A stretch of 63,805 bases of DNA, the filler included, from Vannella sp. (Eukaryota), in assembly GCA_023345925.1 (NCBI GenBank). It is 6 parts of 6 records of this genome, joined end to end, with 100 filler letters (N's around TTAATTAATTAA, not from the genome) between each part and the next. Parts side by side here need not be neighbours in the genome. Positions count along the whole stretch, not along the records: positions 32,053 to 45,851 come from JAJQQN010000202.1; 5 more parts are not named here. One strand, written 5' to 3'. The notes beneath the pieces are model-generated. The model did not search any database. It was given only the letters and a program-made list of their open reading frames with translations, and was not told where the DNA came from. The position numbers and the translations under genes are program-made. Positions 1 through 63,805 of this stretch are shown here, one piece after another (positions within the stretch are counted from its first letter, which is position 1; every line of letters starts with the position of its first letter).

Positions 1-768
1 TCCTTCTCCGAACGGGTACCAGAGACTCTCTTTGAAAGGACTTTGAACTGTTCGTAGCAGACAAAGTAAGTTCCCACGAAGGGCCCGTACGTCAACAGCC
101 CTGCTCCAAAGCCTTTCCACAGTCCACCCACGCCTTCATCCTTCAGCACTTGCCTGATGATCGTAAAGACAGGAAGGCGTTGGTCTGGGGGGAGCACTTG
201 TAAGCGCTGCTTCAAAACGTCCTGAGGAGTCCACAGGATTGCTCCGAGGAACTCTGCCACAAGACCAGAGACAAAGTGAACCCAAGTCTACTCTCCTGTG
301 GAGTAAGAACAACGCAGATGTCATGATCAGAGGCGATCAGCCGGGGCACGTACTGACTTCTCCTCTACGCTTTTGGAGGGCTCCAAGAAACGCTTGGAGC
401 ACTCATAACCAAGGAAGTAGAAGGCATTGGCGGGTATTGTGAACAGGAGAACGGGGGGAAGTCCTCCAAAGACTCCTCGAAAGCCTTCTGCTCGGAAGAC
501 TCTCCCAAAGGCTTGGATCAGTCCAGTGTACTGTCCCTAAGGGTGTGACAAAGTTGGTATTGTATAAAGGTGTGTGCAGAGAGAGCCTTACTTGTCCTCG
601 CTGGTGCTGTAAACGGGCTCGAATCGTATCGATTGGATGAGTGCACACCTCTGCAAAGAGTCCAGCCATCGCCCCACTGGCCAATTGTACCAAAGGTCCT
701 TCTTCATCGGATGCAGTGGCCCCAGAGACTCTTTCCGCCTTCCCCACAACCTTCCCAGTGTCACTCAT
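1..768 (-). CDS. Mitochondrial carrier family (SLC25) protein, spliced, 3'-truncated at contig start
   Basis: Px[DE]xx[KR]xR carrier signatures PIDTIRARLQ and PQDVLKQRLQ, plus EGFRGVFGG and EGVGGLWKG motifs across short GT-AG introns. Confidence 0.9.
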
Positions 769-934
769 CTCCAGGCCACCAAATAATGATCTTCGAGGAA
801 GTGATAGAATTCAATCGGTTATGAAAAATTGATTTGGCTCTCTTCGAGGAATTGAAGTTGTCCACTCTTTGCCTCCCTCTTGGCTGTCGCACATGGTGAG
901 GTGTCGGTCTCAATGGCACAGGAAAGCGTGTTGT

Positions 935-1759
935 TTATAACTCGTTGGCATCAGAGAAGCCCTCTCTCTCTGCAATCTGGGGAGCGAGTTCAATGAGGGT
1001 CAAGATGCTCATATCCTTGAGTGATTGGGGAGTGGTGTGGTCTTGGTCTTTGGCGTACTTGAGAAGAGTCTCCACAACCCTAGATTCTGTAGCGGCTGTT
1101 TTGAGGCCTTCGTCCGCGGAGGATAGGTGGCGGAGGACAACCGTCGCTTTTGTAGCAACTGGGCTATCTTCAGAGGCCTCAATGAGTCTCACCAAGAGAG
1201 GGACAACAGTGTCTTTGTGCTCATTGAAGTAGGCCAGTCCTTCGGGGCAGTCCCTCGCCATGGCAGAGACGATCCCAAGAGCTCGTTGGTTCACCTTGGG
1301 GTGTTTACTTAACTGTAATAGCTTGATTGTGATCCCAAGGATGCCCTGAGAGGCGATTGTGGTCTGGCAAAAGGGGTTGTTCTGAGCGAGAGTGCTGATG
1401 ACCCAGCAGGCCATCCACCTGACCTCAGCAGCCTTCTCTGTCTGATTCTCGTCCTCTAATCGGTATGTCATAGCCTGGGTAACCTCTCCGAGTCCAATCT
1501 TGGCCAAGTCGTTGGCATTGTCCACGTCCTCCACGAGATCCTGGAGCATCTCTAGCGCACTGATCTTATCCTCCTCCACAGTATCAAGTAGAATCTTGAT
1601 ACATTGCTTCATCTGCTTTGCCACCGAAGGAAGGGATTCCATCACCTTCCTCAACCACACATAATCCTCCGGATCCCTCTCCAGCCGTGTCTCGTGGAGG
1701 TTTGGCGCATCGTTTGCTTCCAAGCAAAACTTAAGAAGGGCAAAGTCCATGCCATCCAT
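935..1759 (-). CDS. Hsp70 nucleotide-exchange factor, Fes1/HSPBP1 family
   Basis: ALEMLQDLVEDVDNANDL and VRWMACWVISTLAQNNPFCQ match the Fes1/HSPBP1 ARM-repeat core; intronless. Confidence 0.85.
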   Translation of the reverse strand: MDGMDFALLKFCLEANDAPNLHETRLERDPEDYVWLRKVMESLPSVAKQMKQCIKILLDTVEEDKISALEMLQDLVEDVDNANDLAKIGLGEVTQAMTYRLEDENQTEKAAEVRWMACWVISTLAQNNPFCQTTIASQGILGITIKLLQLSKHPKVNQRALGIVSAMARDCPEGLAYFNEHKDTVVPLLVRLIEASEDSPVATKATVVLRHLSSADEGLKTAATESRVVETLLKYAKDQDHTTPQSLKDMSILTLIELAPQIAEREGFSDANEL

Positions 1760-1866
1760 CCCCGTCTCCCAATCAATGGAACATCCCTCGCGCTTCCTCT
1801 GCCCAATCCGAATGACTTCTTGCTGACTTCTCCGCGAGATTTCGTTGAAACTTCGGTGCTTCTGTT

Positions 1867-2319
1867 ATGATTGTGTGGGTAGCTGGTTGCAACACATCTT
1901 GGACCTACTCGTTCGATAGTCATGACACAGCATGTCTTCTCAAATGGCTCGACAAGCAAATTGTTCTCGCAATCCACGGTCAACAATTAGTCGAACATGG
2001 TGGAAGTCCTGGACTCCTGAACCCAGGACTTCTTGAATCATCTTTGACCTCTCCTCTCAATATCTACAACTACGAAGAGAACCCTTCAGTGTTTTACCTC
2101 GCTGCCGCCTTTGGCTTTTCCCTGGTCAAGAACCATGCTTTTTTAGATGGGAACAAGCGAGTTGCCTTTCAGGCAATGTTCACTTTTTTGAAGATCAATG
2201 GGGTTCTCCTAGAAGTGTCAGAACAAGAAGCAACCTTGTTTATGCTCAACCTTGCTGAGAGCAAAGAGTCCCAGGAAAGCCTAACCCAATGGCTAGAAAC
2301 GTTCAGCTCGAAAGTTTGA
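1867..2319 (+). CDS. Death-on-curing (Doc)-type Fic-family protein, bacterial-like
   Basis: WLDKQIVLAIH..QLVEHGGSPGL..GLLESSL..P and the active-site loop NHAFLDGNKRVA; size and layout match bacterial Doc-family toxins. Confidence 0.9.
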   Translation: MIVWVAGCNTSWTYSFDSHDTACLLKWLDKQIVLAIHGQQLVEHGGSPGLLNPGLLESSLTSPLNIYNYEENPSVFYLAAAFGFSLVKNHAFLDGNKRVAFQAMFTFLKINGVLLEVSEQEATLFMLNLAESKESQESLTQWLETFSSKV

Positions 2320-2489
2320 GACAGATAACTCAGTTTTAAGTAACATCCACTTCTGATCGTCTGCCACATGATTAAATCCTCCTCAAATTCACGACGATCA
2401 CCCACAACGCAACAGAAATTGTTCACAGAAAGACTTCGCAACCCTGGTAATATCCCCTCACCAAATGATTGTGTACAGTGCATTATTGA

Positions 2490-4334
2490 CTAATGATTGG
2501 TCCACAGCCTAACGCTAGGGTCGCTGTAAGAGGGTAATTGTTTGATAAAAAGTCCGATGGGAGGCCAGAACTGCCAAAGAGAGACCAAAGTCCAAAAGGC
2601 ACTGATGAGTGGAGGAAACACCCTGTTCATATCACACATGCGAGATGATCCAAGTCCACGGCAGGCTTGAGCTAACTCGAAGACAGCGCAAATGAGAGCA
2701 GCTGTGGCAAACGTGTAGTAGGCCAAATTCGGTAAGATATAACGGAGCTCCTGGTTCTGGCGGGCCCGTTTATCTTTAGGAGTCACTGTGAAATGAAGGG
2801 GCCGACAAGTTAGCACGCAAGCTATGGCACTGAGGAAGCAAGGAACAATAAAGACAACTTCCTGAAGACTTTTGCGAATGTACTTAAATGGCACACCTTG
2901 ATTAGCAGTCACTGATAACACTAAATTGAAGAGTAGGAGAGGAATAGCGAAGCCAAGATATTGAAGCGATTGGAAGTGCCCAAGAGATATGTCAGACTCA
3001 GGCCCATAAACCCTAACTATAAGGAATAGTGGGGGCACTATAGTCAGAACAGAGATTGGGAGTGCCAGGAGGTTATTGAAGCCAGCAAAAAAGTAAAGGA
3101 ATCGCTGGGTGATTGTGAGTCCCTTCCGGAAGAGTGGATTGTGTCTGAAAAAGATTTGAAGTCCTCCTGCTGACCAACGGAACCTCTGCTTGAAAAAATC
3201 AGAGTACGTGTCTGGGGCAAGTCCGGTGCAAAGAACTTCGCTCAGATACTTTGTCTTGAACCCAGCTCCATGCAAGGCCAAGCTTGTCAGAAAATCTTCA
3301 GTGATTGAGCCATATTGAAAGTATCCTACACTCTCCAGAGCTTTCCTCTGGAAGATGACGTTCGTTCCACAACATGGAGCTGATCCTCCGGCATCCCAAG
3401 CTCTAAGAGCAGGTCCGTAGAAGCTCCGGTTGGTCTGACCTAAAGGGTCATTGGAGGGGATGTTATAGAAGGACTGAGGCGTTTGAATCATACAACAACG
3501 CTCATCAATGGTATGAGGTGAAGAGTAGAAGTGCGGCACAGTTGCCTGAAGAAAGTCGGGACTGCAAATCATATCACAATCAAACACCACAACGAGCTGC
3601 CCTTGGCTTTGAGTTAACCCATAGTTCACATTACCAGCCTTGGCATGATGAGGAACACCTGATTCTTTGGTCCGAGCAATATAATACACCTGAGGACCTT
3701 CAAAGCCGGCTATCGCCTCCACCATCCGCCGATTCTCTACATCACCAGCATCATCAAGAACGTAAATCTTCAACCTATCTTGAGGATATCGAAGGGCCCT
3801 GGAGGCCATCATAGTCGCTTGGACAAGTTCCAACGGTTCAGTATAAGTTGGAATGAGAACATCCACTGTGGGATACTCTCCCACGATTTCAGGAAGATCT
3901 CTTAACCGTAGTTGCTTCCGCTTGATTTGATATAAAGTGACAAAGAGAGTGGTAACGCTCCCCAGAAGGACGATGGCCGTCTCGCATGCAAAGAAGGGTA
4001 TTGAGAGCCAGTATGTTGATGAGGAAGACCAAAAGGAAGGCCAGCGCCATGCTTCGTACGCCACAGTTGACGTTATTGCCAAAAGTGCCGCTAAAATGCG
4101 CGGAAAGGAGGGTCGGATGGGTGAGTCCTCTTCGAAGGGGTCAGATGGAGGGACATATAAGGTGCTAGAGTCACCAAGATCCTCTTCCTGTTCGCTGGGA
4201 AACGACAAGTCCAACGGTGATAGTGAATCAGCATGTTTAAGGAACTCCGCTGCTCGGGATGCAACGGAATGCCAGCTATTCTCCTCCAAACGGATCTCCG
4301 AAGCGCAAGAAGGTTCTACCAACTCTCTCTCCAT
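2490..4334 (-). CDS. GT2 cellulose synthase catalytic subunit (BcsA/CesA-like), intronless
   Basis: DVLIPTYTEP, LDD, HAKAGN, FDCD, QTPQSFYN, CCGTN, TED and QRFRW (QxxRW) motifs, with N- and C-terminal TM helices; first ATG at 4334 (the ORF-track start at 4463 is TTG). Confidence 0.9.
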   Translation of the reverse strand: MERELVEPSCASEIRLEENSWHSVASRAAEFLKHADSLSPLDLSFPSEQEEDLGDSSTLYVPPSDPFEEDSPIRPSFPRILAALLAITSTVAYEAWRWPSFWSSSSTYWLSIPFFACETAIVLLGSVTTLFVTLYQIKRKQLRLRDLPEIVGEYPTVDVLIPTYTEPLELVQATMMASRALRYPQDRLKIYVLDDAGDVENRRMVEAIAGFEGPQVYYIARTKESGVPHHAKAGNVNYGLTQSQGQLVVVFDCDMICSPDFLQATVPHFYSSPHTIDERCCMIQTPQSFYNIPSNDPLGQTNRSFYGPALRAWDAGGSAPCCGTNVIFQRKALESVGYFQYGSITEDFLTSLALHGAGFKTKYLSEVLCTGLAPDTYSDFFKQRFRWSAGGLQIFFRHNPLFRKGLTITQRFLYFFAGFNNLLALPISVLTIVPPLFLIVRVYGPESDISLGHFQSLQYLGFAIPLLLFNLVLSVTANQGVPFKYIRKSLQEVVFIVPCFLSAIACVLTCRPLHFTVTPKDKRARQNQELRYILPNLAYYTFATAALICAVFELAQACRGLGSSRMCDMNRVFPPLISAFWTLVSLWQFWPPIGLFIKQLPSYSDPSVRLWTNH

Positions 4335-4489
4335 ATCCACAATGAGCCTTGGATCACCCTCCGGAGCAGCAAAGCCTGTGAAGGGCCAAAAGCCCCTCCG
4401 CAAGTCCAGCAGCAAAGACGCCTTTGCAACGCCAGACAAGAACGTGTTGACAAATGGCCCCAATTTAGTTCAATCAAATCAAATAATAA

Positions 4490-5824
4490 TTATTTCTTTG
4501 TCTGGTCGCCCTGTTTGGGGGTGGCGGACCGAAGATGTCCGAGGAGGGATTGTGCTGCTGCTATCTTCTTGGAAGGCCCTTGTTTTGAAGTGGGAGTGCT
4601 TCCTGGTAGGTTGAGATGAAAGGCTCGGGCGAGTTGGTGAGTGACATCGCTTGGGGCGATCTGGGCGGCTTTCATCGCTCGGAGGACTCGTTCTACTTTG
4701 GCGGGGTTCTTTGGTTCTAAGGAACACCGCGCGGAGAGGAGAGAGTTGATGAAAGTGATCTCAAGGGATAGGTCTGCGGCATTGTCCTCCAACTGATCGA
4801 TTCTTTGGATGTCTCCGCCTTGTGTGAAGAACCTGACGAAAGGAGAGAGCCATTCAGTGCTTGACAGTAGTCCTTCCCTCTCTCTAACATCTTGGAGTAT
4901 GGAAGAAGCTTCTTCCTCCATGTGATTGTCGAGATAGGCTCTAATCATGGCTTTGAAGAGTCCTGCATCTGCAGTTCCCTTCGTTGTCTCTAAGATGCCT
5001 GGAAGGAGGTCACACCGACCTTGCGAACCGTAGAACTGAACCACTAAAGCGTAAAAGTGAGAAGATAACGGCAGCTGGAGAGATCGAAGCGACTCTATCA
5101 TCTGAAGTGTTTGGTCCGTTCTCCTTGATGAGATGAAGTACTTGAGGCAGATGGTATAAGTAGCCTCAGAAGCGACTACCCCGCTTTGTATCATGTCTTC
5201 TAGGAGGTTGTGAATGGGCTCCCAAGGGGCAAATGGCTCACGGGTTGCGAAACCCAACATCATGTTGAAGGTACCAGTGGACACTCTCCGGTTGTTGGAA
5301 TGAGCCATATCCTTGATACGTCCCCAAACAACATAAACTGACTGGTTGTCGCCCTTTTGGACAAAGAGGGCCAGCACACGCTCTAGTGTCCTGGAATCGA
5401 CTTCGATCTCAGCTTGTTGGAGATGAGAGAGAAGATCAAGAGTGGCACTCGTGTTCCCTCGCTTAGTGTGGTATTCAATTAAGTTGTGAAAGGGCTCTGC
5501 TGTGAGTGAACATCCTAGCTCCTCGTAAAGGCTGATCACCTCCTCAGCCCGTGCCACTTCTCCCCTTCCAACGTGATATCTCACCAGTGCTGCACAGATG
5601 AAGTGAGATGGACACTGCTTGGAGGTATGGAAGGAGGACTCCAAAGCAACAGCTTGCGCAGGGTGCTTCTCCAACAGAGAAAAGAATCTCTTCTCGTCAG
5701 AGAGAGACACTTTGCGCACCGAGGCGGAGGACGACCAGCTCTCAAAGACACGCTTCAGTGGGGCAACTGTTGCGCAGCTCCGTTTGAGGGGCAGGGATCG
5801 ATATCGCGCCACCGTCCTCAACAT
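4490..5824 (-). CDS. Pentatricopeptide-repeat (PPR) protein, probably mitochondrial
   Basis: Arg/Ser-rich presequence (MLRTVARYRSLPLKR) and ~35-aa helical repeats (FHNLIEYHTKRGN, TYTICLKY, FKAMIRAY). Confidence 0.75.
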   Translation of the reverse strand: MLRTVARYRSLPLKRSCATVAPLKRVFESWSSSASVRKVSLSDEKRFFSLLEKHPAQAVALESSFHTSKQCPSHFICAALVRYHVGRGEVARAEEVISLYEELGCSLTAEPFHNLIEYHTKRGNTSATLDLLSHLQQAEIEVDSRTLERVLALFVQKGDNQSVYVVWGRIKDMAHSNNRRVSTGTFNMMLGFATREPFAPWEPIHNLLEDMIQSGVVASEATYTICLKYFISSRRTDQTLQMIESLRSLQLPLSSHFYALVVQFYGSQGRCDLLPGILETTKGTADAGLFKAMIRAYLDNHMEEEASSILQDVREREGLLSSTEWLSPFVRFFTQGGDIQRIDQLEDNAADLSLEITFINSLLSARCSLEPKNPAKVERVLRAMKAAQIAPSDVTHQLARAFHLNLPGSTPTSKQGPSKKIAAAQSLLGHLRSATPKQGDQTKK

Positions 5825-5876
5825 AGAAATGCCTCGATCACTGAGATACAGGTTTATGATAAATGGGTTTACCTAT

Positions 5877-6286
5877 TTAATCAAAGAGACCGAAGCCCAT
5901 GTCCTCCTCAGACTCGTCCTCGGACTCGACCTTCTTCTTTTCCTCCTCAGCGGGGGCAGCGGCGACGGGGGCACCACCAGCAGCGGCGGGAGCACCACCA
6001 GCAGCGGGGGCAGCACCTCCTCCAAGGATGATGTCATCAATTTGGGAAGCGTCCTTGCCCTCCAAGAGCTTTGCGAAGATTCGTGGCCAGTAAGCAGCAA
6101 CGAACTTAATGTTGGCAGCAGCGAGAACGGCCTTCAGGTTGTCCTCCTAGATGACAGTTGTTAACCCCAGTTTTTGGCTCCTTTGCTAAATCTTACGGTG
6201 ATGGGGAGGTTGTCGTCATGGAGAACCAACGCAGCGTAGGTGATGGCGAGTTCTTCCTTCTCAGCGGGAGTAGTGGGAGCAGGCAT
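5877..6286 (-). CDS. RPLP1: 60S acidic ribosomal protein P1 (one intron, 6147-6196)
   Basis: [35 protein letters not shown], Ala/Gly hinge, and C-terminal [10 protein letters not shown]. Confidence 0.95.
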
Positions 6287-6416
6287 GCCGACTGACGAAA
6301 ACAAAAAAGGAACGAGAGCAAAGGCAAACTGACGAAACTTTCGGACGAAAATTTAAGAAGTTTAATGGAACCCCACACGCAACAATTAAAGGCAGATTAA
6401 CCTCTTTATTCAATTC

Positions 6417-9400
6417 ATGATCAACATGGAGGATCAAGAGGGAGTATTTCCAAGTTGCCTGAAACTGAAGGACTACCGAGCCGTCAAGTTGGGCAAGGGC
6501 CGTATCTTCCGACCTCTACAAGATATTTACAGCCAAAGCGACATCCTAGAAGGCGGAGTTGATGCGCCAAGATGTCCTGATCTGTGGAGCATGGCCCAAG
6601 AAGGGGGTGTGGATGAGCTACGCGGCGACCTTGAGGGTATTAAGGCGCGTGCCAAGGAGGTGCACGAAAAGAATGAGATGAAGAAACGCTCCGTCATTAG
6701 CGAGGCCTCTCGAGGATCGAGAACCTGCCCTCCCTTCCTCCTTAGTGCTTGCCCTAGTGACACGAAAGGGGATTTGTTGGAAGTGGCGCTGAATCAAAGA
6801 GCGTGGAGTTGTGTATCATGCTCCCATACCAAGAGGGGATTCACCATTTGCTGCTTGTGGTGCGCAAAGAAGTGCCACGCAGGTCATTTGATCCGTGAGA
6901 CAACATCCCAGCTTCCTCAGTGTGACTGCGGGACCACTGGCCATGAACCACCCACCAAAGCAGTCAGTGGGTCTGATTTAGACCTTACAGATGGGGTAGG
7001 AGAGGCTACTTCTCCAGGAGATCGCTTCTGATCAAGTTGGGCATCAGGAGGGAATCACTGCGCTCTTCCACGCAGCAAACAAGAGCCGATTGGAGATGGT
7101 CAGATTCCTCCTTCAAGAGGGATCAAGTCCGTTGGCTCTGAATCAAGTGAGCCCTTAATCTCAAGAGTTCTCCGAAGTTAACTCGCCTGGAAAGGATGGG
7201 ATGAGTGCTCTACATGCTGCTTGCCTTGCAGAGGACTTAGATATCACACACATCCTCTTGGAAAATGGTGCAAGAGTCAATCAACGGGATCTTACGGTGA
7301 GAACGGCCTTTTGTCTATCAGAAAGGAGCTTATTGCGAGTAGAGCGAGTTGACACCTCTCCATATTGCTTGCGAGAACGGAAGCACAAGTGTAGCTCGTA
7401 TATTGATTGAAAACGGAGCAGAAATCGATGCCACAACAAGCACAGGATATACACCTCTTATGCTAGCTGCTCGGAAGGGAGAAGGCCCTCTGGTAGAGCT
7501 CCTTCTCAACCACAAATCCAAGATAGAACTGAAGAACCATGACGAATCCACAGCATTGGATATCGCTGTGAGATACGCTAACTTGGACTGTCTAGTTCTT
7601 CTTTTGTTGTTCGGGTCAAAACTCCAGTTTCGGTCGAAAACGGTGCGGCATCTTATCAGAAAGTGGTAGATTCGCGAACTTACCTCTGGGTGTTTAGGGA
7701 AAGCAACTTATGGGCACTCTTATGAGGCCTCGAAGGCATCGGCAGAAGCGGTCACCAACGATCAGGCAAAGTGGAGGGACTGGGGCACTCTACAAGCTCA
7801 CCCGGGATGCACTTTTCCGCTGTGCCTGCCTGTTAGATGATATTCAGCTATTGTCGGACGTGATGACCTACTTTCGGCTTGACATTGATGAGCGCCTCTC
7901 AGCGTATCAGAGTGACAGTGGGATGGAGTTTGAGAGATCTGTCTTCCAGAATTCAGAGAGCCTCCCTTTAATAACTGCCTTAGCTGCCGTTAAGATACAC
8001 GGAAAGACTGGGGTAATCGAAAAACTCTTCCAGAATCAAATCAATGTCTACCGAAAGGAGGAAGGATTGCCCCTTTTGATACTCCAATGTCATTCCTTGG
8101 ATGTTCAGTTCACATGGATAGAACATTATGCCCATTCTAGCAAGTTCCGAAGTACCACTTTGAGGCTCTCTGACTGTGGTCTACCGTGTCTGCCACTTCC
8201 TTTCCTCGATGCACTTCGTATTTACAACGGAACTGGAAACGACAAGCACATAGTGGCTCTAGATTTGCAGGACAACCTTTTGGATAGTATTCCTCCCCAA
8301 CTAGCAAGTATAGGCCATTTGAAGGAAGTTAATCTACAAGGAAATCCCCTTGGGATAATGAATTGGATGGCAGACCGCACCTGGCTAGAGGTTAAAGAAT
8401 ACCTTTCCAAATTGGAAGCGCGAACCTCTCAATGGAACTCCTGTCGCATCCTATTGGTGGGTGACCGGGGATCAGGCAAGTCAGCCTTGGCAGATTGTTT
8501 TCGCAAGAAGAGAGGTTCCACAAGTTCAAGGCATTCTTCTGTGCCTGTTCATAGCCTCGTTGTTCATCCACATACCTGTATTGACAAGAGCAAATCCATC
8601 CAATTCAACCTGTGGGACCTTGGTGAAGATGAGGTGTTCTACCCAACTCATCGCCTCTTCATGTCCAATCTTGGAATCTGCATCATCGCTATGGATGTTG
8701 CAGCCAACATAAGAATGTGGTTGGATGGTGATCTCAGCTTTTTACACCGAATAGGATATTGGCTTCAAACGGTTCGTTCTTTGTCCTCTCAGGAACGCAC
8801 CCGGCTTCCAGTTTTACTTGTTGGAACTCACGACGACCAAGTAGAGGTCTCATCGGACATCAAAACGGACTTCAGAATGCTCTTACGGAGGCACTTTCCA
8901 CGGGAAATCTTTTACTTTCTCAAGGAAACTCTTTTCGTGAGCTGCAAGAATGGTTCTGGTATCTCCGAGCTAAAGCAACACCTTTTGGACATTGCCTCGG
9001 CTCCAAACTTTCTTCCAATGGTCCAGGAATCTTGGGTGCGCCTCCATGATCTTCTTGAGAGTGTCCCCACGAAACCGACTAGAAAGCTCTCTGCAAGTGC
9101 ATCTAAGCGCACAGAGGTGGGCACCTCGGCTGTGGAGATTCAAAATCAAGAAGGCGATGTCATTCCTTGGGAAAAGTATATGTATTACGCTGAACAGTGT
9201 CAAGTTACCGACCTTAGAGAAGCAACCGAATTCCTGAAAGGCGAAGGTCGCATTATTCACTTTGGCGACTTAGCACACCCTTCCTCTGGGAGCTTAGTCA
9301 TTCTCAATCCGCACTGGATTATCGGGTTGATGGGCACACTGACCAACCTAAGACACTCAACGCTCTCATCAGGGTTCCTCCCAATAAGTGATATCCCCAA

Positions 9401-12400
9401 AGTATTCAAAGACTATTCTGGGTCGCTTCTCTCTTCGATTCTGGACATTTTCAAAAGGTTCAATATTTCTATCGAAATGCAATCTGGTAACTTTCTTGAG
9501 TTGGGAGGCTCAACGAATGGCATCTTCATCCCCGCCATTCTGGCTGCAGATATTCGTTACAACACGATTGTGAATCATTGGCCTCTCCAGTTTCCTGAAA
9601 CTTACGTTGAGCAGGGGCGCATCTATCGCTTTCACATGTACCCTCTTGATATTTTCCATCGCATCATGGAGTCTGTATTGAAGCTACCGCGCTTACGAGC
9701 TCGTCTTGTGTGGAAGAATGGATTGATTATTGAGGTTGACTTTGTTTCTGCGACAAAAGAAACCAGGGAAGACTTCCCCAAGCAGTATGCGTATGTCTTA
9801 TTCAGTAGTAATTTGGAACTTTGCATTCGGGTTCGAACACCGCGCGCTCAGCGATTTGGAGGAAGCTCTCTCCTTCGATCTCTGGTGAATGCGATTGAGA
9901 TTCAGATAGAAACCGCTAAGGCTGAAGTGAAGAGAATAGTACCGTGTTCTCATTGTATCGCCAAACGGAATAGCAGTAACGGCCATTCTTCTTCCGTCTG
10001 GAGGACATCACGGTGCGACCAGGTACTTGGCTCGGGGTCTCACGAAGGAATCTTTGAATTCCCCTTGCAAGAATGTGTTAACGCTCTGTTCTTGAGTGAG
10101 AGGTCTCTGTGGTGCAACCATATAAGGAGCCCATCTCGCCGTGTTCGATTGGTTGAGCTAGCACCTGATATTGCGCTCTCTCACATTCCCTTTATCAATA
10201 GTAAGCAGTTGGAAGTTGCCAAGGAAATAGGAGCGGGTGCATTTGGCACTGTTTACAGCGGTACTTTAAACATTCCAGGATCTCAACGCTCTCTTGACGT
10301 TGCAGTGAAGCGCATGAAAGAGGATTCTCAGTTTTCTGTCGACACATTCTTGGAGTTCCAAGCAGAGGTCCAAATAATGTCTGAAGTCAAGAGTGACTTT
10401 GTGGTGAATATGTTTGGCATTACATTAGAGCCCCTTCAGATAGTTCTTGAGCTCGTATCAAAGGGAGATCTCTTTGGCTTGCTGCATCCAAGCCGTAAAT
10501 CTGGGTCCGAAGGAATGTCACTCAGCAAGATACCAAGTAAAGACTTTCCTTGGAAAGAGAGACTTCTGATTGCTCTGGACATTGCTCAGGGCATGGCTGC
10601 TTTGTCTTCTCAAGAGCCTCCAATTGTACATCGCGACCTTCGAAGTGCCAACATATTCATTCATAGCCGATCGCTCGAACCGACCGCAGTTCGGGCAAAG
10701 GTGGCAGACTTTGGTCTATCTCGCTTTGTGTCTGCTCCTCTCAACGGATCTTTGGAGACCTGGAGATGGCTAGCACCCGAAGTGATCAGTCCAACAGCAA
10801 CCTACGGCATTGAGTCTGATATTTACAGCTTCGCCATTATCTTGTGGGAGATTGGATCTTGTTGTTATCCCTTTGATTCATATTATAGCGACGAATCAAT
10901 GTCCTATCTCAGCGCCAATCTCAAAACTCGCCTCCTTAATGAGGAAAAGCTGAAAGCGGGAATCATTTTTGATAACGTACGCCCTCCCCTCGACTTAGTG
11001 AAAGTAGGAGAGGTCAATCAAACTGTGGAAACGCGCGAGGAAGCTGAAAGGGCTTGTCAAGTCCTCCACGAACTCATTAAAGCCTGTTGGGTTGTTGATC
11101 CACAGAGCCGTCCGAAGTGGGACGAAGTCATTCAAAAACTACGGGATGCCCTTCAGCTCCACACACACTTTGAAGAGGGCCATCCTCACGAATTAACTGA
11201 CTCTCTTGTCGATGTCCCTCAGGCCGGTAACCAACTCATGAAGAAAATGGCCGCTCACACGAGCGGAACGCCACATACTAGTGATTCTTCCTTTGTAGCC
11301 AGCTCCACTGGAATTATAATGGACCATTTCGTCTCCTGTGAAGATGACAAACAATTTACTAGTGCCATCCTCGTACCTGGGACTCCGCTAACAAGCCCCT
11401 CGGAAGAGTATTTGTGGACTTCCACAACCGGAGGAGACATACTCGTATTTAACATGTCCACTGTAAGACCAAAACCATCTTCCGTCCTCTCTAACTCTGA
11501 AAAGGTCGTCAAGCTGAAACACTGGAACGCTCATTCCAATCGAATCATAGCGCTTGTAGCAGCACCTCATAATGATCACCAAGTCGTCTGGAGCATCTCC
11601 AAGAGCGGAAGAATCAAAGTATTCCATCAAACGGTATTCTAGAAGATCCATGTTAGGCCAGTGACTGACTTTTGGATAGAATATGGACCTCATTCGAGAA
11701 TTCAAAGCCCCTAAAAAGTGCCGTCATGTGGAGGGCACCCAACTCATTCACAATACCAAGGGCCAGTGGTTCATTTGGGTGTGGGCGATATCTTTTGTGC
11801 ACTCGCATATCTATATCTACGACGTCGATAGCTTGAGTGTTATTCGTGAGTTGGTTATTGACCGGAAACGAAAAAGCATCTCGGCTCTCAAGCAGATGCC
11901 AAACGGCCAGATTTGGATGGGATTCTCTGATGGACACATTCGTTTGTATAATCCAGATAGCCTTGACCACATGGACTGGCCTGATGCATTTCGCTATGAG
12001 ATTACAGCTCTTTCTCACTTGCCCCTCTCTGGGGCAAGCCGAGAAGGGGCTTCTTCGCATTTCTTAGCGTGTGGTTCTGATAGCCACGGCTGGGTCACTG
12101 TCTGGCGCGTGGAAGGAGAATACGATATCCATCAAATCGCCAGTTCAGAAGCGCACATTGGCACGTCAGTCACTTGTCTGGCAGCGTGCCCACTTCTACC
12201 CAGTGAAGCAGAAGGGGATGTTGACAATCTCCTTCCGAACTCGCCTCGACAAACACTCAACGATTCAGAGCTGCGACTCTTCGATGACTGGCAAAAGCTC
12301 TACGAAGTGGTAGAAGAGGGAGGCGCCAACACCAGCTTTACGACCAATTCAAGCACAATGGATTTAAATGAGAGCTTCTCACTTTCAGAGACTTCTGCAC

Positions 12401-12696
12401 CCTCCTTCCCCAAGTTTGGCCGAGAGATTCGCAGGCGCCTTCCGCGCCTTGTCACTTTCCTCGTATCTGGTGACCTAGACGGCCGTCTCATCATTTGGGA
12501 GTCCAAAGAGGTGTGTTTCCCTTCTCTCCTCTATTCACTGAGTGCTCACATTCCCTAGCCCCGTCCAGTCCAAGAAATTGCTTCTCAAGAGCCTCATCAT
12601 GGAGCCATTCTCGGCATCTTTAACGGCAGAGAGCGGCTCTGTGTGGTCTCTGCGGACCGTATCATCAGTCTGTGGCATCCTTTCTGGGAGATGTGA
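6417..12696 (+). CDS. ROCO (LRRK-like) kinase: UBR-type Zn finger, ankyrin repeats, short LRR, ROC, COR, TKL kinase, WD40-like C-terminus; multi-exon
   Basis: CVSC..ICCLWCAKKCHAGH..CDCG; ankyrins (TPLHIAC, TPLMLAA); LDLQDNLLDSIP LRR; P-loop GDRGSGKS; VGTHDD; VILNPHW COR motif; GAGAFG/VAVK/HRDLRSAN/DFG/APE kinase; joined through ~50-nt GT-AG introns. Confidence 0.88.
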
Positions 12697-12920
12697 TTGA
12701 CTTCTGGTCGCACCATTGTATCATAAAAAGTCTGTCGAGCTTTCTGGACTCCCAACCTCCCGAGAAGAGGCACTGAGACTGACTGGCAGGCTGCGACGAG
12801 ATTCTGTGTGATCACTGAACCCTCCAAAGCTTCATGAATGTTCTTGAGGGCCCATTTGGACCAGGCTTGACTTTTCCTTGAATGCTCGCGAGATGGAAGT
12901 TTGCACATGAATGATCCATT

Positions 12921-13020
12921 NNNNNNNNNNNNNNNNNNNNNNNNNNNNNNNNNNNNNNNNNNNNTTAATTAATTAANNNNNNNNNNNNNNNNNNNNNNNN
13001 NNNNNNNNNNNNNNNNNNNN
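12921..13020. other. Artificial contig spacer (N44-TTAATTAATTAA-N44)
   Basis: Identical 100-nt linker with stops in all frames; recurs at 21776-21875, 31953-32052, 45852-45951 and 56497-56596. Confidence 0.99.
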
Positions 13021-13113
13021 ACCCATCAAACCACTCCAACGCTTTGTCCTGTCCAGCCCGCTCTCCCTCATTCATTCGCCCGCAGCAGAGACAAGAGTGC
13101 CCGCTTCCTTTGA
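13021..13113 (+). CDS. 3' end of an RCC1-repeat family gene (contig-truncated)
   Basis: Translates THQTTPTLCPVQPALPHSFARSRDKSARFL*, nearly identical to the tail TATRCPIQPALPHSFTRSRKKSARFL* at 20896. Confidence 0.8.
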   Translation, partial: THQTTPTLCPVQPALPHSFARSRDKSARFL

Positions 13114-13211
13114 GGAGGGGCAGAGGCGTCTCTTGCTTCCATAAAGGAGACGAGCCAGTGCAGACGAGCAACCCAAAGGCTTGAATGATGATGGAATGAG
13201 TCCATTCTTTG

Positions 13212-15146
13212 ATGTCTGTGGCGGAGTGGGTGCGGAGAGCGATCCAGTGCGGGGGCCACAGTGAGGGCCAGCGGAAGCTTGTGAATGTGTTGGAGTCACA
13301 GTACTGGGCATGTCTACGGTTCTATTCCAATGAGAAGTGCTACCCGGCTGTGCGCAGTGTGGTACCAGAGGAGGGGATCAGAGCGCGTGCGAGGGAGTGG
13401 ATGGCCTCTTCAGAGCATCTTTTCAAGTGTGAGTCGGATTATGAGAGGTCTCAGGAGGCCTTTGTCTGCTCTCTCATGCACTGGATGAAGTTTGAGTGGT
13501 TTTCCTGGGTGGACCAACCTCCCTGTGACTTTTGTACCGTAAGAGAGTGGTCCTTCTCGCTATATCAGCCCCTCTTACGCAACAAAGGGGCCTACAAAAG
13601 CACTGAGTCATGCCTCTGCCTCTCCAGAGGAAGCAGCGAAAGGTTCAGCGCGGGGAGTGGAGTTGTATTCCTGTTCTCTGTGCGGTTCCACCACTCGCTT
13701 CCCTCGTTACAATGACCGTTAGTTTCTACCATCAGCACCTTCTTATAGGACGCTCACTCTATGTCAGCACTCGTCCTGCTTTTGCAAACGAAGCGGGGGA
13801 GGTGCGGGGAGTGGGCCAATGCCTTCACCATGGTCTGCTGTGCAATGGGGCTTCGCGCTCGTCTGACACTTGATATGACCGACCACGTTTGGACCGAGGT
13901 CTTCATTGAGGAGTCAGAAGAAGACCGTTCGAAGGGCCGTTGGGTTCACATGGATGCTTGCGAGAACTTGTTCGATGCGCCTTTGGTGTACGAGCGGGGC
14001 TGGGGAAAGAAACTGAATTACGTCTTCTCTTATCACAAGGAAGGAGTCAATGACGTCTCCTTGCGGTACACCAGAGACTTTGCCAATCTCAAGCCCCAAA
14101 GACACTTTGCGACAGAGTGAGTTTGTGACAGTGTTTCAGCCCCATCCATTGACAGAATGCAAGGGAGTGGCTCAAGGACGCTCTGTTCTACCTCAATTTC
14201 ACAATTCAAACTGGAGGGCTTCCATTTGGTCTTCATTGGTCCTCTTCGGAGGTCCAACGCATTCAGGAAGACCAGAAGAGGGAGCTGAAGAAGCTCCTTG
14301 AAGGGGCATCTACAAGTGGCTCAGACGAAAGCCTTCCTCGCCAGTCAGGCTCCAGGGAGTGGCGGGAAGCCCGTGGCGAAATGGGAGATGGAGAAGACAG
14401 TTCTGTTCTGCCCAATGTATTGGAGGATGGTAAGATGAGGATTGTTTTTGATTTCCCTCACTTCAGGGCGACTCCTCCTACTCTACGCCTTCTTGGAAGT
14501 TGCATTTTGGACCCAAACGCACAGGCCTTGCAACTCACTGAATCAAGACCTTCTCAGGCAGGGGCATGCTGGTTTATTCGCCCATTCTCTATCAGAGAAT
14601 CGTTCGTAGTCAAGTTTCGCTTTCAGATTCTCAATAGCGGCGCAGACGGGTTTGCCTTTGTGCTGGTGAGATTGACTGAGTCACAAAAGAGTGAGCTGCT
14701 AACTGCGGCCGCAGCAACAGGAAGGATTGAATGCTTTGGGGGCTCCTGGTGGAGGAAAGGGATATGCAGGAATCACCAAATCAGTTGCTATTGAGTTTGA
14801 TACTTACGAGAACTACAGCGAGCTGGACGATCCAAACGGCAACCACATTAGCGTGCACTCGAGAGGTGCTTTAGCCAACTCTGCCCATCATCGCTTCTCA
14901 TTATCGTGTAGCGGCAAAATGCCCTCCCAAATGAACGATGGGGCGGAGCATTCAGTCAGTATCTCCTACCACGCTGAAGAGGCCAAGCTTTGCGTTTCCC
15001 TTGACAACCAAATAGTTCTCGCCTGCAAAGTCAACCTGTTTGAACGAATAGGAGGTGACGCTTTCCTTGGGTTTACCGCTGGAACCGGCGGATTGACTCA
15101 AACTCATCGACTTCTCTCTTGGTCGCTGTTCCGCCCGCACTCTTAA
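13212..15146 (+). CDS. NGLY1: Peptide:N-glycanase (PNGase) with C-terminal legume (L-type) lectin domain; multi-exon
   Basis: FSWVDQPPCDFC, RFPRYND, RGRCGEWAN, DHVWTEV, WVHMDACE, YERGWGKKL and RQSGSREWREARGE, then GADGFAF, VAIEFDTY, NHISVH and GFTAGTGG. Confidence 0.92.
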
Positions 15147-15242
15147 GCAACTTAGATCGCTACTGGTAGTCCCTAAGAAAGGGATTTGTTTGACTATTCC
15201 AATGCATTTGACTTTCCTTGTGTATTCGGATCCGGATGGGGC

Positions 15243-18200
15243 TCAGTTGACAAACTTCTGCACCGCTTCGGATATCGATTGGGAAAGAGTGCCGCTGTGA
15301 CTCTTTGTAGTGATTCGATAATATCCAGTAACACTGTCAGACTCAAGGCGGCAAAGTACGGGAATCTGGCATTGTCAGTATCCATGGCCCATTCCACATT
15401 CTTTTTCTCACCTTTTCTTCAATCATATGGAAGAGGAGAGAAGCTGTAAGATTTGAGGGACTTGGATCCACTCCAAAGATGATGGTAAAGCCCACGTTTT
15501 CTAACACTTCACGAGCCTTAGAGATCTCTATTGCTTGGTCAGTCTTCCAGAAAATACGCTTCTCCTCAGGTTCGCCTGATCTCTGTTAGTACTTTGGGAC
15601 TGGTGAAAGAGCAAAGTAACGAACCATTGATGAGCTTCCACGCGGCTAAAAAGTCGGCTGGAGTGACTGGGTAAGGCGAGGTAAAGGAGAAGATAGTGAT
15701 TGGCATATGTTGATGCAAGGCAACTTCAGTCCCATTCGCAGTGACATAAGAGATAGCGAACTGAGGCACACCCAGAAACTCTTTTTTGCAGTCAACGGTG
15801 ACAATTTGAGTGATTTGCTCGGTTGGTTTTAAAGAACGAGGAGCCTCTTCGGCTGAGAAGGTAAGAGCACTGAAGTCGGGATTCATGACAGAGATTTGGA
15901 GCTCAGATAGCTCCAATCTCCCTAAGTTCCCGTAGTAAAGAGTGAAGCGAAGGCGGGATCCCAATCTCTCTCGAAGCATGCCGACTTGGATGTTGCTGTT
16001 CTGAGCGAGAATGCATTTGCGCTCGAATACCAAACCGCGGAAGAACTCAGAGTCTGGAATCTCAAAGGAGATTTCCTCTTGTTCTGGATCTAATCCAGAC
16101 TCTACAAAGGATTGGGATCTGGAAGATAAGAAGGGATAGACTGGCTTTGCTGGAGCTTCTTCTACTATTGGAACAACCTCTTCCTTTACAGGGGCCAAAG
16201 GAGCGGGAGGTTCCTCAACAACTCGAACTCGAACCTTCTCTAAGTAAGTAGACTTGGCAGTGTTGGGATTCACTTTGTGCTCCTTGAAGAAGTATTCAAT
16301 GGTCGGAGCGAGAATCAAATAGGTTTCTCCAAACTGCTTCAGAGTGACAACAATCTCCTCTTGAGCGTCCGTGGACCGTTCATCGTAGAACTTTGTCACA
16401 GCAGAGAACTGATCAATCGGTCTGAGAGACAAAGAGTGAGTAAAGGAGCCCAAATGCACCTCCCACTTACCCGCCCTCCAAGTCGTTGGCAATAAGCTCT
16501 CCACAGTGGCGAAGAATCATAGCGCACGCTAATGTTAGACCGTTATTCGTCGGCGTGGTAGTGTCTGAAGCGAACTGAATTAGCAGCTTTGCGGCCATTA
16601 CTTGGATATCTTCGGTGGCAATAACAGTCTTAATGAATTGCTGAAGGTCATAGTCCGGCACGAGGTCTCCCTTGATGCAAAGCAGTCTAATCATCACTTC
16701 TGCGTACCAAACAATGTTTGAAGTCAGGGCGCGGTCTGCAAGAACCACCAAGAAGTTGATGATTGTCGCTGAGAGATCACATCCAGCCTTTGATAGTTCA
16801 GCAAAGAGAACATGGATAATCTCGTTAGTATAGTCGCTGGAACAGAGCATAAAGAGGATCTCCACCAGCTTGATTTGAGTGGGACTGTCTGTCCCATCGA
16901 GAAGAGAGGAGATCTTCCCGTATTGAGGGGCAGCGAGTTTGTGCATTCCAGGGTTCTGTTGGAGGATCAAATGAAGCTTTTCAACCGCAAGAATGGTCAT
17001 CACATCAGAGTCGGAGCTCATGAACTCCACCAGAAGGGCCATGCACCGCTTAAGATCAATTGGATCGTCCAGTTTCCCTGCCAGAGAGAGAACCGCCATC
17101 AATACCGCATTCTTGGCCAGGATAAACCGAGAAGACTCATCTGTCACCTTCCTATTCTCACGAAGCAGATGGCGGACGACCTCCAGCCAACGAGCACGAA
17201 GCGCTGCATCGTCAGGAAGTGGGAAATATCGCAAATACCGCAACAGCATGATCTGCAACCAAGGATTCGGCACTCCATAATACTCATAGTGCACCATTTG
17301 AGGTGTAGAACGGTAGGCCACTACCATCTGGAAGAGATTGTGAAGGACAATGGGCATGAACATCTCAAACTTGGACAAGTCAGCGTTCTCCATCTGAATA
17401 AGGCCAAGAAGAAGCGAAGTGACTGAAGTCAGTAGTCCCAAGTGGAACTTCTTCATCAATCCCCTTAGAATGGGGAGCATCAGGTCAGGCGTGACGATGT
17501 CTGGGTGTTGGCGGGTCATACGGAGAAGGCAAATGCTTGATTTCTTCTTCAGATCCACTGTAGTGACCCTGAACATGGTTAGATTGTGGCTTATAGACGC
17601 TTAGGAAGAGCTTTAAACCTACGGAGACATCAGGATGTTGGTGACAACATCGTTAAAGGCCTGAGCCATCCGCTTTCCCCCAATATTGGCGATGGCAGTG
17701 ACTGCCAGGGCTTGAATCTCACAATTAGAGCTGTGCAGATCTAAGTTGATGACAGTCATCAGACTCTAGAACCCACCATAGTCAGCACTTCACCTAAATC
17801 ACCTTCCAGCGTCCTCCTCACCTCCATTAACGGGTGTCCATCATAGATAAGGACTCCCACAGCCAAGTAGCCCTTATCACCACCCCCAGTAAGTCTCTGA
17901 ATGGCACTGGCGAGGCAGAACCACACGTACGATCTGCTTCTCCGAGAACTTCTTTGCTTGGCACATCTGGATGGCCTCCTTGCGTCCAATGTCCACTTTG
18001 TAGCCCAAAAGGAAGATGTAAAGGACCTTACACACATACTTCGCCCTCTGGTCACTCCCAGCGCCCCCTGCGAAGACGTTCTTGAACTTATTGACTTCCA
18101 ACTCGACGCGAGCCTGTTCGCTCTTTGCATCCGGACCTGCGCGCTTCCCCACTCAATACGTACCCTTCTAACGGTTCATGTATCACTTACACTTCATGAT

Positions 18201-18248
18201 GTCCTGAATGAACGTCTTCAGCCCACGCATGGACCCGCTGGCAGTCAT
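15243..18248 (-). CDS. AP2A: AP-2 adaptor complex subunit alpha (alpha-adaptin); multi-exon
   Basis: MRGLKTFIQDI, KYVCKVLYIFLLGY, FSEKQI|GYLAV, YEYYGVPNPWLQ, and ear domain ending VLCRLE..YRIT. Confidence 0.9.
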
Positions 18249-18398
18249 CGCGTTAGGGCGCGAAGGAAATGATCTCTTGTGGACGCGTAGCGCGTCACAG
18301 GCGACTCGTAACAGGTGTATTGAAGGTACTTACGGTTGCTTGTATGGGTGTCAGTGGTGGAGGATCAAGAGGAAGCCAGTTTATCGTGTCGCAGAGGA

Positions 18399-19055
18399 AT
18401 GGGAGCGGGGGAGAGCACGCAGCTTTCTGCTTGGCAGCGGATTGAGGGCTGGCTTGGTGTTAATCAACACATAACAGATGCAGCTAGACGTGGGGATGTC
18501 AGCAGGGTCACCCAGCTCTTGGATGAAGGAGTTTCCATCATTGAGAAGGACGAAGACGGCAATACATCGCTTCACGTGGCTTGCTACGAAGGCCACCTGG
18601 ATCTCGTGAGACTCCTTCTTTCAAGAGGAGCGAACGTTGACGAAAGAGGGCGAGTAGGCTTCACAGCCCTCTTCCGCGCAGTTCAGAAGGAGCACACGAG
18701 CATTATCTCCTTCCTTTTGAAGTCCAAGGCGCGTGTGAACATTCAGAACAGTTACGGAGTGACACCACTGCACTGGGCTTCTGTTTGGGGCGCTTCACAG
18801 TCCCTACGACTGCTCCTACAGCACAACGCCAAGATCAATGTCCAACAAGGCAACGGACAGACAGCTCTCCATTGCGCAGCGATCCACGGGAACCTCGAAT
18901 GCCTGGACATACTCCTGAATCACGGTGCAGACCTCGCTTTGAAGGACTCTGAGAACCACACAGCCTTGGAGGTCGCCTCCACCAACGAGACTCTCGCGCT
19001 ACTGTCCCAGTTTGACGACAAAAGACAGCAAGAGATGAAGATAGCCTATCAATAA
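18399..19055 (+). CDS. Ankyrin-repeat protein with possible N-myristoylation site (MGAGES)
   Basis: About 5-6 ankyrin repeats (GNTSLHVAC, GVTPLHWA, GQTALHCAA). Confidence 0.85.
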   Translation: MGAGESTQLSAWQRIEGWLGVNQHITDAARRGDVSRVTQLLDEGVSIIEKDEDGNTSLHVACYEGHLDLVRLLLSRGANVDERGRVGFTALFRAVQKEHTSIISFLLKSKARVNIQNSYGVTPLHWASVWGASQSLRLLLQHNAKINVQQGNGQTALHCAAIHGNLECLDILLNHGADLALKDSENHTALEVASTNETLALLSQFDDKRQQEMKIAYQ

Positions 19056-19113
19056 ACGTTGTACACACTAGTACGCTCTCTTACCGCCACTGTGGGTTCA
19101 TTTCCTGCCATCC

Positions 19114-20325
19114 ATGAGTGACGAGTTGGCCGACCTGAAGACGATGCGCGATATCAACGACTATTGCGTGAGGAAAGGTATCCCATCGCTTGCGCAAGGG
19201 ATGATTGAGCTCCCTCCACCCCTGTTACTCCGTCAAATCGCCTCCAAAATGGTCATGGAAGAGGACCTGCATACGGTATGGGCTCCGTGTGCCGTTAGGG
19301 AGTCACTTACCCATCTCAACCTTTAGTACCGCTCAAGAATAGGTGAAGTATCTTATCGAGAGGCCATGGTCTCCTTCCTACAGCAAGAATATGACACCGA
19401 CGTCCCCGTCGACGCCATCCTCGCTACCCAAGGCGTCAGCGGTGGCATAGTATCCACACTAGCTCTCGTACAAGACCGAGGTGGCAAGACGGTAGGCCTA
19501 ATCGAGCCCTTCTACACGTACCATGTCTTCCAGACTCAGCGCTTGTATGGAAAGGACACTCCCCTTCGCTTCGTGCCTTTGGGATCTGCAGAATCCAACT
19601 TTGCGCCAGACTGGGATGTGATAGAGAGAGCCATACGAGGAGACGGGGAGCCCAAGCTCGACCTACTTGTCGTGTGCAACCCTGGAAACCCCACAGGACG
19701 TGTCTGGACGAAGAGTGAGCTCGACAAACTCGTTGCCTTGACAAAGGAGAGTGACTGCATACTCCTGTTGGATGAGTGCTACAGTGACATGGTCTGGAAG
19801 CCTCACATTCACTACTCGCCGGTCCAAGATGGCCTCCACGACCACGTGGTAGCTGTTCGTGGGTTCTCAAAGGTGATGGGATGTCAGAGCTGGCGTGTAG
19901 GATACGCTATTTCTTCCCCAGCTACGATTGCCGAGCTGATGCGAGTGCAAGACCCTATTTACATCTGTGTTCCTTGGCTCCAGCACCCGCTAGGCGCCTA
20001 CTTTGCTCAGCACTTTGATGACTTCCGTGCCCACAAGGTCAGACTCGCAGAGCTGATCCAGGGGAACTGGGCCAGTCTCTCCCGCGGCCTCCAAACGGCA
20101 TTTGGGTGGGAACCGCTTGAGCCGAGTGGATCGATGTATGGCCTGCTCAAGCACCAAGAGAAGACAGATATGGAGGCTGTTAAGAAGGCTCTGGAGAAGG
20201 GTGTGGGAGTGTGCCCTGGAAGTATGTTCTTTGGGGGATTCCCCGAATGGACTGGCTTTGTTCGTATCCATTGCGGTGTCTCCCAGGAGAAAGCGCAGCT
20301 CATCCTTGACCGCATTAATCAATAA
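19114..20325 (+). CDS. PLP-dependent aminotransferase, class I/II (intron 19276-19326)
   Basis: SLAQG, NPGNPTG, DECY and GFSKVMGCQSWRVGY (PLP-lysine motif). Confidence 0.9.
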
Positions 20326-20895
20326 AACTCATTCCCAATTCCTTGGAGCTCCCAGAGGGCCTCCTTCCTGCTCGAAGCTCCAAACGTCACAGTTGTAAGT
20401 CATGCCAACAGGTATTCAATGCTAACTTGGCTCTGGATGGGTCCCTTGGGGGGTTGTCAAGTGACAGACATTCAAGTGAGAGAAGTTTGTGACAAATGGA
20501 GCATCTGAAGCTCAGTGACCGTTACCTTCCGTTACCTTCCGTTAGGCTCCTCTCCCGCCTGCCTGTGTGTCTCAGCCTCGTCCCTAGGCATCCTCCTCGT
20601 TCTTTTCCAGCCTCCTCTCCTCACAGGGGAGTAAAACACTCACCAGTTCCTCAACCAGTCCCACTGCTGTTTGCACACCGTTTAACAGTTAGTGCAATCA
20701 ATGGGTTTATATGCTTCATTAGAGCTTGCAAAGGAGGTCTCCTTCCTTCGAGTAGTTTGAGTGACTCAAAACCTCATTCTTGAACCACTCTCGTAGCTGT
20801 TGGACCATAAGGAATGCTATCTTCTCTCGCGCTGTTGTCTTCTTTCATTGATGGAGGTGCGTTACCCTGTGAGCGCCCGAAGAAGCAAAAGACAG

Positions 20896-21775
20896 TCAAA
20901 GGAAGCGGGCACTCTTCTTTCTGCTGCGAGTGAATGAATGAGGGAGAGCGGGCTGAATAGGGCAACGTGTAGCAGTGAAATGGTTGAGTGATCCCGATCC
21001 CAAGTTCTCCGTCAGCGTTTCCTCCGAAGACCAGAAGGCCTCCTTCCTGTGGGAACACCAATGAATGGGAATTTCCCGCAACCAGGGCGCTTGTTCTCTT
21101 CAATGAAGGTATCAAAGTGGGTGCGCGCTTTCTGAGTTTCTCGCCCGTTCCCAATTGCCCGAATTCACCCCATCCCCAGGTCCAGACGCCGCCATTCTCA
21201 TCCAGAGAGAGTGTATGATGCAATCCGCAGGAGGCTGCAAGCATGGGGGGGATGTTTTTGATTCGCTGCAGCTTTGAGACATCCTCATTAGGGCGCCCCA
21301 GTTGGCCTTCAGAGTTGGCTCCAAAAGAGAAGACGCCTCCTTGCGAGTCGATGAAGATCACTCCATCGGAGAGAGCAGCCAGACATCGAAGAGGTCCTGA
21401 AGACTGTTGATCTATCCGATGAATGGGGGTCGGCTGGAGAGCCCCGTTGGTGTAGCCGAGGTGGCCCAGTTTCCCTTGGGAGTTTCCGACCAGCACCCAG
21501 AGACCTTCTTCGGCCTCTGCCACGACAAAGTTGAAGCCGCAAGATACCTTAATGATTGGAGGGAGGCCTTCTAATCGTTTGGGAAGAGAACACGCCCAAG
21601 AGAGATGGGTACAGCTTGTCCACACCCAAAGGACGCCTTCGGTGTCCATTGCTGCGCTGTGAGGGTGGCCAGTAGCCACTAACGCGATACAAGGTAGTTC
21701 TGGTATTCTCTCGAAGGTGAGAGAGCTAATGGAGGACCGGAAGCAACCAGCCTGCCACACACCGCCCTCTGCATC
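20896..21775 (-). pseudogene. RCC1-repeat family member, 5'-truncated by contig end, with a frameshift near 20970-21000
   Basis: RCC1 blades (SCGLHHTLSLDENGGVWTWGWGEFGQLG); the family C-terminal PALPHSFTRSRKKSARFL* lies in a different frame from the main ORF. Confidence 0.6.
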
Positions 21776-22939
21776 NNNNNNNNNNNNNNNNNNNNNNNNN
21801 NNNNNNNNNNNNNNNNNNNTTAATTAATTAANNNNNNNNNNNNNNNNNNNNNNNNNNNNNNNNNNNNNNNNNNNNCGCTCATCTAAATCCCCCAAGCTGC
21901 TCCGAAGTGCCCCACACACAACGTCCTCCATGGCGGGTTCCGCCATGGAAAGAAAACTGGCCAAACACTTTGATTTGGACACATTAGCTTTGCAAAGGTC
22001 TAAAATCTTTTCCTAGACCAATGCAGGCGTGAGTTGAGTTGGGTTGGGGCTAAATGCGATTGTCTGGGGGTGGCGCCATCGAGTTCCGGTTCAGCAGGAA
22101 GCTGCTTCCTAATCTAATGGTGCACCCCTTTTACCAAACGTTTTAGCGCATGCAATCCTCCTTAGTCTTTTTCCGTGTCTCGCGCAAGGTTGATGGCTGA
22201 GTCAGAGAGTTGCTGCCTTCTGGCTTGCCCACACCAGGCGGAGGCGCGCTTCCTGAGCCATTCTCCGTTCACTCCCCGAGAAGCGCGTTGGTTCAGAGAG
22301 CTCTTCTTCTCTTTCCATCGTTCGAGGAGGATTTCACTGAATGCTGCACCTTTCACGAAGGTCTTCGGGAGAAACGACTGCAATCAATTCCACCCTATTC
22401 ACGATAAAAGAGTGCTCAGCAGTCAACATTGAGAAAGTGGCTCTGGAAAGGAAAACGATCTTTCGACACGTTCCATTCGAACGAGTGAATCAATAATACA
22501 GTCTTGTTGAAATAGAAACATCCTAAGAACTGTCATCGAAGACAGTTGATACAGTTCAGCTTGGATGACATTCGTAAGTAATTGAGTAGTCTGTAAGTGA
22601 CTGATGGGGAAGGAGGAAGAAGAGGAAGATGAAAAGTAGAGGAGCTCACCATAATCGGGTAGACGCCTTTGGGGAAGAAGAGGAAGATGAGAAGTAGAGG
22701 AGCTCTTCAACATGACAATTTCAAGGGGAATCGAAAGAAACATCTCTTTTGTATGTTCATTCGGATCTCAGTTCGTTTTGTTTCATTCTTCGCCGACCCT
22801 TTGCCGTTGCGGCTTGTGTTGGAGGTGAGAGCCTGGTCCATTAGGTGGGCCTCTTGGGAGAGAATCTGATACATGGGCATGGTCTTAGGGATCTGATTTT
22901 GCAAGTTCCTGATTCTCTTCTGCCAAACGAACTGCTCTG

Positions 22940-24903
22940 ATGTACGGTGACCTTCCTGGAACACCTACTCCCAGCCCACACGATGGTTAGCGAGCTCACT
23001 GCCTCCCTTTCTATGCGGAATCTCACGCTGTTTTCTTAGCAAGAGGACGGGGACGGGGGCGAGGCCGAGGTTTCAGCCCAACAACTCATGGTGATGACAC
23101 CAGCATTCATCCCCCCGCTGGGTCTGGACCAGCTTTGAGAGGTAACCTCGCTACAAGGGGACGCCATTCTAGTTACACACCTTCTTCAGGGTTACCTGAT
23201 GCTGGTGGTCGTGGAGCACCTCTAAGCGCACTTCCTCGTGGTAGAGGCGGCCGCGGAGGTTTGGCAGCTCCACCGACGCGCCCCTCCAGCTCATACGTCC
23301 CAGAGGAGCCTACTCCGTCAATGCCTCGTAGTAGTTCACTCTCTGAAGGGAGGCCTGCCACTTCCACAGCAGGAGGAAGGGGCGGCGCCACACCCCCGCC
23401 AACAGCAGCCCCAAGTCCACGTAACTCCAGTGGTGCACCTGTGAAGACTTCGAGTGGATTGCCACCTCCTATTGCCAGTACCTTAAAGACTGGCGCTCGC
23501 CCGATCCCAAAGTTCTCCGACATGTCCGGCGATGACGAAGAAGATGGTCCCAACCCACCTCCTCGCTCTCCTCAGGTCTCTCCGAGAATGGCCAACTTAC
23601 CTCCACTCCCACCACGCACCAAGGCTACTGCCTCTTCAGCTGGCTCTAACAATGCCCCAACGCCAGCAGCTCCTGGATCTCCCAAGGAGGAGATGACCCC
23701 TGAAAAGGAGGCGAAGCGGGCCGAGTTACGCCGAAAGTGCGTGCAAGAGATCTACCAAACAGAGAAGGACTACATCGTGGACTTGGAGATCCTCATTAAC
23801 GTAAGTAGGCTCCGCACCGGAAGCGTTTGACTCAGCTTGAGCCAGGTCTTCATCTTCCCCCTTCGCACGATGGCTGTCTTGGAGGAGAAGGTGCTCTATA
23901 GCATCTTCTCTAACTTAGAAGTGCTCATCAACTGCAACAAGGAGATGCTCATCCAGTTGGAGAAGATCATTACGGAGACTCCTGCGGGAGACGATGTGAC
24001 CATCGGCCATGCCTTCACTGGTCTGGCAGACTACTTTAAGATGTACAAGGTCTTCTGTGCCAATCAGTCCACGTCCCTGTCAACGGTGGAGACGTGTGCA
24101 AAGAAGAACCCGACCTTCAAGAAGAACATGGACATTTGTCACTCAGACCCCCGTTGTCGCGGTCTCTTCTTGCAATCCTTCCTTATCAAGCCTATCCAAA
24201 GAGTGTGCAAGTATCCTTTGCTCTTGAGAGTCAGTAACGCTTCAGGGAGTGTGGAAGAAGCTCACCAAATGTGGGTTTAGGAGCTCATCCGGTACACTCC
24301 AGAGATTCACCCAGATTGGGAACCCCTGCAGTCTGCCTTTTCGAAGATTAATGGCGTTGTTGCTGACATTAACGAAGCTCAACGCCAGGCGGAAGGTCTT
24401 CAACGCATCCTTGACCTTCAAAAGATGATTGAGGGAGTGGAGTCATTGGTGGCCCCCGGCAGGAATTACGTCAAGGAAGGTGAACTTACGCAGTACAAGA
24501 GTGCCAAGGCTAAGAGTGGCGAGAAGCGTCACGTGTTCTTCTTCACTGACCTCATCCTTCTCACTCTGAAGCGAGGAGAGAAGAAGTTCGAACACAAAGT
24601 ATCTGTGGATCTAGATTCTTGCAAGTTAGTCGTCTTAGCAGACTCTTCACGTAAGCAGAACCTCTTTCGAAGCATCATAAGTGCCTTTTCACTCACTGTG
24701 CGGTGGCAGACATCAAAAACTCTTTTGAACTGTCCAACGGCGACCCGAAGGGAAAGAAGTGCATTTTGAGTGGCGAGACTCCGGAAGAGTCCAACGTGTG
24801 GATCAAGGAGATTCGGGGTTTAATCAAATCGTATCAAAAGCGAAAACTGAGAGAGTTGGAAGACCAAAGGCGCAATGGCTTGGTCCCCATCGACTCCAGC
24901 TAA
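22940..24903 (+). CDS. RhoGEF (DH-PH) with Pro/Gly/Arg-rich N-terminus; multi-exon
   Basis: RRKCVQEIYQTEKDYIVDL and FLIKPIQRVCKYPLLLRELI (DH); RHVFFFTDLILL..SNVWIKEI (PH); predicted start MYGDLPG. Confidence 0.9.
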
Positions 24904-24998
24904 TCAGAGCGGCTCTGGATAACGCATTAAATCGACAAGGTTTCAACAACCTTCTCCTCTGGGAGCGGCAAAGGGGACTGGATTGGACTGGAGGCTCT

Positions 24999-25880
24999 TT
25001 AAAGAGCCACAAAAGGCTTGTGTTTGTATTTGCGGACTGAACGTTCTCCTGAACGGAAGCAAAAGTGTTCTCCAAAGAGGGTAAACAGATTGCTGCCAAT
25101 GGTGATGGAGAAGTGAGCTTGCCGTTTGGGGATGACTGGAAAGTGCGTTACTGTGAGAGAGTTTCTGACTGGCCCTTTTCACTCACCTTTCTCTTGGTCA
25201 GCCTGTGTGATGATACGGAAGGTATTCATCGTCTCTTGCAAGACAATGCCCGTCAGTCCAACCAGACTGGGACATGCACAACGCGTCACTGCACCCCCAC
25301 AAGGTCAGCAACGAGTGTGGGTTGTTCCGGTGTTGGTGGGTACCTGTGATCACAGCCCCATGGAAGTCTGCCTTCACTAGACGAGCAGGGGCATCATGGA
25401 TGCTATTCGCAGTTCCCAGATAGGTGTGGATGTAACTCGTCCAGAGTTGGTGGAGAGGGACGAAGTCTTGGTAACAACGGGGTCGACAATCCACTGTCAC
25501 AGCCTCCAGCTGCTGCCTTTCCTTGCGAGACATGGCCTTCTTCCGTCTCTTCTTCAGGCGATCGCTCCTCTTCTTCTCCTGGCGAGTCTCTGAGGTTCCT
25601 TCAGCAAAGGTTCCTCTGACGGAAGGCAGGGCTTCTCACCTTGGGCATCCTTGACGGACATCGTATCGAGAGAGACGATACGATTCAACACCTTCTCCTC
25701 GTACATCTTGCTCGTCCCCCCGCCCGCTGTCTCCACCCCAACCGAAAGCAACTTCTCGACAACCTGGCGGTTCTTCGCCTTCCGCTTCAAGAACAAGTAC
25801 GCAGGGTCGTCTTCCTTCAAGCTCTCAGGGAGCAAAGAACCCTCCGCATCAGTCCTCTGCCGCTTCCCCGGCGGTTCCAT
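24999..25880 (-). CDS. POP4: RNase P/MRP subunit p29; multi-exon
   Basis: [49 protein letters not shown] and [12 protein letters not shown]. Confidence 0.9.
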
Positions 25881-25948
25881 GCGGGCGACGGGTGAGAAGG
25901 AGGAAATGCGCTGATTTGTGGCTTGCGGAGAAGAAGGCATTTGTTGGG

Positions 25949-27515
25949 ATGAGCGTGTGGTTGGAGACGTCGGCGGGGGACTTGGTGATCGACTTGTTCG
26001 TGGAAGAGTGTCCGCTCGCGTGCGAGAACTTCTTGAAGCTCTGTAAACGGAAGTTCTACAACAGCTCACCGTTTCACACCGTTCACCGCGACTTCATAGC
26101 GCTGACGGGGGATCCTGTGAGTGGCGGGGGAGGCCAAAGCATTTGGGGGTGAGATGGCTCTGGTTTGGTGGTTCCTGGGTACTAAGGGGTATGCTGGGGT
26201 AGACTTCTCTCAGGCAAGGAAGAAGATCGTTACTTTGAGACTGAATACGAGCCCTCTCGCTCTCATAATCGCCCAGGACTCCTTTCTACGGCAAATCAGG
26301 GTCCTGATCGTAACAGCTCCTCGGTAGGTGCTCTATGGACTCGATTAGCAGTACTAACATGATCCAAGTTCTTCTTTACACTGGCTGGAGGCCTAGAACG
26401 GCTCGATAAGAAGCACACAATCTTCGGGGAGGTGGCGGAAGGTCTGGATGTTCTCCTGAAGATCAACAATGCCTACTGTGATGAGAACCACCACCCCTTT
26501 CAGGTGATCCGCATCCGTCATACAGATCTTCTGGACGATCCCTTCCCGGATCCACCCGGAATGGGAGATCCTCCGGCAAGTCCCGAACCGCCCCGCCTCG
26601 CGAACGGTCTATTGGACGATGAGATCGCTTCTTTAGATGACCGAGCAGGCAAGACAGAGGAACAAATCGCAGAGGAGCAGCGAGCGAAGCAGGCCGAAGC
26701 AGATGCAGAGGTTCTTGTGATGGTACGAGCTCCCTTTGCATTCCCTTTGCCTCTCCTGACGGCAGGAGTAGCTTGGGGACATCGAAAGTCAAGAAGAAGC
26801 CCCTCCAGAGAACGTTCTCTTCATCTGCAAGCTCCATCCGATCACAGAAGAAGAGGACCTTGAACTGATCTTCTCCCAGTTCGGCAAAGTGATTGGCTGC
26901 GAGATCATCAAAGACTACATCACCATGGACAGCCTCTGCTTCGGGTTCATCGAGTTTGCTGACCGTGCATCGTGCGAGCGAGCCTACTTGAAGATGGACA
27001 ACGTTCTCATCGACGATCGGAGGGTGATCGTCAACTTCAGTCAGTCCACTGGACCGAGACAAGGGAAGTCTCGTTACGGTCACTTGGCAGGCGTTGGGCA
27101 ATCACAGAGAGCAGACTCTCATCGATCGTCTCATCTGCGACAGCAGGACAACAAGAGGGAGCGTCCTGATTCGAGAGAGGGAGATCGAAGAGGATTGGAA
27201 CCTCGCAGAGACCAACACGGACGAGAGAACGAACGAAGAAAGGATGACCGCAGAGAAGACAGCCGAGTCAGAAGAAGAGAGGACCAAGAGTCCGCTCATG
27301 AGCGAAGCCGACGAGATGGGAGAGATAATCGGGAGGCCAGTCATGGGGACCGGCGAGAGGCCAGTCATGGGGGAGCCCGCAGAGATCGAAGAGATGACCG
27401 AGAGTCCAGTTATGGGGACCGCCGTGGCCAAGAGACACGGCGCTCACCGCCCCGCTATCACCCAGAGGATAGAAAGAGACCGCGCTACACCTCACCAGAA
27501 CGAAGGCGCCACTAA
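25949..27515 (+). CDS. PPIL4: Cyclophilin-RRM protein with RD/RE-rich tail (PPIL4/CYP59)
   Basis: [62 protein letters not shown]. Confidence 0.93.
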
Positions 27516-27668
27516 ACAAGCAGATTTCTCGCCCTTGCTGGTGCCAGACGGGACCGAGGGGAAATGTTCCCAAAGGAGGGGAAATGCTCCCTTCCAAACC
27601 GTTTCCCTTTCCCCCCTTTCGATTTGTGGAAGGTTTGCCGTTGTTTGGGATTCATTCTTTCCTTCTGC

Positions 27669-30092
27669 ATGTCTCAGAGGCCACTCGAATCGCGTTGGCT
27701 GTTGCGGGGCGATTCTTCTGACAGATGTTTGCTGCAGGGCTTATCAGCAAGACCTGTTCAACTGAATGGGGCGTTGGTTAGCCGAAGTGCGAAGTTTGCC
27801 CCTCAAGCGTGTTGGTCCTTCCGCCCACAAGCGCAGGACTGCGGTCTGGACATCTTCGTGGACCCCATGGCTGTGGCTATGGTAATCGTTCATAACAGGA
27901 AGACTGGGTACATGGAGAACCTGCTTCTCCCCACTGGGAAATGGATCACTCTTGGCCCCAACCAGCTTGTGCAACTGGGGCACTCCGTCTTCCGCGTGTC
28001 TCCCCGAGAAGGCCTTCCCATGAGAGCCCCCACTAGATCACCTGCTGTAGATCTAACCCAACACACTAACAGCATTACCAGAGGTCCCCAACGGCCTCAC
28101 CAACAGCCTCCTATCGAGATTGACGTTGAGATGTCTGAAGAAGTCAACGTAGATGATGAAGAAGGCAGTGAAGATGACGAGGATGTGCTGATTGAGGAAG
28201 CAGAGGATGAAGAAGAGAGTGAAGATGACGAGGCTGACGAGGAAGTAAGGATTCAGCGTTTGGTGGAGAAGCTGAAAGACATTTTCGGGGATCTGGACGA
28301 GGCCTTTCTCCAAAAGTGTGCCCAGAACGCTCTTTATCAGGGCCAACCAATTGAGTTTGCCTGTAACTTCATTGCAGAGTATGACAATCCCCCTCAACGA
28401 GTCAAACCCAATGTACCGGAGCCTATGAGTGTGGATAGAGCCCCGGCAACGTTCGGGAAAAAACTGCGAACCTTGGAGGAAGAGTCAGCGCGATTCGTTC
28501 CCACACCGCAGCATGGACAGGCAGACTATCAACTCAGCTTGTCCAACTTCCTCCTCCAATCTTTCTCGTTTGTACCAAAGAACATGATAGATGCAGCCAT
28601 CAGGCAGCGCCATCACACTTTAGGGGCCGTCTTTGTTCTCCGCCAAGCCGTCGAAAGAGAAATCCAAGCGTATCGGAAGCAACTCTCAGACCGTCTCCAA
28701 AAAATGGGCGATGCTGGCAGTCGCTTTGAAAAGTCTCAGTGCGAGGAAGCTCTCAAGAGAATCACAAATGGCTCTCAGCTCTACAAAGGATACCCTCCTC
28801 AAGAAACTTTCGTGCAATTTCGGTTTAACAAGACAAACCGTCCAAGATCCAATCTACTTGCTGGGGCACTGAGCCATCCTCTTTTGAAGAAGGAACTCCA
28901 GCTGCTTTCTGAAATTGACGCGGAGGAGCTCCAAGGACAAGACTACCAACTGGCTTCCAAGATGAATCAAGAGGAATACCAGAAAGCTGATGAACTCATT
29001 ACGTGTGTATGCTGCGAGGAGGAGAAGGTCTTTGAAGAATTAACCAGTTGTGATGACGGCCATCTCTTTTGCTGCGATTGTGCTGTCATGCATGCCAAGA
29101 CCCAAATGGAGAGTGGCACTGCAAAAGCCACACTTTCTTGTCTATCAGACGAATGCAAGTATCCATTATCACTTTCCCAGATCGAAAAGTTGCTAGATTC
29201 CTCTACTTTCCGCTGTTATCAGCAACAAGCGCAACGGAATGAACTCCAGCAAGTCAAAGACCAGTTGGGGGATTGTCTCATCCAGTGCCCCTTCTGTGAA
29301 AATGCAGTCTTCTCCGAAGAGAACGGCAACAGCGTGTTTGATTGCCAGAACCCCGCTTGCAGAAAGCAAAGTTGCCGTCGCTGTCGAACGCTCTCTCATA
29401 TTCCACGAACATGTGAAGAGGAAGCCGAGCGAAAGGAGGGAGAAAAGGCAGCTCATGCCGTAACGGAAAAGATGAGCGAGGCCCTCATGAGAGAATGCCC
29501 TAAATGTGGCATCCGATTTTTCAAAGAAGAAGGATGTAATAGGATGACTTGCAGTTGCGGGCAAGTTATGTGCTATCAATGTCGAAAGCCAATCACAGGT
29601 TATGAGCACTTCCAATCGGGCGGGTGTGTTCTTCATACAAACTCAAAGGCGGAAGATGAGCTGGCAGTGGCGAAAGCGGGAGAAGAAGCCGCTCGCCTAC
29701 TTGCACCCAAGCTCCAGACTTTAGGAGCGTCCTCTTTGAAACTTCCTGGAGCGACCAAAACCATTCAGAAACCCTCATCAATACCGGCCACTCCTAAGAC
29801 TGCTCAGCCAGGACTTGTTTACAAACCTCCTGTAGGTTTGGGAAACCCAGTGGCACCTGCATATCATGCTCCCAAGAGAAACCCAGCTCCACCAGCTCCA
29901 CCTGCTCCTCCCACAAGAAAGCCAGTGACACTGCCAGCTGCTCCCTCAAGAACGGCTGTCCCCCAAACTGCTCAAGCCGCTGAAGGGCTTTTTATTTCGG
30001 ACAATTCCAGATTGGAACGGCTCCTTGCTAGTGTTAATGACCAAGTCCTTCGGTTTAGGGAAGCACACCGAAGGCAGGACGGCAAACGATGA
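27669..30092 (+). CDS. RBR (RING1-IBR-RING2) E3 ubiquitin ligase, RNF216/TRIAD3-like, with CUE-like motif; intronless
   Basis: CVCC..CDDGHLFCCDC, CPFC..CQNPAC..SCRRC..H.P..C, CPKC..KEEGCNRMTCSCGQVMCYQC; LKDIFGDLD CUE-like; start at 27669 or 27564. Confidence 0.88.
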   Translation: MSQRPLESRWLLRGDSSDRCLLQGLSARPVQLNGALVSRSAKFAPQACWSFRPQAQDCGLDIFVDPMAVAMVIVHNRKTGYMENLLLPTGKWITLGPNQLVQLGHSVFRVSPREGLPMRAPTRSPAVDLTQHTNSITRGPQRPHQQPPIEIDVEMSEEVNVDDEEGSEDDEDVLIEEAEDEEESEDDEADEEVRIQRLVEKLKDIFGDLDEAFLQKCAQNALYQGQPIEFACNFIAEYDNPPQRVKPNVPEPMSVDRAPATFGKKLRTLEEESARFVPTPQHGQADYQLSLSNFLLQSFSFVPKNMIDAAIRQRHHTLGAVFVLRQAVEREIQAYRKQLSDRLQKMGDAGSRFEKSQCEEALKRITNGSQLYKGYPPQETFVQFRFNKTNRPRSNLLAGALSHPLLKKELQLLSEIDAEELQGQDYQLASKMNQEEYQKADELITCVCCEEEKVFEELTSCDDGHLFCCDCAVMHAKTQMESGTAKATLSCLSDECKYPLSLSQIEKLLDSSTFRCYQQQAQRNELQQVKDQLGDCLIQCPFCENAVFSEENGNSVFDCQNPACRKQSCRRCRTLSHIPRTCEEEAERKEGEKAAHAVTEKMSEALMRECPKCGIRFFKEEGCNRMTCSCGQVMCYQCRKPITGYEHFQSGGCVLHTNSKAEDELAVAKAGEEAARLLAPKLQTLGASSLKLPGATKTIQKPSSIPATPKTAQPGLVYKPPVGLGNPVAPAYHAPKRNPAPPAPPAPPTRKPVTLPAAPSRTAVPQTAQAAEGLFISDNSRLERLLASVNDQVLRFREAHRRQDGKR

Positions 30093-30467
30093 AGTGGCCC
30101 GTCCAAAGGAGAAGGAAGGAGAAGATGTTTTTGAATGGAAGAAGATAAACCATTCCATTATGTATAAACCTGAGGACCCAATTCTTGAGCACTCTCTTAG
30201 TAAGGTCTTTGGAGAGAATTCACCGCCTCAGTAAAGAGAGAGTTCACCGCCCCAATAAACCAGGCGTCCGCTGGCTTCCATTGGAAACCAACAGGAGTTG
30301 CGTTATCACCTCAAATGAATCCTCTTGGCGTCGTGAATCTCTCAATGGGAACTCACTTGGTGTTCCAAAGCCATTTTACTTCCCATTTACTTCTAGTTGG
30401 GCAAGAGGCGGATGTCCAATAAATGTACGCTCTTATCAAGAGATAAGATCTAAAGATCATTATTGGA

Positions 30468-31547
30468 ATGCCTTTTGGTGATCACACGCTACTCTTCTCC
30501 CTCGAAGGCGGCCTTTTGGCTTTTGGAGAGAACAGTAACGGCCAACTCGGTCTTGGCCACAAGGAACGCCAACAACAACCAGTTGAGGTCCCCTGGGATG
30601 GTCCACAGCCGGTTCAGGTGGACTGGGGAGAGTACCACTCCCTCGTCCTTGATGCGGAGGGCGGTGTGTGGCAAGCTGGCCACTCTCAGTCCTTCCTCTC
30701 CTCTCATTCCTTCCAGCAAGTACCAGAGCTTCCTTGTATTGCTTTGGTGGCTGCTGGCTCCTCTGACAACGCTGCCGTCGACACCGAAGGCGGCCTTTGG
30801 GTGTGGACGAACAAAGAACCTCATCCTTGGGCGCGCTATCTTCCGAAACGATTGAAGGGTCTCACTCCCATCCTCAAGGTGGCTTGCGGGAAAGAGTTTC
30901 TGGTGGCAGAGGCCGAAGAAGGCCTCTGGGTGTTGGGATCGAACTGCTATGGACAACTGGGTCTCGGCCACACCTACTTCACTCACGTACCGGCCTTCAT
31001 TAAGGTGAAAGGACTTTCAAAAGGACCACTACGATGCCTAGCTGCCCTCTACGAAGCCGTGATTCTCATCGACGCCGAAGGAGACGTCTTTTCTGCAGGA
31101 AGCAACTTAGTTGGGGGACTGGGGCGCTCTTCTTGGTCACATACCGACTCAAAGTTTAAGCAAATCAGCAAAATCCCTCCCATGCTCGCGGTCTCCTGCG
31201 GACAGGGACACACTCTCTGTCTGGATAAGAATGGCAACGTCTGGACCTGGGGAAGCGGTGCACACGGGCAATTGGGGAGAGATGCACCTCCTCCTTTTCT
31301 TATCTTTTATGGGCACCAACCCGTTCAGGTCCCTTCGTTGGAGGAAATAGGCGCCCTTGTTGCAGGAGCGCACCATTCTTTGGTGCTCCCACAGGAAGGC
31401 GGCCTGCTGGCCTTCGGATACAATGATTATGGACAACTTGGACTCGGCCAATGTGGCTCTCAGGAATATCCCACGCGCTCTCCTCTCAAGCCCGCTCTCT
31501 CTCCTTCAGAAGTCGCCCTCAGAAGAAAGAAGAGTGCTCGCTCCTGA
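30468..31547 (+). CDS. RCC1-repeat beta-propeller protein, intronless
   Basis: Repeated xGxNxxGQLGLG and (C/A)GxxH(S/T)L motifs; ends RRKKSARS. Confidence 0.9.
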   Translation: MPFGDHTLLFSLEGGLLAFGENSNGQLGLGHKERQQQPVEVPWDGPQPVQVDWGEYHSLVLDAEGGVWQAGHSQSFLSSHSFQQVPELPCIALVAAGSSDNAAVDTEGGLWVWTNKEPHPWARYLPKRLKGLTPILKVACGKEFLVAEAEEGLWVLGSNCYGQLGLGHTYFTHVPAFIKVKGLSKGPLRCLAALYEAVILIDAEGDVFSAGSNLVGGLGRSSWSHTDSKFKQISKIPPMLAVSCGQGHTLCLDKNGNVWTWGSGAHGQLGRDAPPPFLIFYGHQPVQVPSLEEIGALVAGAHHSLVLPQEGGLLAFGYNDYGQLGLGQCGSQEYPTRSPLKPALSPSEVALRRKKSARS

Positions 31548-32052
31548 AGCCTTTCCGCTTGCGAAGAAGGACGAGTGCAACACAGTAAACGCCCATCAGT
31601 CTCAATTTGCTCAGAGGTCCTTTCACGCGCATAATCACCTCAAGAAGGAGGAAACACCTAAGATTGAGTAAAAGAATCTCTTTGAAGGCAGAAGAGAGCA
31701 GAGAATGCAACTGTCATGCTCTCTTCTTCTTCTTTTCCTGCAGAGATCCAGATTAGTTCGTCTCCAAGGATTGTGGAGACGCAGCGGGAGGATTTAAGTA
31801 CCTTCATGTGTCCCTCAAGGCAAACTGGAGACCATCCCATGACAAGAAGGTGCATGAGAAATCTTGCAAGTGCTCTTCATGGTACATCCAAGACGAATTG
31901 AGTTCTTTTCTCATACAAGGCAATGGCAATTAGCAGATATCGGATTCGAGATNNNNNNNNNNNNNNNNNNNNNNNNNNNNNNNNNNNNNNNNNNNNTTAA
32001 TTAATTAANNNNNNNNNNNNNNNNNNNNNNNNNNNNNNNNNNNNNNNNNNNN

Positions 32053-32188
32053 TTCTGATTTTGAAGTCAACACTGATGGGGCTCTCTGTGTAGGAATCAT
32101 CTGCAAATCGGAAAAGCAAGCAAGACTTGCCAACACCCGCGCCACCAACAAGTAGGAGCTTGAAAAGTAGATTGTTTTCAGGGTTCAT
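32053..32188 (-). CDS. Rab1-like small GTPase, N-terminal part only (contig-truncated)
   Basis: [42 protein letters not shown] closely resembles the Rab1 N-terminus. Confidence 0.85.
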
Positions 32189-32303
32189 GTTGAAAGCTGA
32201 GATGATGCAATCGAGCGAGCGGAGAGCAAATGCACGCCTGAAACTTTGGTCTGGGAATTGGGCAAGTCAGTGTTCGCCGAATTCACCAGGCTCGTGTGCT
32301 TGG

Positions 32304-32361
32304 GCATTTCACCTTCACATTTCCCTTGCATTTCACCTTCACATTTCCCTTGCATTTCACC
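32304..32361. repeat. 24-bp tandem repeat, ~2.4 copies (GCATTTCACCTTCACATTTCCCTT)
   Basis: Exact copies visible in the intergenic region between divergent genes. Confidence 0.9.
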
Positions 32362-32435
32362 CTCTCCCAACCCCGGCAAAGTGCCGAATGAATGGCAAAC
32401 AATTCCTTTATTCCTGTTCATTTCTTCTTCCTTCC

Positions 32436-34264
32436 ATGGGTGAGCTTCACGGGGTGCCCGAATGGGGTCCTCTCTTGCAAGAAGAAGACTTGACGATGGA
32501 GGAGTTGAAGGGAGCGTTTGCGCTAGGGAAGCTTCGTTCCTTGAGCTCTGAACGACGTGTGGTCGTTACTGAGCACTTGGTCCACTGCCGAAAGTCGGAT
32601 CTCACACCGACGGCCCCACGGTAAACACTCCCTGCGTGTGAACTCTTCGTTTCTTATGTATGGTTAGACCACAACCCGTCCCTTCTCCTTGTCTCCAAGT
32701 GATAGGACACATCATCCCCTCGACATCAAATGAAGAAGCGAGTTCTTGCCTTCAACGCGTCCTGGTCATCAGTGAGCACCCACCAGACGTTAACTTACTT
32801 CCTATCCATCGCCTTTTGGACCCCTTGACCCCGCAGACCGGTCAGCTCGTCATGAAGGGCGTTCATTCGTTGGCTCGAAGACTGAGAGAGTTGCACACTC
32901 ACAATCTCTCCATGTGGGGACACAATATCTCCCTCGAAGCTATTCTGGTTCGTTGATCGAAGAAAGAGAGCCTTGTGTTGACACAAAGCAGGTCTCAGAA
33001 TCCTGGGAGCTTTTTCTTCTTCCCTTTTCCAGCCAAGTGCAATGGAAAGTGGATGAAACATCAATCCTTTATCTCACTTTCCCTTGGGCTGAAATGGTGT
33101 CTCAAAGGAACTTTGATTTGGCTTGCCAGAAAACACTTTCTGATGCGCAATGCCAGGACATCCGAGCGTTTCAAGTTCTTCTTTCCCAATTACTTCTTAT
33201 CTGCGACGGTAAGTTGCACGAAACCTTGAGCCATCTCTAACATTCACTAGGTAAACCGGGTTTATTGGAAAGACAGGGTGTTCCTGCCTTAACCAGGCTG
33301 AAGGAAGATGCTGAGGAGACTATTCCTCTACTTGATTTAACGAACTTGGAAAATCAGGAAATAGCTACCTATGCTTGGTCCTGCTCGTTCCTTCCTTGGA
33401 GGTACGAAGTCCCTTTTGGGTTGCAATGCAGTGTCTCACAGTAGTTTTCAAGTCCGGCTTCAAGTGTTTCTTTATCAGCTGATGCTTTTTGGGTCCATGT
33501 TCTGACTGGCCTGACCAGCGGACAAGCTTCGAGGGTGTTTCGATGTGATACTTCCACAATCGATTTCTGGAATGTCCGCTTCCCCATGTCCATCAGCACA
33601 TCGATTGAAGAGCTTGTGGATCGAATTTTCCAACACTGTGACCAATTGACTACTAGGGAGAGCAAAAGTCATCTGGCTATGACAGCCCTATTTGCAGACA
33701 TTATTGGACAGTTTGATCGCCGTGCGTAGACTATCTAGAAACGGGAATCTAACCTAACCATGCTATAGGGACTGGCACTGTGAAAGACGATTCGACAGTT
33801 TCTATCAGAGAGTTCAGAACAATTCTCTCTTATTTCGGTCCAGTTGGACCTGATCTGATCAGAACTTGTACAGACTATGCAAGAGCAAAGTGAGTTCCTC
33901 AAAAATTCACTCCAAAACTCACTATCTCGATCACAGGTGGTTCCACGGAATGGTTTCAAAGCGGGAACTGAAAGACTTTTCCCGTTTACAAAAAGATGGC
34001 TCTTTCTTGCTTCGCTTTAGCGCTTCCCAACCTGGCAGTTTTGCTTTTACAAGGAAAGCAAACGGCAAAGTCGAGAACTTTATTATTCAGCACTCTTTCG
34101 GGAAAGAACACGTTTTCGATCATCGAGAGTATGAGAGTTTGTCTGAATTGGTTTTCAAGAAGAAACGCAAGTGGGATTTATCCTCTTGCGATGGCTCTCC
34201 ATTTCAAATCATCTTCAGCCCCAAGTCCCCTCAATGCTTCTCTCGGTACACTGAATTCAATTAA
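32436..34264 (+). CDS. SH2-domain protein with EF-hand-like linker, no kinase domain; multi-exon
   Basis: IDFWNVRF..VSIREFRTILSYFGP linker, then WFHG..GSFLLRFSASQPGSFAF SH2; N-terminal exons less certain. Confidence 0.72.
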
Positions 34265-34344
34265 CAAGAACCGAATTCCACTGCCATCTTCTTCAACTTG
34301 TTATGAAGCAGAATCCCTCGTGATGTAAGGCCAGCTTTTTGGGT

Positions 34345-35403
34345 TTATGAAGGGTTGGATGTTACTATTGAGCGGGCACTTTTACTGCGATTACACAGTG
34401 GATGAGTGGTATCTCCGATACCACAAGTTCCTCTCAAAGTAGAAACCGTGGGAAGAATGTAGCTACATTTGGGGCCGAGTTGTCCAAAACAGCTGTCTCC
34501 AAAGACAATCAGGGTTCCATCCTCCTTGTACACCAGAGAGTGCGATTCACCAGCTACAATCATGCTTATCCTCTTGAGTACACGCAAGGGCTGGAGTTCA
34601 TTGGAAGTGGAGGAAGTGCCCAGCTGGCCTTGCTCGTCACTGCCCCAACTCCAAACACTTCCTTGCTCATCCAAAGCGAGAGCGTGAGAGTATCCACAGG
34701 AGGCTTGTCGCATAGGAGGCAAGCAGGGGATGCTCTGAAATGATGAGTCACCGGTTCGACCTAGCTCGCCTTTGGAGTTGTCCCCAGCTGTATAGACACT
34801 TCCATCCGATCCAATCGCAAGAATGCTTCCGCTGAAAGCTTTCAGACAGCGCAGATGGCCTCGAAAGTGCCCCACAAGTTGAAAAGGAGTCTCTTTCGAG
34901 CTTCCAAGGCCCAGTTGTCCGTTTTTGCTGTTCCCTAGGAGCCAAAGGCAGTCATTGGCCTCTGCAACGAGGAACCTATCTCCACAGGCTACTTTGTATG
35001 CCCATGGGAGACCCTCCACTGGCTTAGGAGTGGAAGAAGCCCAAGGGAGGTCTGATGAACTCGTCCACACCCAAACAACTCCTTCCTTGTCCAACGCGGC
35101 GCTGATCTGGTTTCCTGCTGATATGAGGATGATAATAGGAAGCTCTGGTACTCGCTGGAATGTCAGGAAAGTGCAGGAGGGCCGAGAGAGCCCTGCTTCC
35201 CACACACATCCTTCCTCATCAAGCACCAACGAGTGAGCGCCTCCCCAGTCCACTTGGAACGGTGCAGGACCTTCCCACGGTACCTCTTCGGGATCCCATT
35301 GAGAGTTCGTGTGGCCCAAGCCCAGTTGGCCCGCGAAATTGCACCCAAAAGCCAACAGACCCTCCTTGACCGTTAGAAGGAGCGTGTGCTCACCAAGAGG
35401 CAT
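34345..35403 (-). CDS. RCC1-repeat beta-propeller protein, intronless
   Basis: MPLGEHTLLL..FGCNFAGQLGLGH; colinear with the 30468 copy; ends NRSKSARSIVTSNPS. Confidence 0.9.
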   Translation of the reverse strand: MPLGEHTLLLTVKEGLLAFGCNFAGQLGLGHTNSQWDPEEVPWEGPAPFQVDWGGAHSLVLDEEGCVWEAGLSRPSCTFLTFQRVPELPIIILISAGNQISAALDKEGVVWVWTSSSDLPWASSTPKPVEGLPWAYKVACGDRFLVAEANDCLWLLGNSKNGQLGLGSSKETPFQLVGHFRGHLRCLKAFSGSILAIGSDGSVYTAGDNSKGELGRTGDSSFQSIPCLPPMRQASCGYSHALALDEQGSVWSWGSDEQGQLGTSSTSNELQPLRVLKRISMIVAGESHSLVYKEDGTLIVFGDSCFGQLGPKCSYILPTVSTLRGTCGIGDTTHPLCNRSKSARSIVTSNPS

Positions 35404-35447
35404 GGACAGTATGATGGTGCTGCGCCATTTAATGCCAGTGCATTGAT

Positions 35448-38213
35448 TCAGCCTTTGAATTGACTAACACGGTTCCGGAGGAGTGCCAGAAGGTCGTTAT
35501 GGGACAAAGTGTTTTCCACTCGGTCTTCGCGCATCATGTGAGTGAATTGGAGGTCATTGGCACTGCCTTGCATCACCAAATAGAGGGGAGGAGTGTAGGA
35601 ACGTTGCCGGCGGATCTGTTCTAAGATCTGATTGATCTTGTGAACAGTTGGTCGAGAATCATCCGTTGAAAGTTGCATTCCTGAAGACGCGGATGAGCGC
35701 AAGGAAGGCACATCAAACACCTCTTGCATAAACTCTGGTGCCACTGCATTTCCAATCCACATAAGTAAAAGAGTGGTGCCATCCAACAAGAAGCAGCCAC
35801 CAGACACTAAAGTCTTTCAATCGAGGTTAGAAGTCGCAAGAGATGAAGTTACAACCTACTTGCTGCCTCAGCTTCTGCCAAGGAGGAAGGATTACGTCAC
35901 CGGATTCGTTCCGAGTGCCAGCCATCTCTGACAGGTTGTGAAGGGCGAACATTCGCGGGTAGAGATACAAAGAGAAGTCTCGCAGTGGCATATTACGAAC
36001 CTGGAACCGTTCAGCCAAACGATAATCCACACTACCAGAGTGAGTTGGCTCCAATTCCTGACCTGGAAAGCATACCTTAATGGGTTATCCTTGAGCAATG
36101 GGCTCTTGAGAAGGCATGACTGGTACATTGGATACAAGCGCAAAGCTTCAGGGAGGGCCAAACCTTGTCCAACGTTCTCTCCTGAGTTGAATTTGAAACC
36201 TGTCAAAGGGGAAACACAATCTTCGATGACCTGCTCTCGCACCGACGATAAATCCTGAGACAAACAAGCCTCCATGTATCTGGAACAATTGAGATACACC
36301 AACGCATCCAAATCAATCGCAGCTATCACCTTCCTGTAATTCGAAGAAGTGGGAAGGCGGAGAGAATGAACTCGAATGCGACGTTCCCCAAAGGAAGTGG
36401 TGTATGCCACAACACACTGAATACCAGCGAAACTCTCATCAGGAAGGGAGTCTGCTACCTTGAAATTGGCACAAATCATTGTGTCACATGAAAGACTACT
36501 CAGGCACATGTCTGTCCCATTCTCCAATCGAAAAGAGCCCACAGAATTGACCAATTCGAGGCCTGTTCCAGTTCTGATTCTAATGATTGCGTCGGTTCCA
36601 CTGGTGCGAGTGAGAATTCGGTGGAGCTGCTGATGAAGCTTCAAGCGATCGGTGGCGTAGTCAAATCTAGAATAGAAATACATCTGCCCGCCTGTTGTCT
36701 GACACAGCGGCTTCACTGTTGCTACGTCAATGTAGCTAGAATTGAAAGGGAAAATAAAGTGGTCGTAGCTAATCCGGTACTTGCTGCAATCTCTCGCCAT
36801 ATCCTGGAAGTAGCTGTTTTGGTTCTGATACAGCTCCCTTTCCCTGGAAGTGCCCAACATTTCTGGTTTGAACCGATTCAGAAGACTGGCAGGGGGTGCA
36901 GAAGGTAAAGAGCTTTGCAGAATGATCACTTTCCCTCCAACATTCTTCAGCAGAAGCCCAGTAGTCCGCACCGCAATGGCTGTGCACACTGGAATCTCAG
37001 GATCTTCTTCTATCTCGCAAAGTTGAGGAAGCATCTCCAAGAACTGCTCAATTTGAGCTGCAGAGTTTCGAACAGAAACTAAAAGATTACCAAGAGGCTC
37101 GGTAGGGAGGTTGATGTCTTGGATATCAGGAGTAACATAGATTCTTGGCTTGCTGTAAGACTTATGCAGTCCGTAAAAGCGAATCTCGCGATGGAACGTG
37201 ACGAATCCAAAACGCACGGGACTGTTCCGTGGAAGAGTGCTGATGATAGCCCTCACACTTTCAGCAAAAGCATGAATTATCCCGCTCTTGAAAGCTTGAG
37301 AGCTTGTCTCTAACAGGAAAACAAACGAACCCGGCATGGAGGGTCTTTCCACATACTCTGCTGGGGCCACGTACTCCACACTCCCACAGCAAAGCTCCGC
37401 CCTCTGGTTGACATCCATTCGCAAGCCATCATGTCCGAGAGGTGAGAAGTAGTCTGAGCTAACCGGGTTCACGTGCTGGCAAAGATAGCACACAAACGCC
37501 TTTCCCCCTTCCACAAACTGATCCAGAGAGCTATGGTAGGCTTGGCAACGAGAGCAACGGACAATGCTAGGTCTTGGAGTGATCAATGGAAGCAGAGAGT
37601 CTCCAGGAAGAGCGTCTGCAAGAGGTTGTAGGACAAGACCCAGCGGCACTCCGACCTTAGAGGCCAGCTCTCGGCTGTTAGGGATGCAATACATGGAGGA
37701 CCTCATATAGCGGGGTCCGCAGTTGCCATGATCGAGACATACGAAGTCAGAAGCCGCTGGAGGAGGGATTGGGCTTGACTTAGTGAGGAACTGGAGGATC
37801 TCTCCCGGTCTTTGGTTTGGAATGAGCTGAGTAGGACAAGGAGGCTCCCCTGGCTCTCGGGATGCCCCTCCTGAGCGCAAGGGGTCCGAAAGAGGACCCG
37901 AAAAGGGTGAAGTGGCGGGTGAGAACTGGTACAAAGGAGGAGGAGCCTTGTTTGACAGCTCTGTGAAAGCACTAACACCTTGAGCTTCTCCGGGAACTAA
38001 AGAAGTAGCTCGTCCCTGCTGTTGGGGAGAACTGTGCAAGGAAGAAACAACAGAAGTCTCCCCAACCATCGGAGGAGGGGCGTACCTCCCTCGTGAAGTT
38101 GTGCTATCCACCGGAACAGCTCCAACTTGACTCTCTTGCTCAACAGCAGACAAGTTACCTCCCACAGCACCCGTGGCAAAGGCGAAAGGCGAGGTGACAA
38201 CCCGCCTCGCCAT
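35448..38213 (-). CDS. SEC24: COPII coat subunit Sec24
   Basis: GNCGPRYMRSSMYCIP, Zn finger RCSRCQAY..CYLC, RAELCCGSVEYVAP, GERRIRVH and YLYPRMF; 3' introns. Confidence 0.93.
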
Positions 38214-38290
38214 TCAGACTGAAAGAAAGTGACCCAGACTGTCTACCATAGCTTACATTAGCTACCCGCTGGTGATAACAGGCTTTGGGA

Positions 38291-41200
38291 ATGGGAAGAG
38301 GTCACTCTGTGATGGCCATAGGCGGTCGGCTGGTTTTCCTCGCGCTTCTTCTCTCTGTGGCTTGCCTTCTTCCACTTCAGCAGAAAGCATCCCTCAAAGA
38401 TCTCTGGATAGCGACTTCTGGCCCTTCCTGGACGCAGAACTACCCACCCTGGGACACTGCACAGGACCCTTGCGGTCCTCCAGCGTGGTTTGGCGTCCGA
38501 TGTGACGTTGATAAGGTGAATGTGATAGAGATTGCACTTGACAGTAACAACTTGATTGGTTCTCTGCCGGATCTGCTCCTTCCAGCGCTAACCACGTTGT
38601 AAGAGGAGAGACTTCGTCCCCTCTTCGCGCTGGATCACTCACTGGATAGATTAGGGGCTTGAGTAACAACAAGATCAACGGGAGTCTTCCAGAATGGCCC
38701 AGTTTGAAGAGTCTGGCCACCCTGTGAGTACTCGCTCTCCCCGAAGGCGGATACGCCTTTGAGGGGACCTCTATGGTGAACGTCACTCATCGGTTGCTTG
38801 AAGGAGTCTATCACGCAACGTGATTCAGGGTCCTCTTCCGGAATGGTCCAATCTGGTGAATCTAGTGACCATGTGAGTACTTTCTCTCCTCCTTTGAGGG
38901 CAGAATAGTGCATTGAGATGGCTGATGGGATGTTTGAAGGGACCTTTATGAGAACCAGATCAGCGGAACTCTCCCAGAATGGCTTACTCTGGAGAAGTTA
39001 GAGACTATGTGAGTATTTTCAGTCTTCCTCCTCTTTTTTTGCGGGGACGGGGTCCCCAGTGCCTCGATGTAACTAACCTAATGCTAAAGGACTCTTTACA
39101 CCAACTATATCAACGGAACACTTCCAGAATGGCCCAAGCTGGGGAAATTAGTGACAATGTGAGTGTTTTCATCCCCTTCAATATTGGAGGGGTGCCGCTA
39201 CACTCGATCGGCATGCCTTCTTCGAGTATATAACCCGCTAATGGAATGGTTGCAGGCGCTTGAGAAGCAATCAGTTGACGGGGACTCTCCCAGAGTGGCA
39301 CAATCTTACGGATTTGAACGAAATGTGAGATTGGCTCTTTGACAAAGAGCGCAGTGGTGGTGATACTTGTCATTGGTACTCACCAGATACTTGCAGTTCC
39401 ATGGAACTGAATAGGATTCGTGGGACTCTACCAGAATGGCCCTCTTTGAGTAATCTGTTAACTATGTGAGTAGTTCAGCCAATTGAAGCAATCAGCATTG
39501 ATAAGGAGCCCTCATGAACGATTGAAGGAACCTGAGATTCAACTTGATCAACGGAACTCTTCCGCAGTGGTACAATCTGAAAGAACTGCGCCAATTGTAA
39601 GTACCCTCAGTTGCCAAAGGGTTATGAGACCTCTTGGATAGGTGGCAACGAGCTGATAGAACGATTGCAGCAACTTGGACTTCAACAATATCAGCGGATC
39701 TCTCCACGAATGGCCCCATTTGTCTAATTTACGAGAAATGTGAGCTTTTTCAGCTCGATTCTCGAGAAATTGTGATGGCCAAGACATTAATGGAGTACTT
39801 GCAGATCCTTATTGACCAACAAAATCAACGGAAGTCTACCAGAGTGGTCCAATCTTACAAATCTGAAGCGAATGTGAGTTCTTTCAGACTGTTGGCGGGA
39901 ACCACGATCGTTCTGTCTTTTCAAACGCCTCTTTGATGTCAAGAGATCTCACTCAGTGTTTGAAGGAGACTCAATAACAACCGTATCATCGGAACACTGC
40001 CGTCCTGGTCCAATCTAGTTGCTCTGCAGGCGATGTAAGTAGTTGATGGTCCTCTCCTAGCACGGGCTGGGCAGGGGATAGATTGACCTTCACGGGATAC
40101 CGCTTTGATGATCTCTCACTCACCAGGGCATTTCAGAGCATGCAGATTTAACCAGATAAGCGGAACACTTCCAGAATGGCCCAATCTAGTGGAGCTACAG
40201 CTCGTGTGCGTATCCCTCTCTTCCTTTCGCGCGACGGGCAGCGAAGCATTGGCACCCTTTTGCGGATAAGAACTCATCGAATGACTTTAGAACCCTGGGG
40301 TTCAACAATATCACTGGAACCCTCCCAAATTGGTCCAATCTGAAGGAATTGTCTATCTTGTGAGCATTTTCGTGGAGTCATAATGTGAAGAGCACACCAT
40401 TATGCTATTACTCTATGATTGACAATGCCTTTTCTTACTCACTCCGTTCACAGATTCTTATACCTCAATAGTATTACTGGGACCCTTCCAGAATGGCCCA
40501 ATCTGACCAAAATGTATTCCCTGTCAGTACTTCCTGTTCAATGAGGGCCACTTCATGGCACGGACGCTTGTAGAGCAAAAACTCATATTTCTTAAGGGTC
40601 CTTTACAGTAACAGAATCAGCGGAACTCTTCCAAAATGGCCTAACATGACGAATCTGAAGAATGTGTGAGTTCTCCCACATTTCAGAGAGGTCAGGCAGC
40701 TTTCTAGTTCATTAAGTGCACTCTTTTGATGCAGATTACTAACATAGAACGACTTTAGATCCTTGGATTGGAACTCCATCAGTGGAACTCTTCCAGAATG
40801 GCCCAATTTGATTAGTCTATCTGTGCTGTGAGGAAGGGAAGGAAAATTATCTTGAGGTTCTCACCGATTTAATGAAGCTCCTTGAGAGATAATAGGATCA
40901 GTGGAACTCTTCCTGAATGGCCTAATTTAACAAATTTGTATGCCCTGTAAGTGCTTTCGCTTAAGTCAGAATTTCAAGGTTCCCGCAGTTGTATTTGGAT
41001 CAATCCACTCATTGGCTGTTTGCAGGAATATATATGATAACTTAATCAGTGGAACTCTTCCACAATGGTCCAACATGAAGACCCTGGCCTTTATGTGAGT
41101 CCCTGACTGATTAAGATGCAGATACTAAAATGTGACTATAGTGGCCTATTTAACAACAAGATCACTGGAACGCTTCCAGAATGGCCCTATATGAACTCTC

Positions 41201-44084
41201 TAACGTCCTTGTAAGTATTGGTATCTTGAGTTTGAAAGACATTTAACTCATCGATTGCTTGTAGTAACTTTGCCGAGAACCAGCTCACGGGACAGCTCCC
41301 GGAGTGGTCCAATATGTCGACTCTCAGTTTCATGTGAGGACTCTAATATAGGAGGGATGAAGGAGGCTACTTCGAACTGACGTGTGATTGCAGAAACTTG
41401 TGCCGCAACTCTCTCAGTGGAACTCTTCCAGATTGGCACAATCTGGGAGATCTCCGTGAAATGTAAGATTGATGAGAAGATGTAACATGAGTGCTCGGGT
41501 GATGATGAAACTGATCTAATACTGAAGGATTTTGTTCAACAACGAGATCACAGGGACTCTTCCTGAATGGCCCAACCTTACGAAATTGCAGATAATGTGA
41601 GGACCCAACAATATTCGACCCATCAATTAAGAGATCACTTACAATATTCCAGGGGCCTGCATAGGAACTCTATCAGTGGAACTCTTCCAGAATGGTCCAA
41701 CCTAAGAGATATCGGTCAAATGTAAGTACTGTCACACTTTCATCAACCGACTGAGATCACTCATTTAATGAATTCGTTCAGAATACTCTTAAGCAACCTC
41801 ATCAACGGGACTCTCCCAGAGTGGTCCAGTCTCAGAAACCTTATTTACTTGTAAGCTTTGAAGGGCCTGCCAATGCAATTGTAATCCTGTAGGGTGTTAA
41901 CCGACTGGTTTCAGAGACCTTTCCTTCAACGCAATAAGCGGAGATCTTCCAGAATACTCAAATATGCACCTTTTGAAATTCTTGTGAGTACTTTCAAGTA
42001 CCTTTTTAGCAAAAGCTGGACCGCCAAGTCGGAACACGAGTGCACTTCAGTGAAGGTTTGCTCACAAAATGCCTTCAGATACTTGTCCTCAAACCGTATC
42101 AGTGGCACTACACCAGAATGGGCCAATCTAATTAATCTGTCGGAATTGTGAGTATTCCTCTATCAGATGGCTGCATAGTGGGAGTATCGAATAAGCATGG
42201 GCCATGCATTTTCCTTGAGCTGGAGATTGTTGACTGATTGCTTTCAGAGATTTACATCGAAACAGGATCGTCGGCTCTCTACCAGAATGGAGAAATCTGA
42301 AGAACCTGGTGGACGTGTGAGTCCGCTGCCTCGGGAAAATGGGATCATTGAAGGATCTCACTTATCAGATGGTTGCAGAGACATGAACGGCAACAAGATC
42401 ATCGGACTTCTTCCACAATGGCCCAATATGACAAATCTGGAAATTGTGTGAGTGAAGCTAGAATAGGCCATTCTCTGCATAATCTCTTCTGTATCTTTGA
42501 TGGGAGATTCTCATATAAGGATTATAGGGACCTTGCTGGCAACCAGATCACAGGGACTCTGCCATATTGGAAAGAATTGAAATCTCTTTCGATTGCGTCA
42601 TTTGAAACCAATCAACTTTGTGGAGAATTGCCATATCCTCGTCCACTCAATTTCACTATCTACCTCACTGGCCAGGTGTTTAATTGCTCCCCTCTTCCAT
42701 CCGGTTATGAAGATAGTGGGGCAATCTGTGATAGCGTTAAAGGTATATGTGCCTCAGTATCGCCTTCACCCAGTGCAAGTGTCAGTATGACTGAAACGAC
42801 CACGCAATCTCCAACAAGCACTCTATCATTGACTGGCAGTACAAGTGCAAGTCTCCCTGGATCAATGATACCGAGCCAAACAACCACCCCAGTGGCAAAT
42901 GATCAAAGCCATTTCCCTTTCATCGGGGTGACTATCATTATCATTGTTGTGACGATTGCGTCTTTGATTGCTTGCGCTATTTGCGGGCTTCTTCTTGCTC
43001 GATTTGTTAAGAGGTCCAGAGTATCTTCTTTTGATTACGAACCTCTTGTGAATGTGTCGCTCTCTGAATTCAATGACGTTTCCAGCTTCCTATTCAACCC
43101 AAATGTCCCTTTGATTCCGCCAGGAGAGATTGAAGTTGGCCGCAAGATCGGCAAAGGAGCTACTGGTGTTGTTCGTGCTGGGGTCTGGACTTCAAAGTAA
43201 GCATCTGAGGGAGAACCATTCGCTTTCTTGTACTCAACAGCACCCAGAATCACTGGCTTAGAAGTATTAGTGGCACTGAAAGAGCTCCATCTTGGGATAT
43301 CTGATTTAAATGAAGAGGACCAGGCCCTGTTTATCCAAGAGATTCGACTGATGGATCAATTGGAGCATCCAAATATCGTCCGATCCTTTGGAGTCTCCAT
43401 CACTCAAGACTACTCCTCGCTTGTTCTTGTCTTGGTAAGCTCCCTGCATCCTACTACTAGGCCCGTACTGACTCCCAAGAAGGAATTAATGGAGCAAGGC
43501 AGTATCAAAGGTCTCCTACAGCATCAAGGTCTAACTTTCGAGGTCAAGAAGAACCTAGCCATTGGGGCTGCCTTGGGAATGTAAGAGGCTCCCCTCAAGA
43601 GTGACACCCTCTGACGTTGCACAGAGAATACCTTCACAAGAAACATGTTCTCCACCGAGATGTCAAGCTGGACAACCTCTTGGTGGATGAGCATTGGAAC
43701 TGCAAAGTCACTGATTTCGGGACGTCAAGGATTCTACCCACAGTATCCCGCGCTATGACCTGCACTGGCACTCCCACTTACATGGCTCCTGAAGTGCTCA
43801 CGAAAGAGAAATACTCGGAGAAGGCAGACATCTTCTCCTTTGGCATTGTCCTTTACGAGCTGTTTAGTGGACACCGGGCTTATTCTCTTGAGCCTTACAA
43901 GTCCATGAATGTGGCTGTCCTCAACTCTCGTGTGCTGGCTGGTGCCCGCCCTGCTTTAGATGATCTTCCACTTCAGTTGCATCAGCTTGTGAACGACTGT
44001 TGGAACCAAAAGCCCCAAAGACGTCCTCCCTGGGATGAAATCATCCCTCGTCTTCAAGCCCTCACTCCCAAGGAAGTGAATTAA
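38291..44084 (+). CDS. LRR receptor-like kinase: signal peptide, LRR N-cap, 27 single-exon LRRs plus terminal repeats, Ser/Thr-rich stalk, TM helix, TKL kinase
   Basis: Hydrophobic signal; LWIATSGPSW..WDTAQDPC..WFGVRC cap; repeats LxLxxNxIxGxLPEWxxLxxLxx; TM IGVTIIIIVVTIASLIACAICGLLL; GKGATG/VALK/HRDVKLDN/DFG/GTPTYMAPE. Confidence 0.92.
38655..42447 (+). repeat. Array of 27 phase-2 69-nt exons, each encoding one 23-aa LRR
   Basis: Each unit is AG|69 nt|GT (first 38655-38723, last 42379-42447), with a conserved GGAACTCTTCCAGAATGG-like core and unrelated introns. Confidence 0.9.
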
Positions 44085-44282
44085 ACTTCCTTTCCCCTTC
44101 AGAGAGCATTCAGAGAGTTCAAAGGGAGCTTGAGACTTTCAGTGAGACCTCCTTCGAAGCAGTTTCAGTCTCCCTCAAGAAAGAAGAAGGATGAGATTCA
44201 CTCATTTCCTGGAAATGAAGAACTTTCGTCTCCACCATTCCCACGAGGAGAGGAAACGAGCTTTTCATTTCTTCTTGGGTTG

Positions 44283-45617
44283 ATGTTTCGGGGCGTCTCC
44301 ACCATTCCTTTGAGATGTACCCGGCGTTTGGGAGCTAATGCCAGCTTCACACACCAGAGAGTGGTTGCTTGTCGGACGTATGCGAAGAGTGAGGGAGAGG
44401 GAGAGGAAGGGAGGGGTTGGTGCTCATGCTGGGACAGAGAAGAACACGAACATGGTCTCCAAAGGCTTTTCTATGGATGAGATCGTGGCTGCAGTGGAGA
44501 AGGAGCATGGTAAGGGCTCGCTCATCCGCTTGGGAAACACAATGAAGTCCTACGATCAAGTAAGGCCTCCCATTTCGCCGCCTTCCTTCCTTTGACGCGC
44601 CAATGACAGGAGAACGTGATCTCCTCTGGATCTATCAACCTCGATCTTGCCCTTGGCATTGGAGGCTTCCCACGCGGTCGAGTGTCAGAGATCTACGGGC
44701 CTGAGAGCAGTGGCAAGACGACTCTCGCCCTACACGTGATCGCGCAGGCTCAGAAACTGGGTGGAAAGTGTACCTTTATCGATGCAGAGCACGCTTTTGA
44801 TCCTGTCTACTCCCGCCAGATCGGAGTGAACGTGGATGAGCTCCTCGTCAACCAGCCCGAGCACGGGGAACAGGCCCTACAGATCGCTGACTCTCTCATC
44901 AAGTCCCAAATGATGGATGTCATCGTCATTGACAGTGTGGCTGCCCTCATCCCCAAGTCAGAGCTGGAAGGCAACATTGGGGACCATCACATTGGCGCCC
45001 AAGCTCGTTTGATGAGCCAAGCGCTGCGCTTCCTCACTGCTTCACTCAGCAACTCACCCACCGTGCTGATCTTCATCAACCAGATCCGCCACAAGGTTGG
45101 AGTGATGTTCGGGAGTCCGGAAGTGACTTCGGGAGGGCAAGCCATGAAGTTCTACTGTTCTATCCGCCTTGACGTGCGCCGCGTAGCCACGAACAAGAAG
45201 GGAGAAGAGGCTACGGGGAATCAGATTCGTGTGACAGTAGCAAAGAACAAGCTCGCCCCGCCCTTCCAGAAAGCTCACTTTGACATTGAATTCGGTCGAG
45301 GTATCTCCCGTGCTGGGGAGCTCGTGGATCTGGGTGTCTCTACGGAGGTTCTTGAGAAGTCTGGGTCTTGGTACTCTTACAAGGGAGAGCGCCTCGGACA
45401 AGGACGCGAGAAACTGAAGCTCCTTCTCGAAGAGAATGACGAACTTGCCAATGAATTGGACGTAGCCATCCGTCACCGCCTCTTCCACGCCAAGCAGACG
45501 CCTACGCCGACCATCTCCGACCAAGAAGCAGAGGATTCCGCCCCCGAGGAAGTAACAGTCGAAGAGGAAGAAGAGGAGGAAGCCGTTATCGACGACAGCA
45601 TCGAACCCAAGGAGTGA
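44283..45617 (+). CDS. recA: Bacterial-type RecA with mitochondrial-like presequence, two 5' introns and an acidic tail
   Basis: [55 protein letters not shown] and GSWYSY; N-terminus [16 protein letters not shown]. Confidence 0.95.
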
Positions 45618-45707
45618 ACCCTCTTCTAAACTAGCTAAAACATGCATGCCTCCACTTTCGACTAGTTTGGGAGGGAAGAGGGGTCCAAAGGATCACTTTT
45701 TGTTGGG

Positions 45708-45851
45708 ATGCTCGGCTGGGTGGTGGAGTGGCTCTATCGTTCGGCGACTACGTTGGCTGTGGAGACTCCTGTGGTGGTGGCTGGGCTATTGGGTTTCAGT
45801 GGTGTGGTGTTGCTAGTGCTTTTGGGGGCCATTGGCGCTCTGGCGTACATG
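45708..45851 (+). CDS. Partial hypothetical membrane protein (N-terminal TM), contig-truncated
   Basis: ATG followed by a long hydrophobic stretch that runs into the spacer. Confidence 0.4.
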
Positions 45852-45999
45852 NNNNNNNNNNNNNNNNNNNNNNNNNNNNNNNNNNNNNNNNNNNNTTAAT
45901 TAATTAANNNNNNNNNNNNNNNNNNNNNNNNNNNNNNNNNNNNNNNNNNNNCTCTCCCATTTCTGTTCCGACCTTCTTCTCTCTCCTGCGCTCGCATTG

Positions 46000-48900
46000 A
46001 TGGGCCGAGCGGGGAAGGACAGGACAAAGTTTCAGCCATCAAGCTCGCTGCAAGCATTTAGTCAGGTCCAACAGACTGGCTTTGTGGGGTTCTCCTCTGG
46101 AAGACTGCCAGGCACGGCGGTAGAGGAGGTGAGCTGTGGTGCTCTCTTGGGTTCATTCAGATGCTGACTACTCTGAACGTAGTTGAGCGGTCAACTGCAA
46201 CTCACTTTCAAGAAGGCGGCGAAGAAGGATGCAACCACCAAGATCAAGGCTTTCTCTGAGTTGCAAGAGCTTTTCTTGACGCCAGAGGTTGATCAGAACA
46301 TCGACACATGCCTTGATCTTTGGGTAAGTGATCCTATGACACATAAGAAGGTGATATCTCATCCCACTCTGGTACAGTGCAACATCTTCAAGGGGCTTCT
46401 CCTTGATAGAGAGCGAAGGGCCCGTGAAATGGGCCTTAAAGCGCATGGAGCGATCATGCAGGTTGCAGGAAGAAGGATAGCACCTTATCTGAAGCGTCTT
46501 TGTGGCCCTTGGTTGCTTTTCCTTCATGACAGCAATCGGGCAACTCGATCCTTTGCCTCAAAGGCATTCTTCTCCTCCTTTCCGGAGAAGAAGCATGTCG
46601 AAACGTGGATCTATTGCAAGTCAGAGCTCCTTTCTTTCCTCACAGATCGTCTAGATCAACCAAAACTGGTACTTTGTATGTTTCCCATCAGTCCCATTTT
46701 GGCTGGCTTTTCTTACCCCTTTTAGGTCCTCCATCTCTTGCCAAAGGTGCTGAGGCCACAGAGATTTACGAAGAGAACATGGCTCAGTCTCTGTTGGCCC
46801 TCGGGTTTCTTTTGCGCACTTTACCAAGGGAAGAGACTGACAAAAGTCTCACAAAGTATGAGACCATTATCTCCAATTCCTCTTTCTGGAAGCTTATGCA
46901 GGAGGGTACTCTTGTACAATGCGCATTCCTCTCCTGTTTAGCTCACTCTATTGGTCTCCTTCCTCGTATGGGAGAACACAAAGAGAAGATCTTTAGTTTC
47001 TTTGTTGATGTTCTTCAGCGCAAGGACAAGGGAGCTTGTCAGCTCGTCTGGAAGCCTCTTATTACTTTCACTCGAGAGTGGCCAGAGCAATTCAGCCTCC
47101 TCCCCGCCAAGCTACTTCGTCAATTTGAAGCGAACTTGTTTTCTTTTCTTCGAGAGGGTGCTTGTGGCTCTGGAATCATCGCTTATCCATCTCTGGCTCC
47201 CCTTGCAGGAATTTTACCTCCTGCCATACTTCACTTGCACAAGGGAGACGAGGGGAAGTTCTTTGAGATGCTATTGCAAAGTTTGTGGAAAGGATCTGAA
47301 TGTAAAGGCGCTCTGGTAGAGCTGGTGGCGAGTTATATCGATATTTTCCTTCTCATGCTTGAGCGTGTTCATCTTATCTCTCAATCCGCATCAATGGACA
47401 GCCAAACTACCCCAACCTGGACTGCACTCATCCTGAAACCTTTAAGAGAGGTGCTCTCTTCCGAGGTGAGTTATTGATTGGCATCTCAAGAAAAATTCGT
47501 AACAGACCTGCTAGGCGTGGACAGAAGAGGTCTCAAAGCCAGTGAGTATCCAGTTTGCAAGAGTCTTCTCAGAGACCTCGAGGGGGTCCCATGACCAACC
47601 TTCCCTTTTCAAGCTTTTCAGTGACCTAGTCGTGGAGTGTCTCCAGATTTCGATGGAGACTCAAAGCCAGTCTTCTGCACGAAAGATTGCGTCCTTTGTG
47701 AGTGCTGCTTCCAACATTCATAACTCTGGTGTGGATCTTCAGCAAAAGGAGTTGATCGAAAAAGTCATTGGGTTTGTGAGCCAGAACGCTGCTCATCCCT
47801 CGAGTTTGGAGCTTCTGGCAGAGTTAATTCAGCAGATCCCTGTGACTCAACTCCTTCCCGAAGGTGTCTCATTGATTCAATACTTTAACCAGTCGCTTTC
47901 TCCTGCAATCACAGTTGTGTTTGAGGATAGATCAACTACACCCACGACTCTCACCGCCACTCTAGTTGTGATTGAGCAGATTCTCAAGCACTTTGAAGGG
48001 AAGAAAGATGCTCTAAATCATACGCATGTTTGGCGACTCAGTTTAGAGGCGCTGCAGAAAGCATCTAACATCTCCGCGCTGTTAACCTTCCTTAAGTTTA
48101 ACATTAATCCAGAGACACCCTCCTCACAGCGCACTTGCGCAGCTCTGGACCAGATTGTTCTGGAAGTAATCGATACCCAACAAACAGAGTGCAGTCTGGA
48201 GTCCAAGTTCCACTTCTTAACCTTTGCGATGGGAGGAATGACGATGACATCTCAGGGTTCCTTGGTCTCTCCTTCTGCTCGATTACAAGCTGTTTCCAAG
48301 TTGGCTGATCTTTGCCTTGCCTATCAGGATGAGAAGGTGCAACATATCATTCCATTCCATCGTGTGCAAGAAGTAGCTTTCAGCATCAAACTCCTTTCCG
48401 ACTGTATTTCCTCAAACTTACTTCCTCGGAAAGGGGACGCCTCTTTGATTCGCAAGCGATGTTTGCGCGCCTTTTTCATTCTCTCTGCCGATATCAAATA
48501 CTTTTGGAGTCAAATGGAGATTGATCTTGCTTCCTTCAAGGTCACTTCCAACAATGTTCATGCTGAGACAGAGTCTTATTTGGATTTCCTTCATTTCAAT
48601 GGTAAGCCAGTTAAGTAGGGAAATGGTTTGATGTAATGAGACGTTGTAGGGCATTCTGATGAACTCAAACGGTCTCCGATTGCTTTGGCCGCTTGTCACG
48701 CTTGGAACATGAATGCTCCAAGTCTTTCAACATTCTTACCAAAAGTTGAGCGCCTTGAATTCGTCCATGAGCTCATTTCCGATGTCCACCAAGAGATTCG
48801 CCGGGTTGATTCCCCATGGTTCCGGTAAGACTTGCAAGTTCCCAACATTGAAAGTATCATTCATTCTACCTAGGCCAGCTTTGCATACTCAACAAATCGG

Positions 48901-51338
48901 TCTCCTTGTGGACCTGGTGGAGCACTCAGCCACCCAGTTTGTTCTTGATGCTGCAATTCTATCAGAAAGTCAATGGAAGGAGATGAGAGGTACAGTTGGT
49001 AACGATATCGACCGTCTGGTTGATTATCACAAGTTGTCTTTGTCCTTCTTTACCACTGAAACGGTCACCGGGTCCTCCTCCTCACCGGAAGGGCGTTCTA
49101 CCTTCTATTCAAGAATGCTAACGTTTCTTGTCTGCTTGATGAAAGAACTGAGTGTGGAGGTTGTCATTGGAAAGTCGGATTACCGGCGAATCTGGACACT
49201 CCAAGAGGTTTATTCAGGTTATGTTTTATGCAAGGACTTGGCACCTCCAACTATTGACCACGCAAACGTATTGGAAGAAGAATGGGCCCAAGTTGGAGAG
49301 TATTTGTTGGAATTCTTGAACAAGCAAGTTCTAGTCTCGAGTGAAGAGTTAACCAGCCCCTTCCTCAAAGCACTTGTTCGGTCATGCCTTAATCGACTGA
49401 CAGCGACTGACAGAGATCTGCTAGAGGCGTACACCAGCGGGTACATCATAAGGAGGTGTATTAATGGCAATCACCTTCGCTCTGCTCAGTTCTTGGAGCT
49501 GTACGAGCCTCAGTTGTCTCAAGAGTTGAAACCAGGAGTTTCAAGTGTGGATGGAAAGGACCTTTGGTACTACCAAGCTGTTTTGCCTGAAGTTCTTGGC
49601 AACCTCAAATCAAACCAGCTCGAGGCACTTGGGCTCTTCCAATTGTATCAAGAGCTTGTCGAGTCAACAATGGGTCAGCAAGGAACTGTCCTGGTGTCCG
49701 AGACTCTCTTGCACTTCCTGGGAGCCGAGGGAATCCTTGATAGGGATAGAGCAGAGGTTATGGTGTCTCTGCTGATTTTCTTCTCTGAGTGGGAAGGCCA
49801 ATCTCTCCCCATTGTTCGAGAAGCAGGCTCAAGAGTGGAGTTAATCCGCTTAATTTTGGCCATTTTCGAGCATCCTCTGACCCAAGGGCCAGCCAGCCAA
49901 TTCAGTGACTTTGCAGCATCGTTTGCTGTTTCTTCAGTCAGCCCCTCAGCCTGGACTTCATCAGAGAGGGCGGCCGACCAAACACTCTTGTTTCACTCCT
50001 TGAAACTTGCCAAAGCAATTGGCAAGCGCCTCAGTCCACCACTGAGCCAAGCAGCCAAGGCAATGTGCGAATGGGAGATCTCATTGCTCACTAGAATATC
50101 AATGGAGGCCTCTTATTCCCCTTCTCGGGACTCTTTGTTCCAAGCGCTGAGCCAAGCCATACTAGCTCTTCCTGAAGAGGCATTTAGTATCGGCCAGGAC
50201 TCTCAGAAGAGAATGCTTCACATCATCCAACTGCCACACAGTGGATTACAGAAAGCTGCTTTTGCTATTCTGAGAGGTTCGATAATGCAAGCACCTGCTC
50301 TTAGCCTTCCAGAAAGCTCTGAAACAGGAAAAGGATTGTCAGACATGATTCCAGTCGAGCTCTCCGCCCTTATCGCCAACGCATCGCAAAACTGGATGAC
50401 CAAAGATGCGTTAGAGATGGAAGATGTTGGATATCAGTACCGGAGCTCCATTGTGGAGATGGTGGCTTGGTGTTGGGGTTGGCTTTTGCTTTGCCGCTTT
50501 TACTCCAAACAAAATGGAGCGGAGAGACGACTTCTGAGCACCGCTCTTCGATCCTTCATCCCACAATGGATGGGCTTCCTCTTCCGATATCTGGAGCTCC
50601 GCACTCCCAGGTGCGTTCCCAACTTGGAGGTTGACCTTGCAGGCTTCAACCCAGCTTTCACGGAGTCGCTGGATCAGTTTGTGTGCGACGCTTATCTCAC
50701 CACTCTCCGCACTTTCCCAGCCCTCGTACGGGAATGGTGGTGTGACGATTGCAATCGAGCCTTTACTCAGTATGTTGAAAGTTATACGACAAAGCTGTTC
50801 AGCCCCGTCCTTATCAAGCGAGAGATTGACGTTGTACACGGCTTCGAGCACGACTTTGATGACTTTGAAGTCAATGCCAACTCTCAATTGATGCAAGTGC
50901 AAGCTTTCTACGAGAAGGATGATGTCAAACTAGGCAGTAAGTGACCCTAAGAACTCTTCTCTCGTACTCATATGCTTGGGGACAGTTACACTAACGATTC
51001 CGGACGCTTATCCTTTGCGGGACATTATTGTGACTTCCGAGCGACTTGGAATCTCAGAAGCCCAGAGGCGCCAGCTTATTCTCTCCATGCATGTCCTATT
51101 GCATTCCCAAGATGCTACAGTCTTAGATGCGGTACTGTTGTGGAAGGGAGGCATGGAGAAGCGGTTCGAAGGAGTCGAAACATGCGTTATCTGCTATTCC
51201 ATCTTCCAAGATGCCAAGACTCCCCAACTCAAATGCAAGACCTGCAAGAACAAGTTCCACGCTGCCTGTCTCCACAAATGGTTTACCACGTCCCACAAGA
51301 GCAACTGTCCTCTCTGCCAGACGCCCTGGATGGCCTAA
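46000..51338 (+). CDS. LTN1: Listerin E3 ubiquitin ligase (ribosome quality control); multi-exon
   Basis: [50 protein letters not shown], and [38 protein letters not shown]. Confidence 0.95.
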
Positions 51339-51450
51339 AACCCAAAGTCCGAGACTCCCCTTTTCCCACCCACTAAATGACTTTTCCCTCTTTTCATAAT
51401 AGATTGCGGGTTTGGAGGGATTAAAGGGAAGCTTTTCTTACCTGCCCCGC

Positions 51451-53927
51451 ATGCTGAGGGGTGGTCGCCTGGCTAAGGTGGCTGTTCCTTCGTGGTATGG
51501 GCCATCAAGAGCGTTTGCAGAGTATTCGGAGAGGCCTGTGCCAAAGAGCCAGCGTAAACCGCTGGTCCACGGTGTGTTGTACGATCCAGTGGCTGTGAGG
51601 GATATCAAGATGTACCGTCTTGCCAAGGAGTGGCACGTCTTCAAGCGACGATACGAAGGATCGCTAATGGAGGCATATAAGACCTTCTTGTTTGAAAGCG
51701 AGGAGGCACGCGTAACAGAGAAGAAGGAAAAACGAAAGGAGCGCCGAGATGAGACGGCAGAGATCCGCCATCGCCATCATCTCCTTCAAAAGAAGAAACA
51801 CGCCCTTCTACGAGACGCCTTGATCATCCGCCCTTGGTAAGACGCCTCTCCTTCGCTTGCAGCTCCAGTACTTGATCGCTCATCCTCTCTTGGCGCCTTT
51901 CAGGGAGAAAGCCATCCAGAACATGGAAGACACCTTCAACTGGTCCATGCTGAAGAACCCCTTCACTGGGCAGACTGATGAGAACTCCAAGTACAATGTG
52001 CACTCCCACTTTACTCCCACAACACTCCTCCCCGTCGAGAGTTGGCTGTTCTTCAACCGCACGCATTGGGGACAGATCCCATTCATTTCCGTTCGTTCTT
52101 CTCTCTCTATCACTGTTTTGGTGGAGCCTAATCAGCTGGGATCTGACACGTAGAACGTTTACAATCCTCCTGAGGACTCCTTAGCGGGTCTGATGCGCAT
52201 GTCAGCACAAGATCAACATGAAGGAGACTCTTCGGATGATGAAGAGCTCTTTGACACCTTAGGAAGCCTCAAGGGCGAAAAGCCAGAGGTTGGAGCTCGT
52301 GATGAGAACGGAGAGCTGAAAGAGCACATGATTCTCGAGCCTGAGACTGCCAAGATGGCCCTAGACCATGCCAATCAATTCTCTGTACTTCGTAATGAGC
52401 GTGAATCCTCCATCAACTGGATTCCCCGCACTGAGCACGGTTACACTCTCGAGTCAGAGCTCCCCAACCCTATTCCAGAGCCAGAAGTGGAAGCTACGGA
52501 CACAGATATTGGAGAGGAAGACTTTATGGACAATGCAGACAGTGAAGGGGCCTATGTGAGCCCCCTCGCCGCACAAATGAAGGACTTGATGACTCCCCGC
52601 GAGGGATCCCTGCAAAAAGGCGAAACGCTGTTGATGAACCCGATGTCCACTGCAGTGGAGCGACAAGGAGTCTATGATTCCGTTCAACTGCTGCTGAATA
52701 TGCCTGATCAAGGCCAAGTGAAGCGATGGAAGAGGAAAGTTTCCCCACGCTACCTCGAGCTCATCCTAGAGGGTGCCCAGCGCGCAGGCCTGTCCGCACC
52801 TGACTTCAACTTCCTTAAGTCCTTCTTGAAGGACCAACGAAACGACAGCAACGAACAACTGGAGCGCTTCCGGGACATCATCTCGCCTGGCTTCCGCGAG
52901 AAGCTCCTGGCGACTTTGGATATCGAAGAGGACTTGAAAGAGTATGGCAAAGTGCGTGCCTTCTTCGAGGATGGCACCTCCCAGATCATCGATGACGATG
53001 CTGTTGCGGAGGAAATGGACGGCAACGGCGTTGCCATCCCCAAGAAGGAGAATGTTCTTCGCTCCCGCATTGCGGAGATCCTTTCTGAGACTGATACGGA
53101 CTCTGAGAATAGCGACAGTGACGTAGAGGTGGAAGAGTTTGATCTCGCGGAGTCCCCTGTTGATGCTACCCGTGATGACAATGACGAGTTGGAGTTCGAT
53201 CAAGCAGAGACCAGGGCATCGGCAGACTACTTCATTGACTACGCCTTCCGCCTGAAGAAGGTTCTGAACTTCCAAATGCGCGAGCAGTTGATGGAATACG
53301 GGCTTATCAGTGGGTTGGACGATGAATACCTCCTTGTTGACCCTCCCAAACTTCATGTCGACTTGGATCCTTGCGTAGAGATCGTCCACGTGAGCCACAT
53401 TCAATCCCTCACTCGATACGACCGTTTAGAGCATGTCCAGCGCAAGGTCATCTTCAAGGTTCGTACCAGCACCCAGGAGCCCCTCATGAGTGATGTCTAA
53501 CCCCTGATAGATCAAGATGGCCTACCTTAACTTCCCTCCCGAAGTAATGGAGCGGTTCGCGGAGATTGTCGGTCGCCGCTATGATCCAACGACTGGAGTG
53601 TTCCGCTACATCTCCAAAGCACAGCACAACAAGCATCAGAACACCATTCATGGTATCCGCCAGATCCGCAAGCTCTTTGAAGCATCTTTCGAGGCCTCTT
53701 CGTTGTACTTGCCAGTGGAGGAGACGACTCGCCTTCCTGAAGAGACAGTAGCAGAGTGCCCAGTCCAATTGAAAGTGTATGAGATGTACGAAGACCCATA
53801 CGTTCGCCCTAAGCCTTGGTTGCCAGAGGCGAAGCGTCTCAAGCCCCGAGAACCTTACTTTGTCTTCCGTCCATTCCCCTTCGGCTGGACACCTCCCAAA
53901 GAGCCTGCATCATCAGCAACTCTTTGA
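51451..53927 (+). CDS. Mitochondrial ribosomal protein mS35-like with long acidic N-terminal extension; multi-exon
   Basis: Presequence MLRGGRLAK; C-terminal RKVIFK|IK..L..EIVGRRYDPTTG..ISK..QN resembles the mS35/Rsm24 conserved domain; frames join through three introns. Confidence 0.65.
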
Positions 53928-54034
53928 CCAACTCCCTCACACTAAACCCCTTCACCTTGCCTGGCCCTAAACCCTCGTTGACTATTCATGACTTTGTGTT
54001 TGGTCCGTGTGGTCTGGCTCGCTCATTTTCTGTT

Positions 54035-54830
54035 ATGGAGCGCAGGGGAAAGACTGAGGCGACACCAAGTGAGATGATGAGCCCTTCTCATCCTGAGCAC
54101 GACCTCTCTGTGATGAACAATTGGTTCGATTTGTTCCGGAATAACCGACTTTGGGCTGCTTCGACTGAAAAGAAGGATCCTGAGTACTTTCAAAGGCTTG
54201 CTGCGGCGCAGGTATACTCGAGTGTCCATGATTGGGAGGTTATTGACTTCAAAACTCCAGAGCCCACCCTTCTTCTATGTGGGATGCTGCGACTCTCGCT
54301 TGCCTCTGAATACCTTCACCAGAAGTGGTCCTGGACACTTCTTTGTGCACCGAAACATCGCCAATCAGATCCACCATAACGACATCAACCTCCTCGCCTC
54401 TTTGGAGTACGCTGTGAACTTCCTGGGTGTCGAGCACATCATTGTAGCGGGCCATTACCGTTGTGGTGGTATCCGTGCTTCAGTTCATGGTGTCTCAAGC
54501 GGAGTCATTGGGAGCTGGGTACAACCAATTCGTTTGACGTACCTCGCCCATCGTGATAGCTTGGACGTGGATAACGAAGAGCACCTCCTTGATCAACTGT
54601 CCGAGCTGAACGCCGTTGAGCAGTGCAAGAGCTTGCTTGGCACCAAGATCATGCTTGATCGCATTGAGGCAGGGCAGAGCGTCCCCACCATTCACGCCGC
54701 GATCATCGATCTTGGAACAGGGCACATCAACGAACTTCCCCTTCCCCTTCAACAGTGGAGGGACCAGAAGTTAATCCCACAAAGCTACAACAACAACGGC
54801 TACGAGCCATGCGACATCACGACCAAGTAG
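54035..54830 (+). CDS. Beta-class carbonic anhydrase (one intron)
   Basis: NNRLWA..DPEYFQRLA, GCCDSR, FVHRNIAN, LEYAV and GHYRCGG zinc motifs. Confidence 0.95.
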
Positions 54831-54874
54831 ACACTCAGCGAAAGGAAGAGTGTATAAAAAGGGTAACCAGAGTC

Positions 54875-56326
54875 CTACTCGCTCTCGTCATCATCGTCAT
54901 CATCATCATCATCGTCGTCATCGTCCTCGTCCTCATCGGAGGGTTCGGCAGGAGCTTCCTCCTTGGAGACTTCCTTGGAGGCTTCCTTGGAGGCTTCCTT
55001 TGATGGTTCGGCTTCAGAAGATTCAGCCTCAGAAGGCTCTGCAGCAGGAGCTGCCTTTGGTGAGCTCTTTTCGTCCTCGTCTTCCTCCTCGTCATCGTCT
55101 TCGGCCTCAGCAACTGCAGCAGCGTCTACGCCTCGTTGACCAGCTTCAGGTGCCCCCTCGAACTCTTCCAAGAAGAACTTGAGAGAAGGAACGCCACGTT
55201 CAATAGAGCGCATCTGAGGCAGCCAGTCCCACGAGTCTTTCTGCAGGAAGGATCAGTAAGCTACATGTGGGTGGTGTGCAGAGCAGAGTACGTACGGGAG
55301 CAGATCGGAGCTCTTGGCAGGTAGCACAGGGACCGCACATAACTCCCAAGAGGCAATCACCGAACATGAATCGGGGATCTCCTGCACCGTTCTGTCCTCT
55401 GTAGTTGTGTCGAGTAGCTGTGCGGAGGAGCAAGCAAGGAACTGAGTTGAAAGGAGGAATGGGGAAGAATGCTGCGCACAATCCAGCCACACAGTAAGGC
55501 AGAACATGGCCACTGAGGGTCCAGTCTTGCTTGAGAGATGTGGCATAGAACTTGGACAATGTACAGAGGGAGAAGCAAGGCAACAACCAGCAAGCAGCGC
55601 ATTTGATTGCGTCCATTGGGTTGCAAGGCTCACCGCAGCAGGGCTGGCAGTCCCAAATGTTCCAGCAATCGTTCTCTCCCTGAGGATTCCAGCGAGCGTA
55701 GGGATGGAGACCAGACTGGCCATCCTTTTGAACAATTGTCTCTTCGTTCTGACCATTGAGGACACCATTGACCCAGCAACCGAGGATACTTCCACACGCA
55801 CCGCAGAAAGAGAGGATTGAAGCAACAAGCAAGATGATCGTCTCGAACAAAGAGTTCTTCACCATGTAACGCTCCTGTAAGAGGGCGCGGTTACCACCGA
55901 TGGCGCATCCAGTACAGCAGATGACTTCGGCCATCAGGCAGAAATGAGGCACCTTCTGAGCCAGACTGTTACACCAGCACTTGCCGTACTTTCCTTGACA
56001 GCAGCTGTAGCTCTCGTGCATCTTTCCAGCCAGAAGGAACTCGCGTTGGTTGAAAGCCATGCAGCAAGGTGCGCAGCAACCAGCAAGGTAGTATTGAGGT
56101 CTCTCACAAGGTACCTTACAGAGTTGAATAGACCAAGGACCTAGAACCCAACGGTCAAAACCAAAGAAAAGAGAAACCACCGTTCGAGGGACTCACCTTT
56201 CTCTCTCTTGTCAAAGCACATCCCGAGATCGAAGACGTTCTTCTGGATCCAAAGGAGCTTTCCTTCCAATCCATAGTTCTGATCTGGACCAAGTGGTGCT
56301 TGTGATGCCGCTGCTTCTTCAGACAT
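54875..56326 (-). CDS. Cys-rich PLAC8/cornifelin-like membrane protein with two modules and an acidic tail
   Basis: GCCAPCC..NRALLQERY and GDCLLGVMCGPCATCQELR motifs; final exon with EASK repeats and poly-Asp. Confidence 0.7.
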
Positions 56327-56596
56327 GGCAAACGAGATGGAAAAGAATGATCAACCAACCAACCAAAGTCCCGCCAAAGTTGGCCGTACCGGTGTACTAA
56401 TAACCGCCACCCTTCCAATCCTCCCAACTATTAAAGCGATTTACATTTTGTCACGAATTCGGAAACGGGGAGAAAAAAGGAAGGCCCTCAATCAAGNNNN
56501 NNNNNNNNNNNNNNNNNNNNNNNNNNNNNNNNNNNNNNNNTTAATTAATTAANNNNNNNNNNNNNNNNNNNNNNNNNNNNNNNNNNNNNNNNNNNN

Positions 56597-57196
56597 TTGA
56601 ATGGCACAGTTATGCAGAATGGACCATTCCTCAAGAGCAGAGGCAGATCTTGCAATGCACTCAGCCACCTGTTCCGGTATCCAATCGATCAATTCTCCAA
56701 CCCCTGTGCGGTACCTACGTTTTGACTTAGGAGGAATGGTCCACGACGTGGCTTGAGGTTCGACGACTTGGCACCTATCAGGGTTCCCCTTCTCAGTGTT
56801 GTCTCCGTGACTGACCTCTCGAAGCCATTCAGATCTCTGATGCCAAGCCTCTCGTATGCAGACTGTGAGCTGTTCTGCAACATGGCTGATCGGTGGGTCC
56901 TGAAGAAAAGGCGTGTGACCCAATGGCTGGCAGAAGCCGGGAGCATTGGCCTGTCTGTCACATCTTGGATGATATCCTTGCTGAATACCTGCTGGCTCTC
57001 TCTCTCCTGGGGGCTGAGGACTTCCTGCAAAAGGAACGGGCGCATGAGTGGAGCTTGAAGGAAGTCTTGGCTGAACTTTAGGATCAGTGGTTAGAGGCTC
57101 TAGGACCTTGAGATTGCTTCTCATCTCCTCTCTGCCCTGCAATAACGAGACCACCAGCAACAGAGAAAGGATGAGACAAAACGACCAAGCGCGCAT
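56597..57196 (-). CDS. Hypothetical secreted or type II membrane protein, 3'-truncated
   Basis: MRAWSFCLILSLLLVVSLL hydrophobic start; ORF stays open to the contig end. Confidence 0.45.
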
Positions 57197-57385
57197 GGTG
57201 GTCCCGCAGTGCATGGTTGGACCAAATATCACTTTCTTACGCTATTGTATCGTAATTTGTACGAAGGGAAACGTGCTTCAATGATGACCAAAGGAGAGAA
57301 TTGCGAAAGGGGACCCTAAACCCTAAACCCTGTTTCTCTCCCAAGAACGCTGTTTTCATTCAAGCTGTTTCGTTCCCTCTCCTCT

Positions 57386-58559
57386 ATGATATCATTCAAT
57401 GGGGTCAGGTTGGGGTCTAACGCGGACGTTTGTGAGTTTGGTTGTCTCTGGTCGAGGCTGATCCGCTGGGGACAGGAAAGTAGGCAGTCTCTTCATCCTA
57501 CTCTCCGCATTGATATTCTCTGTGATGACGTATCTGGTGCGGGCCGCAGGGGATCGCGGGATCCCTTCCTACCAAATGATGGTGACGAGGTGCTGTCTTC
57601 AGACCGTATACAGTGGTTACATATGCTTATGGCTCAACATCAACCCTTTTGGGCCCAAAGGAAAGCGTTTCTGGCCCTTTATGAGGGGGCTTGTTGGTCC
57701 TTTTGGCGAGAGTGAGCTCCTCCCTATCTACCAACCCCGCTAATGAGCCGCAGGTTCACTCTACTTTGGAGCCACACACATAGCCATTGCAGATGCTACC
57801 GTTTTGATGTTCTCCAGCTCCGTATGGACGCCATTTGTAGCGAGAATTATGTTGTCAGAGCCGTTTCGGGCAGTTTATTGCGGTGCAATCGTATCCGGCT
57901 TCGCAGGAGTAGTCTTTGTTGCTCAACCTCCATTCATCTTCCACTATATACAAGAATGGACCGGAATCACGGTCGCCACTGAGAGTGACAGCGACAAAGC
58001 CCAGCCTGGATCTTTGGACTACACCCTGGCTGCACTTGTGTGTGTATTTGGTGCCATAGTTGCATCTTCCGTCTATGCCATTATCCGAAAGACAGGGGGA
58101 ATGGTGCACTACCAGGTTCTGGTCTTCTACTATGGAATCATTGGGACATTCTCTTCCTCTTTGATGTTGTTTCTCTTTCAGTGGCCTCCAGTGAATCCGC
58201 CTGACCTTCTAACTTGGGTCTTGCTCGTTGCTATTGGACTGTGTGGCTGTTTAGGGCATACAACGTTGAACCTGGGGGCTCAGCTAGTGGATGCCTCCCG
58301 AACCGCCGTCCTCCGCAACGCAGACATTGCTTTCGTGCTTCTTTGGCAAGTTGTTTTGCTTCACCAGCTCCCCACACTGTGGAGTTGGATCGGGCTAATG
58401 CTCATCTGTATCAGCACTCTCTTTGGGGCACTCACTAAAGCCAAACCATCTGCCACTCCAGACCCCACCGACGAAGAGCTCCAAGAGATTCCCTCACCCT
58501 CCAAATCCACTCCCTCCAGTGACACCCAACAAGATACGACCCCCAACCCCCTCCCATGA
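57386..58559 (+). CDS. DMT/EamA-family transporter (SLC35G-like); start uncertain
   Basis: About 10 TM helices; ADATVLMFSSSVWT..LSEP and PTLWSWIGLMLI motifs. Confidence 0.8.
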
Positions 58560-58719
58560 GGCCAACCACATCCATTCCAATCCTTCCAAGTGAGATACAT
58601 TCCTTTCTCAGACCGTTCTGGAGACCTCGCCTTTGCCTCCCCGACCCTTCTCCTCTTGGAATATGCATTGAATAATGGTTTGGGGATGACAGCGTCATTT
58701 CTTCTCTGTAGGCTGGCGG

Positions 58720-59495
58720 ATGACGTCTCCCTTGTTGGAAGAGTGCTCGCTGCATGGGATCGTTCCTGAGTCCGCCTTGGAGCAGATTCTCAATCGCTTG
58801 AAGCAGATTAGTAGCAAGAGCTTCGGGGCGTACTGTAGCCTGGTCGCTATGGCCATTCCTTCCCCTGGTAAGCGGGAGTGAGGATGTGGGAGGTGCTCAC
58901 ATGCCCCAAGATCTCAAGGAGATGAGGGATACCCGCCTTCGTATCTCTAAAGACCGCCCTGACACTGGTAATCGAGTCCATCCCTCGTGGAGACTGGAAG
59001 TCCTTGGCCGCCCAAAGTTGATCCCTAAAGGGGCTCCAACAGACTCCCCTCTCTTCGAGATGGCTCTTATTCGCACCATACGCTCTTGGGAGAGTGCCAG
59101 TGAGCCTTTCTCTTTCCTACAAGCACTAGGATATCAGTATGCTCCCCCGAACTCGACCACTTTGGGCTCATTCGGCGATTAGGGTGACGGGAGAGTTCCA
59201 ACGAGAAGGACACGCGTTCCTCTTAGGATCAGTTATATGTCGGATCAGTCGAACACTGCACCAGCACGTAGTGGACCGATCAAAAGCCCGAACACATCCC
59301 CAACCCACGGACGAGACTCTTTGGCACGTTGAAGTAGTCCAATGCATTGAACGGGGCTCCACCCCCAAACAAGCCTCCGAGGCTCTTGTCCATTGCGCCA
59401 ATCTCCTTTCCCAGTACGTCCAAGTGTCTTGTCCGTCCCCAAACGTCCTAACACTCCTCAAGATGGGTCCAATTCGACAAGATCAACGTCAATGA
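58720..59495 (+). CDS. MED18: Mediator subunit Med18-like; two introns
   Basis: ECSLHGIV..LEQILNRL, FLQALGY|..EFQREGHAF, WHVEV and ANLLSQYVQV pattern of Med18. Confidence 0.65.
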
Positions 59496-60058
59496 GCTCT
59501 TCAAGCTACAAGTTGATCAACTTCCCTCCCCACCCAACGATGCCAAATAGACCCAGCCCATCACATCGATCCATCGAGCGAGTGCACTCCAAGTTCTTCA
59601 CATGAAGGGGCATGCGTTTGTAGCATCGATGCCACAGTCATGAACTTGGCATAGAAGGACAGTATGATCATTTGATGTTGGCTAGTGAGGTTCTGGTAGC
59701 TCGAATGGTCGCCCGGTGGATTCTGAGAGTTAGTAGGGACTGCTGCATTGCTCGGTCTCTGGTTCTCCATCACCGGACCAAATCCACGTCATCTCACAGG
59801 AATCCATGTGCTTATCATTTGAAAGTCCACTTCTGAGGGTCTCAGTGCAGGTTGCCCCGTTAACGGATTCTCTCAGATTCGGTCACGTGACTCACAGACG
59901 ACAGTCAATCCTGTAGGAGAAATCAGATGGCTCTGATTATGTGGTTGTATAAAACAATCCCGTTTGTAACTTCTCATGGAGGCAATTAGAAGTGAGAGTA
60001 AATATCTAGATATTTCTGGAAACGTAAGGAGGAGCGCAGATCCATCTCATTCTTTGCC

Positions 60059-61055
60059 ATGGCCCTCAAAGATAAGACCAACGTGCCACTTTCTCGATTG
60101 TTTGAGGAGGCTGCAAAGGAGAAGCGAGCAGTGAGTACTGGACCCTTACCACTTGTTCATTGACGAAGTATATTGACGATATCTGAGCTTCAAACGAGAG
60201 CTCGTGAGGAGAGTGACCAGGTAAGTCCATTGATGCCTATCTCAACGAGTGACTGAGACTCTTATAGCATAGGCAGGAAGTCCGCTTGGTGAGTTCCCAA
60301 GCCAAGGACGAGGTTAGTTAAAAGTAAGTGATCAAACTTGAGTCTTAATGTTGTCCAAAGCGCCGAAGGCTCAAGAGGCAGGAAAAGGATGAGGTTAGTT
60401 AAAAGTAAGTGATCAAACTTGAGTCTTAATGTAGTCCAAAGCGCCGAAGGCTCAAGAGGCAGGAAAAGGATGTGGTGAGTTACTACTTCTTCTGAAGCTC
60501 GTTATTGATCTCTTTCACGCTGGATCTCTGAGGAAAACCTGAGAAACGTAAGCGCATATGCATATTCCTGTCATCGTGGAGAACTTATCCTGTTCCCGGA
60601 AATCATTCTTTGCTCCACAGATTACGAAGAAAGTCGAAGAACTCATGGCGAAGGAGTTGGATGATTCATCTGCAAACTTTCTGGAAAGACTGGCCAAAGT
60701 TGAAGGGAGAGTCGAAACCCAGGCTGAGCAGCTCAGAACCCAGGCAGCCAAGATTGAGCATCTGGAGGCCTCCACATTGAACTTGTTTAGTGTGGTTCTG
60801 TCGAAGGCTCATCGGAACAACGCGCGAAACCAAGGTACTCCTGGCGTTGCCTTGCCCGGCTGGAAAGGGCGATTCCTCAAGCCTCAGTCCCGTTCCGAAT
60901 CATTGAAGAGGCACATCGCTCAAGACACGCCAGCCCGATTCAAGGAGTACCTCGCCCTCCCAACCTCCGCACCTGAGAGAGACTGCCTCCTCGCGTTCTA
61001 TGAAGTCAATCAGGATGCCCCTCTGGATCACTTGTTTGGCCTCCTTGGTATCTAA
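60059..61055 (+). CDS. Hypothetical coiled-coil protein with micro-exons
   Basis: MALKDKTNVPLSRLFEEAAKEKRA, several GT-AG-bounded short exons, and a last exon from 60621 with heptads. Confidence 0.5.
60310..60471 (+). repeat. 81-bp tandem duplication (48-nt intron + 33-nt exon)
   Basis: Two copies differing at one intronic base (AATGTTGTCC vs AATGTAGTCC). Confidence 0.9.
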
Positions 61056-61161
61056 CAACCCCCCAGGATCGATCCCAGCAATTCACAATAAATCACTCCA
61101 TCGCACACACCCACATTACAAATGTCCACTGACTCCACTAACTCCACCTGCTCATTCCCAA

Positions 61162-61896
61162 ATGCTCAGGTCCGCACAGGTGGCTTGGAGGTTACAACCC
61201 AGGGTTGGCATGGCTGCTGGGAGGTGGTCTTATGGGCAAAGGCAGATCGCCTTCACGCAAGCGAATGAACTGAAGCGGGGCGATCTGGTCAACATGAAAG
61301 GGCGCGTCTTGGAGGTGATTAAGACAGGGTTCTGCAAGACTGGCGCTCGTGGCACTGCATACACACAACTAGAGCTTCGTGACATCGAAACAGGCAAGAA
61401 GCGTGAGGATAGAGTCCGTACAGACGAACCAGTGGAGAGCTACACGACGGAAGCAAAGGAAGCCTCCTTTGTTTCCATGGCCCTCACTGGGAAGATGAAA
61501 GCTGGCAAACCTGAAGGTACAGTATCCTTTACACTAGACGAAGAAGCGGAAGGAGAGGACCAAATCACCTTGCCCGCTGAGAAACTGCCTTGGCCAGCCA
61601 TGTACTACGCTGAAGGTGAGATGCCCACTTGACTGTGGGAGAACCTGGTACTAAAAGGATGCCCCCCAGCACTTGGAGAGATCAAGTTGTCCTTCTATGA
61701 TGAGAACAAGTTCCTCGCAGCGCGTATTCCCGACAAAGTGACCGTGGCCGTGATCAAAACCCACCGTATCGGAGCTGGCATTGACGGGGAAGTCACTGTT
61801 GAGAACGGACGTAAGATTAAAGTACCCCACCACGTAAAGGAAGGCGACACGATCACGATCAAGCTCTCGAATGAGGAATACGTCACTAAGAACTAG
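61162..61896 (+). CDS. Mitochondrial-targeted elongation factor P family protein (one intron)
   Basis: Presequence; ANELKRGDLV..KTGARG.AYTQLELRDIETG; C-terminal ENGRKIKVP..KEGDTI..EYV. Confidence 0.85.
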
Positions 61897-61994
61897 AACG
61901 CCTTCTCTCTTCTATTCAATAGATGCTCCACACATTGACTACATGCCACACCGCCCCACCTTGTGTCTGATCCACCTCTGAAGCGGAAGAGCCG

Positions 61995-62507
61995 TCACGA
62001 GGAAGAGGAGAGTTGGTCCTCCATCAAGGCGTCCTGATTGTCCGGGCATGGATCACGAGGGCCTCTCGCTACACGATTCGTGTTTCCCTGTCGTTGCTTA
62101 CGCCGTCGATTGTGGAGAAAGTACGGAGGACTGGTCTGCCCAGGCGCTTGATGGGTCTCCTTCCAATGAGCAATGCGGTGGGCGACACTATCAAACCGAA
62201 GCGTACACTCTGCAGAAAGGCATTGGTACAATGCTGGCTTCCCCCGCGTCACTGCCAACTGGAAAAACGGAGAATGCGCTTCCTCCAAGTGCAAAGACAA
62301 CAAATGAACGGACTCGAAGCGTCTCTTACACTCCTCACAGAGATGTTGTACCACAGCTACTCTTTGCTCCCTCTTTGGGGGTCCCTGAAGCCTCAGAGAA
62401 GCAGCTGGAGCGACAACAAAGCCTCCATCCTCGTAAGTGTGCCCAAAAGCAGGCAGCCCTTCCCCCTCCATCAACAAGGAATGAGAGTAGGTCCGTGGTA
62501 ATGCCAT
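61995..62507 (-). CDS. C2H2 zinc-finger protein, ZNF511-like
   Basis: CEECKRRF..LLSLHLEEAHSPFF..YQCL..C..F..R..H..H. Confidence 0.75.
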   Translation of the reverse strand: MALPRTYSHSLLMEGEGLPAFGHTYEDGGFVVAPAASLRLQGPPKREQRVAVVQHLCEECKRRFESVHLLSLHLEEAHSPFFQLAVTRGKPALYQCLSAECTLRFDSVAHRIAHWKETHQAPGQTSPPYFLHNRRRKQRQGNTNRVARGPRDPCPDNQDALMEDQLSSSS

Positions 62508-62531
62508 TGAGCCATTTCCTCTTGCTTTGGG

Positions 62532-63780
62532 ATGGAGAGCGTGCGGATTGGGCTTTTGGGGACGGGAAAGATCGCTCAGGTGAGGGGAGCGGGGGGAGGA
62601 CGGTGATTCGTTGTGATAACAAGGAGAAGGACTTTGCAGAGGCACTGAAGGACGTGGAAGAGGCGATTATCGTCGCTGTTGGCTCTCGCTCGAAGGAATC
62701 ATCCTTGCGCTTTGGTCAGGAGAAGCTTCAACTCTCAGCCGAACAGTGCTTTGGTTCCTATGAAGACTTGGCAAAGGTGAGACGTGTCATTCGAGCAACA
62801 CAGCGGCTCTTTCTCACACCCTGCAGTCTGAAGGTATCGATTTGATCTACGTAGCCTCGCCTCACTCCTTCCATCTTGAGCATGTCCTTCTTTGCCTTAA
62901 CAATGGGAAGAACGTACTGTGTGAGAAGGCTCTGGCCCTGAAGTATGCCTCACCTTGACAACTCGCCTCTTTTCTCTCTCTGACCTTGCCCCTAGTGCTT
63001 CTCAGGTGCAGAAGATGATTGATCTTGCAAAAGAGAAGAACCTTTTCTTTATGGAAGCCTTCTGGTCGCGCTACACTCCCCTCTATACCCATTTGGCCCG
63101 GGAGATTCTCCCCAAACTCGGTCCTATTCGCCTGGTAGGTCCCAGTGAAGGCGTCTGCTTCAAGAGAGTAACTCAAGATGAAGGCCAGAACAGTGTTTGG
63201 CTTTACTGACCCAGGTGTGGACCGCCTATCGAACCCTGAGCTTGGGGGAGGCGCTCTCCTAGACATTGGCGTGTACGCCCTGAATATCTGCCTTCTCGCA
63301 TTCAACGACCGCCCCATCAAGCAGATAAGAGCAAGCGGCAACGTGGATACGAACCAAATTGACTCCTCCGTGTCTGCGGAACTCCTTTTCGACAGTGACG
63401 AAGAGGGGAAGCAGGCTTTTGGCCAGTTCTTCATCACTATGGATAGCGACCCGCCATCAGAAGCGTTGATTGTGGGACAGAACGGCTGGGTGAAGATCCA
63501 CGAACCGTTCTGGTGCGCCACCAAGTTGACATTCCTCCTCAAAGGCCAAACTCGTCCCTCTGAAGTGGAGTTCGCCCTTCCCGCTTCATTTGACCAAGCC
63601 CGCTACAACTTCACCAACAGTGTGCTCCTTCAATACGAAGCCCGACACGCTTGCCAACAAATCTTGGCTGGCCAACAGGAAAGTGCCATCTTCCCCCTCT
63701 CCAAGTCCCTTCAAATCATGCGCTATCTTGACGAGATTCGCCTTCAAATTGGAGTTGTTTATCCATGCGAGAAGAAATAA
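62532..63780 (+). CDS. Gfo/Idh/MocA oxidoreductase (DHDH-like); multi-exon
   Basis: IGLLGTGKIA, AVGSRS, YVASPH, VLCEK, FFMEAFWSR and GGGALLDIGVY. Confidence 0.92.
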
Positions 63781-63805
63781 GAATTGGACCTCCTTCGACT
63801 GAGCG

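Follow-up and report, generated by a model that had tools for sequence, protein, structure and literature searches.

The window analysed here is a stretch of 63,805 nucleotides, filler between its parts included, from an assembly deposited under Vannella sp. On its plus strand, positions 1867 to 2319 hold an open frame of 150 codons, within which a non-native N-terminal extension of 25 residues is followed by a Doc toxin core (residues 26–150 and the stop codon, positions 1942–2319, plus strand). The original prediction of an intact Doc-like ORF was borne out, as the frame is open throughout and matches the Pfam Fic/DOC family PF02661 over residues 27–108 (E 3.5e-16, 60.3 bits, cut-off 24), the NCBIfam model TIGR01550 DOC_P1 (E 6.7e-19, 68.3 bits, cut-off 38.65) and the phage P1 Doc chains of the PDB (E 5e-10). 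The catalytic motif H90-A-F-L-D94-G95-N96-K97-R98 (positions 2134–2160, plus strand) aligns with HIFNDANKR of P1 Doc. In the slightly longer segment HAFLDGNKRVAF (residues 90–101, nucleotides 2134–2169), the Doc-specific position is occupied by Lys97 and the second Arg is absent, two features that had been pointed out when the ORF was first noticed. Residues G49, H90, D94, G95, N96, K97 and R98, invariant in all 57 aligned family members, are all seven kept in the ORF; its sole departure from the family consensus (at least 70% agreement) is F82, a position at which 52 of the 56 other members have Tyr and none has Phe.

The AlphaFold model of the protein has a mean pLDDT of 89.5, with residues 1–17 and 19–21, in a disordered N-terminus, falling below 50. 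The top PDB matches of the modelled helical core are P1 Doc chains (TM-score on target 0.88–0.92, rmsd 1.5–1.8 Å; best 0.92 and 1.5 Å). By eye, the N-terminal extension contains no Arg or Lys and has no targeting-peptide character. Scores above the curated cut-offs, an H-x-F-x-(D/N)-(A/G)-N-K-R motif whose Lys replaces the Gly of Fic proteins, and the all-helical Fic/Doc fold together identify the ORF as a genuine bacterial-type Doc toxin gene. According to one report, the Lys of the Doc motif distinguishes Doc from AMPylating Fic proteins by inverting the orientation of ATP, so that EF-Tu is phosphorylated at Thr382 and elongation is blocked (PMC7180214).

The genes on either side of the Doc ORF belong to the host. 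A gene for a Fes1/HspBP1-type nucleotide exchange factor (positions 935–1759, minus strand; Pfam Fes1, E 3e-12) is divergent from it, and the distance from the Fes1 ATG at 1759 to the ATG of the Doc ORF is 107 nt, in agreement with the value given in the original prediction. On the other side, a convergent gene for a cellulose-synthase-like glycosyltransferase of family 2 (positions 2490–4463, minus strand; Pfam Cellulose_synt, E 2.5e-23, and Glyco_tranf_2_3, E 5.7e-23) ends 170 nt past the Doc stop codon. The remaining neighbours are likewise eukaryotic and encode PPR, Roc-COR kinase, RCC1, Sec24, adaptin, listerin, RhoGEF, SH2 and ankyrin proteins; host genes contain short GT-AG introns of about 44–60 nt, with GTAAG, GTCAGT and GTGAAT as donor sites. 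The description of the contig as eukaryotic and carrying spliced genes was thus confirmed. An alternative genetic code had been suspected from in-frame stop codons between long ORFs (4 TAA, 4 TAG and 3 TGA) and was rejected: as all three stop codons are used, several of them inside GTAAG donors, these are short in-frame introns read with the standard code. The GC content over the Doc ORF (0.44–0.46) lies at the low end of the range of the first 12 kb (0.44–0.55). Judging from the sequence of its Sec24, of which the best named matches are 30–35% identical (about 35% for the best of these) and the best unnamed one 55%, the host is without a close sequenced relative, and an Atlas search for its affinity returned generic eukaryotic clusters only.

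Comparison of the DNA itself shows that the homology to bacterial loci extends beyond the toxin gene. By blastn, positions 1889–2320 of the window are homologous to cyanobacterial loci, with 82% identity to a metagenome locus designated L021. Across the cyanobacterial pairs the identity of the insert is 75–82%, and it includes the end of an antitoxin gene and the short spacer that precedes the Doc ATG. The antitoxin portion is the 3' stump of a MazE/AbrB-type gene (positions 1889–1919, plus strand, with its TAG stop codon at 1917–1919), detected by blastn against L021 (78 of 98 positions identical, homology starting at 1889); these 31 nt carry a 2-nt insertion relative to L021 at about 1896–1897. 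No similarity to cyanobacterial loci was found upstream of 1889, so that the homology begins abruptly inside the antitoxin gene. In all four close loci with upstream DNA (L020–L023), a full 76-residue MazE/AbrB-type antitoxin (PF04014) ends 5 nt before Doc; a fifth locus, L001, begins at Doc and was not counted. A tblastn search of the whole window with the antitoxins of these relatives found no antitoxin elsewhere (best E 0.89). The cognate antitoxin that lies directly upstream of the toxin in a type II toxin-antitoxin pair is therefore represented in the window by its last 31 nt only. The view that no Phd antitoxin lies upstream was right in that an antitoxin ORF is absent, but the partner that was lost is of the MazE/AbrB type (PF04014) and not Phd.

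The start of the Doc gene has been altered as well. The native start codon is retained at 1922–1924 (plus strand), as indicated by the alignments and by the start MTQHVFKW of the public protein P0001, which fits these codons, but it is out of frame with the Doc core. Relative to L001, L020–L022 and P0001, the sequence CTTCTC at 1936–1941 (plus strand) contains a 2-nt TC insertion, the placement of which within the repeat is ambiguous. Owing to these two extra bases, 15 nt after the native ATG, the native ATG reads into a stop codon. The frame is kept open solely by an ATG at 1867, which lies 22 nt outside the homology and is in phase by chance. This frame-opening ATG is supplied by the left copy (positions 1867–1876, plus strand) of a 10-nt direct repeat, ATGATTGTGT, of which the right copy lies at 2465–2474 (plus strand). 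The repeat brackets the insert and is suggestive of a target-site duplication. In a post hoc test, 62 of 5000 shuffles and 14 of 438 real-sequence controls gave a flank-to-flank match of at least 10 nt. Homology does not reveal where the foreign DNA ends on the 3' side, since past the stop codon the cyanobacterial loci diverge among themselves.

The nearest relatives of the Doc core are 83–85% identical to it in protein sequence and are cyanobacterial wherever they can be placed. Seventy homologues were retained from 107 candidates, and 49 of these are 64–97% identical and about 130 residues long; five of the 49 can be placed, all of them in cyanobacteria. They include a Microcoleus protein (P0046, 80% identical) and a copy from a Synechococcales MAG (83%), the latter being the only match above 50% among 19 loci of GTDB species genomes. 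Among 32 metagenome loci, L020–L023 are 73–84% identical to Doc; L021 adjoins psbA and a phycobilisome gene, while L020 and L001 adjoin ParA, a plasmid-like setting. In a quick maximum-likelihood tree of 90 rows, the clade of 83–85% identical toxins encloses the window copy (SH-aLRT 99): the window gene groups with P0001 (100), within a set of six rows that includes L021 (96), and a 50-row clade (99) includes this set together with the Synechococcales row. The branch leading to the window gene (0.11) is the longest of the 50-row clade. The tree omits L009 and L013, which contain stops, three proteins shorter than 110 residues, the Microcoleus one among them, and, out of 51 loci, 27 that were incomplete, duplicated or distant.

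Wider searches gave a concordant picture. All 30 Atlas neighbour clusters of Doc are bacterial. An exhaustive search of representatives with E 0.001 as the limit returned 7130 family members, of which the best match is 50% identical; the best 150 of these 7130 are nearly all single-domain proteins of about 105–150 residues. No DNA match to Doc was found in the plasmid collection, where 551 records matched by protein, all below 60% identity. Viral contigs yielded one locus only, at 39% identity, and thus gave no sign of a phage vector. Among the homologues found there was no second eukaryotic copy or orthologue, the only other copies being variants of the window gene itself. Horizontal acquisition of an orphan toxin, as had been proposed, is in line with all of this: Doc nests in a cyanobacterial Doc clade, its Atlas clusters are bacterial and FICD-type folds match it weakly. 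The phylogeny that had been suggested as a check places it with cyanobacterial toxins and not in a broad eukaryotic Fic clade. With the functional readings discussed below counted together, we consider a transfer from a cyanobacterium to a eukaryote highly probable, and this transfer was likely recent.

The gene is represented in three public assemblies, which encode an identical core protein of 125 residues (100% identity of the window core to P0001 and P0328) and differ by frame-changing indels at the 5' end. P0001 (131 residues) begins with MTQHVFKW, that is, at the native start and without the TC insertion. P0328 (147 residues) begins with MVAGCNTSW, as expected if the run at 1877–1879 is one G shorter and the TC insertion is present; a Logan contig of the sequencing run X1 is also one G short at 1877. 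Contigs of X1 break exactly at 1939|1940, which, as worked out by hand, is where a de Bruijn bubble would be bounded if the sample contained both TC alleles. The indel differences are confined to the first 75 nt, and the core is free of them. A full-length ORF led by an ATG is found in two of the three variants, and the P0328 form acquires an in-frame ATG only if a candidate intron is removed. This 45-nt GT-AG intron, proposed at positions 1875–1919 (plus strand), shares positions with the antitoxin stump and with the polymorphic G run at 1877–1879. Its GT and AG letters are present and its length is plausible, since a host intron of 44 nt exists; its body is mostly antitoxin stump, its donor GTGGGT is unlike the host donors named above, and no CTNAC branch-point-like motif was seen in it by eye.

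We favour the reading in which the insert is a silent or neutral passenger, a recently transferred fragment of a mazE/abrB-doc operon and not a domesticated gene, and regard it as probably correct. Positions 1889–2319 would then be a piece of a cyanobacterial operon placed between the Fes1 and glycosyltransferase genes of a microbial eukaryote. It may have entered at a break in a spacer on the scale of 130 nt, possibly leaving ATGATTGTGT as a target-site duplication, the left copy of which would by chance provide the in-frame ATG. Any translation product would be a Doc-type kinase dependent on ATP, for which eEF1A would be the sole candidate target in the eukaryotic cytosol. A Doc without antitoxin could persist there by being unexpressed, weakly expressed or harmless to eukaryotic translation. 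Codon usage is consistent with a passenger: the log-likelihood score of the Doc ORF is −0.014, close to the range of its cyanobacterial homologues (−0.012 to 0.037), and all 14 host genes lie above it (0.046–0.137), the host and cyanobacterial reference genes being scored in-sample.

Several observations count against this reading. The core of 125 codons is free of stops and frameshifts and its protein is identical in the three assemblies; F82 is its one departure from the consensus; and the confinement of the indels to the first 75 nt would also fit a protected core. Two of the three variants keep a full-length ATG-led ORF and the proposed intron would restore the third, and Doc, being divergent from Fes1 at a distance of 107 nt, could share its promoter. 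Substitutions are of the purifying type. Pairwise dN/dS between the window gene and its cyanobacterial counterparts is 0.05–0.11 in five pairs (dS 0.8–2.0), against 0.06 for one pair of cyanobacterial genes. The window lineage has 21 synonymous and 13 non-synonymous substitutions of its own (dN/dS roughly 0.18, a hand estimate from site counts), and L021 has 18 and 7, respectively. As the window branch includes the unsampled bacterial donor lineage, recent transfer and continued constraint would leave the same purifying pattern.

Domestication is the main alternative. It holds that a Doc kinase is expressed from the ATG at 1867, possibly from a promoter shared with Fes1 and after splicing of 1875–1919, and either regulates the translation of its own cell, in dormancy or stress, or acts against bacteria. 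The intact core and catalytic motif and the 21 synonymous against 13 non-synonymous substitutions agree with such a role. So does the 5' end in part, as the TC insertion brings the core in frame with the ATG at 1867, and the 1-nt deletion at 1877 lies inside the proposed intron and would be harmless if that intron were spliced; host introns can be as short as 44 nt. A eukaryotic substrate can also be envisaged: one study describes AMPylation by a eukaryotic FIC enzyme of the eEF1A2 site equivalent to T382 of EF-Tu (PMC5851678), and, by analogy with the phosphorylation of EF-Tu by Doc, an effect on eukaryotic translation is conceivable. Yet the 5' end is not fixed among the assemblies, with P0001 retaining the bacterial start; the intron donor is unlike those of the host and comes without a visible CTNAC motif; and codon usage has not shifted towards the host. 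Moreover, no second eukaryotic copy or orthologue occurs among the relatives, the placeable ones of which (5 of 49) are cyanobacterial, the selection signal is inseparable from time spent in the donor lineage, and the N-terminal extension has no targeting-peptide character. The suggestion that the intron would mark a domesticated gene is not supported, given that this intron consists mostly of antitoxin stump with an un-host-like donor, that indels separate the 5' ends of the three assemblies and that codon usage is cyanobacterial-like. We therefore judge domestication unlikely, and an antibacterial or dormancy role of Doc is pure speculation.

A bolder version of the same idea, to which we give only a slim chance, would have a Doc captured from a cyanobacterium living beside the host in its biofilm in the course of becoming a host gene. 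The target-site duplication would have furnished its ATG and the TC insertion would have welded that ATG to the core; the antitoxin stump would be spliced out as an intron, and the kinase would phosphorylate eEF1A or organellar EF-Tu and so throttle translation under stress. If true, this would be the first eukaryotic use of a toxin-antitoxin kinase.

An assembly artefact or contamination, in which a read path from a cyanobacterium was threaded into a eukaryotic metagenome contig with the help of abundant relatives, has to be weighed against any transfer. The stretch was found in five runs, all biofilm or freshwater metagenomes in which its depth is low (about 3–6), and these low-depth metagenomes are the only runs that contain it. 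When the same runs were inspected on L021, several cyanobacterial mazE-doc variants of 80–90% similarity appeared at depths mostly of 20–144. Relatives of the locus at high depth in the same runs could favour a chimera; they also indicate that related cyanobacterial operons are abundant neighbours and that the window copy belongs to a low-depth eukaryote. The depth of the Logan contigs at Doc (2.9–5.6) equals that of the eukaryotic flanks and does not fit the cyanobacterial copies. Read coverage across the junctions had been put forward as a check, and the contigs assembled run by run bear on it. An X1 contig covering 1706–1939 begins 54 nt inside the Fes1 coding sequence, extends to the Doc start and includes 51 nt of the homologous DNA, thereby reproducing the left junction, while contigs of X1 (1940–2433) and X3 (2262–2513) run from Doc into the right flank at flank-like depth. 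These are separate assemblies and not independent reads, as the runs may include the source sample of the window; parts of the stretch, for example 2514–2541, are without Logan cover, and no single Logan contig spans 1200–3100. An artefact would nevertheless require two chimeric joins 430–600 nt apart that lead back to the same eukaryote. In the fragment, moreover, the antitoxin is truncated and the Doc start frame-shifted, a state that should not be tolerated by a living bacterium with an active Doc, and the separate assembly P0328 reads through 1877–1921 with the same letters. On balance, we hold an artefact to be very improbable.

That the Doc ORF is instead an old, vertically inherited member of a eukaryotic Fic family has a negligible probability and is excluded by the tree and the DNA homology, for although FICD/HYPE proteins exist in eukaryotes and appear among the fold matches, these matches are poor (E 3e-3 or worse, TM-score on target 0.27–0.29), the nucleotide identity of 82% to a cyanobacterial locus reaches into the antitoxin gene, the ORF nests in a clade whose placeable members are cyanobacterial, its best 150 of 7130 family matches are almost all single-domain proteins of about 105–150 residues, and its motif carries the Lys typical of Doc where Fic proteins have Gly (PMC7180214).

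The place of the window gene among known systems can be summarised from these data. It resembles Doc of phage P1 and the death-on-curing family in being a single-domain Fic fold of about 125 residues (TM-score 0.92) with an H-x-F-x-D-G/A-N-K-R motif that contains Lys. It differs from P1 Doc in its sequence (about 25% identity), in the absence of the antitoxin, in its location on a eukaryotic chromosome, in its frame-shifted native start and in the non-native 25 residues at the N-terminus. The closest likeness is to the MazE/AbrB-Doc pairs of cyanobacteria (L020–L023 and L001; P0002–P0049), at 83–85% identity in protein and 75–82% in DNA; those pairs have a complete 76-residue antitoxin (four of four) and ParA, psbA or phycobilisome genes as neighbours, whereas the window has a stump of 31 nt and eukaryotic neighbours. 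Eukaryotes do have Fic proteins, and FICD/HYPE is a large protein with a TPR region and the Fic motif HPFxDGNGRxxR. With these AMPylators the ORF shares the fold core of the superfamily. Their matched chains are longer (315–340 residues, TM-score on target 0.27–0.29), and their sequence relationship with it is not close. The ORF encodes a single domain of 150 residues with Lys for Gly and no second Arg, and thus lacks the characters of the FICD/HYPE type; PMC7180214 likewise gives Gly for FICD/HYPE where Doc has Lys.

Gene transfer from bacteria to protists is a familiar phenomenon and the Doc toxins have been studied in depth, so the finding is not new in kind. Full-text literature searches, taken at the level of titles and the beginnings of abstracts, returned no paper describing a Doc-type toxin gene from the nuclear genome of a eukaryote. 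The locus offers a clean snapshot of a transfer soon after the event, in which the donor operon is recognisable down to the antitoxin stop codon. The possible target-site duplication, a start region in flux among the public copies and the abundance of related cyanobacterial loci in the samples add to its value. It also provides a simple way to test whether eEF1A of eukaryotes can serve as a substrate of a Doc kinase, and a caution against taking every 'bacterial toxin' in a eukaryotic metagenome contig for contamination. Precedents are cdtB and aip56 of insects, toxin genes that were acquired horizontally from bacteria and co-opted by their hosts (PMC10120054). Like them, Doc is a toxin gene of bacterial type that lies in the nuclear genome of a eukaryote; the insect genes, however, are reported to be expressed and functional in several host species (PMC10120054), whereas Doc is known here from one organism and with an unsettled 5' end.

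Scans for bacterial signals over positions 1700–2560 were uninformative: no sigma-70-like promoter was detected, against 1.3 expected from shuffles, and one terminator-like site was found, inside the Doc ORF, against 0.5 expected. Finally, a RecA examined for the affinity of the host has its nearest named matches in proteobacterial MAGs (61–66% identity), with short unnamed contigs reaching 81–86%.

Over window positions 1200-3100, comparison with the Logan contigs, which are assemblies of the individual runs, revealed only two base differences, T>A at 2337 in metagenome run X1 and G>A at 2914 in run X2, and no base difference was found within the core of the Doc ORF. In the metagenome runs that contain the window, variants of the cyanobacterial mazE-doc pair also reach high depth: several variants of this pair (L021:4819-5383, on the metagenome locus carrying psbA), 80-90% similar, were present at depths of mostly 20-144 in runs X1-X3. 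Possible donor lineages therefore live alongside the eukaryote. On the ParA-bearing contig L020, the mazE-doc pair is preceded by small adjacent ORFs of 161, 110 and 115 aa (3458-4634, minus strand) that, judged by eye, look like further toxin-antitoxin-type pairs.

A bacterial-type RecA (Pfam RecA, E 2.9e-113) is encoded on the plus strand of a eukaryotic contig at window 44616-45614. Its closest named relatives are found in proteobacterial MAGs (61-66% identity), and it is 81-86% identical to short contigs without a taxon name. This gene is probably an organelle-targeted RecA or a further transfer. Two other plus-strand ORFs, one with an EF-P KOW-like domain (60907-61629, E 1e-10) and one for a beta-carbonic anhydrase (54117-54827, E 1.3e-39), belong to families typical of bacteria or organelles and may be relevant to the question of a host plastid.

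Single in-frame stops break long ORFs at window 23828, 24278, 43198, 43582, 44082 and 50942, within or close to GTAAG-type donor sites. These interruptions are very short introns of 44-60 nt, some with lengths that are a multiple of three. Because all three stop codons occur among the in-frame stops of the window's long ORFs, these stops do not point to a variant genetic code. The window also carries, on the plus strand, a Roc-COR-kinase (LRRK/Roco-type) gene of 1310 aa (7710-11639); a transglutaminase core and a legume-lectin domain are encoded by ORFs near it (13749-15143).

What the first reader, a model, noticed from the sequence alone, without database searches (positions are those of the whole stretch)
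38655..42447. Modular receptor kinase: 27 interchangeable one-LRR exons with a hypervariable binding face
Seen: 27 consecutive exons of exactly 69 nt, all phase 2-2, each encoding one 23-aa LRR. Every junction splits an N-T|N codon, so joining any two exons keeps the frame and always gives L/I/M/V/F, never a stop. The scaffold (N-x-I-x-G-x-LPEW) is conserved, while the beta-strand positions differ in nearly every exon (GLSNN, DLYEN, RLRSN, SMELN, ACRFN, SLDWN, NFAEN, GLHRN, DMNGN). Known: one-repeat-per-exon LRR shuffling has been described for brown-algal ROCO genes, and variable concave faces characterise recognition LRRs. Inference: this could be a diversifiable non-self/prey/kin-recognition receptor in a protist, varied by exon skipping or exon shuffling.
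Basis: partly seen in the sequence, partly recalled or inferred. Interest (0 to 1): 0.9.

Follow-up and report, generated by a model that had tools for sequence, protein, structure and literature searches.

The report
One-repeat-per-exon protist receptor kinase
This gene of an unidentified protist, likely an amoeba, encodes a predicted cell-surface receptor kinase whose 27 middle binding repeats each sit on their own 69-base exon; the repeats are old, diverged copies in a fixed order, a layout known from brown algae and ciliates, and nothing seen here shows active shuffling.

Summary
There are 27 exons of 69 nt, phase 2-2, one 23-aa LRR each, inside a predicted 1188-aa receptor: signal peptide, about 30 plant-type LRRs, stalk, one TM helix, RD kinase. 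All 729 exon joins give L/I/M/V/F, but only because the intron splits a conserved hydrophobic NTN codon.

The exons are old (at most 72.5% identical). No dead or inverted exons occur. Contigs from three runs keep the order at 28 of 28 junctions. Allelic differences are mostly intronic, with no amino-acid change on the face. Face omega is 1.8 with one synonymous rate but 1.1 (not significant) with local rates.

Exon skipping is untested.

The closest known case is the Ectocarpus type II-exon LRR-kinases: same boundary, no shuffling found. Tetrahymena phase-2 LRR exons are another precedent. The scan has noted similar one-LRR-exon arrays before, in other genomes. Verdict: a new member of a known kind.

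The parts
38312..38598 (+). Exon 1: predicted signal peptide, Cys-containing N-cap, first LRR (alternative ATG at 38291)
   Evidence: N-cap region aligns at 27-50% identity over 36-84 aa to several LRR proteins
38655..42447 (+). 27 exons of 69 nt, phase 2-2, one 23-aa LRR each. Starts: 38655, 38804, 38940, 39090, 39256, 39397, 39528, 39671, 39805, 39966, 40137, 40291, 40454, 40597, 40759, 40878, 41026, 41142, 41265, 41394, 41528, 41653, 41782, 41915, 42079, 42248, 42379
38599..42527 (+). 28 introns of 47-102 nt around the LRR exons; GTRAG donor in 26 of 28, branch-like YTNAY in 27 of 28
42528..43196 (+). Exon 29: last full LRR, one degenerate LRR, Cys C-cap, Ser/Thr-rich stalk, predicted TM helix (about 42925-43005), juxtamembrane part, kinase Gly-loop
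   Evidence: hydropathy peak in windows starting at aa 844-860
43248..43434 (+). Kinase exon with VALK lysine and alpha-C Glu
43480..43580 (+). Kinase exon (acceptor at 43480 or 43483, both in frame)
43625..44084 (+). Last kinase exon: HRD-x-K catalytic loop, DFG, APE, stop
35892..38153 (-). Neighbour: Sec24 gene, head to head, about 160 bp from the receptor ATG
44420..45617 (+). Neighbour: intron-containing RecA gene, likely organelle-targeted (start approximate)

Best explanation
The gene encodes a predicted single-pass LRR receptor kinase that is likely spliced with all 27 one-repeat exons in fixed order and likely binds one set of outside ligands on the concave face of a long solenoid. Shown by the sequence: the exon layout, an open 1188-aa model, kinase catalytic motifs, and the same exon order in allelic contigs. 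Inferred: the array arose long ago by repeated duplication of an exon-plus-intron unit, which phase symmetry allowed. The scaffold has since been under purifying selection (omega about 0.08), while face residues changed by point substitution at neutral rate or faster (omega 1.1-1.8). Recognition diversity would come mostly from many paralogous genes, each with its own fixed face, not from isoforms of one gene. Ligand binding would activate the Ser/Thr kinase, by analogy with plant LRR-RKs; prey, pathogen or neighbour sensing is plausible but untested.
For: Open model with one stop and all catalytic motifs. Exon identity: mean 57%, maximum 72.5% over 351 pairs, no distance trend (Mantel p 0.22); no block-duplication signal. 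No exon copy outside the gene in the window; best outside nhmmer hit E 0.64. All 28 of 28 introns are bridged in the same order by at least one contig of three runs. Allelic differences in the array: 17 in 2066 intron bases, 4 in 1863 exon bases, 3 of them synonymous; 1 non-synonymous seen against about 12 expected at the intron rate, P about 1e-4; all listed indels are intronic. [quoted passage not shown] Family: 231 of 288, 172 of 207 and 167 of 196 laid contigs fit only partly, and their loose ends carry the same splice motifs; 9 contigs differ at one kinase site in X1. Precedent: Ectocarpus type II-exon LRR-kinases show face selection but no shuffling (PMC3341825).
Against: The paralogs were seen only as short matched cores, so exchange between genes is not excluded. 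Synonymous change is about half as fast in the exon core as at its ends (0.88 vs 1.92, p 1.6e-4), which gene conversion in the core could cause. With one synonymous rate, face omega is 1.77 (LRT 12.1; 0 of 144 null simulations reach it). Face entropy ranks near the top of the controls (4 of 67 as high). The three runs are one study and may include the source of the window; contigs drop rare variants. PMC6142364 names E. siliculosus and B. natans as exceptions where skipping goes with short introns.
Confidence: 0.65

Rival explanations
1. Ongoing germline shuffling across the family, as in Tetrahymena. Unequal crossing-over or gene conversion, seeded in the conserved 20-35-nt exon core, would move units between paralogs, and diversifying selection would act on the face.
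For: Many contigs match the exon cores and run on as other exons with similar splice flanks. Synonymous sites in the core are over-conserved: same-codon fraction 0.42-0.74 against 0.20-0.51 expected at positions 6-14; dS core is below dS ends. Exact shared runs of up to 24 nt between exons lie in the core. No part of an exon unit correlates with any other in Mantel tests, which fits scrambling but also saturation. Face omega exceeds 1 under a shared dS.
Against: No listed joint has more than 38 nt on its shorter side (15 of 135 rows shown; 15 of 21), so no whole exon-intron unit was seen in a second context. No pair of exons in the gene exceeds 72.5%. No dead or inverted exons. The gene sits between Sec24 and RecA, not in a cluster. 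18 distinct related exon peptides match these exons at 11-15 of 21 residues, no better than exons of the gene match each other. Core conservation could be a splicing-enhancer or codon effect.
Confidence: 0.2
2. Isoform repertoire by exon skipping. One gene would give many receptors of different length, and each skip would build a new beta-strand from the halves of two exons.
For: Every join keeps the frame and a hydrophobic residue (729 of 729). The junction lies inside the strand. Ectocarpus ROCO genes with such exons have up to nine splice variants (PMC11378527, section 15).
Against: Introns are 47-102 nt with near-uniform strong donors (26 of 28 GTRAG) and branch motifs (27 of 28). The longest inverted repeats are exon-core look-alikes at 72-81%, and the rest are 24 nt or shorter, so no selector-type pairing stands out. 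Frame symmetry is explained by the duplication history alone. All exons appear under purifying selection as a set.
Confidence: 0.1
3. A pseudogene, or an array stitched together by the assembler from paralog pieces.
For: No single listed contig spans the whole gene, and many paralogous cores exist.
Against: Overlapping near-identical contigs bridge 28 of 28 introns. The frame is open over 1188 codons. SNPs avoid non-synonymous sites.
Confidence: 0.03

Closest known systems
Ectocarpus LRR-kinases with type II LRR exons (Zambounis et al., PMC3341825; section 15 and passages read)
   Same: One LRR per exon; exon runs from xLxxNxL to LxxL, the same boundary as here; joined to a kinase; no reshuffled or inactivated exons found; variable sites on the concave face.
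   Different: 72 nt and 24 aa there, 69 nt and 23 aa here. Seven loci there; likely more here. Different lineage, kinship not tested. Positive selection was significant there and is model-dependent here. The phase of type II exons was not stated in what I read; supplementary table 1 was not opened.
Tetrahymena LRR genes with 90-bp phase-2 exon arrays (Xiong et al., PMC6564038; passages read)
   Same: Exactly equal exons, phase-2 introns, a junction residue shared by two exons, and a large family.
   Different: 30-aa repeats; near-identical exons are shared between genes and exon number varies from 1 to 51. No such recent exchange was seen for this gene.
Brown-algal LRR-ROCO genes with type I exons (PMC3341825; PMC11378527, section 15 and passages read)
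   Same: One LRR per exon, phase 2, variable concave face.
   Different: Roc-COR GTPases, not TM kinases; offset exon boundary; inverted and dead exons in introns; splice variants reported. None of these is seen here.
Non-plant LRR receptor kinases of oomycetes, Monosiga, Chlorella and Ectocarpus (PMC3268121, PMC10463195; passages read) and plant LRR-RLKs such as ERECTA (26 introns; PMC3682895, passages read)
   Same: Signal peptide, plant-type LRRs, one TM helix, kinase. The LRR-kinase fusion is reported to have arisen at least four times.
   Different: About 30 LRRs against up to 26 in the 2011 survey. The 23-aa repeat ends in LPxW. No amoebozoan term occurs in the main text of PMC3268121. 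The kinase's best PDB matches are DLK, EGFR and CTR1, not a plant RLK.
Bodo saltans GP46-like LRR surface proteins (named hits P0132 and P0184)
   Same: Similar GTLP-W repeat motif on protist surface proteins.
   Different: No HRD kinase motif found in them; kinetoplastid genes are intronless (recalled).

Membership tests
LRR receptor kinase (architecture) | N-terminal signal peptide | tested here: met
   Hydrophobic N-terminus, Kyte-Doolittle above 1.9 in windows 1-5; no dedicated predictor was run
LRR receptor kinase (architecture) | Extracellular plant-type LRR solenoid with caps | tested here: met
   Exon profile hits PGIP, 2 sequences, E 1e-5; a 23-aa analogue, P0163, folds at pLDDT 89.6 and matches plant LRR-RK ectodomains. 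The gene's own product was not folded.
LRR receptor kinase (architecture) | One transmembrane helix | tested here: met
   Single internal hydropathy peak, windows starting at aa 844-860
LRR receptor kinase (architecture) | Cytoplasmic kinase with catalytic motifs | tested here: met
   PF07714 and PF00069; GxGxxG, VALK, HRD, DFG and APE present
Plant LRR-RLK (RLK/Pelle clade) | Kinase falls in the RLK/Pelle clade | tested here: inconclusive
   Best PDB matches are DLK, EGFR, CTR1 and LRRK1; no RLK/Pelle name among the 60 shown of 1203; no kinase tree built
Ectocarpus type II-exon LRR-kinases | Exon boundary xLxxNxL...LxxL | tested here: met
Ectocarpus type II-exon LRR-kinases | 72-nt, 24-aa module | tested here: not met
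   69 nt and 23 aa in 27 of 27 exons
Ectocarpus type II-exon LRR-kinases | Common descent of the kinase | not tested
   Ectocarpus sequences were not fetched
Actively shuffled LRR cassettes (brown-algal ROCO type I, Tetrahymena group III) | Dead or inverted LRR exons in introns | tested here: not met
   nhmmer on both strands: no hit outside exons below E 0.64
Actively shuffled LRR cassettes (brown-algal ROCO type I, Tetrahymena group III) | Near-identical exons within a gene | tested here: not met
   Maximum 72.5% over 351 pairs
Actively shuffled LRR cassettes (brown-algal ROCO type I, Tetrahymena group III) | Near-identical exons shared between paralogs | tested here: inconclusive
   Only 20-38-nt core matches in the joint rows shown; tables were cut
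Actively shuffled LRR cassettes (brown-algal ROCO type I, Tetrahymena group III) | Exon number or order varies between alleles | tested here: not met
   28 of 28 junctions in the same order across three runs of one study; contigs drop rare variants
Actively shuffled LRR cassettes (brown-algal ROCO type I, Tetrahymena group III) | Positive selection on the concave face | tested here: inconclusive
   omega 1.77, p 5e-4 with shared dS; 1.16, p 0.61 and 1.12, p 0.59 with local dS
Actively shuffled LRR cassettes (brown-algal ROCO type I, Tetrahymena group III) | Alternatively spliced LRR isoforms | not testable with these tools
   Needs RNA reads of this organism
VLR-type somatically assembled receptor (definition recalled) | Incomplete germline gene flanked by donor cassettes | tested here: not met
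   Complete open gene between Sec24 and RecA; no cassettes elsewhere in the window

The most novel reading that the evidence does not exclude
A probable amoeba carries a large family of receptor kinases built from hundreds of 69-nt one-LRR exons. Their conserved central core acts as a recombination patch that swaps strand units between genes, and skipping adds junctional diversity, giving a single-celled phagocyte a renewable prey or pathogen recognition repertoire wired straight to a kinase.
Probability: 0.15. Interest if true: 0.75.

Novelty: new member of a known kind. Interest (0 to 1): 0.32.

Why it matters
As it stands, the finding adds a lineage with no close named relative (best named Sec24 match about 32%) to the eukaryotes with plant-like LRR receptor kinases. 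It also adds a 69-nt version of the one-LRR exon, in what looks like a large family. That supports repeated convergence on the same intron site in LRR genes and gives a candidate receptor family for sensing in a biofilm protist. It would matter much more if exchange between paralogs or exon skipping were shown, since in Ectocarpus the kinase class was the one that did not shuffle.

Tried and rejected
No whole genome was held, so paralogs could not be read in full. No RNA holder listed; this says nothing about expression.

Two exact-pattern scans of metagenome contigs, one splice-anchored and one for the exon core alone, returned 0 loci. A kinase search of longer proteins gave 2 hits at E<=1e-30 among 411 candidates, neither with an LRR domain listed. 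The profile search gave 674 hits; of the best 150, 27 had three or more 23-aa periods, 1 had an HRD kinase motif, and none looked like a spliced orthologue.

IQ-TREE codon fitting timed out and was replaced by my own MG94 fit on a FastTree tree. The joints in the laid contigs were rejected as exon skips or deletions: those shown have 20-38-nt sides in the conserved core, as paralogs would give. Intron homology beyond the splice signals was weak, 7 of 378 pairs at z>3. Tests for linked exon halves or an intron-centred unit found nothing.

The ESM Atlas gave no answer. Earlier-finding look-ups by genome and by sequence were empty. A paper search for amoeba LRR receptor kinase expansion with prey recognition found 0 papers at 4 of 5 terms; two searches listed no title or abstract start on one-LRR-exon kinases in Amoebozoa. 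The host could not be named.
Full report
Setting. The window is six pieces joined by N-linkers; the gene lies on the piece 32053-45851, between a head-to-head Sec24 gene and an intron-containing RecA gene. No genome is held. Three DNA runs of one biofilm-metagenome study hold 0.64-0.84 of the sampled words and may include the source. The host is an unnamed eukaryote. Sec24 has unnamed relatives at 39-55% identity and named ones at about 31-32%. In a sparse Sec24 tree of 33 sequences its clade joins the one holding Amoeba proteus at local support 0.90. A Roc-COR kinase, a cellulose synthase-like gene and RecA in the window fit Amoebozoa (recalled). 'Likely an amoeba' is therefore an inference.

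Observation. Confirmed. The 27 exons are each 69 nt, flanked by AG and GT, and phase 2-2. Splicing them with a first exon and four downstream exons gives an open 1188-aa protein: signal peptide, N-cap, about 30 LRRs, C-cap, Ser/Thr stalk, one TM helix and a kinase with GxGxxG, VALK, HRD-x-K, DFG and APE. All 729 joins give L, I, M, V or F. That is a consequence of the intron lying after the T of an NTN codon at a conserved hydrophobic site, not a sign of design for skipping. The variable positions are 22, 23, 2, 4 and 5 (xxLxLxx), and also 7 and 19. In a folded 23-aa analogue, P0163, the main strands recur every 23 residues and cover the positions equal to 23, 1 and 2, and the model matches plant LRR-RK ectodomains. 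So the junction cuts the strand. The gene's own product was not folded.

Age of the array. Exon pairs are 57% identical on average and 72.5% at most (351 pairs), with no trend by distance and no block signal. Intron middles are mostly unalignable: 7 of 378 pairs at z>3 after trimming the ends, 16 of 378 with the ends kept. A DNA profile finds no extra, dead or inverted exon in the window. Those are the marks of shuffling in Ectocarpus ROCO genes (PMC3341825).

Alleles. Near-identical contigs of the three runs bridge 28 of 28 introns in the same order (21, 16 and 19 per run; from the 24 of 257 pieces listed). Of 29 listed substitutions, 21 fall in the array: 17 intronic and 4 exonic. Three of the 4 are synonymous and one is Leu to Val at a scaffold site. 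At the intron rate about 12 non-synonymous changes were expected (P about 1e-4) and 2.6 on the face (0 seen, P 0.07). All 6 listed indel rows are intronic. Caveats: one study, low depth, some rows rest on a single contig under depth 5, and contigs drop rare or very divergent alleles.

Family. At 80% likeness, 231 of 288, 172 of 207 and 167 of 196 laid contigs fit only in part; this count includes the kinase region. Their loose ends read as other exons with the same acceptor and donor motifs, and the listed joint-bearing contigs have depths like the gene's own. Nine contigs differ at one kinase site in X1. This points to hundreds of related exons and ten or more genes, though congeners in the same samples cannot be excluded. 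The joints shown (15 of 135 rows; 15 of 21) have 20-38-nt sides in the core and are read as paralog matches. Eight of the 150 profile hits, picked by eye, are short ORFs from ENA contigs that read through introns; with two cluster members they give 18 distinct exon peptides with the same boundary. Most end in M-W, as a GTGA donor would if TGA were read as Trp (inferred). They match this gene's exons at 11-15 of 21 residues, no better than its exons match each other at 11-15 of 22.

Selection. An MG94 fit with classes set beforehand gave omega 1.77 for the face, 0.70 for other variable sites and 0.08 for the scaffold (LRT 12.1); other trees and frequencies gave 1.9-3.3. None of 144 null simulations reached it. 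But the synonymous rate is uneven, 1.92 at the exon ends and 0.88 in the core (p 1.6e-4). With local rates face omega falls to 1.12-1.16 and is not significant. The face is clearly free of purifying constraint between repeats; positive selection is possible, not shown. Recombination and saturation weaken all these fits. As a control, 67 of the 150 hits had 12 or more repeats: median face entropy 2.63 bits, 4 of 67 at or above this gene's 2.84. Different residues on successive repeats are normal for LRR proteins.

Splicing. Introns are 47-102 nt, with GTRAG in 26 of 28 and a branch-like motif in 27 of 28. Skipping is tied to short exons between long introns in most eukaryotes surveyed, with E. 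siliculosus and B. natans as exceptions (PMC6142364, passages). Skipping itself remains untested.

Mechanism. Most likely (0.65) a constitutively spliced receptor with a fixed face, one of many paralogs, whose array was built by old exon-intron duplications. Ongoing exchange between paralogs through the conserved core is the main rival (0.2), then isoforms by skipping (0.1). Ligand, dimerisation and a role in prey or non-self sensing are inferred by analogy only. Dictyostelium LrrkA links an LRR kinase to phagocytosis and killing (PMC7982419, PMC7003747; listing and abstract starts only). The kinase is of the RD type; that many plant immune receptors are non-RD is recalled.

Comparison. It works like a plant-type LRR receptor kinase and meets the four architectural features. 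It is not filed under the Ectocarpus type II class, because the module is 69 nt, not 72, and kinship was not tested; that class is still the closest in layout and also lacks shuffling. Tetrahymena has tens of thousands of 90-bp phase-2 LRR exons with junction residues (PMC6564038, passages). Brown-algal ROCO exons and gonadotropin receptor introns are phase 2 too (PMC11378527). LRR-kinase fusions arose at least four times (PMC3268121). PMC5296948 was searched by passage and gave no exon-level detail. No supplements were opened; supplementary table 1 of PMC3341825 bears on the phase of type II exons. The scan has noted similar arrays in other genomes; those notes are unchecked and were used only as a lead to PMC3341825.

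Verdict. A real, well-formed gene and a new member of a known kind. What lifts it above routine is the apparent family size, the over-conserved exon core and the unnamed lineage. Interest 0.32.

Noticed in passing
window 38599-42527, donor sites: At these phase-2 GTRAG donors a retained intron gives an in-frame stop at once in 26 of 28 introns. Retention would yield truncated, possibly secreted LRR pieces or decay targets.
   Followed up: partly
window LRR exons, repeat positions 6-17: Synonymous sites in the exon core are over-conserved. Gene conversion or a splicing enhancer could explain it; unresolved.
   Followed up: partly
window 38153-38312: The receptor and Sec24 start codons are head to head about 160 bp apart, which suggests a shared promoter.
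   Followed up: no
window 38655-42447: 13 of 18 N-glycosylation sequons in the repeats lie at positions 17 and 9; only 1 is on a face position.
   Followed up: no
window 7698-12558: Roc-COR-kinase (ROCO) ORF followed by a WD40-like ORF; no LRR family hit in the long ORF.
   Followed up: no
window 2490-4469: Cellulose synthase-like GT2 gene beside a PPR gene.
   Followed up: no
window 20774-21823, 30447-31547, 34345-35463: Three separate RCC1-like repeat ORFs in one 64-kb window, perhaps another expanded family.
   Followed up: no
window 44420-45617: Intron-containing bacterial-type RecA with unnamed relatives at 86-94% identity, so close relatives of the host exist in other samples.
   Followed up: partly
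window 12921, 21776, 31953, 45852, 56497: Five linkers of two 44-N runs around a 12-nt spacer join six separate pieces; neighbours across them are not real neighbours.
   Followed up: yes
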